A stretch of DNA of 64,000 nt from Eledone cirrhosa (Eukaryota): the NCBI GenBank assembly GCA_964016885.1, contig OZ024743.1:171678001-171742000 (forward strand). The letters are read 5' to 3'. The notes under the pieces were generated by a model. That model made no database searches and was not told the DNA's origin. It was given only the letters and a program-made list of their open reading frames with translations. The position numbers were made by a program, and so were the translations under genes. Each line of letters begins with the position of its first letter. Within the stretch, counting starts at the first letter, position 1. This document shows positions 1 to 64,000 of the stretch, piece by piece.

Positions 1-1452
1 CCAACAGCGTCGTCGGGCGCTGGACGGACGGACCGATTAAATTGCTAGGGGTCTGGTTCGGTCCGGACCTCCAGACGGACAAAAACTGGGACGAGGTGAC
101 GAGCAGGGTGGCTTCTCTCACCCAGAAATGGGCAGAGAGGAACCTATCCCTGAAAGGTCGAGCGGAGGTGGCTAACGAGTACATCGCGTCCGTCATCTAC
201 TACCGCCTGACCGTCGTACCTTGTCCTAAGCCCCGCCTGACTGCGCGGAGCGTTTGCTCTTTCGCTTTTTGTGGAAGGGACGCGCTCCGATGGTCAGGCG
301 GTCCATCCGCTGTCAACACCCGCTACGTGGAAGGCTGGGCATGCCGTGGCTGATGATGCGCAGACACGCGCTCAGGCTACGACATCTCCACCTCTTCCTC
401 GACGGTGATCAGGTGTGGTCGCCGTTTGCTAGACACGTCTTTCCCCAGCTCGTCTCCTTGACGCAGCTGCTGTCCTGGGTCAAGCGAAGACCGAGAGGGA
501 GAGCTTGGAGACTGGAATGTCTTCAGGCACTCACAGCCCTCGACCAATCGGGCAATGTGATCGGTGGAAACTCCACCTTGGCGTTCTATAGAGGATTAGT
601 GGAGGGGAAGAGCGACGACGTACTTGGAGAAACTCTAGGCGTCGACGAAAATCAACTAGCCAATCTTTTCGGAAGGACTTTCGGGCCGGGGCCTATGGAC
701 AACTTCCAGAAATCCCTGGCCTGGCAGTGCTACCGAGGAGCTTTGCCAGTTCGGGATAAACTCTACAGGCATGGAAGTGCCGTCAGACGGGCATGTCCTA
801 GATGCGCGCAGGGCGACGAAACCGTCCTGCACGCATTCGTCCAGTGTCCGAGCATTGCTGACTTGTGGGTTTATGTCGAACACCTACTGTCACGTGTAGG
901 ACGGATCCGGCTATCAGCTGAGTCCATCGTGAGGATTGCCCCGCCGCCTTCCTTTAGTCGGGAAGGGCAGGCAGTTTTTATCTGTCTGGTGGCCATGGCG
1001 AAAGAGATAGTATGGTGGACACGTTTGAAAGGGCTGAAGACGTGCACTTACCTCTTCGGTGATGCCCTAATTAACTTTTTCAAATTTCATTTGAAAAGGA
1101 AAATCAGGGTAGAGAGTGAAGTGCTCTCTTCCCAGCATTTTGTTGAAAGATGGGTGAGAGAAGCATGTATGGCCCGAGTGAATGGACCTACTCTGAGTAT
1201 GTGTCTGTAAATTGAAGGTGGAAAACTGGGAGAGGGCACTTGCCCTAGTGGTCAGGGTCACTGTGGTCTTTTAATGGGCTTTCTCCACAAATATCCCTCG
1301 GAAGTCTCCACCCTATTGGAGAATTTTTCTTTGTTATTTTATTACATCCTCTGTTTTTTTACACGCAGAAATGCCCATTTGTACCGTCCTGTATTGTCCT
1401 GTACTGTCCTTAATGTCTACTTTATGTAAACCCTTGTGGTTAATAAAGAAAA

Positions 1453-1453
<1 letters not shown>
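1..1453 (+). mobile_element. 3' part of Tx1-clade (L1-group) non-LTR retrotransposon, (ATT)n-tailed family
   Basis: ORFs 42-353 and 254-1210 give the post-RT region (LGVWFG, LSLKGRAEV, GGLGMP-like) and CCHC motif CPRC..ETVLHAFVQC, with one frameshift; 3'UTR ends in stem-loop, AATAAA, (ATT)n. Confidence 0.9.

Positions 1454-1488
<35 letters not shown>
1454..1488. repeat. (ATT)n microsatellite shared by the 3' ends of a Tx1 (+) and an R4 (-) element
   Basis: direct reading. Confidence 0.95.
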
Positions 1489-1489
<1 letters not shown>

Positions 1490-1499
1490 TTCATTATTT

Positions 1500-3375
1500 T
1501 TATGTTATTTCGTTTAACTTAGTTCTGTTTCTCTATTGCCGGGTTCAGGCCTTAAACCGGGGGCAATAGATGTTTTCATTGTAGACAGAATAGATATTTT
1601 TATCATCTGAGAATGTGTGCCGATCTTCTGTAACTCATATTTGCTGATATTGGGTGCAATTTTGGGAATTTCAGTATTAATCATAATGTTCCAATTACCA
1701 CAGAGATAGTTTTTGTCGTCATCCTCCACATGCCGTTGATCTCTATTTCCAGGTCTTTGTAGTTTGAAAGTTTTTCCATTGTTTTTATTAATGTATTCTT
1801 GTCATCTAGTACGGAAATATTTATAAGGTTACTTATCCGATCTATTATTTTTAAGGTGATATCTGCTCTGTTGGCAGCGATTTCTCAGTCGGTTATCACA
1901 GGCATATCCCACAAGATGGATAAGTTGCCCTTTTCCATGACTGTTTTTGGTTGATGTTCATACCATTTGTCAAAGGATTTGATGTCATGTGAGCGGCGTA
2001 TCTTCCTGTGTACACATTTGGCAATGCGGTTGTGTCTTTCGATATAGTCAGATTTTGCCAGCTCAGGATACCCGGATATAACATCATCTACCGTTTCTTC
2101 ATGTTTGTAGCATATTTGCATAGAGGGCTAGCCCCGTCTTTCACTATTCTGTGTCTTTATGCCCGAGTGTTTAGAGATTGGTCTTGTACTGAGTCCCCCA
2201 GTCTCTGCTTTCAAACCAACACTTCTGAGCCAGGATAGTGAGCCATGCTGAGCGATATCATTGTCAGAAAGTCGTTATGAAATCTACCATGCAGTGATAT
2301 TGCCTTCCATTTTTCTATTAACGGTTTAGTTGCTCATGTTTGGAGTTTCTTTGATCTTCACAGTCATATCTAGCTGTGCAGCACTCTGTTGTTTATTTTC
2401 TATGGGTATGTCTTGTTCCATGTTCAGGTTTTGCCTAAATTTTCTTGCTTCTTTTGTTATTGAGTGTAGTTTCTTAATTCATCCATGCTTGAGTACACGC
2501 ATAGGGAGCTCATCTCGGGTGTGGTGGAGGTGGCTATACAATCCAATGGTTGCTGTTTTGTATGCAGCTTCAAGTTGTCGGAGCCCCCTTCCACCTTCTC
2601 TCCTTGAGATATACAGCCTATGTACATCAGCTTTAGGGTGGTGCTTTTTTCCGTTGTCAATAGTTTTCTTGTCTTAGTGTCCAGCCTTTGTCGTTCTTGC
2701 AGGTTCCAGTTCATAATGTTAAAGCTGTATGTTACAATTGGTACTGTTAGACTGTTAATTGCTTTGAACTTGTATGAGGTTAGCTCACTTTTTGTTACTT
2801 TTGTTACCAATCTCACCCTCCTTATGTACTTTTTCCGTATCTTTTCCTTTATACTTGCATGTTGAATTCCATCTCCTTCATTAACTCCAAGATATTTGTA
2901 GAACTCTTTATTGTTAAGTTACATTATGGTGGTTTGTTGGTCTATGATAATATTTTTATGGTTAGAGAGCAAACCTCTCTTGAATGTAGCTTTTGTACAC
3001 TTGTCCAGTCCAAATTACTTGATATCCATATAAAGATGGTGACTGTAGTGTTTGTTGTCTACTTTATAACCATAGCCTGTCCTCCGCAGTAACTGACTTA
3101 GCGGAGCAAATGACATATAGAATAGCAAAGGGGACAATGAGTCGCCTTGGAATATTCCAAGATTAATCTGTTTAGATTCCAGTGGTCCGTTGTTGTAGTG
3201 TTGAAGGACCATCGTAGTTTTCCAGTCTATAATCATTGCCTTCAGGAAAGTTGTGATCTCAGGTGCTATGTGATACCTTTCTAGTGTCTTTATGATCGAT
3301 GAATGAGGTACGCTGTCGAATGCCTCCTTGTAGTCTATACAGGCCATTGACAAGTTTTTCTTATTCTGTTTGCAG
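1500..3375 (-). mobile_element. Degraded, 5'-truncated R4/Dong-clade non-LTR retrotransposon (RT + restriction-like endonuclease)
   Basis: Fragments IDYKEAFDSVPHS, GIFQGDSLSPLLF, HHLYMD, CYKHEETVDDVISG, WYEHQP..ILWDMPVITD; collinear with the 9158-11344 protein; ends in (TAA)n on the minus strand. Confidence 0.85.
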
Positions 3376-3695
3376 TTTTCTTTATTGGCCACAAGGGCTA
3401 ACACAAAGAAAAACATTACAGACGGCACAGAACGGTACAGGACGATACGAGTTGGGTTTTGGTCGTGTAAAAAAGGATATAACAAGAAGATAGAAATATC
3501 GAGTGTCACTCGTGGCGAAAACCACACAAAAGTCCACGGCCACCCTGACCACCAGAGCAAGCGCCCTCTCTCAGTTTTCCACTCCTCAGTCTACAAGCGC
3601 ATACACAGAGCAGGCCCGTTCACTCGAACCAGACTCGCCACTTTCACCCACCTTTCAACAAACTTACTAGAAGACAGCACTGTCTCTCCACCCTG
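3376..3695 (-). mobile_element. Short 5'-truncated Tx1 copy (ORF2 end + 3'UTR)
   Basis: Minus strand encodes ..ERWVKVASLVRVNGP..; 3'UTR resembles 1211-1453 and ends gcc-cttgt-ggcc-aataaagaaaac. Confidence 0.8.
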
Positions 3696-3699
3696 ATTT

Positions 3700-6600
3700 T
3701 CCTTCATTTATTGGCCATAGAGGCCGATATATAGGGGACAATACAACAGGCTCGGGAAGAGTGGATTTTACATAAAAATCGAGTAAAAAATGGGAAAACA
3801 ATAACAATAAACAAGAAAAATACAATGAAAATTCCCAATAGGGGGATAACTCCACAGGGTTGATTCAGGGGCAACTGTCTCCTCAAATTCACCAGCCTAC
3901 AGGCGCACGATCAGAGTAAGCCCACTCAATGTCCGGCTCGAAAGTCCTACGGAACAAACTGGTTTAGTTCGACTTCGTCGACGCGCAGAGCCTCTCCGAG
4001 TGCGTCGTCTCACTTGCTCACCACTAATCCTCTATAGAACTCGAGTGTTGAAGATTTACTGACCACATTGCCCGCCTGGTAGAGGGCAATGAATGCCTGG
4101 CAACATTCCCGATGCCAGGCACCCAGTCTCGGACTCTTCTTGACTCAGGGCTGCAGCTGAGTCAAAGAGACGGGGTGCGGAAAAGCCCGTCTGACAAACG
4201 GCGACCACACCTGTTCACCGTTTAGGCAGAATATCTGGAGAAGCCGCAGCCTCAGCGGATGTCTGCGCATCATTATCCACGGCATGCCCAGCCCTCCACG
4301 TAGAAGGTGCTGGCAGTAGATGGACCGCCACAACAACGAAACATGTCCCCTCCACAATAATTTGAAGAAGAGCCGTTCCAGCTTGGCGAGGCGTGGACGG
4401 GGGCGGCCAGGAGGTAGTAGATGACAGACGCGATGTACGTGTTCGCCACCTCCACCCGACCTTTCAGTGATAATTTCCTCGCAGCTCATTTCTGGGTGAG
4501 ACTGGCTAACATGCCCGGCACATCGCCCCAATTCTTATCCACCTGGAGGTCTGGCCCGAACCAAACACGAGCAACTTTACCGGTCCATCCGTCCAGTGCC
4601 CTACGACGCTGTTTGACGGCATGGACTTGCTTCTGCAGGTGCCGAGTTGCAAGCCCACCGACTTTTCCGGGTTAAGTTTCGCTCACTTCAACCTTTCATA
4701 TTCCTCCAATAATGTGTCGACCTCTTCGATTTCCGAGGTGTCCGAACCATCACGGTGATGTCGTCCGCATATGCCGACACAACCTTTCCGCGTCCTGGTT
4801 CGAGCGGGATGCCCTGCTTCAGCTCCAGCTTCCGTAGTAAAGGCTCGAGAGAGGAGAGAGGGCACCGTTGACGGACAAATCGGGGGATCTGAAACGGTTC
4901 CAGAGGTCACCATTAATTTTAAACACCGAGCTGATGCTGCTGGGCATTGCAGTGATCCAGCTTCTGAAGACGGGGCCTAAGCCAGCTGCCTTGAGGACAG
5001 TCTCCAGGTACCGATGGTCGACCCTATCGAATGCTTTCGATTGATCTAAATTGATCAGAGCCCCACCGAAATCAGGTGTTCACCCTACCCTCTCTAAGAT
5101 GAATCTCATGAGGTGGATGTTGCATTGTATGGACCTGGTCGGGATTGAGCAAATTTGCACCTCCCCAACCAAATCCTCGACGACAAGCCCCAACCACTTC
5201 GCTAACACCTTGGTCAAAATCTTAAACTCTGTGTTGAGCAGAGTTATGGGCTTAAAATTATCTAATGTGTCCCTCTTGTTCCTTATCAGCGTCACCACGC
5301 CCCGGCTCACAGAACTGGGAATACTCTCGTTCTGCTGCCAGTTGCAGTAGAGCGCTTCGATCGGAGAACAAGTCTGGCATATTTACGTAAAGCTCATAAG
5401 GGCAGACCATCCAAACCGGGTGACTTGCGCCTCGTGCAGCCGACAATGGCATCCTGAATTTCAGCTGAAGTTATCGACCTCTCAGCGTCGGTCGTCGAGG
5501 TAGGGACTGAAGTCCGCCACCGTCTCTGACCTGCCGCTTCCCTCTAACAACCAAGAAAAATGCTGGCGAAAGGCCTCACACATCCGCATGGAATCGCTCA
5601 GCTCGTGTCCGTCTAGGTCCGTCAAAGACCGAATTGTGGTTTTATTACCATGCTGCGCTTCTGCCACGCGGTCCCATTGAACAGTTTTGGTTCCAACGTT
5701 TCTCAGAGCACACATCTTCGTGTTTCGTATTCAAGAAATGATCTAATGCCATTCTCGCACTAGCACATCAGTGGCAACGACACTACTAATAGCCATGTCT
5801 AACCTATCGACCAGCTCCCCCTCCTTTCTATTTTTCTCTAACGCTACTTCTTTGCTAAACCCTATCGAAATTACTGTAATCTCTCTTTTGAGAGCCGCCC
5901 TCACCATCTGTTGTTGATGACCCTCCCCTGTCAACTTTTGCTTAAATAAATTGTTGACCCGGTCCCTGTTAGCCTTACATGCCGGAAACGACAAGTTCAA
6001 CTTCCAGTAACCAGGTCCTAACCTACGCAGCGTATCTAGATCAACCATACAGATTACAAATTTGTGGTCTGCACAGGTGACCGTATGTAATTGTGGGCAA
6101 CCTATAATATCTATATCCAATAATCTAATTAGAAACCTATCCAAGTACGATCTAGATGTCCCTAAACGGTTTGTTCCGGTCTACACTGGTGCTCTGGGAG
6201 AATCTAGTCGGTACCTGTCAGACAGTTGCAACTGGCTGATCAGGTACTTCAGCCTTTTGCACCCCGACTCATATAGGCTATACCCACACAATCCCAGCGT
6301 GCGTCTAATATGCCGTTCCAGTCACCCGCTAAGACGAACCCAGAAAGGTTTCCAGGCGCCAAAAGAAGTCCGACCGTCCGGCCCCGGTAGGGGCGTGGAC
6401 GGCCACCAGTCAAAAGGCACCACTTTGGCTATTGTTCACATCCAGGACCACCAATTTACCGTCCGGGTCCCGGAAGATCGACCTTACCTCGAGATCCAGG
6501 CCTTTCCTAAACAACACTGCCAACCCTACCTACCATTCCCGGCCGACTAACAGATGCGAAGATCTGATAGTCGTTAAAAATTGGGGCTAGTGCGTGCGTG

Positions 6601-8960
6601 TCGGAAATCCTGGTCTCGCTGACGGCAATTACATCCATTTCTGGAGACCTGAGGTCATTGAGTAGGTGATTCTGCTTCTAGGGTGACCCCAAGCCACGAA
6701 CATTTAAACATCCTACGCTTAATATGGTCATTTTGGTAGACTAAAGGAGAGATGAAAGGTTTACTTACCTCCCGGGGTCTTGTGGAGGTCGGGAAGTTTG
6801 ACCTCTATGGTTGGTGGGGTTTCCATTGGGAACCTTTTTAGGAACCTACTCGGGCCTTTTAAATTTTGGGCTGCCACGTCTTCGGAAAAGCTTTCCCTAA
6901 TATGTTTATAAGTTTGTATTGGCATCAGCACAGTGTTTGGGGCACTTTGAAGGTGCCAAAAATCTCTCCCTCTTTCTCAATGTCCTTACTTCGTGTTACA
7001 AAGGCCATGAGTTGTTTGTTGGCCTTCCTTAGTAACACGAAGTTGGGTGTGTCTGTTGTTGTTAGTGTCTACGTGTGATTTCTTTTGTTTTGGATGACTT
7101 TTGCTTGTGCCGGTGTTGTTGACGGTTGTAGAGTTTGTGTTGCTGTGGGTGTGTTTTGTGTGCTTGTTGGTGTGTGTGGAGCTGGAATTTTCGTTTTCTT
7201 TTTATGCCTTCTTTTTTCCTTTTTAGGTTTTTGGGGTTTCCCCTCATCTTCACTCGGAGAAGTGAAGGAACTCGTGCCTGGGGACTCTGTGTCAGAGGGG
7301 TGTGGTGTGTGCGTTTTGCTCTGTTTGTATGTGTTTGAAAGAAGGGGGAGGATGGATTTAATTGTCCTTGTTGTTAATGGTGCAGTTTCATTTTCTGTTG
7401 CTGCTAGTGTTGTCCCTCCTCCCGACACCGGTGGTGGCAGCAACGGAGGTTTGCGGCCGCCTGCAGTTTTCAATTGGGAGCAAAAGTCTCTCATGTGTGT
7501 GGCTTGACCACACACGAAACAATGCGGATGTTTGCCCCTCATGATTACCTGGATTTTGTACCCGTCCGGTAGTTTTATGTGGTCCGGTATGTTTTTTCTG
7601 TCTTCAGGTCTGATTTGGAGAAGAATCTCTAAACCAGTCCCGAAACACCTCTCTCTCTTTTTGTAAATCTAACGTCGAGGAGGGCGTCAGGGCTCTCTAC
7701 CGCCACGCATCCCAGGAGTCACCATAAATCAAGTTCTCGCGGAATCCTGGGAACACGGTCCCTTACTGTTCTCATTCCATGTAGGAGGGGTACAAAATGA
7801 TTTGGTCCGTTTTGCAGGGGACCACAGAATGCTTTATAGCAAGGGTCTCAGTTCTGAAAAGCACCAAGCTGCTCCCAAATTGTCTGACCCTTGTTATATG
7901 GTCTATGTCGTCATTATCGATACATTTCAGTGCTGCTTCTACCTGTCCTTCGGAAGTAGTCTTAGCGTTTTGAGATTTGACCGAAATGCATCGATATTTT
8001 AGTACTGTCCTCTTCTTTGCTGCCATTACCTCTTCCAGGACATTTCAATTGGCCCAACCTTTTTCTTCTCTTGTTATAAATGTTTCAGCTTAGGCCAAAC
8101 GTTCTTTTTTCTCTGTAAGGTCGAAATCGTGTAGCGTTTGGCTTTTTGCTACTTTGGCCGCGAAAGTATCCTTTTTGTTGTTGCTGTTTTGCTGTTTTTC
8201 GTTGACTATATTGTTGTTAGCGTTGTCGTCGTTCTTGTTGTTGTTGGTGGTGGTGGTGTTGCTTTTGTTTTTGTTGTCGTTGTTCTTGTTGGTCTTGTTG
8301 CTGTTATCACTGTTACAGTTGGTTATATCTTTGGTGCCGCTGTTATTGTTCTCGTGCAGTTGGTGTAGTTGCTGTTGTTGCTCTTGCTGTTCATGTTCTT
8401 GCTAGTGGTGTTAATTTCGTTGTTGTTTTTGTTTTGCCTTTCATCCTCACGGAGTCGATAAAATAAAGTACCAGTAATGTACTGCGTTATTGCTGGCCTT
8501 GTGCCTAAAGTAGAAACAATTATTTCTTGCGTCTGACTTTTGGTTGTCGCTGTTATTGCTGAGGTTAGTGTTGTCGTTTTTTGTTTAAGGGTATTGTTCT
8601 CACTATTGGTGTTGTTGCTGCAACTGTTCATGTTGCTTGTGGCGGTGTTGCTAAATGTGTTTGTAGTGTAAATCAATGTATTTGCCGCTTGTCTCTTCTC
8701 AACATTTAGGACGCTGTCACACGACGGCAGACATAAAGTGGGGACTCAGCCATGCTTTTTTTTTTTTTCGAGAATTTTATTTTCAGGAAGTTCAAATATT
8801 TGGGCAAAAAGGCCCAAATATTATACAGTCACCCCTCCACAGGGCAAAGACGGAAGTCTTACGACCCTTTTCAAGGTATACAGGAATTATTATAAATGAA
8901 AATAAACAGAAAATTTACCACTTTGCGGATTCTAAAGAGACGTCTACACTGTCTGACAGC
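3700..8960 (-). mobile_element. Near full-length but decayed Tx1-clade LINE (family C)
   Basis: ORF1 remnants 6760-8680 with zinc knuckle CFVCGQATHMRDFC; ORF2 from ~6731 with APE endonuclease (DRFLI, DHKFV, GPGYWKLN) and RT (FKPITLLNTEFKIL); many frameshifts and stops. Confidence 0.85.
8432..8524 (+). mobile_element. 5'-truncated Nin/Deu-domain SINE inserted antisense in Tx1 ORF1
   Basis: gcctttcatcc..gtcgataaaataaagtaccag core; same family as 28506-28697. Confidence 0.8.
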
Positions 8961-8961
8961 C

Positions 8962-9026
<65 letters not shown>

Positions 9027-9043
9027 TAATAATAATAACAATA
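8962..9043. repeat. (AAT)n microsatellite
   Basis: direct reading. Confidence 0.95.
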
Positions 9044-9044
9044 A

Positions 9045-11420
9045 CTAAAACATTCTGGAGAGGAATATGGGAGCAGGATGTTAGACATAATGCCCAGGCA
9101 GGGTGGATTGAGACAGTACAGAGGGAGATCGGTGAGCAGGCACAACAACAAACTGATTTGAGTATCACAGTTGAAACTCTTAAGGGGCAGGCCAAAAAAC
9201 TAACCAACTGGAAATCACCAGGCCCAGATGGTGTGCAGGGGTATTGGATTAAACATTTAACATCCCTCCACCCGAAGCTGACGGCCATGTTCAATGACTG
9301 CTTGGTGTCGGGGGAGGTGCCAGAGTGGTTGACAAAAGGTACCACAGTTCTGATAATGAAAGACCGAATCAAGGGTAATGATGTTACCAACTATAGACCT
9401 ATCACATGTCTGTCCGTAATGTGGAAACTGTTGACGAGCATTGTGTCTGAGGAAATCTACCATCACCTCCACACAAACAACTTGTTACCGGACGAACAGA
9501 AAGGATGCCGAAAGAAGTCACGTGGTACAAAGGACCAGTTACTTATTGATAAGATGGTAATGGGGAATTGCAGGAGGAGACACACTGATCTTGCCATGGG
9601 ATGGATAGACTACAGAAAGGCATTTGACATGGTGCCTCATTCTTGGATCACCAAAAGCCTGGAGATCTTCAGGGTGGCAGATAACATCAGACAGTTGCTG
9701 GGCAGGAGTATGGGGTCCTGGGAGACAGAGTTGAAATCAACTGGAGTATCCTTGGGAAGCGTGAAGATCAAGAGAGGTATCTTCCAGGGAGATAGCCTGT
9801 CCCCTCTGTTGTTTGTCCTTGCCCTAATGCCCTTGACCATTATGCTGCGAAAAGTGAGAGCAGGATACAAGTTGGGAAGGGGAGAGCTTACCATCAATCA
9901 CCTCCTCTTCATGGACGATCTTAAGCTCTTCGGGAAAAGTGAGGAGTTGGATGTGCTTGTTGACACTGTCCGTATTTTCAGCAATGATATATGTATGCAG
10001 TTTGGTATTGGTAAATGTGGAGTCATTGTGATGAGGAGGGGTAGGTTGAGCAGAAGTAGCGGGATCCAGATACCAACAGGTAAGATGATAAAGGAAATTG
10101 ACTCTGAGGAAGGATACAAGTATCTGGGCGTTCTGGAGGCTGATGGCATAAAGAACAAAAGAATGAAGGAATTGTTAAGAACTGAATACATTCGGAGAGT
10201 AAGGAGCGTATTGAAGTCACATCTTAACAGCAGAAATGCCATAAGCGCAGTAAATTCCCGAGCTGTGTCTATTATTAGGTACAGTGCGGGAATTCTGAGA
10301 TGGAATGTTGCTGAACAAAAAGAAATGGATAGGAAGACTAGGAAGCTATTGACTATCTACAACATGTTCCACAAGAGGAGTGATGTCGATAGACTCTACC
10401 TAAGGAGATCTGAGGGTGGAAGAGGTCTTATCAGCATAGAGGACTGTGTTCAGATGGAGAAAAACAACCTATACAAATACGTGACCTATAGTAAGGAGCC
10501 AATGCTCAGAACTGTACTGAAGGAGGGGACAGTAGGCCAGGGGATGTCCAAGGAGGAAATAACATCAAGGAGGAAGAGCAGCCTTAAGGGAAAATCCCTT
10601 CATAGTACCTTCTTTGAGAAAACTGAATTTAGAGATCCACAGACATGGAACTGGTTGAGAAGAGGAGACCTCAAAAAGGCTACAGAAGGAATGATAATGG
10701 CTGCGCAGGAGCAGGCCCTCAAAACGAAGTGGTTGAAGCACCATATTTACAAGGAGGAGGCTAGCCCACTGTGCAGGATCTGTGGAGAGAGAGAGGAGAC
10801 TGTGGCTCACATTGTGTCCGAGTGTAAACACCTAGCCCAGACCCACTATAAGGGCTGGAGACACGATGTGATGGGCAGGGTGATCCACTGGCACCTGTGC
10901 AAAGTAAACAATTTACCACATTCTGAGAAATGGTATGAGCATAGGCCGGAGGCGGTGATGGAGTACAATCAGGTGAAGGTGCTGTGGGATTTTAGGATAC
11001 AGACGGACAAAAAACTGGAACACAATAGACCTGACCTGGTGGTTGTGGACAAAGAAAAAAGATCGTGTCTGATTGTGGATGTGGCCTGCCCGTTCGACAC
11101 GAGATTGCAAGAGAAGGAGAGGGAGAAAATTAACCGATACCAGGACCTAAAGTGGGAGGTGAAAAGGATTTGGAACTGCCATGAAGTCAAAGTGATCCCG
11201 ATTGTCATAGGCGCACTGGGGACTATCTCCAAAAGTTTCCAGGGATGGTTAAAGAAAATCGGCCCCTTCACGCTTTTTGGAACGCTTCAAAAGGCATGCT
11301 TGCTTGGAACAGCAAGAACCCTCCGATACGTCCTGAATATCTGAGGCTGCAGGTAGTGGCTTGATATTCAATCCAACGGACTTTCCAGTTAACCAACATC
11401 AATGACTGAGATTCAAGGAA
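9045..11420 (+). mobile_element. 5'-truncated R4/Dong-clade retrotransposon flanked by (AAT)n on both sides
   Basis: RT+RLE ORF; (AAT)n at 8962-9043 and 11420-11450, matching the known (TAA)n specificity of Dong. Confidence 0.9.
9158..11344 (+). CDS. Uninterrupted reverse transcriptase + CCHC zinc knuckle + PD-(D/E)xK restriction-like endonuclease (N-terminus missing)
   Basis: KSPGPDG, NYRPITCL, IDYRKAFD, GIFQGDSLSP, LFMDD, CRICGEREETVAHIVSEC, RPDLVV..VDVACP..EKINRY. Confidence 0.9.
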   Translation: MSITVETLKGQAKKLTNWKSPGPDGVQGYWIKHLTSLHPKLTAMFNDCLVSGEVPEWLTKGTTVLIMKDRIKGNDVTNYRPITCLSVMWKLLTSIVSEEIYHHLHTNNLLPDEQKGCRKKSRGTKDQLLIDKMVMGNCRRRHTDLAMGWIDYRKAFDMVPHSWITKSLEIFRVADNIRQLLGRSMGSWETELKSTGVSLGSVKIKRGIFQGDSLSPLLFVLALMPLTIMLRKVRAGYKLGRGELTINHLLFMDDLKLFGKSEELDVLVDTVRIFSNDICMQFGIGKCGVIVMRRGRLSRSSGIQIPTGKMIKEIDSEEGYKYLGVLEADGIKNKRMKELLRTEYIRRVRSVLKSHLNSRNAISAVNSRAVSIIRYSAGILRWNVAEQKEMDRKTRKLLTIYNMFHKRSDVDRLYLRRSEGGRGLISIEDCVQMEKNNLYKYVTYSKEPMLRTVLKEGTVGQGMSKEEITSRRKSSLKGKSLHSTFFEKTEFRDPQTWNWLRRGDLKKATEGMIMAAQEQALKTKWLKHHIYKEEASPLCRICGEREETVAHIVSECKHLAQTHYKGWRHDVMGRVIHWHLCKVNNLPHSEKWYEHRPEAVMEYNQVKVLWDFRIQTDKKLEHNRPDLVVVDKEKRSCLIVDVACPFDTRLQEKEREKINRYQDLKWEVKRIWNCHEVKVIPIVIGALGTISKSFQGWLKKIGPFTLFGTLQKACLLGTARTLRYVLNI

Positions 11421-11450
11421 TAACAACAATAATAATAATAATAATAATAA

Positions 11451-14400
11451 TGTTTTCTTTATTAACCACAAGGGTTGACATAAAGTATAACATTAAGGAC
11501 AGCACAGGACAATACAGGACGGTACAAATGGGCTTTTCTGCGTGTAAAAAAAACAGAGGATGTAATAAAATAACAAAGAAAAATTCCCCAATAGGGGGGA
11601 GACTTCCGTGGGTCACTCATGGAGAAATCCCACAAAAAAATCCACGGTTACCCTGAACGCTAGGGCAAGCGGCTTCTTCCAGGCTTCCTTCTACGATACT
11701 ACAGGCACACGCTCAGGGTAAGCCGCTTCACACGGGCCATTCTTGCCTCACCCACCTTTCAATAAACTGGCTGGGAAAGTAGCACTTCTCTCTCCACCCT
11801 GGGGAAAACTGTAAAATTAATGAGGCGGTCACCGAAGAGGAAAGTGCCTGTCTTCAACCATTTCAGACGTGTCCACCATACGACATCTTTTACCACGTAG
11901 ATAAAAACGGCCTGCCCCTCCTGGTTAACGAATGGCGGCGGGGCAATCTTCACTATGGATTCAGCTTAGAGCCGGATCCGTCCTACACGCGACAGCAGAT
12001 GTTCGACATAAACCCACAAGTCAGCAATGCTCGGACACTGGACGAGTGCGTGCAGGATGGTTTCGTCGCCCTACGCGCATCTTGGACATGCCCGGCTGAC
12101 GGCACTTCCTTGCCTGTAGAGTTTATGCCGCACTGGCAAAGCTCCTCGGTAGCAGTGCCAGGCTAGGAATTTCTGAAAGTTGTCCATAAGCCCCGGACTG
12201 AAGGTTCTCTTAAATAGATTAGCTAGTTGATTTTCATCGACGCCCAGAGTCTCTTCAAGGACGTTGTCGCTGTTTCCCTCCACTAACCCGCTATAGAACG
12301 CCAAGAGGGAGTGTCAACTGATCGCATTGCCCGATAAGTCGTGGGCTGTGAGCGCCTGAAGACATTCCAGTCTCCAAGCGCTCCCTCTCGGTCTTCGCTT
12401 GACCCAGGACTGCCGCTCCATCAAGGAGAGGAGCTGGGGAAACACAGGTCTAGCAAACGGCGACCACACCTGATCACAGTTGGGGAAGAGGTGGAGATGC
12501 CGTAGCCTGAGCGCATGTCTGAGCATCATCAGCCACGTCACGTCCAGCCCTCTGTATAGCGTGTGTTGACAGCAGATGGACCGCCGGACCATCGGAGCAC
12601 GTCCCTTCTGCAAAATGCGAAAGAGCAAACGCTATAGCGCAGTCAGGTGATGCTTAGGAAAAGGTATGGCATCAGGTGGTAGTAGATGACGGATGTGCTG
12701 TACGCATTTGCCACCTCCGCTCGACCTTTCAGAGATAGCTTCCTCTCGGCCCATTTCTGGGTGAGAGAGGCCACCCAGCTCGTCACCGCGTCCCAGTGTT
12801 TGTCCGTCTGGACGTCCGGACTGATCCAGACCCCTGGTTGGACAGCATGGACCTTCCTCTCCAGGTGCCGAGCCACAGTCCCACCGACTTTTCCTGGTTC
12901 AACATTGCTCCTGTCACCACCTCGTATTCTCTCAGAGCTGTGCCGATCACCTCGATGTGTTTGGCATTCGAAACCACTACGGTGACGTCGTCAGCATATG
13001 CTGACACGGTTGTCCCGCATCCCAGTTTATACTGGACGCCTCCCAATGTCCCCAGTTTGTGTAGTAAGGGCTGCAGAGTCAATACGTACAACAGGGACGT
13101 GAGGGGACATCCTTGGTGGACCGAGCATATGACGTTGAACGGTTCCGAAAGGCATTCCTTCACTCTAACCACAGAGCTTATGTTACAGTGTATGGCAGCG
13201 ATCCAGCCTTTGAAGACAGGCCCAAAGCCGGCCGCCCTCAGGACCACCGCCAGCTATTGATGGTCGACACTATCGACAGCTTTCGACTGATCTAAAACGA
13301 TTAAAGCTCCACCCTTGCCAGATTCCCTAGCTATCCTCTCCACGATGTATCGCATGAAATGGAGATTGTCGTGGATGGATCTGTCTGGAATCGTGCATGG
13401 CTTCGCCTCTCCCATCAGTCTAGTACCCCTGAATAGCTGAGCGAATTACCGCTGAAATGCTGCCCACATTTGCTCGGATTCAAGTAACATGCTCTCATCG
13501 TGGTCGTCCAAAGACCGGATCTTGACTTTATTGCCACGGTACGCCCCCGCCACTCGGGCTCATAGAACAGATTTCGTCCCCTCATGTCTGAGAACACGCG
13601 CTCTAATACTGGCAACGCAACCTTGGTGCTTTGCATTGAAGAGTTAGTCGAGAGCCAATCTCGCTGCAAACACAGCGGTTACCATGCCTTTACTAAGCGT
13701 CTTGTCTAATTTACTAACTAGTTCTCTCTCTGTTCTATTTTTCTATATTGTTAACACCTTACTAAACCTAATGGAATCTATTCTAATCGCCCTTTTCAGA
13801 GCGAACCGCGATTTGTTGCTGACGACTGCCTCCGTCAACACCCGCCTACTAGTTCGCTAATCCGGTATTTGTAGGGTTTGCGCACCGTGAGTGACGCGTT
13901 TAGCTTCCAGTACCCGGGTCCTTGTCTAAGAAGCCTTTCTACGTTGACCACACAGATCACAGAGCAGGTTTGCGACGCTTTTAAACTCTCTTCCCTCTCC
14001 GCTAGGCCCACACAGTCCCAGCGTGCATCCAAGATCCCGCCCTGCCTCGCCCTTCGCCCACTAACACTAAGAGCGCGAGGTTCCAAGAAAGGTCTCCAAG
14101 CGCCGGAAGAAGTCAGGCCGTCCTGCTCCTGTCGGGGTGTATTCAGCCACTAGCTTGAAAGTGCACCCTTCTCCACTGGTCACGTCCAGCACCATCAACT
14201 TACCTTTAGGGTCCAGTAACATGGTCCGTATCACGGGGTCCAGGCCTCTCCGCCCCCCCCCCTAAATTTGGGATAGCTTGGAGATGTGTACGAAAATGGG
14301 TGCGAATGTCCGGGTCTCGGTGGTGATGGCAATGGTGGTGGTGGAGGTGTGGCGGTGGTAGTGTTGATGGTGTCGGAGGTTGTAGGGAGGGTCTGTTTAT

Positions 14401-15720
14401 AGCGATGGTTGTAGGTCGTTGACTTCTTTTTTTGTTTTTTTCCCTCCTCATTTTTATGGAGGACGAAGTAAGGGATCTCTTCTTTTTCGCTGCGATGTTT
14501 TTCCAACCTTCAGCATCATCACACTCTCTGTCCGATTTCGTGAGATCGGGAAGGGGCATCCTCTCCATTGGTCTTGGCGCTTTTGGTGGTGGAAATAGTG
14601 TTTTTGTCGTTGGTATCACCGGTACTGTTAGTTTTTCTGCCACTGTGGCCTCAGGCAGCTTTGCCACTCAAGTCACGGGGCACAGCATAGAGATAAGGGG
14701 GTGCGCGTGCACACCTTTGTGAATTTGGGGCAAAGGCCTTGGGCATCTACCTTCGACAACTTGGGCTTCTACCTTCGAAAGTAACGGGTAGATGGCTGCT
14801 GTCGTCCAGGTCGATCACATCGGGGATGGCGTCAATGGTCTCATAGTCTGATTGGATCATTAGCTCCATCCCTAAACCTGACCAGTTTTCTTGTCTCATA
14901 CGCATGACATCTAGGATTGTTGTTGACTCCTCGATGTCAGCGAGGACGGCTGCCATCAGCCAAGCGATCTCCATTGAGTGCGGAACCTGGGTCACTCGGA
15001 CCCTCACGACTCTCTGTCCGCAGTATGTGGGAACCATGAGTATTTCCTCACATTGGAGTGACGTAATGGAGTGTACTCTGCCTTCTTCGGGTGAAGCGAA
15101 AGAAACATCCACGGTGCCATACTTAATTCTTCGGGCTACGTAGATTTTCTGTGCCCAGACGGCATACATAACCCTTTGGACCTGTGACTCTGCCACCCAT
15201 TCCATTCGGCACAATTTGAGTTCAAGTTTACGGTACGGTGACCCTGTGAGGCTGACCCTGCTTTTCTTTGACAAAAATCCTGGCCTGTCACATCTCCATG
15301 TCACTGATGCGTACTCTTTCCACACTTTTAGCAGCCTTCACGAATGATACCACTTAGGAGGCTCATGCCTTCTGTTTGGGGCTCGTCATTTCTGCTTCTT
15401 TTGTTGTTGTTGTTGGTGGTGGTCTTGTTAGTTTTTTTCTTCTGTGTTGCTGCTGTTACTGTTGTTGTTTGGCTATTTGCTACAGCTGCAGTTGAATTCG
15501 ACCGGGTGACGCGTTGTTTCCTTGAGCTTTATTTCACGTTAATTTGCAAAAATGATCTGTACCTGTAATTTAAAGGGTCAGTCCCCTTATGCTGAATCTC
15601 TTTGAGCACTACGATAAGGTTCCACGTGTCTGTGGAATGCTCAATCACTTTCGCGTTACTTTGACGATCAGGCTTTTCTGTTGATTAGGACATAGTCGCA
15701 GTTTCTGAGGTAGGTCTAAT
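11451..15720 (-). mobile_element. Decayed, internally deleted Tx1-clade LINE (family D, (ATT)n-tailed)
   Basis: ORF1 remnant 14747-15325 (PTYCGQR..FEGRSPSC); ORF2 fragments GPGYWKLN, QGCPLTSLLY, AYADD; 3'UTR very similar to 1211-1453; 5' boundary uncertain. Confidence 0.85.
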
Positions 15721-16009
15721 AACAATATATATTTCACGATCAAAGGACCGTTAAGTATTTGGGGATTTCTCGATCTATTGCATTATTTTGTAAAAAAAAA
15801 AAAAAGAAATCCCACAAAACTATCATAATACCAGACACAAGATGCTTAATCCCTCTAACTATAAATAACACCCAGATACACCTACAAGAGAGAGAGAGAA
15901 GTAGAGTTTATGTGAATATGTGAATGTGTATGATAGAAAAGGAGATAATTGATCTATTTAACAGGAGAAGGGACGCAAGTGAGAATGAGAGACAAATGAG
16001 TGAAAGGAG

Positions 16010-16057
<48 letters not shown>

Positions 16058-16686
16058 GGCTTAATAAATTTGTAACCATATTTCTAATTGAATACACATA
16101 TTAATTATGAAAATAATGAAGAAACTGATAGTATTTAGTAGAATAACATTTTCAATAAGATTGAGCAAAATGGTCCTAAAAAAAAATTTCATGATTGAAG
16201 GTTTTAATTCAAATTCGAACATTTTATATCAGATAGCTTCAGGCAAGATGGTATTAACAGGGTTCATAATAAAGAGCATAAATATAGAGAGTAAAATCAC
16301 CGGCGTTAATGATAATTATTAAATCGAAACTAATTAAATTAAAATGGTTGTGAGGTGTGATTTTGGTGTTTGGTAAATACGGTGGCAACTTCTAATATGC
16401 TTCAATATTATTGGATCTCATCAGATATATATAGTCGTAGTCGTAATTAACAGAACTTAAAATGGCTGAAAAAAATAAAAATTCACTGATTATGCAATTT
16501 GTAATAATAACATTGGAAAAATTGTCAGGGATAATGTCTGACCAAAGAACAGATATGAATGAAATTATATAATCTAGTGAGTCCACACAAAATAAATAAA
16601 TAAATATTAAAAAATCATAATGCAGAGGAAAACTATTGTAATTGTTGATAATTCCTGTCAAAAATGCAAGGGAGACGATTAATTAC

Positions 16687-16759
16687 CTGATTCATTGAGA
16701 ACATCGGATATATTGAAATATTCAGTGAAAAAACCGTAACATCGTTCTGCGAACTTCAT
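16687..16759 (-). other. Candidate first coding exon of a host gene (MKFAERCYGFFTEYFNISDVLNES)
   Basis: gccATG start, 73 nt open, ends at donor CAG|GTAATT, in non-repetitive DNA; no homology recognised. Confidence 0.25.
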
Positions 16760-16803
16760 GGCATAATTTGTCTGGTTTATCTTCTCTCGCTGGGCCCACA
16801 TCC

Positions 16804-16817
16804 GTAACTATAGAAAC
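16804..16817. promoter_or_regulatory. RFX X-box-like motif GTAACTATAGAAAC
   Basis: Resembles X-box consensus GTNRCYATRGNAAC; about 45 bp upstream of the candidate ATG. Confidence 0.25.
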
Positions 16818-16871
16818 AACAAACAAAGCGATACTATGAAATGGCATGAGCTTTTAGGGTCAATCTCTCTC

Positions 16872-17002
<131 letters not shown>

Positions 17003-17089
17003 GTAAAGTTATATTTAAAATTGTTGGGTTACAACTAGTAAATATTTATAACTGATATAAAAGCACTCGACAAATATTTGGAGTATATT

Positions 17090-17559
17090 TACAATATTAA
17101 ATAAATGGAAAACTATATTTATAAAACCATATTTATTTCATTATACATATTTCGGGGATATCATATTAACAATATGCTATGCCTTCATCAGACAAAATAC
17201 AATATAAACAGTTTTATAGATAAATATATTCGACATACCGTAATAAACATCAACTTCATTTGAAGAGGTTTACTCTAGCAGTGAAAATACAGAGAGAAAG
17301 AAAGAGAGAAAGAAAAGAGGGAAAAACGAAAGAAAGAAAGACAAAACGAAGAGAAGGAAGAAAAAGAAGAAAAAGAAAAAGAAGAAATGCATGGAACAAA
17401 ATAGAGAGATGGAAAAATAGATAAAGTGAAGAGCTTCATGTAAAGAGACAGAAAGATATATATATATATAGAGAGAGAGGAAATAGAGATAGATACATAT
17501 ATATATATAGAAAATTAGGTAGTGGGAGGTCATTTTGAGTAAGTGTATCAATGATACAT

Positions 17560-17598
<39 letters not shown>

Positions 17599-19877
17599 GC
17601 TCAAGTATTAATGTAAGGGAGATATATAGAGAGATATAGAGAGATATAGAGAGAGAAAAAAAATTTTAAAATATCCAGACATATTCGAGGCGTAGAAAAC
17701 CCTATGTTTTAATGTATTAGTATTTATAAAACTTACACTACACTGTAAATATCAGTATTCCTGAATGAAACAAGTATTCACAATGTGTGAAAATTCATTA
17801 TCTTATGTTTAGTTTTAAAAATTCATATGTCTATGTGACAGTTACAAATCTCAATGTGAATCCAACTGATTCACTCCGCAAACTCTAAGTTGTCGGAAAA
17901 CATTCTCAATGTGGTATAAAAATTTGAGCGTATTATTATTCTTGCGATTACTCTACAAGATTATCTATCAAGCAGAAATAGAGAGCAGATTTCAATATAC
18001 TAATCGAAAATATATATTATATTATAAACATAATAATAAGTAAAAATATAGAATAGAAAACTAAAAAAATATTACGAAAGAATATTACATAATAAAAATA
18101 TTGCATATTAAAAATACTACGTATTAAAAAATATTACGTATTAAAGATTTACATATAAAAATTTACATATAAAAATATACATATAAAAATCTACATATAA
18201 AAATTTACATATAAAAATATATAAAGATATTAAAAAAATAAATAAAATAAAAATAAAAATATTATAGAATACTACAATACTAAAGAATAAAAGTAAAAAT
18301 AAAAATAAAAATAAAAATAAAAATAAAAATAAAAATGAAAATAAAAATAAAAATAAACCACAAAAAAACAACCCTTCAAAGTTAATTGACAATATATTGC
18401 CACGTTCACTACAAGACAAAGCCAAAAATTATCTATCAAAAATTATCTATCAAAAAAATTATCTATCAAAAAAAAAAAAAAAAAAATCTTCAACGGCACT
18501 TTCAGGGGTACTCTGGCAACTTAAGCTAGATAACGTTAGATATTCGACGGCTTGGAATATAGTCTCAAGAGGGATTCCTTTTAATTCATCCTCTGAGACA
18601 TGTGACCTCTGTGCAGAGGAGATATTCTTTATACTAAAATCTAAAAACTCCCTTAACCTACGGACAAATTTATTCAGTTGTTGCAAACATAGATTAAACT
18701 CAACGTTTAAATATAAATTTAAATTTAAAATGTAGTATATTTAGTTTGATTTATATTTATATGAGAACTAGCCGATAAATCTTTTGATTCCTAAATCTTT
18801 GATTCCCTCGTTTTACTCTTTTTATTGTTTATTTTATTTTATTTATTTTTATTTTTATTTTTATCTAAACATTCCTCATGAAAAATTAAGCTACCCTAAA
18901 AGCCGATGCTCCAAATTTTTTGAATTAACCTTACACTAGATAAACTTCTATATTAAACATAGGAACATATGTAGACATAATTGGACATCATAATCTTTTT
19001 ACGATATTCTTTGCTAGATGTGATTTGATAGATAATTTTTGGCTTTGTCTTGTAGTGAACGTGGCAATATATTGTCAATTAACTTTGAAGGGTTGTTTTT
19101 TTGTGGTTTATTTTTATTTTTATTTTCATTTTTATTTTTATTTTTATTTTTATTTTTATTTTTATTTTTATTTTTATTTTTACTTTTATTCTTTAGTATT
19201 GTAGTATTCTATAATATTTTTATTTTTATTTTATTTATTTTTTTAATATTTTTATATATTTTTATATGTAAATTTTTATATGTAGATTTTTATATGTATA
19301 TTTTTATATGTAAATTGTTATATGTAAATCTTTAATACGTAATATTTTTTAATACGTAGTATTTTTAATATGCAATATTTTTATTATGTAATATTCTTTC
19401 GTAATATTTTTTTAGTTTTCTATTCTATATTTTTACTTATTATTATGTTTATAATATAATATATATTTTCGATTAGTATATTGAAATCTGCTCTCTATTT
19501 CTGCTTGATAGATAATCTTGTAGAGTAATCGCAAGAATAATAATACGCTCAAATTTTTATACCACATTGAGAATATTTTCCGACAACTTAGAGTTTGCGG
19601 AGTGAATCAGTTGGATTCACATTGAGATTTGTAGCTGTCACATAGACATATGAATTTTTAAAACTAAACATAAGATAATGAATTTTCACACATTGTGAAT
19701 ACTTGTTTCATTCAGGAATACTGATATTTACAGTGTAGTGTAAGTTTTATAAATACTAATACATTAAAACATAGGGTTTTCTACGCCTCGAATATGTCTG
19801 GATATTTTTAAATTTTTTTTCTCTCTCTATATCTCTCTATATCTCTCTATATATCTCCCTTACATTAATACTTGAGC

Positions 19878-19908
<31 letters not shown>

Positions 19909-20372
19909 ATGTATCATTGATACACTTACTCAAAATGACCTCCCACTACCTAATTTTCTATATATATATATGTATCTATCTCTATTTCCTCTCTCTATAT
20001 ATATATATATATCTTTCTGTCTCTTTACATGAAGCTCTTCACTTTATCTATTTTTCCATCTCTCTATTTTGTTCCATGCATTTCTTCTTTTTCTTTTTCT
20101 TCTTTTTCTTCCTTCTCTTCGTTTTGTCTTTCTTTCTTTCGTTTTTCCCTCTTTTCTTTCTCTCTTTCTTTCTCTCTGTATTTTCACTGCTAGAGTAAAC
20201 CTCTTCAAATGAAGTTGATGTTTATTACGGTATGTCGAATATATTTATCTATAAAACTGTTTATATTGTATTTTGTCTGATGAAGGCATAGCATATTGTT
20301 AATATGATATCCCCGAAATATGTATAATGAAATAAATATGGTTTTATAAATATAGTTTTCCATTTATTTAAT

Positions 20373-20378
<6 letters not shown>
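17090..20378 (+). mobile_element. Fold-back Penelope-like (Naiad-type) remnant, ~1.35-kb inverted arms 17090-18440 / 19024-20378
   Basis: Mirror-image ORF pairs (17270-/19917+, 18141-/19039+); spacer holds GIY-YIG C-terminus STALS..W..CDLC..LN..CCKHR (18489-18735); degenerate hammerhead cores at 20277-20324 (+) and 17144-17191 (-); (TA)n flanks. Confidence 0.85.
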
Positions 20379-20409
<31 letters not shown>

Positions 20410-20439
20410 GTGGTGACACAACAGTTAGTTCACTATACC

Positions 20440-20472
20440 GAGAACAATTGTTTCACCTTAGCGGATCCTCAG

Positions 20473-20475
<3 letters not shown>
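20440..20475 (-). ncRNA. Minimal type I hammerhead motif in a tiny PLE 3' remnant between (TA)n tracts
   Basis: gag-CTGAGGA-tccgctaaggt-GAAA-caattg-TT-ctc. Confidence 0.6.
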
Positions 20476-20503
<28 letters not shown>

Positions 20504-20511
20504 TTCGTTTC

Positions 20512-20572
<61 letters not shown>

Positions 20573-20929
20573 TAGCGAGAATCGCATTTCGGCTATTGGA
20601 AATTAGCGAAAAACAACTTTCGAGATGTGTGGCATGCGCTCCATAGAAACTAGTGAACTAGAGCAACAACGTACGTTAAAAAAAGAGACGATGGTTAAAC
20701 CATTATCCGCAAATCCATAGAAACAACCAAGATATTCGGGTCAAACAAATAATAAATATATGTGTATATATATATATATATATGTATGTATATGTTTATA
20801 TGTATATATATATATATACATATAAACATATACATATATATATATATTATATATACACAATAAACACACACACAAACACATATATATATTCATATCGCTC
20901 TCTATATATATTCATATAAAAATATATAC

Positions 20930-20966
<37 letters not shown>

Positions 20967-20968
<2 letters not shown>

Positions 20969-21630
20969 CCATATATGTGTTAGAATTGGTATGCATATTC
21001 AAAAGATTTTATTTTTTTATTTCTAATTTATTGATACATTTTTATAAGTATGTCGAGATTGACACTTTCCTTTAATTACTATACTCCCTTACCTCTTTTA
21101 CTTCCGCATCTAAATGTAAGTGTGTGTGGGCGTGTTTATGTGAGCGCCTCAATATTCATATACTTATGATGTATCTATTCCGTCTGTTGATTACAGACAT
21201 ACGGATACATTAGCCCTAAATTTTAGATTTACACACACTTTTTCACTATACGTATACATATGAGCATACACATATATGCACATCTGTGAGCGTATTTACA
21301 TACATATACACACACCTAACTATATTTTCTTGTTAGATTTTTATGTATTTCAATCTATATTTCATTGGTCTATTCAAAATCTGTTACCAAACAGACCTAT
21401 TGTATTGAATTATTGTTATTATCAATAAACAAGCATCATTATTTCTGAAGACAGCATATATATGTGAAGGTATGTATATTCCCTCTGATAGTTTGTATAA
21501 TTTTGTACATAGATCTTTTGAATATGCATACCAATTCTAACACATATATGTCCTAGAAACGATCGTAAAATAATGAACTTTTTTTGTTTAATATAAGGAA
21601 CTGTTTCTTTATTTATTCATTATTTTTTTA

Positions 21631-21637
<7 letters not shown>
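20967..21637 (+). mobile_element. PLE 3' (pLTR) remnant with a short 5' inversion, related to 21703-26091
   Basis: 20967-21008 is the reverse complement of ~21510-21552; hammerhead at 21437-21575; (TA)n flanks. Confidence 0.7.
21437..21575 (+). ncRNA. Hammerhead motif with 104-nt stem/loop II
   Basis: cattattt-CTGAAGA-(104 nt)-GAAA-cgatcg-TA-aaataatg; perfect 8-bp stem I, palindromic stem III. Confidence 0.7.
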
Positions 21638-21706
<69 letters not shown>

Positions 21707-22572
21707 TAAAAACAATGAATATAAACAAAGAAACAATTCCTTATATTAAAAAATTCATCATTTTACGATCGTTTCTAGGATATATATGTGTGTGTTGGTA
21801 TGTATATCATATAGATCTATGTAAAAATTTTACAAACTATCAGAGGGAATATACATACCTACACATATATATGCTGTCTTCAGAAATAATGATATTTGTT
21901 TATTGAAAAACACCAGCAAAGATTCAATATAATAAGTCTGTTTGGGAACAGGTTTTGAATTGACCAATAGAAGAGTAGTAAGTGGTCAAGTTGATAGAAT
22001 AGTAGTAGTAGAAATTTAATTTAGGGGTAGAGGAATGCAGACTTCAGTTTTGAATGGAAATAATATTCTGAATGAAAAGATTACTTTGGGCATGAAAAGA
22101 GGTCAAGCCGGTGAAAGGTACACGAAAATTTGATGTTATTAAAGAATAATGCTAATGTTAAAATCGAAGGAGAATCTTATTAAAAACATAGGGAATTTAG
22201 ATCTATAAAAAGAAATTAAATCAATTTAATTGATAGGTATACTTATAGGGATAAATTTATATTAATTCATATGGATGTGATAAATAAGAGTTAGATGTTA
22301 TTAAAGAATGTTGTTAAAAACGAAGGAAAAAAAATTGGGGAGGGGGATAAATGTATTAGTGAGAAATAATAAACTTATATAGACTACAAGGAATTTAGAT
22401 TCATAACAGAAAATTAAAATAGTTTATATGTATACTGATAGGTATTAATTTTATGAAAAGATAGCTGTAAAAGGGAAATAAAATTATGAAGTTCTCAGTA
22501 GTAAAATACTAATTATAGGTTAACTAAATTTAAAAAAAATAATTATAATAATTTGTAAAATGAAAGTGTATA

Positions 22573-25052
22573 TTAATTAGGTTTATAATATTTGAAAGTT
22601 CTTCTAATTCTATGATTGCACGATATAATTAATTCTTGTCGCTTATTTAATAGGATATCCTTAGATTTCATTATTTCAAAAAGTTCCTGGGAACATAATC
22701 TACACTCATATCTGTTATTTTGAGCACACTTCAGGTCAGGTTATAATCGATATTCTTTTTTCTATAATTATTAATTATTTCAGCCAAGGATGTTGTATTA
22801 GCTAATGTGGCATTTTAAAAACTGTGTTTGTGGGTATTAAATCTTACTTTAAATTGGTTAGAAGTAGCTCCTATATATGAATAAGTTGAGTCCTTAGTGC
22901 TAATTTTACATTTATATACTATTATTAATAAGGCAATTTCCTTTTAATGGGCAATTTGCTTTGTCTATACAGTTACAACCATTCGTGAATATTATATCAG
23001 AGGAGTTAGTCAAATTAGGTGTGGAATTTACTCGACTTGTTGTATGTGAATGAGATGGTGGTTTGTTGTGGTTTATTTTAGTATTATGGTTAGTTTGATG
23101 TGTTGGTGGTATATTCATGTTTTTTGTAACACTTATATGCATTGTAGGCACTTATATTTTGTTGTATATTTTTGGTAGTGGAGTAGGAAAATTTGACCGT
23201 TGATCTATTTAAAATTTGATGGTATTTCTGGTTTGGCGGGAAGTTTTTCTCTAGGATAGTAAACATTTTTTTAGGGATATTATCTTTAATTTGTAGATTA
23301 AATGGAGCATTTTACCAAGTAACTCGTCTATTACGGTTTCGATGCTGATTTTTATTTTTATACGATGTATCCTGATGTTTACTAAGAGAGTTAGTATTAG
23401 TGAATTTATTATACATATGTTTAGTTAGATTCACTGATTTAGGTGTTTTAGTCTGATTATTAGGAATTTTGTTAGTAATGTTATTAACATATATTGGAGT
23501 ATTAGGATGAATGGTTTTTGAAAGTTATTATATTGTATGTGAGAAGAGGTAGAGAAATTAAGTTTTAAGTTGGTATTTTGGGGTATAGTGTGAGTGGCAT
23601 TTAGGTGTGTATTTTTCATTTGTTTTTTGTTGGTAATATTGGGTTGTATGTTTGTAATATTATTGGTACAAGACTAATTTGTTTTTGTGGCCGCTTCTAG
23701 CTAAAGCTTCTTTATAAAAGTTCGCATTTTTATCGAATATATCCTGGTTAGATGAAAGGTTAGAAATTCTGAGTGAGATATTATATGCAAGGTTTTTAAG
23801 GATAGATCTAGGGTGATTGGATTGTGAGTGTATGTAATGTAAGTTTTGGTTAGGTTTATGCTAAGGTTGGTAGATACCCGTAGATAAGTCTAAAGTTATA
23901 TCAAGGAAATTAACTACTTTACTGGTGTTTTCAAATGTAATAGTGAGACTATAATAGTCTTTGAGGAAAGTTCTAATAAGTTTTTTATTTTTTTCAATTT
24001 CTGATAGGCTAAGGTTAGTGGAAAGAAGAAGACAGTCATCACGATATAAACTACCACTAAGGTGGGGGAAAAAGAAGCATTTATGTTAAATAGAAGAAAG
24101 AGGCCCACAAGATCGGTAATTTGGGCAGAATCACTAGAGCCCATAGTAATGTCGAATAGATTACTATATGTATTTCTTGTCCAGTATTCCTTCTGAAATT
24201 CCAGTATTGTTTGTCTAGCGTGCGTGATAATATTAATGTCATCCATAGTTAAGTTTGATCTATTTTTGGCAAATATCAAAGCTTTGTTCAGGAGTATGGG
24301 TAATATAGAGGGATAATAAGCATCTATATCGAATTGTAGAAATGAAGCAGATGATTTATTCCTAATATTAGTAAACCAGTTAATTACCTGGGATGTGTTT
24401 TCCCAGAGTGGTAAATTAACAGGTTTTCTTAATTGTGGGATGACTCTATCTAAAATTTGTTTACTAATGATGCCAATGTCAGATTTGGAAGGGCATATAA
24501 GTCTTATAGAAGGATTAGAGTTAAAATTAGATTTGTGATCTTTCAGGTTAAAGTGTGGTTTTTTCAGTGCCAAAGGTTCAGTTCTATCTTCAATATTGAG
24601 TTTATTTACTATGTTGTGTTCTGTTGTTGATATTGGTAAGTGCCGCATTATTTGTTTTTTTATAATTTTTCCTGAGTTCTTTATAAATGAACTCATTGTA
24701 ATTATCAATATCCATGTGGTACAGATTTCCAGTTTTGTCAGAGTGGACATGGATTTTGTTAGATTCTTTTAGATCCAATAGGGTAGAATCAGGATCCTGT
24801 TGCAAATTAGATTTATATTTCTTAAATTTGAGGTGTTTGATTAAGTTAAAAAGGTCTTTCTCGAAGTTTTCAAGCAAGGAGTTGTATGGAGGGTTCTTAT
24901 ATGTAGTGAAATCATATAAATATTTCTTATCAGTAAATTTTGTTTTTTTATCAAAATGGTAGGCCCTCCATCTGACCCTTTTGATGAATTGGTTGGTTTT
25001 TTGTATCATAAGATGTAAGAATTCATCCTTAGAAGGTATTGGTGCAATATAA
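22573..25052 (-). pseudogene. Frameshifted Naiad RT + GIY-YIG endonuclease ORF
   Basis: PIPS..FIKRVRWRAY, SDKTGN, RLICPSKSDIG, FDIDAYYPSI, FDITMGSSDSAQ, CNCIDKANCPLKGNC, C-terminal CNHR. Confidence 0.9.
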
Positions 25053-25826
25053 ATATCGTGCAATCATAGAATTAGAAGAACTTTCAAATATTGTAAACCT
25101 AATTAATATACACTTTTATTTTACAAATTATTATGATTATTATTTTTTAATTTAGTTAACCTATAATTAGTATTTTACTACTGAGAACTTCATAATTTTA
25201 TTTCCCTTTTACAGCTATCTTTTCCTAAAATTAATACCTATCAGTATACATATAAACTATTTTAATTTCCTGTTATGAATCTAAATTCATTGTAGTCTAT
25301 ATAAGTTTGTTATTTCTCACTAATACATTTATCCCCCCCCCCCCCATTTTCTTTCCTTCGTTTTTAACAACATTCTTTAATAATAACTAACTCTTATTTA
25401 TCACATCTATATGAATTAATATAAATTTATCCCTATAAGTATACCTATCAATTAAATTGATTTAATTTCTTTTTATAGATCTAAATTCCTTATGTTTTTA
25501 ATAAGATTGGTATTTCTCACTAACACATTTATCCTAAAATTTTATTCTCCATCTATTTTAACATTAGTATTATTCTTTAATAAGATCAAATTTTCGTGTA
25601 TCTTTCACCGGCTTGACCTCTTTTCATCCCCAAAGTAATCTTCTCATTCAGAATATTATTTCCATTCAAAACTGAAGTCTGCATTCCTCTACCCCTAAAT
25701 TAAATTTCTACTACTACTATTCTATCAACTTGACCACTTACTACTCTTCTATTGGTCAATTCAAAACCTGTTCCCAAACAGACTTATTATATTGAATCTT
25801 TGTTGGTGTTTTTCAATAAACAAATA

Positions 25827-25964
25827 TCATTATTTCTGAAGACAGCATATATATGTGTAGGTATGTATATTCCCTCTGATAGTTTGTAAAATTTTTACAT
25901 AGATCTATATGATATACATACCAACACACACATATATATCCTAGAAACGATCGTAAAATGATGA
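25827..25964 (+). ncRNA. Hammerhead motif with long stem II (mirror copy at 21755-21892 minus)
   Basis: tcattattt-CTGAAGA-~100 nt-GAAA-cgatcg-TA-aaatgatga. Confidence 0.7.
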
Positions 25965-26089
25965 ATTTTTTAATATAAGGAACTGTTTCTTTATTTTTAG
26001 TCATTGTTTTTATTAATTTATCTTGACTCTGTTTTCCTGTGATTTTCATCGAAAACATTTTTGAATACATCTTTTCTTTTCATGATATT

Positions 26090-26228
<139 letters not shown>

Positions 26229-26427
26229 GTAAGTATGTATACGTACATACACAAATGTATACATGCGTACAGCAGTATGTATATACATACATGCACACAT
26301 GCATGTACGTATGGGTTTATCGAACATTTATTATAATGTTCGGTTTGTTTGTAAACAAACAGCCCGAATTAAGCCGTACAGTGTTCGGCAACCATCGTTG
26401 CAATTTTGTTCAACACTGACAAAGGAA

Positions 26428-26468
26428 CGATGGACTAGTTTCGAGCTTCTTAGCTGTCATCAGCATCG
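26428..26468 (-). ncRNA. Minimal hammerhead ribozyme motif
   Basis: cgatg-CTGATGA-c agct aaga agct c-GAAA-ctag-TC-catcg. Confidence 0.7.
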
Positions 26469-26856
26469 TATACCTTCCTGTCAGATGATTGAACGTTTGA
26501 AAGTATATACTTTCCTTATGCATATTAACGGCTGAGCAGCTTAATTTGCATATCGAGTGAGTTAGTCGGCCCATACGTACGCATATATATGTGTGCATGT
26601 ATGTATGTATATACATACTGCTGTAGGTCTGTATACATATATGTATGTACGTATACATACTTATATTTAAGTGTCAGCCGTACTAAGAGTGAGAAATTAA
26701 ATTTCATTATTTCCATTTATCGTTTTCGGTGCGCCCGGCCGACTAACTCACTCGATATGCAAATTAGGCTGCTCAGCCGTTAATATGCATAAGGAAAGTA
26801 TATACTTTCAAACGTTCAATCATCTGACAGGAAGGTATACGGTGCTGATGATAGCT
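26452..26856. mobile_element. Small fold-back PLE remnant (arms 26452-26571 / 26737-26856)
   Basis: ~120-bp inverted repeat containing the CTGATGA core. Confidence 0.7.
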
Positions 26857-27078
26857 CTGTAGAACACTGGTTTAACCGCTTAACTTCCCTCCGAAGAAGA
26901 GATATTATCTCGAAAATTAAGGACATTTAAATAAATCTAAGGTAAAAGACTAATTGTCAACAATATATTTTGCATTTGCATTTTTTTTTATTCTATGTCC
27001 ATATCTGCATTGTTTGGCTTTACAAATTCAAACGTTTATACCTCATTACACAATGCTTCAAGTGAACTATAACTTCCT

Positions 27079-27132
<54 letters not shown>

Positions 27133-27288
27133 AATATATACACATACAACAATAACTTTTCACTCCTCCCGTTTTCCCCTCTTTATATATATGTTGTGAC
27201 GAAGAGGCAGAGGGAGAATCAGATTTTCTTTTACTCCATCGATAGATTGAAAGAAATGGGTTATTTTGTTCATATATGTGTAATATTA

Positions 27289-27414
27289 TTACGGTTTGAG
27301 TTCAAATCCCGTCGAGGTTAACTTTGCCTTTCATCCTTACGGGGTCGATAAAATAAAGTACCAGTATTGCACTGGGTAATTGTTGGCCTTGTGCCAAAGG
27401 TAGAAACAATTATT
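27289..27414 (+). mobile_element. 5'-truncated Nin-domain SINE with a 3' extension to ~27446
   Basis: B box gagttcaaatcc, Nin core, 3' hairpin, attatt end. Confidence 0.8.
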
Positions 27415-27481
27415 TCTGTTGTCTGACTTTTGGTTGTCGCTTTATTATATATAACAATCTCGTGTACAAATCAGGCTGTGG

Positions 27482-27636
27482 TACGAATGTCGGCTGAAAA
27501 GTTCATAGGCTGTGAAATCTTGCATGCATTGATTTTAACTTTTCTGCGTTGTTTCTTTCCAGGAACTATTAAAAAAAATAAAACTCATTTGGTCATTCCA
27601 TGAGAGTATCATGGTCAGGCTATGAACTTGCTAGCT
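27482..27636. mobile_element. Possible mariner-derived MITE remnant
   Basis: tacgaatgtcggctgaaaagttcataggctg resembles a mariner TIR; partial inverted counterpart caggctatgaactt at ~27616-27629. Confidence 0.35.
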
Positions 27637-27654
27637 CTTCACACACACACACAC

Positions 27655-27810
<156 letters not shown>

Positions 27811-27931
27811 TCGTCAGGTCTCAACCTCTAACAGTTTAGACAAATTAATGAGACTACTGCAGGGGATAGGAAGCTCGTAACGGAGAATCAAATATCTTCG
27901 TTCATATATTGTTTGCGTTTGGACAGGCTAG

Positions 27932-28023
<92 letters not shown>

Positions 28024-28382
28024 AGAGAGAGAGAGATGAAGCGCGTCTGATCGACTCCCAAGCAGTCGCGAGAAAGGAAGGCTGTTGGCATCAGTAAGGT
28101 GTGAAAAAGGAAAAAAAGGAAAACAGTGCTCAATCGTCAAGGGAGCAGAAATATTATATTATATATGTATGTTCATACACCGAACGAAAGCGCTACCCAA
28201 TGTTTCGAGGCGCAATATTGAGATATTGACCACACTTCCTATATATATATTCGATCATTAATAGATCGTTCCTCAAGCTGATCGATAGTGAAACATAAGT
28301 AATATGTAATTAAATATGTATATGATTCAACACTGATTCTTTGTTCCCTTATCTATTAATACTACATATATATACTTCGTTT

Positions 28383-28450
<68 letters not shown>

Positions 28451-28505
28451 ATCTTCGCTCTACATGACTGAATACAATAAATGTAATCTGAGTTTTTCGA
28501 ATATT

Positions 28506-28697
28506 AATAATTGTTTCTACTTTTGGCACGAGGCCAGCAATTACCCAGTGCATTACTGGTACTTTATTTTATCGACCCCGTAAGGATGAAAAGCAAAGTT
28601 AATCTCGACGGGATTTGAACTCAGACCGTAAAGGGACGTAACTATGCTGGAAAGCATGGCGTCCGACCCTCTACTGATACTGTCAATTCACCGCCCT
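28506..28697 (-). mobile_element. Full-length tRNA-headed Nin-domain SINE (~190 bp)
   Basis: Starts agggcggtga.., A-box-like tgacagtatcag, B box gagttcaaatcc (28611-28622), Nin core, hairpin, attatt; inserted at taataat, absent from the second pLTR unit. Confidence 0.85.
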
Positions 28698-28812
28698 AAT
28701 TAATAATAACATTCGATTCGTTTGCAATTATGCAAACAAGCCTCATTTTTAAAGCCATGTCAGTAGGATGAACAACTTCATTCTTGCTCTTGTTTTGGCA
28801 TGTAATCAGAAT

Positions 28813-28854
28813 TGCAGACACTAATGTTTCTGGGTATCACCCTTCATCAGTACA
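28813..28854 (-). ncRNA. Minimal hammerhead ribozyme motif
   Basis: tgta-CTGATGA-a gggt gat accc a-GAAA-ca ttag tg-TC-tgca. Confidence 0.65.
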
Positions 28855-29379
28855 GCTCACTGTTCACCTGCCAACTGTCAGAGCTAGTGAAAATATATGC
28901 TATTTTCTAAAATATACAGTGACTGATCGCCCTGATTTGCGTATATCAGCAGCCTGGCCAGTCAGTTTCCTGTATACGAGAGATCATTCAAATAAAAAAT
29001 AAAAAAAGCGATCATTCAAATAAAAAATTAAAAAACGGTTTTCGCTCTACCTGGCTGAATACAATAAATGTAATCTGAGTTCTTCGAAGAGTAATAATAA
29101 CATTCGATTCGTTTGCAATTATGCAAACAAGCTTAATTTTTAAAGCCATCTCAGTAGAATGAACAACTTCATTCTTGCTCTTGTATTGGCATGTAAACAG
29201 AACTGCAGACACTAATGCTTCTGGGTATCACCCTTCATCAGTACAGCTCACTGTTCACCTGGCAACTGTCAGAGCTAGTGAAAATATATGCTATTTTCTA
29301 ACATATACAGTGACTGATCGCCCTGATTTGCATAATTGCAAATGAATCGAATGTTATTATTAATATTCGAAAAACTCAG

Positions 29380-29458
<79 letters not shown>

Positions 29459-29584
29459 GTATGTATTTCTTTTAGGTTTGGTGGTTAATGATATCACTGG
29501 ATTCATACTGAACCCGGACATTGAAATGTTCAAAGTATAATAAACCTTTAAGGAATTACACCAGTCCAGCCTCCTGTTATTTTA

Positions 29585-29621
<37 letters not shown>

Positions 29622-29637
29622 AAAATAAACGAACATG

Positions 29638-29670
<33 letters not shown>

Positions 29671-31255
29671 GTCGCAAATCGAGGAAGTCGGCACCTTACT
29701 AAAGGAATACGAAAGTCTCACAGGAGCGAAGCTGAACCGGGACAAGTCCATCGGTTTGCAACTCGGATCGTGGAGAGGCAGACCGATGCCTTCCGATGGC
29801 GTCGTCGGACGCTGGACGGAAGGACCGGTAAAGCTGCTCGGGGTCTGGTTTGGTCCGGACCTCCAGGTGGAGAAGAACTGGAACGAAGTGACGGCCAAGG
29901 TGTTTGCACTCACCCAGAAGTGGGCCGAGTGCAAACTATCCTTGAAAGGTCGAGCGGAGGTGGCGAACACTTTTATAGCGTCCGCCATCTACTACCGCTT
30001 GACCGTCGTGCCTTGTCCAGCCAAAACGCTCGCCAAAATGGAGCGCGCCCTCTTCCGATTCCTTTGGAAGAGGCGGGCTCCTTTGGTAAGAAGATCCATC
30101 TGCTGCCAACACCCTTCTAACGGAGGGCTGGGGATGCCGTGGTTGACGATGCGCAAACACGCGCTCAGGCTGCGGCATCTCTACGTATTCCTCACCGGAC
30201 AACCGGTGTGGGCCCCGTTCGTGAGGCGAGCCTTCCCACGACTCGTCTCACTGACCGAGCTGCAGTCCTGGGTCAAGCAGAGACCGAGGAAAATGGGCGA
30301 CTGGCACATCGAATGTGCTCAGGCGCTCACAGCCCTCTGGCAGGCGGACCCGGCGATCAGTGGAGACTCCACTTCGTCATTCTATAGAGGGTTGGTCCGC
30401 AGCAAGTGCGACGACGCGCTCGGTGAAACTCTAGGCGTGGAGGAAAATGAACTGGCCAGTCTGTTCGGTAGGACCTTCCGCCCGGGACCGATGGACAACT
30501 TCCAAAAGTCCCTGGCCTGGCAGTGCTACCGAGGAGCTCTACCAGTTCGAGACAAGCTCTACAGACATGGGCGCCCGGGCAGGGACCCTGCAAAAAAGAT
30601 CTGTCCGAGGTGCGTGCGAGACGAAGAAACCGTCGCGCACGCATTCATACACTGCCCGGGCGTCACTGACCTGTGGGGATATGTAGAACGACTATTGTCG
30701 CGGGTGGGACCAATCCAGTTGACCACCGAGTCCATTGTCATGATCAAACCGCCACCCTCCTTCAAAAACGAAGGAGAGGCGGTTTTCCTTTGTGTGATAG
30801 CTATGGCGAAAGAGGTTGTATGGTGGACAAGGTTGAAAGGGCTGAGGTCAGACACCTTTCTCTCCGGCCAACAACTGATTCTTTTTTTCAAATACCACTT
30901 TGGAAGAAGAATCAGGATGGAGAGAGAGGTGCTGTACCCCAGCAAGTTTTATGAAAGGTGGGTGAAAGTGGCGAGAATGGCCCGAGTGAATGGGCCTTCT
31001 CTCTATATCAGCCTGTAGATTGAGGAAAAGGAGGAGGAGAGGAAAGGAGTACAAGCTCTTCGTACTCCTGGAGATGAGGGTTGCACATTTTTTTCGGGGG
31101 TATGTGTTACCCATATAAACTGTCTCCCTCTATTGGGGAAAATCGACTAACTTTTAAATTCCATCTGTGATAACATTTTACACGTTTTTATTGTATGTAA
31201 ACTTCCCCCTTTGTATTTGTCCCCTTCTTTTGTGCCCCTGTGGCTAATAAAGAAA
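29671..31255 (+). mobile_element. 5'-truncated Tx1 family B copy in (TATC)n
   Basis: Open ORF2 C-terminal half to 31018; nearly identical to 41550-43124; (TATC)n at 29638-29670 and 31258-31318. Confidence 0.92.
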
Positions 31256-31257
31256 TA

Positions 31258-31318
<61 letters not shown>
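31258..31318. repeat. (TATC)n spacer of the Tx1 array
   Basis: direct reading. Confidence 0.95.
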
Positions 31319-31554
31319 CTCAATCTAGCTGTCGCCTGTTCTACAGTGTGGATGTAATTCACTTCGCGCAGAAGTTTTGTTCAAATTTATTGCGGAAATT
31401 TTGTGAGTTCAAATTTAATTTTGATACAATTGTGTAGCTTGACCCCCCGTCTGAACTGTCAGGCGGTGGGTCAGCTCATCTTTACCCCTCCTAGAGGTGA
31501 AAAACCTGTTTTAAAAAATTTTGTGGCAAAAAAAATTTCAATCGTCTAACAGAA

Positions 31555-33447
31555 ATGTTAAACGCAGCGAACGAAAATAGTGGTGGGGGGACAGCGGTAA
31601 GAGTTGTAAGCTCGCACGCTTTAGTTCCCCCTTCCTTCCCAACTAACGTCATAGAGAAGGAAGGAAAAATTAAAATAAAAACAGACGAATCTGCGGAGAA
31701 TAAAAATGACGAAAACACAAATCTGGACATGGATTCCAACAACGAAAAAAAAAAATTTGAAAAATTGCATGACAATACTAATAACACAAACAAAGACACA
31801 ACAAACACAAAAATAACATTTGAAAATAACACCATAACAGAAAGCAAAGCAGACGACAAGATTTCATTTGCACAGAAAACAAAGAAATCTTTGACTTATA
31901 TACCGGAAAATATTTCAGATGTGGCACGACGAATCACAGACGCCAAACAATACATAAGTGAAGGAGAGAATGGTATTTTATCGGTAAAAATGCCTCAAGA
32001 ATTCACCAAAGACATTGAAATCCGAACGGTCAAGTTTCGGACCATCAACAACAGTACAAAAAAACCTGAACAGCCTTCTCAAGCAGATATCAAAACAGTA
32101 CTCACAGAAGTACTTAATGAAACCACTTTCATAAGAAAAGACAGACTGTATGGAAGCCTAGCAATTATCATGAAGAACGAATCGGCGGCAAAAAAATGTG
32201 CTTTGTCACCGATTCGTTCGAAAAATTTTACCTTTTATCCATCTTATATGGGTAAAAGAACTCAACGCATATGGCTGGATGCAATGATGCCAGATGTGGA
32301 CTACTGCTGGCTCATAGCTGGCTTCATCGATCCAGTGAATGACAACGTGATTTCCATTGGGAAAACCACAGGCAATGCGTTCAGTGGAACAGGTATAGAG
32401 CTGGTAGTGCAAATGAAGCCTGAACGCATCGCCCAAATACCCGACAGAATCCTATTAGAGGACCACGGGTATATAAACATTAGCGTGGAGGGGAGAAGGC
32501 CGTCCTGCCATATCTGTGCAGGCAGAGGGCACCTGAAGGCCGCTTGTCCCCAACTCAACAAAAAGAAAACCCTGCTACCAACACCAGCTCCACCACCACA
32601 ACAGATAAACAAACAACAAAACTCAGTCCCACCCAACCCGTCCCTCAGTAAAACCACACCACCACCACAACACAAACAGTCACAACACATTACCCCAAAA
32701 CACAATACAGGCTCACCCAACCTCTCACTCAATAAAACAACACAACCACCGCAGACACAACACACAACACAGTCTAACATAGTGACATCCATCTCCCCCA
32801 CAAAGAAAACCAACACGGAAACATTACCAGCAAACATACCTCTTCCCTCCAACACTGAAGATAACCCAACGAATTCGGAGGAAGAAACGGAGTCCTTCAG
32901 ACAGATTAAAAGGAAAAAAAGAAAACATGTGCAAAACACACAAGGCCAAACAACCCCCACCCAAATCTCAACACAATCCAACAAAACAGAAAACACCCCT
33001 CCAGCAACAAACAAAACCAAACCTGCCCCTCCCCTCTTCGAAACACTCACACCATCCGAAAAAAAGACATTACACTATACTTACATCAACAGAAACAATA
33101 ATAAATTAAATTAACTCATATACAATAATCCTTCGGTACAAACCGAAGGTGTAAACGTTGTTTCTTCAGAAAACTACCCACATTTAAAATTAATAAAGAT
33201 CCCAATGAACCTCTACCAAAAACTAAAAAAGGATGTTAAGGAGGACGTAGGACGACCCTCTGTCAAACCCATAAACCGCGTCCTACTAAAAAGCTTTCCC
33301 CCTCCCCTTCCCCTCCCCAACACAACTCCAAACACCCCAACCCCACCACACACTGACGACCCCACACCACCACAAGACACCCCTTCACCCAACACCCCCG
33401 ACCCCATGGAAGTCGTGCAACCCGAACCCCGGGAAGCGGAAAGGTAG
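31555..33447 (+). pseudogene. Tx1 ORF1 (gag-like; CCHC knuckle, P/T-rich linker) with one premature TAA at 33112-33114
   Basis: CHICAGRGHLKAAC; ORF 33205-33447 is in the same frame and matches the family B C-terminus. Confidence 0.85.
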
Positions 33448-33480
33448 GTCTCTACACTCTCCTTTGGCTCTGCCGCCCAC

Positions 33481-36400
33481 ATGGATGTGTTAAGAGTAGG
33501 ATGTTTGAATGCACGTGGCCTGGGCTCAACTTGGAAGCAAGCAAAGCTTCTAAATGACCTCAGGTCATGTAGTATAAATGTAATGGTTATCTGTGAGACT
33601 CGAACCAGCGTCGTGCGGCAGCTGGCCCCCACCTTCGATGACTTTGAGGTGCATGCATCTCTCTGTCAACCTGGAGGTGGGGATGGGGTTGTCGTACTGC
33701 TGCAAAAACACCTGGGTCTTGCCGTACAGGTTGTGCACTCGGACCCGGAGGGTCGTTTGTTGGTGCTAGACGTTGGCAGTAGTGAAAGTGCGGCCTTGAG
33801 ACTGGTCGCCGTCTACTCCCCTTTCGGAGCTGAACGGCCCGACTTCTTCCAGCGTTTGGAGACTTTTCTGGGAACGTCGCCTTCCTTGCTTCTAGCGGGG
33901 GATTGGAATGACATCCTAGATGCACGTTGGGACTATGCAGGAGCATGTCCTAATATACGGGGGTGTAACAGCCTCAAGGTGTTACTCGACCGTTTTAACT
34001 TGGTCGATAGATATCGACTAGATTTTCCAACTGTGTCTACCTGGACTTGGAGAAACCACAGTGGTCAATCTAGATCGTACTTAGATAGATTCTTAGTTAG
34101 AAGTAAGGATAGGGACATATTAAGCTGTCCAGAAATGCGCACGGTTGGCTACACGGATCACAAATTAGTGACCTGCGTAGTCAATCTCGAGAAAACACAT
34201 AAACAGGGTCCCGGTTACTGGAAACTTAATTTGTCTTTACCGGCAAGAGAGACTTACAGAAACCAGATTAGCAGATTAGTTAAGGAGAGGTTGACAGGTG
34301 CAATCGTCAACAACCGATGGTGGGCATCTCTCAAAAGAGAGATTAGAACAGAATCAATAAGTTATAGCAAGATGTTAGCTGCCGATAGGAATAGAAACGA
34401 GAAAGAATTAACAGGTAAATTAGAAGAGGCAATCAAGAGCGAAGATGTGGCCAGAGTGCTGGCATCGAGGACGGCCTTGAACCAGTTTTTCGATGCAAAG
34501 CACGAAGGCTGCGTCATTCGAAGTAAAATACGTGCTCTAGGTAATGAGGGGGCCAAAGCCGTTGGCTGGGCCCGCGTGACAGAAGCTAAGAGTGGAAATC
34601 GATCCACCATCCGGTCGTTGCAAGACGAAGATGGACGGGTGATCCGGGAGCCTAAGCAGATGTGCGAGGCCTTTCAAAGGCACTTTGCCCGATTGTTCGG
34701 GGGAGGCGAGGGTCCGGGCGGGGCGTGGATTTCGGTCCATACCTCGACGGCCTGCCGCGTCTCTCGAGCGAAGAGGCAGAGTCCTGCGAGGGACCAATCT
34801 CGGCTGATGAGATCGGAGATGCGCTGAGCCAATGCAGCAGACGCAAATCTCCAGGTCTCGATGGTATACCTTACGAACTTTATTTAACAATGCTGGTCTT
34901 CTTCTCCGAACCCCTCGAAGCGGTCTACTGCAATTGGCAGCAGAACGGGAGAATTCCTTGTTCTGTAGCCAAGGGCGTAGTCACGCTGGTGAGGAAGGAC
35001 GAGAACAAGGGAGATAGTATAAATAATTTTCGGCCCATAACCCTGCTAAACACAGAGTTAAAGATTTTGGCCAAGGTGTTAGCAAAGAGGTTGGCGCTTG
35101 TCGTGGGTGGCCTGGTGGGAGATGCGCAGACATGTGCTATCCCATCTAGGTCCATTCACGATAACCTCCACCTCATGCGATACATCATAGAGAGGGTTGG
35201 CAACAAACCCGGATCAACTTGGATAAGTCTAAGGCCTTCGATAGGGTCGACCATGGTTACCTGGATGCGGTGCTAGCGGCGGCTGGGTTCGGTCCTGTTT
35301 TCAGAGGCTGGATCACTGCCTTACATAGCAACCACATCTGTTCTAGGATCAAGGTGAACGGCTACCTTTCGAAGCCGTTCGAAATCACACGATCCATTCG
35401 ACAGGGGTGCCCTCTCTCCTCCCTTCTGTACGTATTGACTCTCGAGCCTTTACTGAGGAAGTTGGAGTTGTTGCAGGGTATCCCCCTGGAACCAGGATTG
35501 AGAAAAGCGGTGTCGGCCTACGCCGATGACGTAACAGTAATGGTATCAACCGACTCGGAGATCGAGGCGATCGGTACCTTACTGGAGGAGTACGAAAGGT
35601 TGTCAGGAGCGAAACTGAACAGGGAAAAAATCCATCGGGCTGCAACTCGGAACGTGGAGAGGCAGACCGATGCCTCCTGACGGTGTCGTCGGACACTGGA
35701 CGGAGGGCCCGGTAAAGTTGCTTGGGGTCTGGTTTGGACCGGACCTCCAGGTGGAAAAGAACTGGAACGAGGTTACGAACAAGGTGTTTGCACTAACCCA
35801 GAAATGGGCCAAGTGTAAGCTGTCCCTAAAAGGCCGGGTGGAGGTGGCGAACATTTACATAGCGTCCGTCACTTACTACCGCCTGACTGTCGTGCCTTGC
35901 CCTAAGGAAACACTCACCACCATGGAACGCATGCTCTTCCAATTTCTTTGGAAGAAGCGCGCTCCTATGGTGAGAAGATCCATCTGCTGCCAACAACCTT
36001 CGAAAGGAGGGCTGGGGATGCCGTGGTTGATGATGCGTAGGAACGCATTAAGGCTACGGCACCTACATGTATTCCTCACTGGTCAACCGGTGTGGGCTCC
36101 GTTCGTGAAACGAGCCTTTCCGAGACTCGTCTCGCTCACCGAGCTACAGTCCTGGGTCAAGCAAAGATCCGGAAAACTGGGAGACTGGCACACTGAGTGT
36201 GCTCAGGCGCTCAGGGCTCTCTGGCAAGCGGGCCAGGCCATCGGTGGAGAATCCACCTCATCATTCTATAGAGGGATGGTGGCTAGCAGGGGCGATGACA
36301 CCCTTGGAGAGTCGCTGGACATGGAAGAAGACGAACTGGCCAGCCTGTTCGGTAGGACTTTCGGCCCAGGACCAATGGACAACTTCCAGAAGTCACTGGC

Positions 36401-36885
36401 CTGGCACTGCTACCGGGGGGCTCTACCCGTTCGAGAGAGGCTCTACAGACACGGGCGCAAAAAAGATTTGCCCTAGATGTGTGCGTCACGAAGAAACCGT
36501 TGCGCACGCATTGGTGCAATGTCCGGGCGTGGCTGATCTGTGGGGCTACGCCGAACGACTGCTGTCGCGGGTGGCGCCGATTAAATTGACCGCCGAGTCC
36601 GTGATGACAATCAAACCGCCTCCCCTCTTCACAAAGGAAGCAAAGGCGGTTTTTCTGTGCGTAATAGCCATGTTGAAAGAGGTTGTTTGGTGGACACGAT
36701 TGAAAGGTCTGAGGTCAGGCAACTTCCTCTCTGGCCATAGTCTGGTCTACTTCTTCCGATATCACTTCGGAAGAAGGATAAGAATGGAGAGAGAGGTGCT
36801 TGGCCACAGGCAGTTTTATGAAAGGTGGGTGATAGTGGCGAGAATGGCTCGTGTAAATGGGCCTTCTCTGTATACCATCCTGTAG
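33481..36885 (+). pseudogene. Tx1 ORF2 (APE endonuclease, RT, CCHC), about four frameshifts/deletions
   Basis: LNARGL, GDWN, SYLDRF, TDHKLV, KSPGLDG, FRPITLLN, KAFD, RQGCPLS, AYADD, CPRC..HALVQC. Confidence 0.92.
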
Positions 36886-37358
36886 GTAAAGAAGTAAAGG
36901 AGAGGGGAGCACCTTCTCCATGTGCTCCCCGGGCAAAGGATTGCACACTTTTTCGGGGGGGGGGGGGTGCAACCCCCATCACGTCCCCTCCCTTTTGAGG
37001 TTATTTTCGATTATTTTCATGTTACACCCTTTTTACTCGATTGTATGTAAATGTAAATTCCCCCTTTGTATTTGTCCCTTCTTTTTATGCCTTTATGGTA
37101 AATAAAGAAATATATCTATCTATCTATCTCTCTCTCTATCAGTCGTATGTCACTTCGCGGAGAAGTTTCCGTTAATTTATGTAAGAAAAAAACGTGAGTT
37201 TTTAGTTAAATTTTATATCATTGTGTAACTTGACCACCCGTCTGGACCTTCAGCTGGTGGGTCAACTCATTTTCGCCCCTTCAGGGGCGGAATATCCATT
37301 TAAAAAATGTTCCTCCATCGAATCTTGGAAAAAAATATTGTAAAATTTTGATTACGTT

Positions 37359-39430
37359 ATGAACGCTGCGTCCAACGATAATGGTGGTGGAGAGGCGCTA
37401 AGACTACAAAGCTCGCAGTCAACAACGTCTTCTTCACTAGATACTATAGAGATGGAAAGACAAAATGAAAATAAATAAACGAATTCATATTCAAACAACA
37501 CAAATGACACCAAACAATTCAATGACAACAAAAATAACAGCAAAACCAATAATTGTTTCTACTTTAGGCACAAGGCCAGCAATTACCCAGTGTATTACTG
37601 GTACTTTATTTTATCGACCCTGTAAGGATGAAAGGCAAAGTCAACCTCGGCGGGATTTGAACTCAGATCGTAAAGGGACGTAACTATGCTGGAAAAAAAC
37701 CAATAATGATGATAAAAGCAACAATGATAACAACAACAAAGAAAAAAATAAAGACAACGCCAATAACACCAGCATCAAAGACAACAACAACACCAAGGAA
37801 AATACGGATGATACCAACATCGGTGACAACAAGAATAACAACAACAATAACAACAATAATGACAACACCACCAATACGGATTCCACAAAGAAACCAAAAA
37901 TCTCCTTTGCAGAGAAAGTTCAAAAGAAAGAACAATTGATATATCTCGACATAACAAATGCTGAACACCTTTTAAAGGACGCTAAGAGATATGTCACCTT
38001 CGAAAAAAATGGTGCTTTCAGCATCAATTCTCCGGTAGAAATTCGCAAGGAAACTGCTCTCAAAACGATAGTTTTTAGGACAGTTTCCAATTCTACCCGA
38101 AAACCAGCCCAATTATCACAGAAAGAAATTGACCTGATTTTCAAAAATTCAATGAATGATATTTCATTCATTCAAAGAAGCAAACTCTTTGGGAGTATTT
38201 CGGTACTCATGAAGAATCAATTGACGGCCCAAAATTACTCTGTGTCGCCAATTGTATCCAACCTGTACACCTTTTTCCCTACATACATGGGAAAAAGGAC
38301 ACAAAAGATCAGAATCACAAGTGTCACACCAAAGGTGAACATATGGTGGATACTGTGCGGCTTCATCAATTTTGATGAAGACAGAATACTGTCAGTAGGA
38401 AAGTCCCCCAGAGATGTATTCAATTGGGACTAGCATTGAAGTTCTGGTGCAAATGAGCCCAGAGCGAATAGCTATGATCCCACAGCGTGTACTCCTGGAC
38501 GGACTCACCTACATAAACCTTTCGGTTGAGGGTAGGCGGCCTTCATGTTACCATTGCTTTAGCAGGGGTCATCTGAGGGCTTCCTGTCCTAAACTAATGA
38601 ACCAAAAAAAGGCTCTTCTGCCGACACCCATCAAAACAACACAACCACCAACACCACCACAACAACAACAACACCAACACACAAAAATAACCACAACAAA
38701 CACAGTCCCACCCAACCCCACTCCACCTAAAACCACTGCAAAATCACATAGAGACACAACAGCTCCCCAAGACATACCCCTCCCCAATCACACAGACGAT
38801 ACAACAGATGAGGCTATCTCGCCATCACCCAGTGAAGACGAGGGAGAACCCCATCGCTCGAAAAGAAAGAAAAGACATCACAAAAGCAAAAAACCAGCAA
38901 ACACTACCACAAACATACAACCACCAACACAAACAACAAAAATATCACAAACAAAACCCCCACATTATGAAAACAAAATACCTACAACAAAACGAAAGCA
39001 CACACAAGAACTACAGACAAAAACAAACACAACACAAGAAAATTACACTTACACTTACATAAACACTGAAAACAAAACACTAATGGAGACCATCACGAAC
39101 GACCCTTCGGTTTTCACCGAAGGGAAAACTTTCGCCCACTCTATTAAAAATAGCAAAAAACTGAACCTAAAACTGATTAGGGTCCCTATACAAACTTATA
39201 GGTCCCTAAAAGAAACATTTGAGAAGGATGTGGGGAATTCCTGCGTGAAACCACTCAACCGCGTCCTTCTCAAATGCCTCCCCACCCCAGACACCCCCAC
39301 CCCACCAGACCCCACCCCACCAAACATCTGCATCCCCACCCCGCCGGAAACCACCACCCATCCAGACAATCCCTCCAACACCCCCATGGAAATCGTGCGG
39401 CCTGGTCCCCAGGAGGCGAAGGGTGAGTGA
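37359..39430 (+). pseudogene. Tx1 family B ORF1, disrupted by a SINE and a frameshift
   Basis: MNAASNDNGGG start similar to family A; PTYMGKRTQ, VEGRRPSCYHCFSRGHLRASC. Confidence 0.85.
37548..37692 (-). mobile_element. Nin-domain SINE, antisense in ORF1, with 12-bp TSD
   Basis: AAAACCAATAAT at 37542-37553 and 37696-37707. Confidence 0.85.
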
Positions 39431-39463
39431 TCTCTTTTCCTCTTTTAACTTTTCAGCACCAAC

Positions 39464-42400
39464 ATGGCCAATATAAGAGTTGGATGTGTGAACGTACGCG
39501 GCCTGGGGATGCCCTGGAAACAGGGCAAACTCTTAAACAACCTCAGGTCGCATGGTATGGATGTGGTAGCCATTTGCGAGTCCAGGATCCACGGCGAGCG
39601 ACAGCTGGCCCCCATCTTCGATGACTTTGAGATCTACGCATCTCTCTGTCAACCGGGGGGAGGGGGCGGAGTTGCCGTTTTGCTGCGGAAATACCTGGGC
39701 CTCGTAACACAGACAGTACATCTGGACCCGGGGGGTCGACTGGTGGTCCTAGACGTTGACGGTAGTGAAGGTGGAGCCTTCAGGCTGGTGGCCGCATATG
39801 CCCCATCCGGGACACCGCGGCCAGACTTCTTCAAACGTCTAGAGACTTTTCTGGGAACGTCCCGCTCCTTGCTTTTAGTGGGGGACTGGAATGGAATCCT
39901 AGATGCACGTTGGGACTATGTGGGAGCATGTCCCGATAAAGGGGGGTGTAACAGTCTCAAACAGTTAATCGACCGATTTGACCTGGCCGATAGATATCGA
40001 CTAGATTTTCCGACTGCGCCAATGTGGACGTGGAGTAATCGTAGCGGAACATCTAGGTCGTACCTAGATAGGGTTCTAGTTAGGAATAAGGATAGGGACA
40101 TGTTAAGCTGTCCACAAATGTTCATGGTTGCCTATTCAGATCACAAACTAGTGACCTGCATGGCCAACCTTGATAGAACCCATAGACAAGGACCCGGCTA
40201 CTGGAAGCTGAACTTGTCGTTACCGACAAGCAAAGCCTACAGTAGACGGATTAGCAATTTAGTTAAACAGCACTTGACAGGGGCCATTGTCAACAACAGA
40301 TGGTGGTACTCTCTCAAGAGGGCAGTTAGATTAGACTCGATAGTTTTTAGTAAAGAATTAGCGTTAGATAGAAATAGAACCAAGAAGGAACTGGTAGATA
40401 AAGTAGAAGAGGCAATTAGAAGTGGCAACGTAGCCAGCGTGCTAGCAACGAGAACGGCCTTGGACCAGTTCTTCGACGCAAAGCACGAGGGCTGCGTTGT
40501 CAGAAGCAAAATACGTGCTCTGGGAAACGAGGGAGCCAAAGCTGTTAGCTGGGCCCGAGTGACGGAGGCAAAAAGTGGCAACAAGTCCACGATTCGGTCT
40601 TTGAAGGACCAAAACGGACGCGTGATACGTGAGCCGAAGCAGATGTGTGCGGCTTTTCAGCGGCACTTTGCTCGGCTGTTCGGGGGGAGCGGCGCGCCGG
40701 GAGAGGCGATGGATTTCGGTCCATACCTCGACGGCCTACCGTGACTCTCGGACAGCGAGGCAAAGTTCTGCGAAAAGCCGATTTCAGCCACTGAGATAGG
40801 GGACGCGCTGAGCCAATGCGGCAAACGCAAATCTCCAGGTCTCGACGGTCTACCCTTCGAATTTTACGTAGCAATGCCGGACTTATTCTCCGGTCTCCTG
40901 GAAGCGGTCTACTGCAACCGGCAACAGAACGGGAGAATTCCCAGTTCTGTAACCGGGGGCGTGGTCACACTAATCAGGAAGGACGAGAATAAGGGGGATG
41001 ACATAGGCAACTTCCGGTCCATAACTCTGCTAAACACAGAGTTACAGATTTTGGCCAAGGTGTTGGCAAAGAGGCTGGTGCTTGTCGTCGAGAACCTGGT
41101 GGGAGAAGCACAGACATGCGCAATCCCGACCAGGTACACGATAACCTCCACCTCATGCGATACATCATAGAGAGGGTAGGGTGTAAACCCGGCTTCGGTG
41201 GGGCCCTGATCAACTTGGATCAGTCTAAGGCTTTCGATAGGGTTGACCATCGTTACCTGGATGCGTTGCTCGAGGCGGCAGGCTTCGGACCCGTGTTCAG
41301 GGGCTGGATTGCTGCAATGCACAACAGCAACATCTGCTCAAGGGTCAAGGTGAACGGCTACCTCTCGGAGCCGTTCCATATTACGCGATCCATTCGACAG
41401 GGATGCCCTCTCTCCTCCCTTCTGTACGTACTGACTCTGAGCCACTACTGCGGAAGCTGGAGCTATTGCAGGGCATCCCTCTGGAACCGGGACTGCGGAA
41501 AGCGGCGTCGGCCTACGCCGACGACGTGACAGTAATGGTGTCGAGCGCCTCGCAAATCGAGGAAGTCGGCACCTTACTAAAGGAATACGAAAGTCTCACA
41601 GGAGCGAAGCTGAACCGGGACAAGTCCATCGGTTTGCAACTCGGATCGTGGAGAGTCAGACCGATGCCTTCCGATGGCGTCGTCGGACGCTGGACGGAAG
41701 GACCGGTAAAGCTGCTCGGGGTCTGGTTTGGTCCAGGTGGAGAAGAACTGGAACGAAGTGACGGCCAAGGTGTTTGCACTCACCCAGAAGTGGGCCGAGT
41801 GCAAACTATCCTTGAAAGGTCGAGCGGAGGTGGCGAACACTTTTATAGCGTCCGCCATCTACTACCGCTTGACCGTCGTGCCTTGTCCAGCCAAAACGCT
41901 CGCCAAAATGGAGCGCGCGCTCTTCCGATTCCTTTGGAAGAGGCGGGCTCCTTTGGTGAGAAGATCCATCTGCTGCCAACACCCTTCTAACGGAGGGCTG
42001 AGGATGCCGTGGTAGACGATGCGCAAACACGCGCTCAGGCTGCGGCATCTCTACGTATTCCTCACCGGACAACCGGTGTGGGCCCCGTTCGTGAGGCGAG
42101 CCTTCCCACGACTCGTCTCGCTGACCCAGCTGCAGTCCTGGGTCAAGCAAAGACCGAGGAAAATGGGCGACTGGCACATCGAATGTGCTCAGGCGCTCAC
42201 AGCCCTCTGGCAGGCGGACCCGGCGATCAGTGGAGACTCCACTTCGTCATTCTGTAGAGGGTTGGTCCGCTGCAAGTGCGACGACGCGCTCGGTGAAACT
42301 CTAGGCGTAGAGGAAGATGAATGGCCAGTCTGTTTGGTAGGACCTTCCGCCCGAGACCGATGGACAACTTCCAAAAGTCCCTGGCCTGGCAGTGCTACCG

Positions 42401-42887
42401 AGGAGCTCTACCAGTTCGAGACAAGCTCTACAGACATGGGCGCCCGGGCAGGGACCCTGCAAAAAAGATCTGTCCGAGGTGCGTGCGAGACGAAGAAACC
42501 GTCGCGCACGCATTCATACACTGCCCGGGCGTCACTGACCTGTGGGGCTATGTAGAACGACTATTGTCGCTGGTGGGACCAATCCAGTTGACCACCGAGT
42601 CCATTGTCATGATCAAACCGCCAACCTCCTTCAAAAACGAAGGAGTGGCGGTTTTCCTTTGTGTGATAGCTATGGCGAAAGAGGTTGTATGGTGGACAAG
42701 GTTGAAAGGGCTGAGGTCAGACACCTTTCTCTCCGGCCAACAACTGATTCTTTTTTTCAAATACCACTTTGGAAGAAGAATCAGGATGGAGAGAGAGGTG
42801 CTGTACCCTAGCAAGTTTTATGAAAGGTGGGTGAAAGTGGCGAGAATGGCCCGAGTGAATGGGCCTTCTGTCTATATCAGCCTGTAG
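39464..42887 (+). pseudogene. Tx1 family B ORF2 (APE-RT-CCHC), stops and frameshifts
   Basis: [35 protein letters not shown]. Confidence 0.92.
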
Positions 42888-43123
42888 GTTGAGGAAAAGG
42901 AGGAGGAGAGGAAAGGAGTACAAGCTCTTCGTACTCCTGGAGATGAGGGTTGCACATTTTTTTCGGGGGTATGTGTTACCCATATAAACTGTCTCCCTCT
43001 ATTGGGGAAAATCGACTAACTTTTTAAATTCCATTTGTGATAACATTTTACACGTTTTTATTGTATGTAAACTTCCCCCTTTGTATTTGTCCCCTTCTTT
43101 TGTGCCCCTGTGGCTAATAAAGA

Positions 43124-43124
43124 A

Positions 43125-43200
<76 letters not shown>
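43124..43200. repeat. (TATC)n spacer of the Tx1 array
   Basis: direct reading. Confidence 0.95.
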
Positions 43201-43202
<2 letters not shown>

Positions 43203-43219
43203 ATATATATATATCTCTC

Positions 43220-44992
43220 TATCTCTCTACCAGACGTGTGTAACTTCGCGGAGAAGTTTCCATTATTTTATGTAAGAAAAAACGTGATTTTTCAGTTAAA
43301 TTTTATATTATTGTGTAACTTGACCCCCCGCCTGGACCTTCAGATGGTGGGTCAACTCATTTTCGCCCCTACAGGGGCGAAATATTCGTTTGAAAAATGT
43401 TTTCTCCATCGAATTTAAAAAAGAAAATATCGTAAGAAGTTTGATTAGGTTATGAACGCTGCGTTCAACGATAATGGTGGTGGAGAGTCGGTAAGACTAC
43501 ATAGCTCGCAGTCAACATCGTCTTCTTCCCTAGATACTATGGAGATGGAAGAATAACAACAACAATAACAACAATAATGACAACACCACCAACACGGATA
43601 ATTCCACAAAGAAACCAAAAATATCATTTGCACAGACAGTTAAAAAAAGGAGGAACTGACATATCTCGACATAACAAATGCCAAACAACTTTTAAAGGAC
43701 GCTAGGAGATATGTCACTTTCGAAAAAAATGGTGCTTTCAGCATCAATTCTCCGGTAGAAATTCACAAGGAAACTGCTCTCAAAACGATAGTTTTTAGGA
43801 CAGTTTCCAATTCTACCCGAAAATCAGTCCAATTGTCACAGAAATAAATTGAACTGATTTTCAAAAATTCAATGAATGATATTGCATTCATTCAAAGAAG
43901 CAAACTCTTTGGGAGTATTTCGGTACTCATGAAGGATCAATTGACGGCCCAAAATTACTCTGTGTCGCCAATTGTATCCAACCTGTATACCTTTTTCCCT
44001 ACATACATGGGAAAAAGGACACAAAAGATTAAAATCACGAGTGTCACACCAACGTTGAACATATGGTGGATACTGTGCGGCTTCATCAATTTTGATGAAG
44101 ACAGAATACTGTCAGTAGGAAAGTTCCCAGAGATGTATTCAATGGGACCAGTATTGAAGTTCTGGTGCAAATGAGCCCAGAGCGAATAGCTATGATCCCT
44201 CAACGTGTACTCCTGGACGGACTCACCTACATAAACTTTTCGGTTGAGGGTAGGCGGCCTTCATGTTACCACTGCTTTAGCAGGGGTCACCTGAGGGCTT
44301 CCTGTCCTAAATTAATGAGTAAAAAAAAGGCTCTTCTGCCGACACCCATCAAAACAAACCAACCACCAACACCACCACCACAACAACAACACCAACGCAC
44401 AAAAATAACCACAACAAACACAGTCCCACCCAATCCCACTCCATCTAAAACCACTGCAAAATCACATACAGACACAACAGCACCCCAAGACATACCCCTC
44501 CCCAATCACACAGATGATACAACAGATGAGGCTATCTCGCCATCACCCAGTGAAGACGAGGGAGAACCCCATCGCCCGAAAAGAAAGAAAAGACATCACA
44601 AAAGCAAAAAACCAGCAAACACTACCACAAACATACAACCACCAACACAAACAACAACAACATCACAAAAAAAATCCGCCTCCTGAAAACAAAATACCTA
44701 CAACAAAACGAAAGCACACACAAGAACTACAGACAAAAACAAACACAACACAAGAAAATTACACTTACACTTACATAAACACTGAAAACAAAACACTAAT
44801 GGAGACCATCACGAACAACCCTTCGGTGAAAACCGAAGGGAAAACTTTCGCCTACTCTATTAAAAATAACAAAAAACTGAACCTAAAACTGATTAGGGTC
44901 CCTATACAAACTTATAGGTCCCTAAAAGAAACATTTGAAAAGGATGTGGGGAATTCCTGCGTGAAACCACTTAACCGCGTCCTTCTCAAATG
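43220..44992 (+). mobile_element. Tx1 family B 5' part (5'UTR + ORF1), 3' part missing
   Basis: Collinear with 37135-39276, with a deletion spanning the SINE site; breaks off after VKPLNRVLLKC. Confidence 0.88.
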
Positions 44993-45089
44993 TGGAATAA
45001 GTACGTTGAGTGCTTGAATTGAATTGCATCGATATTTACCTTAAGTGTCTATCTATCTATTTATCTATCTATCTATATATAAATGCAAG

Positions 45090-46042
45090 AAGATCCGGAA
45101 AACTGGGAGACTGGCACACTGAGTGTGCTCAGGCGCTCAGGGCTCTCTGGCAAGCGGGCCAGGCCATCGGTGGAGAATCCACCTCATCATTCTATAGAGG
45201 GCTGGTGGCTAGCAGGGGCGATGACACCCTTGGAGAGTCGCTGGACATGGAAGAAGACGAACTGGCCAGCCTGTTCGGTAGGACTTTCGGCCCAGGACCA
45301 ATGGACAACTTCCAGAAGTCACTGGCCTGGCAGTGCTACCGGGGGGCTCTACCCGTTCGAGAGAGGCTCTACAGACACGGGCGCCCGGGCAGGGATCCCT
45401 CAAAAAAGATTTGCCCTAGATGCGTGCGTCACGAAGAAACCGTTGCGCACGCATTGGTGCAATGTCCGGGCGTGGCTGATCTGTGGGGCTACGCCGAACG
45501 ACTGCTGTCGCGGGTGGCGCCGATTAAATTGACCGCCGAGTCCGTGATGACAATCAAACCGCCTCCCCTCTTCACAAAGGAAGCAAAGGCGGTTTTTCTG
45601 TGCGTAATAGCCATGTTGAAAGAGGTTGTTTGGTGGACACGATTGAAAGGTCTGAGGTCAGGCAACTTCCTCTCTGGCCATAGTCTGGTCTACTTCTTCC
45701 GATATCACTTCGGAAGAAGGATAAGAATGGAGAGAGAGGTGCTTGGCCACAGGCAGTTTTATGAAAGGTGGGTGATAGTGGCGAGAATGGCTCGTGTAAA
45801 TGGGCCTTCTCTGTATACCATCCTGTAGCTAAAGAAGTAAAGGAGAGGGGAGCACCTTCTCCATGTGCTCCCCGGGCAAAGGATTGCACACTTTTTCGGG
45901 GGTGTGTGCAACCCTCATCACGTCCCCTCCCTTTTGAGGTTATTTTCGATTATTTTCATGTTACACCCTTTTTACTCGATTATATGTAAACTCCCCCTTT
46001 GTATTTGTCCCTTCTTTTTATGCCTGTATGGTAAATAAAGAA
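45090..46042 (+). mobile_element. 5'-truncated Tx1 family A copy with up to 23-bp TSD
   Basis: Nearly identical to 36164-37110; ATCTATCTATATATAAATGCAAG at 45067-45089 and 46043-46065. Confidence 0.92.
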
Positions 46043-47343
46043 ATCTATCTATATATAAATGCAAGTTTACGATTCTGTGTGTCTGCCTAAAACTAGCAAA
46101 CTACCAGACCAAACTCTTCAAAATTACATATACATATTCACTATACACTCGGACAGGTAACGGGCGAAAAAGATTTACTTTGCCAAGCAAGGAATTCATT
46201 TAAATTCAATTTATCTTATTTTCTAATGAATATCAAAAGAGATCATCCATTTTGTTTTTTTATGTTCTCCAGTCTATAGATATGAGAGTGAGGGTGGGAA
46301 GAGAGAGAGTAAAGGATGAGAGAGAAAGAGAGAGTGTGGCAGATGGGAGAGAGAGTAAGGCGATGAGAGAGAAAGAGAGAGAGTGAGTGGATGGGAGAGA
46401 GAGAGAGTAAGGGGATGTGAGAGAGAAAGAAAGAAAGGGATGAGAGAGAAAGTGGGGGATGGGAAAGAGAGAGAGAGAGAGTAAGGGGATGTGAGAGAGA
46501 AAGAAAGAGAGTAAGTGGATGAGAGAGAAAGACAATGAAAAGAGAGAGTGGGAAAGTAACCAGCGTTCTTAACTTTTATATTTATTACTTTTACACACTT
46601 TTTAACTCTCCCGCTTCCTTAACGTTATTTATCTTTTCTTTATTTTTTGTTCTCTATCCCGTAGAGTAAGGGGGATGTGAGAGAGAAAAAGAGAGAGAGT
46701 GAGTAATGGGATGGGAGAGAGAGAGGGAAAGTAACAAGCGTTCATTAACTTTTATTTATTTATTATTTTTACACACTTCTTAACTCTCCCAATGTTATTT
46801 ATCTTATATTTATTTTTGTTTGCTATTGTGTAAGGATGAGAGAGAGAAAGAAAGAGAGGAGATGAGAAAGGGAAAGGGAGTGAGGCGGATGGGGAGAAAA
46901 AGACAATAAGAAAAGAGAAAAGATGGGAGAGAGAAAAAAAGTAAAGAAGCAGGAGAGAGGGAGGGTGATTGGAGCGATTCTTTAACTAACGTGTGTCCGC
47001 GTTTATATATATATTTACACACACATATGTGTGTGTTATGGGGGGGCGTTCTTTAGCAGACGATATTTGTTACCATCAAAGCTTATTTTCTACATATGTC
47101 AACATATGTAGAGTTTGTCGTTTTTTTTTTAGACAATCTGAAATCCCAATATTTTCTACATATATCTACCTATGTAGAGTTTGTTGTTTTTTGGGATACA
47201 ATCTGAAAACTCAATATTTTCTACATATGTCTAAAATTAATTACACCTAATATACATTCATATAAAGAGATCATTTAAAACAACTTTACTGAGTGAACAA
47301 TACATTCTATAGTTGTTTCTATTTCGGAAAGAGTGTGGTGTGT

Positions 47344-47412
47344 AATAATTGTTTCTACTTTTGGCACATGGCCAGCAATTAATCCAGTGCATTACTGGTA
47401 CTTTATTTTATC
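47344..47412 (-). mobile_element. Short 3' fragment of the Nin-domain SINE with 17-bp TSD
   Basis: GTGTGGTGTGTAATAAT at 47333-47349 and 47413-47429. Confidence 0.85.
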
Positions 47413-47439
47413 GTGTGGTGTGTAATAATATCACTTCAA

Positions 47440-50400
47440 ATGCCTAGAAAACGTTCCAGATCATTATATGGAAAGTCATCTTCAGAGGCTAAGAGAAAGA
47501 AAACACAGCGATCTGAAGAAAGTGAAGAAGTTCGGCATGCCCGTCTAGCTGCTAACAGAGCCCAAACAGCTTTAGCACGAGCACACCGTTTGGATGAAAG
47601 GGAACAAAGGACTGCTGCTACACGAGAACAATAAATTAAGGAACAGCAGCAAATCAGACGAAATGCTAATCAAGCACATCGTTCTACTGCTCGTGGAGGA
47701 GAACAAGCCACAAGTAAAATGAACTGCTGATGGGTGCTTTTTCTTATGACCCCCCAAAAGGACTACAGCAGTAATCCTCAAATCAACATTGGGAAAATGA
47801 ACAAATGCTGCCAGTATTGTGGTGCCAAGAAGTGGGCAGCAGAAACACCAAGTCTATGCTGCTCAAAAGGAAAAGTGGGCCTTAAAACAATACAAGAACC
47901 TCCTGAATATCTGAAGAATCTGCTCCTTCAGCATACACCAGAAGCACGACACTTCAATAAATACATCATAAAATATAATTCTGCTTTTTAAATGACATCT
48001 TTTGGGGCTGACAGGAATGTGACTGACTTTAGATTCTGTACGACTTATAACAGCACGTGTACGTCAGTGTATTTAAATATGCACTGGAGAATATGAACAA
48101 CACCAGAGATCGTAAAATAATCATTAGGGAAGACAAACGCCCAGCTTCAGAAAATTAACGCAGATTCGATGCACCTGCCGCTGATGAAGCTGCAATCATA
48201 ATGGTTGATGAACAGCATGAACGATGTGACATTATTTGGGAAAAACGAAGTGGACATTTGGAGCGAATTTGTGAAACTCATAGAGCCTATGTTTCACTCC
48301 AATACCTGCTCATCTTTTGGAATGGTCAATATGGATATCATTTTCAACTACGGCATATCAGTTCAGGAATGGGACAAGAAACTGGCCGATCAATCAGCTG
48401 CAAATAATTCTATGCTTATCATTTCATGGTACGTGACCACTTCAACCAAGTTCTGCGATTCAAAGAAGTAACCAGCCAGTTCATGGTGGACATGTATGCC
48501 AAAATTAAAACAGAAATATTGGGTTTTCTGCGAAGGAATCAAACTAAGTTGAGGGCAGATAACTACATCCACCTTAGAGATGCCATCAATTCTAATGTTG
48601 ACCCAAGAAATATTGGCCAGCCAGTCATACTGCCATCAAGCTTCACGGGAGGACCACGTTACATGCATGAACGTACGCAAGATGCAATGGCCTATGTCAG
48701 AAAATTTGGTCGGCCAGATCTCTTCATTACATTTACATGCAATTCAAACTGGTCAGAAATATCAAATGAATTATTTCAAAATCAAAACCCAAAGGATCGA
48801 CATGACCTCATTGCTCGGGTTTTCCATGAAAAGTAAAAAAAAACTCATTTGCCCCCTAAAAGAAGGAAGAATCCCTGGTGAGCTTAGTGCTTGGATGACC
48901 ACTATTGAGTGGCAGAAGAGAGGTCTTCCTCACTCTCACACACTAATCTGGTGCAAGGAGAAGATAAGACCAGATGATGTTGATAAGATCATTTTAGCAG
49001 AGTTGCCTGATAAAGGTGTTGATCCAGAGCTCTTAGAAACCATCAAGTCCAAATTAATTCATGATGCATGTGGAGTCATCAATCCAGCCTAACCATGCAT
49101 GAAAAATAAAAAATGCAGGAAACATTATCCTAGAGATTTTATTCGGGAAACTTTGACTGACAATAATGGATCCCCCCTTTATCGTAGGCGTAAACCAGAA
49201 CATGGAGGCAATACTGCAAGCCTAACAGTTCGAGGAGAGGAGCTGGCCATAAACAATCAGAGGGTCGTCCTACACAATAAATTGTGTAAACTTTTAAAAG
49301 CTCATATCAATGTTGAGTATTGCAGCTCCGTCAAGGCAATCCTATATGTCACAAAATATATCAACAAGGGCAGTGACATGGCTACCTTTATTATTGACAA
49401 AGAACTCAATAATGGTGGGCTGGATGAGGTCAAACTGTATCAAACAGGTCGATACATCTCCAGCAATGAAGCTATCTGGAGAATCTTTGGGTTTGATATA
49501 CACAAACGCCACCCGACAGTGATCAACCTCGCAGTCCATCTGGAAAATGGACAGAGAGTGTACTTCACTAAGATCACTGCTCATCAGTTGGCACAAGCAT
49601 CACATGACACTACACTAACTCCTTTCTTTAAACTCTGCCAGAATGATGATTTTTCTCGATCCCACCTATATGCTGAAGTCCCAGCATACTACACCTGGAC
49701 CAATTGCAAGACTTGGAATCGAAGAAAGCAGGGTCATTTAGTGGAAGGTCATGAAGTCAAGTCAAGTGATGCTATTGGGTGTGCTTACAATGTCCATCCC
49801 AACAACAGAGAGTGTTTTTATTTACGGCTACTTCTGCATACCGTTCAAGCACCAACGTCATTTGAGGATCTTAGCTGCTTCAGAGGAAGGGAGTGCACAA
49901 CACCAAGAAGCATGTAAACAGCATGGTCTCCTGCCTGACAATGGACACTAGAAGAAGTGCCTAGAAGAAGCAGCAATCACTCAAGTAGCCAGTTAAATAA
50001 GACAATTATTTGCTATTATGCTCACAGCTTGTGGAATTGATGAAGTTCATCTACTCAGGCACGAGTACAAAAACAATATGTCGGACGACTATCTACACCT
50101 AGCCCGAAGACATCATGGCAATATGTATATGGAATATACCCTCAGGATTTACAATCAAGCTCTCTGTGACCTGTCCCATCGAGTTCTGGCAATGAATAGC
50201 ACATTAGCTAACTGAGGGATGCCAGATTCAGATGAACAAATGGATGTAGCACAATACATTTTTCAGGAGACAAACTACGATATTCAAGCATTGCGTAAGT
50301 TTGTGGATGAAAATGGACCTCGATTGATGGATGATCAGAAATACGCCTACCACAACATCATTGAAAACATTCAAAATGACAGGGGAGGACTTTTCTTCAT

Positions 50401-51257
50401 CGATGCTCCTGCTTGCACAACAAGACATACCTCATAAGCCTCCTGCTTGCAAATGTTCGCCATAAGCAGCATATTGCTCTTCTGAATGCAAGTGCATTGC
50501 AGCAACACTTCTGGATGGTGGAAGAACTGCACACTCCATGTTTAAGCTGCCCATAGATCTCACATGGCATGAACAATCTTTTTGCAACAAGAAGAACTCA
50601 CCCAAGGGCAAGCTTCTGCAAACATACAAGATGATAATTTGGGATGAAGCTACTATGAGCCATAAAGGAGCAATTGACGCTTTGGACCGGACGATAAGGG
50701 ATCTGAGAGAAAATAGTTGCATAATGGGAGGAGTGACAATGGTTCTTGCCTGTGATTTCAGACAAACTCTGCCTGTAATTATTCGAGGGACTCCAGCTGA
50801 TCAGGTCAATGCCTGTCTGAAAACATCCTATCTCTGGCCCCACTTTCAGCTGCTGAACCTTACATCCAACATGCAAGTGCACTTAACTGGTGACGAAGGT
50901 GTCAGTGACTTTGCCATCCAACTACTTAAATTGGGAAATGGACTTCTTGAAAATGACCATATTCAGTTGTCATTTGGTGGTGACAATTGTTTCATTCCCA
51001 GAATACATCTGAAGCTAACTGTTTTGCCATTTGAATATCAAAGACTTCAATTTCCGATCAGGCTCAGTTTTGCCATGACCATTAATAAATCTCAAGGGCA
51101 ATCATTGAAAGTCGTTGGGTTAAATCTGGCAGATCCTGTCTTTTCACACGGTCAACTCTATGTTGGCACATCAAGGGTTGGGAACCCTGATTGTCTCTTC
51201 ATCGTGACACCACAGGGCAAAACCAAGTATGTTATTTATCGAGAGGCTTTGGAATGA
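47440..51257 (+). pseudogene. Helitron Rep (HUH) - PIF1 helicase pseudogene
   Basis: CQYC..CC, GRPDLFITFTCN, IEWQKRGLPHSH, YVTKYINKG, IIWDEATM, DFRQTLP, QFPIRLSFAMTINKSQGQSL. Confidence 0.92.
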
Positions 51258-51692
51258 CAATACACACAGATCCTAATTCCTTAGTCATGTAGTTTGGATG
51301 ACCAGAAATACGCCTACCACAACATCATCAAGGACATTCAAAAGCAAGACATTCCTCATAAACCTCCTGCTTGCAAAAGTTCTCCAAAAGCAATATATTG
51401 ACCTTGCTGTGGCTTCAAGTGGCATTGCAACAACACGTCTGGATGGAAGAAGAACTGCACACTCCATGTTTAAGCTGCCCATAGATCTCACACGGCATGA
51501 ACAATCTTTTTGCAACATCAAGAAGAACTCACCCAAGGGCAAGCATCTGCAAAGATGCAGATCCTAATTCCTTAATCATGTAGTTTGCAAGGAATTCTGA
51601 AGCCGCAAATTTACTGCATGGTGTTACTTTGGAAGAATATGCAAGCATTCCCGGGTACCTCTGCTATATAAAGTAGTATAAGTGAGGACTTT

Positions 51693-51955
51693 GTTGGGTA
51701 GAAATAGCAGCCAAATTTCCTTCAAATCCCATCTTACTTCCTCAGGTATGTATATATGTACGAAGCAAAAAGGAATGGTTCTATGTGATAACTCGATCTA
51801 CTAGAAATAGCAAAATCCATTTCAAATCACAAACAACTATCTTACACATATACATGTGTGTGTATGTATCTATGTATGTCATGTGAGCCACTATAACTGT
51901 TGGCATAGCTGATAGAAATAGAAAACAAATCTCCGTCAAACTAGATCCTACTGCC
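51693..51955 (+). repeat. Three degenerate copies of a tagaaatagcagccaaat.. motif (probable fragments of another SINE)
   Basis: tagaaatag-like core at ~51698, ~51802, ~51913. Confidence 0.4.
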
Positions 51956-52565
51956 ATAGAGGCAAAGATTGGTGAAAGCTACAGTGTACAAATTTAAATA
52001 CACTTTCCCAGAATTACAGAGTAATTAATGAGTAAGTAAATGCTTCATTCAATCATAAACCAATGCTAAATTTATTTTCTTATTTTATTTATTGTTTTTA
52101 AAATAGTCTTTACATGTTGTTTCAAATTCAGTGGTTCAGATTGCGCAAAAAAAAAAGAGAGAAAGTAAAGGATAAATTAAAAAAATCTAAATGTATTTTT
52201 TTGGTCATGCCCTTTTCACTAACAACATGCCTAATGATTCATCTATGAGTAAACCATTATATATGCTGACTGTAATAGGGAGCAGTATTCAAAGATCACC
52301 ACTGGAAAAAAATAATATTTTCATCTAGATGATTTACTTTGACCAAACGGCAATAAATATTCTGCTATAATTCCTACATTTGTTAAAATTCAGCAATCAT
52401 ATTTGAATGGGCAAATATTTCGTAATGTGTGCCAAATATATTGTAACTTTCATAAAATACCCGGGTGTCACCGGGTAGCTCAGCTAGTAAATGTATATAT
52501 GAAGTATTTCCGTAGGAAGGGTAAAGGAAGGGAGAGTGCTCTATGTATGCTACAGAGCTATTTAA

Positions 52566-52701
52566 TTATGTAATAAACAACATCAGATAATTATTCCATT
52601 TACCATTCTGATGAGCGATTTCAGACGTCTCTGTGGAGCTTGTCTGTCTTCGTGAAACCTTTGGCAAATGGAATAACTGTCTTATGTTGTTTATTACATA
52701 A
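52566..52701 (+). mobile_element. Mini fold-back: ~40-bp inverted repeat enclosing a hammerhead-like core
   Basis: arms 52566-52605 / 52662-52701; CTGATGA 52608-52614, GAAA 52654-52657; stem III degenerate. Confidence 0.6.
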
Positions 52702-52703
52702 AT

Positions 52704-52734
<31 letters not shown>

Positions 52735-52798
52735 ATTAGAAAGTGAGGTTTTTTTTTACAAAATGAAAAATAACCGAGGTGTCCTACACGAGTGGAAG

Positions 52799-53180
52799 TA
52801 TAAAGAAAAAGGGATGAAATCGAAAATGCAACTGAAGTCTTATTTTTTTAAAAAATATATATATTTATTTGGTTCCTTTACCGGTTTCGCAGTTCTTCTG
52901 CTTTTCAAAAGGTGAGTTGAGATGGAGGGTCTGTGGTTTTTCTCACATCTGGTTGGTCTCTAAATGTTACTTGTTTTATATGGAAGCCACTTTTTCCATA
53001 TAAAACAAGTAACATTTAGAGACCAACCAGATGTGAGAAAAACCACAGACCCTCCATCTCAACTCACCTTTTGAAAAGCAGAAGAACTGCGAAACCGGTA
53101 AAGGAACCAAATAAATATATATATTTTTTAAAAAAATAAGACTTCAGTTGCATTTTCGATTTCATCCCTTTTTCTTTATA
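52799..53180. mobile_element. Apparently perfect fold-back PLE remnant (187-bp arms, 8-nt loop)
   Basis: Centre tggaa-gccacttt-ttcca; a hammerhead in each arm. Confidence 0.85.
53067..53104 (+). ncRNA. Minimal hammerhead, U3-A8 core variant (mirror at 52875-52912 minus)
   Basis: cctt-TTGAAAA-gcag aagaa ctgc-GAAA-ccgg-TA-aagg. Confidence 0.8.
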
Positions 53181-53182
53181 TA

Positions 53183-53283
<101 letters not shown>

Positions 53284-53313
53284 ATATATATAATTATATA
53301 TATATATATATAT

Positions 53314-54528
53314 ATATTAGTGAAAAAGAACAAAAGAACTATTATGACATTATAACAAGTTTATTGCCGACAGCAGTTTCGTCCGACTATATGGTGGGAC
53401 TTTTCAAGGCATATAACACGTGATTGTAAGATCATTATTTACATCAACGTATCACTTAAGACTAGCAGTTTGAAATTGTGGTATACATCAGCAGCTCCGC
53501 TGTATAGTTGGGGTCTATATTCTAAGGGGGCTCTTTTATATTAGTTGTCGGGGTCAGGGATTGAAGGTTAAAAATTAGATAATATATAATTTACGCATTA
53601 AAAGTAAAAATTAAATTAAAAGACTTGGGATCTCGTAGAAGCACTTTAAAAAATCCCTCAATAAGTGCATAAAGCTTACAGGCTCCAATAAACCTAATAA
53701 ACTAGAAGAAATTAAGAGGCTAATAAAATAAAAAAAATAAAAATATAAAGTTTCCCTAAAAAATATAAAGTTTCCTAAGAAATTCCTTCGAGAGAAAAAA
53801 ACTCCTTCGAGAGAAAAATTTTTTTTTCGAATGAAAAAAACTTTCTTCCCCCGAGATCACGTTAACAAATTTCAGAAAACTTACGAAGTAACGTTAACGT
53901 GATCTCGGGGGAAGAAAGTTTTTTTCTTTCGAAAAAAATTTTTTCTCTCGAAGGAATTTTTTAGGAAACTTTATATTTTTTAGGGAAACTATATATTTTT
54001 ATTTTTTAAAATTTTATTAGCCTCTTAATTTCTTCTAGTTTATTAGGTTTATTGGAGCCTGTAAGCTTTATGCACTTATTGAGGGATTTTTTAAGGTGCT
54101 TCTACGAGATCCCAAGTCTTTTAATTTAATTTTTACTTTTAATGCGTAAATTATATATTATCTAATTTTTAACATTCAATCCCTGACCCCGACAACTAAT
54201 ATAAAAGAGCCCCCTTAGAATATAGACCCCAACTATACAAGTGGAGCTGCTGATGTATACCACAATTTCAAACTGCTAGTCTTGAGTGATACGTTGATGT
54301 AAATAATGATCTTACAATCACATGTTATATGCCTTGAAAATCGCACCATATGGTCGGACGAAACGGCTGTCGGCAATAAACTTGTTATAATGTCATAATA
54401 GTTCCTTTGTTCTTTTTCACTAATATTTCTGCTCTGCGTATACGCATAGAGATTAACTAGCTACCGTCAGATATTTGGTAGGTCAGACGTGATCATCGCG
54501 ATTCACATACGACCTACCATACATCTTG

Positions 54529-54530
<2 letters not shown>
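53314..54530. mobile_element. Fold-back PLE remnant (arms ~53314-53867 / 53891-54426, one-sided extension to 54530)
   Basis: ~550-bp inverted arms; hammerheads 53365-53411 (-) and 54330-54375 (+); (TA)n flanks. Confidence 0.85.
53365..53411 (-). ncRNA. Minimal hammerhead, U3-A8 core variant
   Basis: tgcc-TTGAAAA-gtcc..ggac-GAAA-ctgctg-TC-ggca. Confidence 0.75.
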
Positions 54531-54825
<295 letters not shown>

Positions 54826-54863
54826 GCGGCCCGTAAAACCATAATCACCTTTGAGGACCAACT

Positions 54864-56387
54864 ATGGACACGCAAGGATATACGCACAACAACTTCGACA
54901 TAACCATGGGATCTAGTGACTCGGCGCAGGTCACAGATTTGGTCGGCCTATACCTCCTCAACGAAATCCATAAGGACCTCCCTTACCTCAACGGTGGTTT
55001 GTACCGCGATGATGCACTTCTACTTATAGAATCTAAAAAAATTTATATAGAAAGAACTAGAAAACAACTGCATAAGACATTCAAAAACTTTAACCTTAGT
55101 ATCACCATGGACAAAAACACTAAAAATGTTAACTTCCTAGACGCCACACTATACCTAGACTCAAAAATATATACACCTTTCCACAAGCCTAATGAGAAAC
55201 TTATTTACGTAGATACCAAGTCTAATCACCCTAGATCAATATTAAACTCTATCTCTAAGGGGGTGTCCAATAGAATCTCTAGTCTGTCCTATGACGCAAA
55301 CATATTTAGCAAAAACTCACAATATTACAATCAAGCATTAGCTAGCTCCGGCCATAATATAGAAATTGAGTTCCTACCTAAGAAAACACATAGCTACAAC
55401 ATCATCTCGCACAACATGTCCACGAGGAAATCTAATAGTAGGAATAGCAACCACAAGTGCACCAAAGCGGAGGGTGCCACCGGAAGTAACCATTACCATG
55501 GAAACTACTGTGGGGCCTTAGGAGGAAGCAACACACCAAACACTAAAAGCAAAAATAGAAGAAGAAATAATACATTTTTCAACCCTCCTTTCAACCTAAA
55601 TGTCTCCACCAACATACCTAGGGCTTTCTTCTCACTACTAGATAAAAACTTCCCTCTAGGACATAAGTACCACAACCTCTTAAACAAAAACACCATTAAA
55701 ATCTCATACTCTACGACGCCTAACTTAGCATACCACATAGCTAAAATTAGTTCTTACTTCCAACAAACAAAATCACAACGGGATGCAAACCATCTAAATA
55801 CCACTGTAGCAAGCAACCATAGCAACGGCAGTAACAATAGAAATAACACTAGTATAAGTAATAACACCAGGGTTGTCAACCCGAACACCCAAAATCCTAT
55901 ATCTACCACACGGACTTCCGCATTGCATTATAACCAGCGGACTAACGCACAGGATAATTGTAACTGTAGAGCTAATAGAACCTGCCCTTTAGATAAAAAA
56001 TGCCTAACCAAGGATGTCATATACTCATGCACCGTCACGACTAATAACTCTTCAGAAACCTATGTAGGCTCCACTTCTAACTGCTTCAAAATCAGATATA
56101 ATTCGCACATCCACTCGTTCAAAAAGCACAGCCTAGCCAACTCCACCTCACTTTCTAGCTACATACACTATCTAAAATCTAAAAATAAACCATACACACT
56201 CAAATGGGAAGTGATAGGAAGCGCGACCTCGTACAAACCACCTAATAAATTCTGTAACCTCTGTATACTAGAGACACACAATATTATCTTCTCCAACCGT
56301 AACCTACTTAACAAAAAATCTGAGGTGTTTGCAACTTGCCAGCACCGCCTCAGACATTCCTTCCAAAACTTTAAGCCCAATATATAG
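54864..56387 (+). CDS. Open C-terminal part of Naiad RT + GIY-YIG endonuclease
   Basis: FDITMGSSDSAQ, GLYRDD, VNFLDA, SNHP, FNPPF, CNCRANRTCPLDKKC, VIY..YVG, CNLC..CQHR. Confidence 0.9.
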   Translation: MDTQGYTHNNFDITMGSSDSAQVTDLVGLYLLNEIHKDLPYLNGGLYRDDALLLIESKKIYIERTRKQLHKTFKNFNLSITMDKNTKNVNFLDATLYLDSKIYTPFHKPNEKLIYVDTKSNHPRSILNSISKGVSNRISSLSYDANIFSKNSQYYNQALASSGHNIEIEFLPKKTHSYNIISHNMSTRKSNSRNSNHKCTKAEGATGSNHYHGNYCGALGGSNTPNTKSKNRRRNNTFFNPPFNLNVSTNIPRAFFSLLDKNFPLGHKYHNLLNKNTIKISYSTTPNLAYHIAKISSYFQQTKSQRDANHLNTTVASNHSNGSNNRNNTSISNNTRVVNPNTQNPISTTRTSALHYNQRTNAQDNCNCRANRTCPLDKKCLTKDVIYSCTVTTNNSSETYVGSTSNCFKIRYNSHIHSFKKHSLANSTSLSSYIHYLKSKNKPYTLKWEVIGSATSYKPPNKFCNLCILETHNIIFSNRNLLNKKSEVFATCQHRLRHSFQNFKPNI

Positions 56388-57832
56388 CTATGTCGGACTG
56401 GAACCTAACACCACATCTAGCATCAAACACCAGAGACACACCTTATACTACATACCCAACACTAACTGATCCATTATAACACAAACAATGACATCCCTCT
56501 GGAACCCTTCGCAGGGAGAATACCCATTTATACCTCTACGGCAGGTGTGACAACATCCACCCACTTGAACGGCACTACACCGCTCTAAGGGTAATTTGAG
56601 CATGAATTGATCGGTTGGATAGTGTTGTGCAGAGGAAACACCTTCCTTAGACGGATGTAAAATGATTTAATCGAGTAGCGCTGTTGACCAGTAGGACCGG
56701 ACTGCTGAGTGCAGTGGGTGAATGCATTCCAACTGCCGTGCGGGTTGTACGTATATGGATGATCGGAAAGGTCAGAGAGGGGTCGCGAGGACTGCGGATT
56801 GACCTTTGGCCGGCCTGGGGATAATTATCTTTCGACATCAAATGTAGCAAGCGATGACCCAGATCTTACCAGAGATCATTGGGTCCTGAAGCAAGCCTGC
56901 AATCACCGCGCCTGGTCATATGAGCAGACTACAACCACAGAGATCATTAATTTAGAATCCTCGCTCATCATCTATAATTTCCATTTGTGGCACCTTAAGA
57001 TGGGTTAATCCACCATAATAATATGATCACCTTCAGCATAACTTAATTAAACTACTCTATAGTTAATACACTTTATGCTTTAAAAATCTCTCTTGGAAGA
57101 TGCGCATCACCATAGAATTTAGGGTCTATATTGGGACACATTTTAATGGCTAGATACAGAAACCCCAGAGTTACCTCCCCGCATGCATTAACTCCCCTTA
57201 GCCACACACACACTTCCGGGCGGTATTCAATGGCGTTTCTAGAAACGTAACAACCTCCTGTATCGAACTAAAGAACACCAGACTACGATCTCTAACTGGA
57301 TTGTCGTGGATTATGTGAAGGGCATATAATCGAAAAATATACTCCCCTGACCATGAAAATGCCGAAGTACATGAAATACTTGACATCCCTGCGCTGTGCA
57401 TCTCCATTACTTATAACACTTTTAATGCTTGCACTATCTTTAATGCTTATAATATTTCTCCACACACAGACTATATCAATCATATAAAGAATTTGCCACC
57501 AGATCTACCAACCTAACACTCTTATTTACCTACCTAAGTGCCTCTACCACACATATCTCTCTGCTACACTATATAAACAAGACGCACATGCGTGCCACAC
57601 ATATAACATTTGCACTATATAACCGTTTATCTTCATGTTGTATTTTAACCTATATCTTTGATTTTTTATTGTACCTATTAATATAAATGTAATCTCGAAG
57701 TGTGTACTGCCACTCTAAATTCTGTAATGAATGTTGACCCACAATGTTTGAATATGTATCAATGTTTGAATATGTATTAGTATGTATCTCGGCTGAAAAG
57801 GAGGTCATATAACTGTCCATGCATTAATAAAT

Positions 57833-57879
57833 TGCTCCGAAGAATCGAAACCTCGGTTTGGAGGAAACAGCTGTAAGCA
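57833..57879 (+). ncRNA. Hammerhead motif with CCGAAGA core
   Basis: tgct-CCGAAGA-..aaacc tc ggttt..-GAAA-cagctg-TA-agca. Confidence 0.65.
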
Positions 57880-58030
57880 CAATAATGTTTTGAACAGTTC
57901 TTTGATTCTTATATTTAACTTACTGGTACTTAACTTACTGGTAATAAGGTAGTAATACAATACTGCCTACCACTATTTAGGGTGTGTGTAAAGTACTTAC
58001 AACTGCTTAAGGTTTTGTATTTACATAACC

Positions 58031-58457
<427 letters not shown>

Positions 58458-58593
58458 TAAGTATGTATGTATGTCCCGTACTAAGAGTGAGAAATGAAAT
58501 TTCGTTTCATTCTTTTCCATTTAAATATATATATACATATATATATCTGATGATTTCTAAAGAATGAAACAGTTCTAGTCTTGTAGAATCTCA

Positions 58594-58661
<68 letters not shown>

Positions 58662-58671
58662 AATATATATA

Positions 58672-59786
58672 TCTATATATTAATTTCAACAACGTCAGTA
58701 TTCCGTGTGTCATAATTCTCGATTATCATTGGTTCCAAACGACTCCGCCCACCTCAATGACGCAAAACTTAAATTAATACCCATAATGCCAATGAGGGAG
58801 TGAGAGGAGAGAGTAAGAAACAGATAGTAGGCAAAGTGTAACGCTGTAACTATTACCATGTGTGCGTGTGTATGTACGTGTGTATGTACGTGCGCGTGTG
58901 TTTATGCTCGTGTGTGTGCGTGCAGCGTTCCACAGAAAGTAAAATCTATCAACATGTGTGAGTGTGTAAGTCTGTGTAAGTGCACGGGTGCGTGTGCGCG
59001 TTTTCATATGTGTATGTGTGTGTACGTGGGGCGTTCCACAATCGCCACGCAATTTATCTGTCTGTGTGCCTGTCTGTCAGTCTAAGATACACAGAGTTGT
59101 GAAGGGAGTAAATAGGGACCTTTTTTTACATTGACGGACATATTTTATATTTATTATTGTGTCAGTTTTTGACAATTGCTCGAAATGAATACTGATAATA
59201 AAAGCAATTCGACTTTATCAAACAGTGAACTACAGCGGCGACGGCGTGCAGCTAGGAATGAAGAAAAACGGGCCGAACAGCGCCATCGGAACGCCGAACT
59301 TCAGAGGCGAAGACGTGCCGCCATGAATGAAGAGGAGCTGGCTGAACACGTCAACGAAACACTGGAGCCAAGCAGCGACAGCGTGCTGCGATGGTTGAAG
59401 ACGAACTGGCCGAGCATCATCTTTTATATTAATTATCTATATCTATATCTACATATAATATAAAAGATTGGAACTTCCATCATCCTTTTGAGAAAGGTAG
59501 AACAACCACATCTATGCAATGATACACGTTTTACAGTCAGGCAGAAGATGAACCATCTCCTAGAAGTCACTATTCTAGGTGGGAGCACCTAGAATTGTTC
59601 ATATACTATGCACAAATGGTACAGCGAAGAATCTGGTATATCTGGAAGTTTTTGTTTTACTGTTTTCTGTATCACACGGACTCGTCTCATACTGTAACCA
59701 GACAAACACCCAATACAGTCATTTTCTCTTTTACCTGTCTTCTCTTGTCATCTGTTTACCCGGGCGAAGCTGGGTACGTCAGCTAG
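58672..59786 (+). mobile_element. Internally deleted non-autonomous Helitron
   Basis: A|TC start; R/E-rich RepHel-like N-terminus (59176-); helicase scraps (..HLCNDTRF.., KNLVYLEV); hairpin tacccgg/ctgggta + CTAG|T. Confidence 0.8.
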
Positions 59787-59921
59787 TATATAATAATATT
59801 TATATTTATATTTATATATGTTTGATATAACTATAAATATGTAGGGTAGTATTAAGTACTAGCCGGTTACTGGTATGACAAAATGCTCAATGCAAATTTT
59901 CAAGTGTTTTACAGAGCCGAG

Positions 59922-61203
59922 ATACAAAGTGTTAAAACGATCAAATTTTAGTTTAGAACATTTATTAGCTGACAATTGTTTCTTCCAGAGCAAATTATGT
60001 ATATACAGATACACATCAGAGCATAAGGAATGTCGAAAACGTGTAACTAGAATCCTAGTCATTTAGAACATTTAGGGTACATAGTTGTTATTAGTGTCAA
60101 AGGCATCATGTGGAGATTCAGGAGTTAAAAAGCTGTTCCGCTTGAAATAACACAATTACAGGCAGCACTGGTTGGAAGTGTAATAGGTATAAGGAAAAGC
60201 AAAAAGCACAAGCCAAAAAATCACAAGCAAAAAAACACAGGAAAAGAAGTTATAAGCAAGGACAATTAGTGTACAATGCAGGAGTCAATACTGTCAATGA
60301 GGCATGTATGAGGAAAGAGTTATAATGCAGTTGAAATAAACATATTTTGTGTGGGGGGTTAAAGCATGTTTTATTTGTTATAAACATTTAAGATAGTGTG
60401 CAATTTGTTAGAGAGGCATGTGGTGATAATGTAGGTATTTTTTATGTAAGGTGTAATATAAAGCACTAGATAGAGTTGGGTATGTGATTTTCATTTAAGT
60501 GTTTTTGTGTTATAGGTCGTATTTATGTGCATGTGTTGTTTGTTACTCACAGCTATTAACCATGGGATTATTTTAAGTCGTTTATAGTCAATAGGTGTTT
60601 GTTTGTTAAATGTAAATTCCTCCGAATTACTGGCCACGTTGTTATTGTAGGTATATTATTTTATGCATTTTTTTATCTACAAATTATCTTTTCTAGGGTT
60701 TGTATTAACCGTTATTAATCTGTTAGTAAACCGTTAGGTTACTTAATTTTATAAATTTACACAGGAAGTTGTAAAGGGGGTTAATAAAAAAGGGAGGTAA
60801 TTAATGCTGTTGATAAATTAAGGTTTGTTATAATATTGTGATAGTGTTATAAATTAAACTATATAGAGTATATAAAATATAAATTATAAAATATTCTTGG
60901 TTATATAATTGCTATCTTTCAAACTTGCGTGTGTGGGCTATGGGGGGGGGGGGGGGGGCTTAAACACGTTTTTTTTAAATTTAGTTTATTATAACTAGAT
61001 AGTTTTTACACAGTTAATATATGCATGTATAATATAAGGCATATGCATATGTGTGACAATGTATAGACATACACACACACACATATCTGCACACACACAT
61101 ATATACACACACATATACACATATATATACACACACATATGCACACACATATATACAGATACACACATATACAGTATATATATATATACATATACATATA
61201 TAC

Positions 61204-61235
<32 letters not shown>

Positions 61236-61236
61236 T

Positions 61237-61280
<44 letters not shown>

Positions 61281-61690
61281 CACACATATATATACACACA
61301 TATATATACATGCAAACATATTGATTGTGTAGAGATAGTTGAAGCTTTATATGACAGGATAGTGAGTTGCATAATATATACTGGAGTAATTGGAGTTATA
61401 TACACAGTTGTCTGCTATTTAGTTGGTGTTGTATATTGGGAATTTATTAGGGTGTCTATATCATTTAATTATTTTAATTGTATAATTGTATAATGTAACG
61501 GAACAGCTTTTTAACTTCTGATGCCTTTGACACTAATAACAACTATGTACCCTAAATGTTCTAAATGACTAGGATTCTAGTTACACGTTTTCGACATTCC
61601 TTATACACCGATGATGCCATAATTTGCTCTGGAAGAAACAATTGTCAGCTAATAAATGTTCTAAACTAAAGTTTGATCGTTTTAACACTT

Positions 61691-61694
<4 letters not shown>
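59922..61694. mobile_element. Fold-back PLE remnant (arms ~59922-60140 / 61499-61694)
   Basis: Inverted arms with degenerate hammerhead (CCGATGA..GAAA-caattg-TC at 61608-61649). Confidence 0.7.
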
Positions 61695-61777
<83 letters not shown>

Positions 61778-61797
61778 TTATATATATACTGTATATT

Positions 61798-61832
<35 letters not shown>

Positions 61833-61859
61833 AGTAATAATAATAAATTAGAAGACTAA

Positions 61860-63565
61860 AATCCAAAGAGGGCTCGATAAGGATAAATATATATCAAACA
61901 TATAAGAACCGTTGGGCAAATATTTATTAAAATAACAGTTTAAAGTTTAAGCAAAGAATCCCTGCTTTCACCCTTAACGGGATCTTCTGAAACTAAAAAA
62001 ATCAATCTGTGAACGCAGAAGTAAATATTTCGAAAAATGTTGCAACCGAAGGAAGACAGGAAGACGTTTCTTTGGTTCCTGGAGACGTGCCTCGCAAAGA
62101 ACGAAAAAAAAAAACAAAGATAATACGTCATTATTTGGACCGCGGAGAACAATTACCATGTTCATGGTATAAATGTAGTCGTAGACTAATATTCAATTAG
62201 GTGGATCATGGAGACGTTCCCTGGCAATGAACGGAGAAGCGAAGATAATACGTCATTATGTGAACCGTTGAGAACAATTACATGCAAAGAAAAAACCACG
62301 TTTATGGTATAACTGAAGTCGTAGAATAACATTTTTTTTAGGAAACCGAATGATTCTCGGCTTCAGAGTTAAGAATAATGTAAATAAATTCCAGAGGTTA
62401 TTGAAATCAACAATAATTTCTTTGCGTTTTGGTATACTTTCATGTACGTATATTTGAAGGAATATGACGTCACTTTCAGCTTATATCTGGAGTCTAAAAG
62501 ACAACCAGACCCAATATAGATTACACTGGGAGATACTAGCTAAAGCTAGATCGTATAACTGGAATAAAAGACCATGTGACCTCTGCGCTGCTGAAGCCCT
62601 GGAAGTACTACGCCAATGACCACATCTTAAACAAAAAATCTGAGGCAATTTCGGCTTGTAAACATAAATTGCACAAAACTTTCCTGTATTACAGCCCCAC
62701 ATTATACCCTAACGGATAGTACGAACTATACGCGGATAATTTACGTCTTGATGTGGTAGCTAAGTATATTTTATGTTTATACCATTACTTATTTGTATAG
62801 GTATGTATATATTACCTGTATGTTTTGTGAAGGTACGTATACTTTCATGTACGTATATTTGCTTATATTTGTTATACGCGTATATATTATATTATATATA
62901 CTGGTACATGGCTTATGGTTATGTGTATACGTGAGTTTTGCGGCTGTGTGTATGCGGATTTGCACGTATATAGTGTGTGTATATGTGTACTTTGCGTTTT
63001 GGTTGGCGTATGTTTAGCGAAAATATGTGTATTTACATGTAGGTATGTGTGTGCACGCGTTATATACGTATTTATGTGTGTATATTTATATACGTTTATA
63101 TAATTATATGTATACACGCACACACACACATATATATCTTTTTATATATGTTTTATGTGTATTTGGTGTACACATTCGTATGTGTGCGGGTACAGGCGTT
63201 GCGTGGGTTTTTGTATGTGTGTGCGCGTTTTTCTGTACGTGCCTGTATTTGCATACCCATGGCGGGTATTTTAGCGTATGCATGTGTATGTACGTGTATG
63301 GATGCGTGCATGTATATATTTAATTATTGTTGATTCCAATAACCTCTGGAATTTATTTACATTATTCTTAACTCTGAAGCCGAGAATCATTCTGTTTCCT
63401 AAATGTAATTTTAGTCTACGACTTCAGTTATACCACAAACGTGGTTTTGTCTTTGCGTGTAATTGTTCTCAACGCTCCACATAATGACGTATTATCTTCG
63501 CTTCTCCGTTCATTGCCAGGGAACGTCTCCACGAACCACCTAATAGAATATTAGTCTACGACTCC
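61860..63565 (+). mobile_element. Fold-back Naiad remnant with GIY-YIG C-terminus, right arm interrupted by a Helitron
   Basis: 62461-62670 encodes TSLSAYIWSLK..WEILAKA..CDLC..LNKKSE..CKHK; arms ~62177-62418 / 63322-63563. Confidence 0.75.
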
Positions 63566-63566
63566 A

Positions 63567-64000
63567 TCTATCTATCTATATACTACTAAAACTCTGATCC
63601 TGCGTGCTTGCTTGCTTGCCTGTTAATGGGTAAATACTTTGAAAGCAAGTTGCCTCTGAAATGGGAATACAAATTGAATAAAACAAGTTTCGCAAAAATC
63701 TGACCCCGGGCTCCCAAGATTCGCGGGTTTTGGGGGTTTCTTCGTAAATAGCCACAACGGTGCATACTGGGAAAATACCTCGAAATTAACATAACCCTGC
63801 CAAACTTCGTAAATAGCCAAAACATTCCATAATGAGAAAATACTCTGAATAAAACAAGTTTCGCATAAATCGCACATGGACAATATTTTCAATTTTCCCA
63901 AAATAGCAAGGAATTCATCTAAATTCAATTCATCTTATTTTATAATGAATATCGAAAGAAATAATCCAATTGTTTTTTTGGTTGTCCATTCTGTAGGTAA
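63567..64000 (+). mobile_element. 5' end of a Helitron
   Basis: A|TCTATCTATCTATATACTACTA; 63905-63970 is similar to 46187-46250; insertion at an A^T site deduced from the opposite arm. Confidence 0.65.

Follow-up and report, generated by a model that had tools for sequence, protein, structure and literature searches.

Organization of the locus

The window, i.e. the whole analysed stretch of 64 kb from the Eledone cirrhosa assembly (contig OZ024743.1), contains five copies of one SINE family, four of which are 5'-truncated, dispersed among LINEs. Coordinates refer to the window, and published work is cited for those parts of each source that were available. Features relevant for the analysis are the following.

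1..1453, plus strand: 3' part of an ATT-targeting Tx1-type LINE, with zf-RVT in the frame 230-1210, a hairpin at 1429-1441 and an ATT run from 1454
8433..8518, plus strand: SINE copy, 5'-truncated, with a 3-pair stem; no duplication found
8957..11421, plus strand: LINE of putative R4/Dong type, as labelled by its motifs; a Tx1 copy has inserted into its (TAA)n tail, and the repeat polarity is opposite to that of the SINE and Tx1
11452..13960, minus strand: second ATT-targeting Tx1-type copy, with a hairpin at 11464-11476, antisense in the repeat tail of the R4-type LINE; far boundary approximate
27289..27408, plus strand: focal SINE copy, 5'-truncated, beginning at position 65 of the 185-base full copy and thus without the A-box part of the head
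27383..27397, plus strand: terminal hairpin of the focal SINE, with a five-base loop and 5 pairs (3-4 in the family)
27409..27414, plus strand: two ATT units after the focal SINE, family-wide the beginning of the target-site duplication
28512..28696, minus strand: full-length SINE copy with a tRNA-like head, A- and B-box-like motifs seen by eye, a loop variant and a 9-bp duplication
29552..31256, plus strand: sister Tx1-type copy on a four-base repeat, with a like hairpin (stem 31234-31244)
37554..37695, minus strand: SINE copy, 5'-truncated, with a 12-bp duplication (37542-37553 and 37696-37707), inside a Tx1 copy
47350..47413, minus strand: SINE copy, 5'-truncated, with a 17-bp duplication (47333-47349 and 47414-47430) and a loop variant

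Other repeats are present in the window. Long inverted repeats, with arms of up to 812 bases that are 93-100% complementary, occupy 17084-20384 and 21698-26021; the second brackets putative Penelope-like frames at 23914-25063. A 510-residue frame at 54855-56387 has no Pfam match and is presumably Penelope-like too, and broken frames at 48553-51257 read like a Helitron Rep-helicase. Between 29552 and 46056, two Tx1-type subfamilies ending on the four-base repeat form a head-to-tail array with ~5.9 kb spacing and nested truncations.

Composition and abundance of the SINE family

The family is short, interspersed and multi-copy, it has no ORF, and its copies are flanked by target-site duplications, as is characteristic of SINEs. 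By its tRNA-like head, the 185-base full copy is putatively tRNA-derived; the box-like motifs were recognized by eye, and ARAGORN and Rfam searches with this copy (28512..28696) called no tRNA and returned nothing meaningful. The first-pass annotation had described the element as a Nin-domain SINE. In a comparison made by eye, its body did not show the blocks that are conserved among four gastropod Nin sequences from the literature, leaving that name unsupported, and the element was on this ground not placed in the Nin-DC/Deu superfamily. In automated annotations, octopus SINEs are mainly tRNA-Core and tRNA-Deu (PMC8967140), and no domain name is accordingly given to the body here. Short-word searches of supplementary files of PMC4824008 and PMC5804259 did not retrieve the sequence.

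In a sample of 1 Mb, composed of 100 evenly spaced 10-kb stretches, 154 SINE body anchors were detected. This density, ~150 copies per Mb, extrapolates to roughly 4-5 hundred thousand copies in the 3.0-Gb genome. A recognizable tail was found in 133 of the sampled copies, of which 114 belong to a short form and 19 to a longer one.

Several copies are arranged in particular ways. About 30 bases of 3' flank are common to the focal copy (27409-27441) and the copy at 8433 (8519-8551). Their source is a repeated element, which is an independent, recurrent SINE insertion site in loci L272-L277 (the copies there are truncated differently, and L272 and L273 show, by eye, duplications of 11 and 18 bp). 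The focal copy holds just a short piece of this flank, which could reflect 3' transduction or later deletion. In L277 and L280, two SINE 3' ends adjoin each other as an inverted pair that includes some of the flank and resembles a fold-back product. Locus L187 (1496-9500) is built of six tandem ~1.58-kb units, each comprising a SINE end followed by an apparent tRNA gene start, and in L196, L150, L179 and L186 SINE copies are stacked head to tail with one target duplication common between them.

Terminal hairpin of the SINE

The focal copy ends in a hairpin with arms at 27383-27387 and 27393-27397 and the loop at 27388-27392; the first ATT is at 27409, 16 bases past the loop. Hairpin, loop and spacing are thus placed as in the first-pass annotation (27383-27414), and the loop variants it noted in two other copies were located at 28506-28555 and 47344-47393. 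The copies at 8495-8524 and 37548-37577 had been cited as carrying the same structure, which applies to them with a stem of three pairs instead of five.

Among the 133 sampled tails, the loop is unchanged in 115, and the three inner pairs of the stem are formed in 117, 122 and 130 copies, although conservation is partly built into these numbers because tails were accepted with up to two differences from the motif. The fourth pair is formed in 75 of the 133, with a T-T mismatch in 49, and the fifth in only six. The five-pair stem, assumed before to characterize the family, is therefore nearly private to the focal copy, while the family has 3-4 pairs. No compensatory change was detected within the SINE family in these 133 copies, and none in contigs of four sequencing runs of other organisms, where the same tail is present (three of the runs have only 4-83 contigs). 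In minimum-energy folds of the last 50 bases, the hairpin appears in one of the five SINE copies of the window, which is not the focal one, compared to four of four Tx1 ends; folding z-scores of the SINE ends in the window range from -1.38 to +0.35.

Target sites and duplications of the SINE

Duplications of 9-21 bp border 55 of 110 short-form copies, while swapped-flank controls show duplications of at least 9 bp in 5 of 110. In 47 of the 55, the duplication begins at offset 0 from the SINE end. The ATT hexamer is for this reason mostly target DNA, the start of the target duplication, and not mainly a tail of the SINE as had been proposed. Past the SINE end, five to six nearly fixed ATT-type bases are followed by unrelated sequence, and 97 of the 110 copies have no more than two ATT units. 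A pyrimidine mostly precedes the target, with C at 25 and T at 19 of the 55 sites. Duplications of 12 and 17 bp, already reported, were confirmed for the copies at 37554-37695 and 47350-47413, respectively; the focal copy shows one of 6 bp only.

Tx1-type LINEs

The window LINEs were provisionally assigned to the Tx1 clade by their architecture and target preference; no named reference was returned by the homology search. Pfam matches to their frames are Exo_endo_phos, RVT_1 (in a partial frame and below the cut-off) and zf-RVT, and two homologues of ~1150 residues carry the same three families. Naturally intact ORF2 candidates in the genome have open frames of 1073-1150 residues. This combination of APE-type endonuclease, reverse transcriptase and C-terminal zinc motif is the architecture of L1-group LINEs. 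One published criterion for the clade is that over 20% of the flanks show the preferred target (PMC4494074). Here, 20 long loci yielded 15 full-length starts, all of them preceded by (ATT)n, three lying within SINE tails and five within other Tx1 tails.

These LINEs comprise several subfamilies, distinguished by the terminal stem. The one to which the ATT-targeting copies of the window belong, with A/U pairs in the outer stem, is abundant (1852 candidates), and several of its copies lie antisense within R4-type tails. Subfamilies with a G/C stem and ATT tails are true ORF2-bearing elements, and further subfamilies have this hairpin and terminate on a four-base repeat. Both window ends said to share the loop and the 16-base spacing with the SINE do so, at 1429-1453 and, on the minus strand, at 11452-11476. 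The first 600 bases of one A/U-stem Tx1 were inspected and contain no such hairpin. Searching viral contigs with the Tx1 protein gave no confirmed match, and metagenome pattern scans gave 0 and 0 matches.

The ATT run at Tx1 ends has a median of 7 units (43 ends). Duplications of 13-30 bases, starting within 2 bases of the end, were recognized at 15 of 70 ends; most of the 70 junctions are without one, about 19 of them because the reference had a break, so that they are not true junctions. Five of the 15 duplications (L057, L139, L247, L263, and L270) include letters other than ATT, and these are the informative junctions.

The hairpin shared by the SINE and Tx1

Of 1644 starts of ATT-ATT runs in the 1-Mb sample, 85 are preceded, 15-18 bases upstream, by the loop closed with at least three pairs. 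SINE ends account for 77 of these sites and Tx1 ends for seven, the last one being also a Tx1 end as judged by eye; the spacing is exactly 16 in 78 of the 85. In the sampled 1 Mb, the combination of hairpin and ATT is thus confined to SINE and Tx1 ends.

Sequence similarity was evaluated by end-anchored alignment of the focal tail with 19 LINE ends. Four G/C-stem Tx1 ends score 8-9 (shuffle p 0.001-0.002), followed by the A/U-stem Tx1 and two related CR1 ends with 4, the latter being the best ends outside Tx1, while all others outside Tx1 score at most 2. The same four ends lead for two other SINE copies of the window, one CR1 end being tied with the lowest of them for one copy. A Tx1 end on the four-base repeat scores as high as the ATT-targeting ones. 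When a SINE-tail profile, seeded on the loop and so biased to it, was run over the 1 Mb, Tx1 ends took 9 of the 14 top rows behind a single truncated SINE. The SINE and Tx1 have the same loop and the same closing C-G pair, and the sister subfamilies match further, so the earlier view that structure rather than sequence is common to the two was too strong. Neither is the Tx1 on which that view was based, with its A/U outer stem, the closest partner: among the four ATT-targeting Tx1 ends it is the weakest match (4 against 8-9), no better than CR1. As to the periods of activity, median identity to one real copy within the 1 Mb is 93% for the short-form SINE (126 hits), 90% for the A/U-stem Tx1 (10) and 82-86% for G/C-stem Tx1 (5-7), as a crude measure that includes cross-hits between subfamilies.

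Starting from the ORF2 C-terminus, 151 Tx1 hits were collected, 126 of which have the end and 123 the loop. The closing pair is C-G in 122 of the 123 and the third pair is G-C in 62 and A-U in 58, in a set that includes duplicates and is weighted by the searches made. Between Tx1 subfamilies, the two arms of the stem therefore change in concert around a constant loop. RNAalifold on an ungapped set of nine Tx1 and three SINE ends predicts just the 3-pair hairpin, with both-sided changes compensating two of the three pairs. The SINE differs from the G/C-stem subfamilies in one pair, the middle one, which is flipped. Paired cells amount to 91% on 11 ends, a level reached in none of 500 shuffles, with the structure taken from the same related sequences. 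The hairpin is common to the sampled Tx1 lineages, including those on the four-base repeat, and thereby indicates the clade as a whole instead of any single family.

The pairing could also be explained if Tx1 ORF2 copied the SINE without reading the hairpin, the AUU run and the ATT target being sufficient and the hairpin a leftover of a captured Tx1 tail. Consistent with this are the weak folding of the SINE hairpin, predicted in one of five copies, and the lack of compensation within the SINE family; likewise, the crocodilian SINEU was assigned to Tx1-Mar by target alone, no LINE sharing the SINEU-1 3' end according to the part of PMC4494074 available. We nevertheless consider it unlikely, as Tx1 subfamilies that have diverged elsewhere in their untranslated regions and tails retain the loop, the closing pair and the spacing, and the flipped pair of the SINE preserves the stem.

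Other LINE families

The labels RTE-, Nimb/I- and CR1-type used here are provisional and based on motifs. Two R4-type families use a three-base repeat, in polarity opposite to that of the SINE and Tx1. A third one, with six copies among the loci sampled, has ~50 bases inside its end a 21-base stretch that matches the SINE from the loop to the end, as counted by eye. It agrees with the long-form SINE variant in 18 and with the focal copy in 16 of the 21 positions, compared to 13-15 for Tx1 over the same stretch. The stretch is not terminal but forms the loop of another, longer hairpin, and all five copies with a visible end (of five) finish on a different four-base repeat. R4-type copies that end on the four-base repeat and have the SINE-like hairpin loop are in loci L131, L134 and L148 (all three on the minus strand), L174, and L185; one truncated copy, in L134, lies within the repeat tail of a different R4-type family.

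The SINE tail might accordingly have been derived from, or be recognized by, this third R4-type family, the more so as Dong-R4 outnumbers all other recently active LINE groups in Octopus vulgaris (PMC13282606, Table 1). It is still an improbable carrier because the match is internal, lies in the loop of another hairpin and belongs to a family ending on a different repeat, and the opposite polarity of the two other R4-type families also stands against it. Common origin of the 21-base segment is possible without R4 as the carrier. A longer literal tail in another LINE clade had been named by the first-pass annotation as an observation that would speak against Tx1; the internal R4-type match provides it in part, while no tail closer than that of Tx1 occurs at a LINE 3' terminus among the 19 ends scored, a panel outside which this R4-type family lies.

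A closer literal tail might belong to a LINE family beyond our sample, such as L2, Hero, R2 or another L1-group family. The analysis covered ~1.9 Mb of the 3.0-Gb genome and 19 LINE ends, family searches considered the best 150 candidates, and Hero and R2 are listed as active in O. vulgaris (PMC13282606). No such end was, however, present in 1 Mb of evenly spaced sequence and Tx1 already explains the insertion signature, so we regard this as quite improbable.

A young CR1-type family ends in (ATT)n as well, and the ATT tail alone is for that reason not diagnostic. Many of its copies have 945-residue open frames, its ATT tails have a median of 4 units (56 ends), and a terminal hairpin is present, though with another loop; its end scores -5 against the focal SINE tail. 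Another CR1 family reaches 4-5 but ends on another repeat. Duplications of at least 8 bp were found at one of 35 CR1 junctions, within a TA run, and some of these junctions may be alignment breaks. Although Nin-domain SINEs of a sea anemone pair with CR1 and L2 (PMC3747384, Table 1), mobilization of the SINE by the young CR1-type family appears very unlikely in view of these differences in loop, score and duplications.

Copies of the young CR1-type family with 945-residue frames, and of a sister with 957-residue frames, are in loci L081-L110, L211-L240, L321, L322, and L332; the 3' end of the sister is duplicated, with two hairpin-plus-ATT units. RTE-, Nimb/I-type and other CR1 families were rejected as partners, differing in their ends and terminal repeats.

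Proposed mode of mobilization

The SINE and Tx1 share 3'-terminal sequence and structure as well as the insertion signature, the latter based on only 5 informative Tx1 junctions and with ATT runs of different length. Target use thus differs in degree, which could be due to longer RNA tails or to an array preference in cis. A Tx1 carrier is the best supported because the two have in common a terminal hairpin with compensatory changes and its spacing, they use ATT targets in one and the same strand polarity, and in both a long duplication starts at the ATT. We conclude that the SINE is probably copied in trans by the ORF2 protein of ATT-targeting Tx1-type LINEs. That this involves stringent recognition of the hairpin, with a predicted grip of ORF2 on the loop, appears reasonably likely, at a lower level of confidence. 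The first-pass annotation, which held that its Tx1 lineage is stringent and mobilizes the SINE, was therefore probably right about the clade, but it named the subfamily that matches least, and stringency is something we infer from covariation only.

According to this model, a Pol III transcript of the SINE would present the hairpin to Tx1 ORF2, and the Tx1 endonuclease would nick the strand reading AAT, just after the pyrimidine (the C or T noted above). The short AUU run following the hairpin could then pair with the nicked end and prime reverse transcription, and a second nick 9-21 bases away would give rise to the duplication. The SINE tail may descend from the 3' end of a G/C-stem Tx1, and the carriers would more likely be G/C-stem ATT subfamilies than the A/U-stem one present in the window.

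In a broader interpretation, towards which the balance tips only a little, Tx1 of cephalopods may be an animal L1-group lineage that keeps stringent 3'-end recognition by means of a minimal hairpin with a fixed five-base loop. Recognition would be separate from target choice, as sister lineages retain the hairpin and switch the repeat, and it would be used by a SINE of several hundred thousand copies which, with one pair flipped, escapes long ATT arrays for bare two-unit sites. A likely carrier is hereby named for one of the most abundant repeats of the genome. The case also bears on the question, raised in PMC3472496 and PMC3747384, of whether recognition of a specific 3' structure is ancestral to the L1 group and was lost in mammalian L1. 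If true, it would offer an animal Tx1 example with a natural series of compensatory stems, so that a hairpin of some twelve bases would suffice to test the idea. A SINE-LINE partnership is in itself a mechanism of known kind, which limits the surprise.

Comparison with known systems

No description of this SINE-Tx1 pair was found in the freely available papers searched. Reports on octopus repeats list L1-Tx1, CR1, RTE, and Dong-R4, and name no SINE partner in the parts available (PMC13282606, PMC9115989, PMC12988792, PMC8967140).

The closest functional parallel in recognition is provided by L2 pairs, the eel UnaL2 with its SINE and zebrafish ZfL2-1 and ZfL2-2 (PMC4176376). As here, a 3' stem-loop common to SINE and LINE precedes a short terminal repeat, the loop is held and the stem is exchangeable, and recognition that is loop-specific and tolerant to the stem has been shown for the zebrafish elements. 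The pair described here differs in its L1-group LINE, which is target-specific and produces long duplications, and in the upper stem of 3-4 pairs; in addition, recognition is predicted in our case from sequence.

Compensatory changes in a 3' hairpin of L1-group elements, read as stringent recognition, are known in maize (ZmSINE2/3 with LINE1-1_ZM) and in Chlamydomonas (SINEX-3_CR with L1-1_CR; PMC3472496, PMC3747384). Those are pairs of plants and a green alga, with poly(A) and ~50-80 shared bases, while the present one is found in an animal, uses ATT targets and shares ~30 bases.

Among Tx1 elements, SINEU and Tx1-Mar of crocodilians (PMC4494074) are similar in that the SINE was assigned to the Tx1 machinery by target preference. 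SINEU carries snRNA heads, its tails are poly(A), and the SINEU-1 3' end is not shared with a LINE, in contrast to the tRNA-like head and shared tail in Eledone. Kibi, Koshi and crocodilian microsatellite Tx1 families also insert into simple repeats, with sister lineages on different ones; the Eledone elements target (ATT)n and a four-base repeat, and the sections of PMC4494074 available mention no tail-sharing SINE for those families.

Domain SINEs of molluscs with CR1, CR1-Zenon, L2 or Nimb tails (PMC4824008, PMC4758252, PMC11481361) have the same general composition of a tRNA head, a body and a LINE-derived tail. In the available text of these sources no Tx1 partner is named, and the term Tx1 has 0 occurrences in that of PMC4824008 and PMC11481361. 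The tail homologies they report, 35-61 bases at 72-95%, are longer than the one shared by the SINE and Tx1 in Eledone.

Follow-up and report, generated by a model that had tools for sequence, protein, structure and literature searches.

A conserved splice-donor-like motif at the ORF1 stop of Tx1-like LINEs may serve an ORF1-only mRNA

Three divergent families of Tx1-like LINE (A, B and C) in a 64,000-nt window of the Eledone cirrhosa genome (contig OZ024743.1, positions 171,678,001 to 171,742,000) carry a strong splice-donor-like motif at the ORF1 stop codon. From its sequence and placement we tentatively propose, at somewhat less than even confidence, that this donor is bound by U1 and joined by splicing to an acceptor far downstream, giving an ORF1-only mRNA.

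The window elements have the ORF2 of the L1 clade, comprising an APE endonuclease, a reverse transcriptase (RT) and a C-terminal zinc domain, and are closest to L1. PF03372, PF00078 and PF13966 match window ORF2 pieces in Pfam, and a relative, P0004, matches human L1 ORF2p at 4.5e-72 vs. 1.9e-25 for R2. A tree of the sequences analysed here was poorly resolved at its deeper nodes. In ORF1, a CX2CX4HX4C knuckle is directly visible; window ORF1 pieces had no Pfam match, and the Atlas leads for ORF1 were zf-CCHC and ZCCHC3 RNA-binding clusters (0.88–0.91). An initial ORF1 word search, a plasmid search and an initial genome scan with P0001 gave no match. The Tx1 group, in the available portions of two reports (PMC5203782, PMC3747384), shares the APE-RT-zinc ORF2, the CCHC ORF1 and copies abutting microsatellites, and those portions describe no splice signal at the junction. 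Here, (TATC)n ends occur in A, A′, B and a B fragment and (ATT)n ends in D and D′, tail and target being indistinguishable; neither is found in C or in family M, introduced below. The elements are laid out as follows:

31555..33447, plus strand: family A ORF1 (by homology), with one internal stop at 33112–33114
33481..36885, plus strand: family A ORF2; its P0001-covered part has 4 frameshifts
37230..37292, plus strand: family B 5′-UTR double hairpin with an acceptor-like pyrimidine tract and CAG (37284); homologues in A at ~31441–31502 (TAG 31494) and in B′ at 43320–43382 (CAG 43374)
37359..39430, plus strand: family B ORF1 (by homology), with RRM-like core, CCHC knuckle and C-terminal domain, interrupted by a short interspersed repeat (37524–37695) and a frameshift near 38420
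39464..42887, plus strand: family B ORF2 (by domain matches), with APE endonuclease, RT and zf-RVT; its P0001-covered part has 4 frameshifts and 2 stops
42824..42832, plus strand: donor-like AAG/GTGGGT near the ORF2 end, coding R-W-V; also at 36825, 30958 and 45768 (plus) and 3651 and 11755 (minus)
43225..44992, plus strand: second family B copy (B′), truncated before the junction
11452..15800, minus strand: copy of a fourth family, D, unscorable because a deletion near 14260 removed the junction

The junctions of A, B and C contain the following features (donor ranks are among sense-strand GT sites, acceptor ranks among AG sites):

33441..33449, plus strand: family A donor-like site AAG/GTAGGT, GT at 33444, rank 1 of 296, with the ORF1 stop TAG (33445–33447) inside
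33448..33480, plus strand: family A pyrimidine-rich spacer with no AG, followed by the ORF2 ATG at 33481
39420..39428, plus strand: family B donor-like site AGG/GTGAGT, GT at 39423, rank 1 of 285
39428..39430, plus strand: family B ORF1 stop TGA, its first base being the last T of the donor
39431..39456, plus strand: family B pyrimidine tract ending in CAG (end 39456), rank 2 of 379, acceptor-like or else a U-rich element or hairpin arm; ORF2 ATG at 39464
6763..6771, minus strand: family C donor-like site GAG/GTAAGT, GT at 6768, rank 1 of 320, running into the ORF1 stop TAA (6763–6761)
6741..6760, minus strand: family C pyrimidine tract ending in TAG (end 6741), rank 1 of 387; ORF2 ATG at 6731

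These coordinates, lengths and sequences agree with a preliminary description of the window, as do the overlap of donor and ORF1 stop in all three families and the lack of an AG in the family A spacer. The ORF1 frames are backed by homology of the C-terminal domain. From GT to the end of the AG is 34 nt in B and 28 nt in C, and the AG lies 7 and 9 nt, respectively, from the ORF2 ATG. The spacers are 72–79% pyrimidine; at the position where family C has CTCTCCTTTAG, family A has CTCTCCTTTGG. B and C have a phase 1 donor (GGT RAG stop) and A a phase 2 donor; in the unspliced sequence, ORF2 lies in the ORF1 frame in A and B and at −1 in C.

In each of the three families the junction donor is the top-scoring GT on the sense strand, as scored with a human-type approximation of a splice-site matrix. 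In simulations a stop carries such a donor with a chance of 0.0006–0.004 per element, and an empirical control found one at 7 of ~652 other stop codons closing frames of 60+ codons (~1%). Were the amino acids G-K/E the sole constraint, B and C would both use the codons GGT and RAG with P = 0.0056.

In an out-of-sample test, a GTRAGT-type donor proved to be kept also in a distant family, M (37 of 40 loci, on animal-like contigs within a MAG), whose endonuclease is 39–41% identical to those of A and B. All 55 distinct copies, on 15 contigs, read TAA-G/GTAAGT, placing AAG/GTAAGT one base after the ORF1 stop (simulated chance 0.0003). Among 15 subfamily representatives, it is the highest-scoring donor in 14 and the second highest in the remaining one. 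Family M copies are 91–97%+ identical and were therefore counted as one lineage, within which seven invariant bases alone have a chance of ~0.07; the base directly after GTAAGT varies three ways. Since the donor is placed after the stop, protein constraint cannot explain it there. Beyond the stop, the ORF1 frame still encodes G-K, possibly a vestige of a longer ORF1. A strong junction donor is absent from two of the six families with junction DNA (L001, scoring −1.8, and L039, scoring 2.2), L038 having no junction. The donor half of the motif first described is thus conserved far beyond the three window copies, which makes a real U1 site likely. The acceptor half does not generalise: it is missing in A and in 16 of 16 representative units of two MAG-contig families, where the best acceptor before ORF2 scores ≤1.4, and family M has no pyrimidine tract there.

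A donor motif at the ORF1 stop predicts G-K-type protein endings. Three ORF1 proteins from elsewhere extend into the terminal domain (P0025, P0041 and P0035, the last being O. sinensis LOC118765946), and all three have such endings: GK, GKS or GKKWKQN (chance ~0.01–0.04 each); known from protein only, these endings are an indirect proxy for the DNA motif. The count leaves out nine partial ORF1 hits ending before the terminal domain (P0026, P0027, P0030, P0031, P0034, P0036, P0039, P0040 and P0045), 16 other hits, mostly zinc-knuckle repeats, the chimeric P0048, and P0049, which is without the terminal domain.

The preliminary description had the junction sites pairing with distant partners to give separate ORF1-only and ORF2-only mRNAs, and the first of these has a candidate distal acceptor in family M. 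There, each of 45 copies has a second donor 15 nt past the ORF2 stop. About 240 nt farther along comes a 3′-UTR pyrimidine tract with TAG, present for 45 of 47 anchor hits and preceding the poly(A) signals. The best donor of L001 is 40 nt after the ORF2 stop, so that the post-ORF2 donors of both M and L001 are <50 nt from a stop. A search of the 3′ UTRs of A, B, C and D found no acceptor common to all four, and no partner acceptor was found for A or B; inside ORF2 the sole acceptor common to A, B and C (39878) is weak (score 2.3–4.3) and absent from D, M and L001. An acceptor for the ORF2-only mRNA is not general, and since upstream donors in the window 5′ UTRs are weak (0.6–3.3), such an mRNA would be at most lineage-specific. 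SL trans-splicing, also considered, would require no donor and is not known from cephalopods. Rfam, at E up to 1, placed no RNA family at the junction or 5′ UTRs, all 60 matches being under the gathering score.

Starting from the motif, its position, its conservation across families and the one candidate 3′-UTR acceptor, we envisage that U1 would bind the donor at the ORF1 stop and that the donor would be joined to a distant downstream acceptor, removing ORF2 and leaving a short ORF1-only mRNA. Unspliced RNA would give ORF2 via reinitiation and be the form from which new copies are made; the purpose may be surplus ORF1 protein. By the 50-nt rule of nonsense-mediated decay, a junction within 50 nt of the stop is tolerated, and with its exon junction a few bases from the ORF1 stop the short mRNA would evade decay. 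The window pyrimidine tract is likely the U-rich start of a long intron rather than the end of a 28–34 nt one. An ORF1-frame stop overlaps the ORF2 ATG in four families (C, M, L001 and L039), so ORF2 is probably still reached by reinitiation. A short spacer, or an overlap of stop and start, before ORF2 is also described for SART1/L1 termination-reinitiation in the accessible part of a review (PMC5972666), a mechanism that leaves the donor unaccounted for. A broader version, which we regard as possible but doubtful, is that in Tx1-like LINEs of marine invertebrates donors just past each ORF's stop compete for one 3′-UTR acceptor, giving ORF1-only, two-ORF and unspliced RNAs, of which only the unspliced would be copied. 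Such a retrovirus-like programme, copying only intron-retaining RNA, would break the rule that a LINE copies the RNA that made its ORF2.

A comparable Gag-only spliced RNA, shGAG, is made by the Arabidopsis Ty1/Copia element EVD (Oberlin et al. 2017, PMC5580714, as far as the excerpt goes). Like EVD, the LINEs here have a conserved U1-type donor at the structural/catalytic border, and a short structural-only vs. a long unspliced RNA is proposed. EVD, however, is an LTR element with one polyprotein, and its Gag stop arises through splicing, which is linked to termination close by, whereas the LINEs here have their own ORF1 stop, no close poly(A) signal and a putative intron spanning all of ORF2. 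By analogy they would work like Copia shGAG at most, not as a member of that class. Host splice sites are also used by human L1 RNA: the sections available describe a spliced ORF2-only RNA, SpORF2 (PMC2896524), for which an acceptor before ORF2 would match B and C, and SpIREs (PMC5860796); the L1 splicing events in these two sources take out 5′-UTR or ORF1 sequence, and the resulting copies are called dead ends. The contrast with L1 reinitiation drawn at the outset was therefore overstated. The LINEs here differ from L1 in keeping the donor at the ORF1 stop across deep divergence, and in that a search for processed copies joined at six predicted junctions found none among 38 MAG-contig loci. 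The family D deletion and the B′ end were considered as processed copies and rejected, as neither breakpoint is at the donor.

Rather unlikely, in our estimate, is that U1 binds without splicing and either shields the long RNA from early 3′-end formation or retains it in the nucleus, limiting ORF2 output. This would suit a donor kept where no acceptor is, the absence of spliced copies among those 38 loci, and the 5′-UTR AAA/GTAAGT that several family M subfamilies carry with a weak or no acceptor; in the excerpt on EVD (PMC5580714), U1 likewise has a splicing-independent role, its site also repressing premature termination. However, ORF2 offers hardly any signals for U1 to suppress: AATAAA/ATTAAA is missing from all 16 MAG-contig units and from B and occurs once in A and twice in C, though only ~0.6–1.3 would be expected, and family M does have a conserved acceptor.

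We think it quite improbable that the YAG before ORF2 in B and C is a real acceptor, whether for a 28–34 nt micro-intron or for an upstream donor, yielding ORF2-only mRNA; in the latter case acceptor and junction donor would be mutually exclusive, the branch point overlapping the donor. The high ranks of these acceptors and their closeness to the ATG favour it, as do the single base separating A from C at the AG, the donor, U-tract and TAG unit of ~33–40 nt that M carries after ORF2, and the SpORF2 precedent (PMC2896524, in part). Yet the acceptor is missing in A, M and L001, upstream donors are weak, and an AG arises by chance with ~0.28 probability given the pyrimidine tract. Only B and C, of the families A, B, C and M, have GT...AG ends, and the candidate micro-introns of 28 nt (C) and 34 nt (B) compare with the 50–90 nt typical of the shortest animal introns (PMC13644364). 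After excision the two ORFs are not in one frame in either B or C, and frameshift decay (~4 per 2.7 kb) is too rare to explain both cases; the earlier rejection of a simple ORF1-ORF2 fusion is upheld.

It is very unlikely that the motif is a translation signal mimicking a donor, with stops in several frames and a purine/pyrimidine hairpin at the ORF1 stop aiding termination-reinitiation. Stops do occur in two frames within GTRAGTRA, a stop-enclosing hairpin is predicted in A, B and C, and the stop/ATG overlap in C, M, L001 and L039 resembles SART1-type coupling (PMC5972666, in part). Against this, the hairpin z-scores (−1.5, 0.1 and −0.5) are not significant, M is without the pyrimidine arm, and neither the exonic AG/G nor the second donor is explained, the latter following ORF2 with no further frame to reinitiate. 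Least probable is chance with shared descent, a G-K ending or lucky motif inherited without splicing selection: such a donor occurs near ~1% of ordinary stops, two families lack it and the ORF2-internal donor-like site is also conserved, partly by amino acids, but the same motif, position and phase recur at ~40% protein identity, a divergence that should have randomised silent sites, and the codon choice argues against it.

LINEs need far more ORF1 than ORF2 protein, and the known route to this is inefficient reinitiation on one two-gene RNA. If splicing from the ORF1 stop to a distant acceptor does occur, some LINEs would have reached the Copia/retrovirus solution, an RNA for the structural protein only, independently, and would have to prefer the unspliced form as the template. 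With strong donors in thousands of copies, these elements would also supply material for host exonisation, a possibility hinted at by P0048, annotated as a host-ORF1 chimera.

The window is repeat-rich animal DNA with divergent L1/Tx1-type LINEs (families A to D, with B′ a second B copy), those of A and B forming a head-to-tail series separated by (TATC)n:

29.7–46.1 kb: LINE series in the order B fragment, A, B, B′, A fragment
minus strand: C and D copies
1–1.5 kb: D-like fragment

Every copy is decayed, the ORF2 of A and of B each having four frameshifts in the covered part. Named relatives of the window ORF1 are Octopus sinensis proteins, and its ESM Atlas clusters are chiefly from Mollusca. 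Together with the apparently octopus-like short repeat at 37524–37695, these make an octopus the putative host. In the available part of PMC13282606, a table gives 13 recently active L1-Tx1 or similar families in O. vulgaris, and splicing is nowhere mentioned.

In A, B, and C the junctions match the preliminary description, which reported a splice-donor-like motif where ORF1 stops. Scoring of all sense-strand GT and AG sites with an approximate matrix ranked the junction donor first among 296 (A), 285 (B), and 320 (C) GT sites. With 70% endonuclease identity to each other, A and B are not independent cases; D has no junction, and B′ terminates upstream of it.

Scanning GTDB contigs with an alignment of three ORF2 proteins gave 40 loci. 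In 38 of them, all from a single MAG with a bacterial label, intact elements stand in tandem arrays. Their DNA is clearly animal-type, and LINE arrays binned into bacterial MAGs are animal DNA in GTDB. The arrays (L001–L037 and L040 on CAXXMW01 contigs, and L039) are long, head-to-tail, and intact, with ORF2 and the 3′ UTR in common and the 5′ UTR and ORF1 swapped, a form reminiscent of telomeric retrotransposons. Family M, comprising 37 of the 38 MAG loci, shares 39–41% endonuclease identity with A/B and has a homologous ORF1 (1e-9). Its junction runs TAA stop, G|GTAAGT, 7 nt, ATG in 55/55 distinct copies, a single copy having an additional A, and three different bases directly follow GTAAGT. 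Of 15 subfamily representatives, 14 have this as their best donor. A junction donor is absent from the L001 family (score –1.8), and L039 (26–28% identity) has a weak one (2.2) with unchanged geometry. Conservation in other elements therefore held in part: a strong donor is present in 4/6 families with junction DNA, but in only one of the three outside the window. The donor at the ORF1 stop is a real, conserved feature, and probably under selection as some form of U1 site. No report of such a donor in Tx1/L1 was found in the largely open-access papers and abstracts searched.

Since G|GT RAG T lies in phase 1, a G-K or G-E protein ending is predicted. Among 28 ORF1 search hits, 12 were taken as ORF1-like; three of these reach the terminal domain, all with G-K within the last 2–8 residues, and P0049 lacks the domain. 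Amino-acid constraint alone fits the motif poorly, because it would produce the codons seen in B and C with a probability of 0.0056 and the motif is untranslated in M. In P0035, K-W near the C-terminus could conceal an ORF2 ATG in the –1 frame. A conserved ORF1 C-terminal domain (window about 39050–39280, P0025, P0035, P0041, L005, L001) ends in a D-V-G motif 34–67 residues ahead of the stop; Pfam gives no match for the window copies. The annotated host protein P0048 (O. sinensis LOC115225349 isoform X3) carries a Tx1-type ORF1 piece in its last 180 residues, which matches P0035 at 70% identity across 158 residues and is likely an exonisation.

The most likely reading, a tentative one, is that the ORF1-stop site would act as an alternative donor yielding an ORF1-only mRNA, and that unspliced RNA would serve as both ORF2 message and template; we infer every RNA step from sequence and conservation. 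Possible partners lie downstream. M has a second strong donor 15 nt past the ORF2 stop (45/45; e.g. L005:8749 region), a U-rich tract with TAG about 33–40 nt beyond, and about 240 nt on a Y-tract with TAG (45/47 anchor hits; TAG invariant in 15/15 aligned representatives); two poly(A) signals lie beyond these. The best L001 donor lies 40 nt past the ORF2 stop (about L001:4830), with a U-rich tract and AG about 33–40 nt on. These units are shaped like the window ORF1 junction. Donors placed close to stop codons, as in M and L001, would fit real splicing laid out to evade nonsense-mediated decay, insofar as that rule acts in molluscs. D, D′, and C have good 3′-UTR acceptors (scores 6.0–7.0) at non-homologous positions, and A and B have none in the 3′ UTR. 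The 5′ UTR of the next array element offers a candidate partner, a strong acceptor-like YAG within the second of two conserved hairpins (region z –2.3 to –4.8; no Rfam match), whose pyrimidines may stem from that hairpin:

31441–31502, plus: A/B/B′ 5′-UTR hairpins
37230–37292, plus: A/B/B′ 5′-UTR hairpins
43320–43382, plus: A/B/B′ 5′-UTR hairpins

The sole ORF2 donor-like site common to A, B, and C is AAG|GTGGGT near the ORF2 end (window 42827, 36825, 30958, 45768, plus; 3651, 11755, minus), retained in D, M, and L001; its conservation may exceed protein constraint, since Arg must be coded AGG (21–27% of Arg codons).

U1 binding to the donor without splicing is an unlikely alternative to the ORF1-only mRNA. 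Spliced processed copies, which the preliminary description proposed to look for, were not found for six predicted junctions across the 38 MAG-contig loci. According to PMC1636488, TART introns occur in antisense RNA.

A lineage-specific ORF2 acceptor, or a micro-intron, is quite improbable. By the same approximate matrix, the YAG before ORF2 takes second place among the 379 AG sites of B and first among the 387 of C, but only 2/6 families have an acceptor there (M has none), upstream donors are weak, and an AG follows such a tract by chance with a probability of about 0.28. In B and C, ORF1 and ORF2 no longer share a frame once the segment is removed, which bears out the earlier doubt about simple ORF1–ORF2 fusion, and its 28–34 nt fall below the typical animal intron minima given in PMC13644364. 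The tiny intron is likely not real. A U-rich intron start, a TIA-1-type enhancer, would explain the pyrimidine tract, with the AG unneeded.

That the motif is a translation signal is doubtful to a somewhat greater degree. In four families (C, M, L001, and L039) the ORF1-frame stop overlaps the ORF2 ATG, which suggests reinitiation as the route by which ORF2 would still be reached. ORF1 and ORF2 of A share one frame with a sole TAG between them (window 33445–33481), so that readthrough would yield a fusion; between the ORFs of B there are two in-frame stops. Chance placement of the donor is highly improbable. In simulation a donor of this strength falls at a stop with a probability of 0.0006–0.004, and 13/658 stops carry one, six of the 13 being the junctions themselves.

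Other elements in the window are as follows:

8957–11344, plus: open RT frame of another LINE, 795 codons, flanked by (AAT)n runs, presumably RTE-like
23914–24768, minus, and 54855–56387, plus: ORFs without a Pfam hit, which we take to be Penelope/Naiad-like RT and GIY-YIG-like, adjoining long AT-rich inverted repeats (16.9–20.6, 21.4–26.0, 52.8–54.6 kb)
26410–26481, minus: hammerhead-like sequence upstream of the minus-strand Penelope-like ORF (E 0.075 to Rfam HH9, under its gathering cutoff), with a visible CTGATGA...GAAAC core
37524–37695: short repeat that we take to resemble an octopus SINE
48400–51300, plus: Helitron Rep and PIF1 helicase remnants
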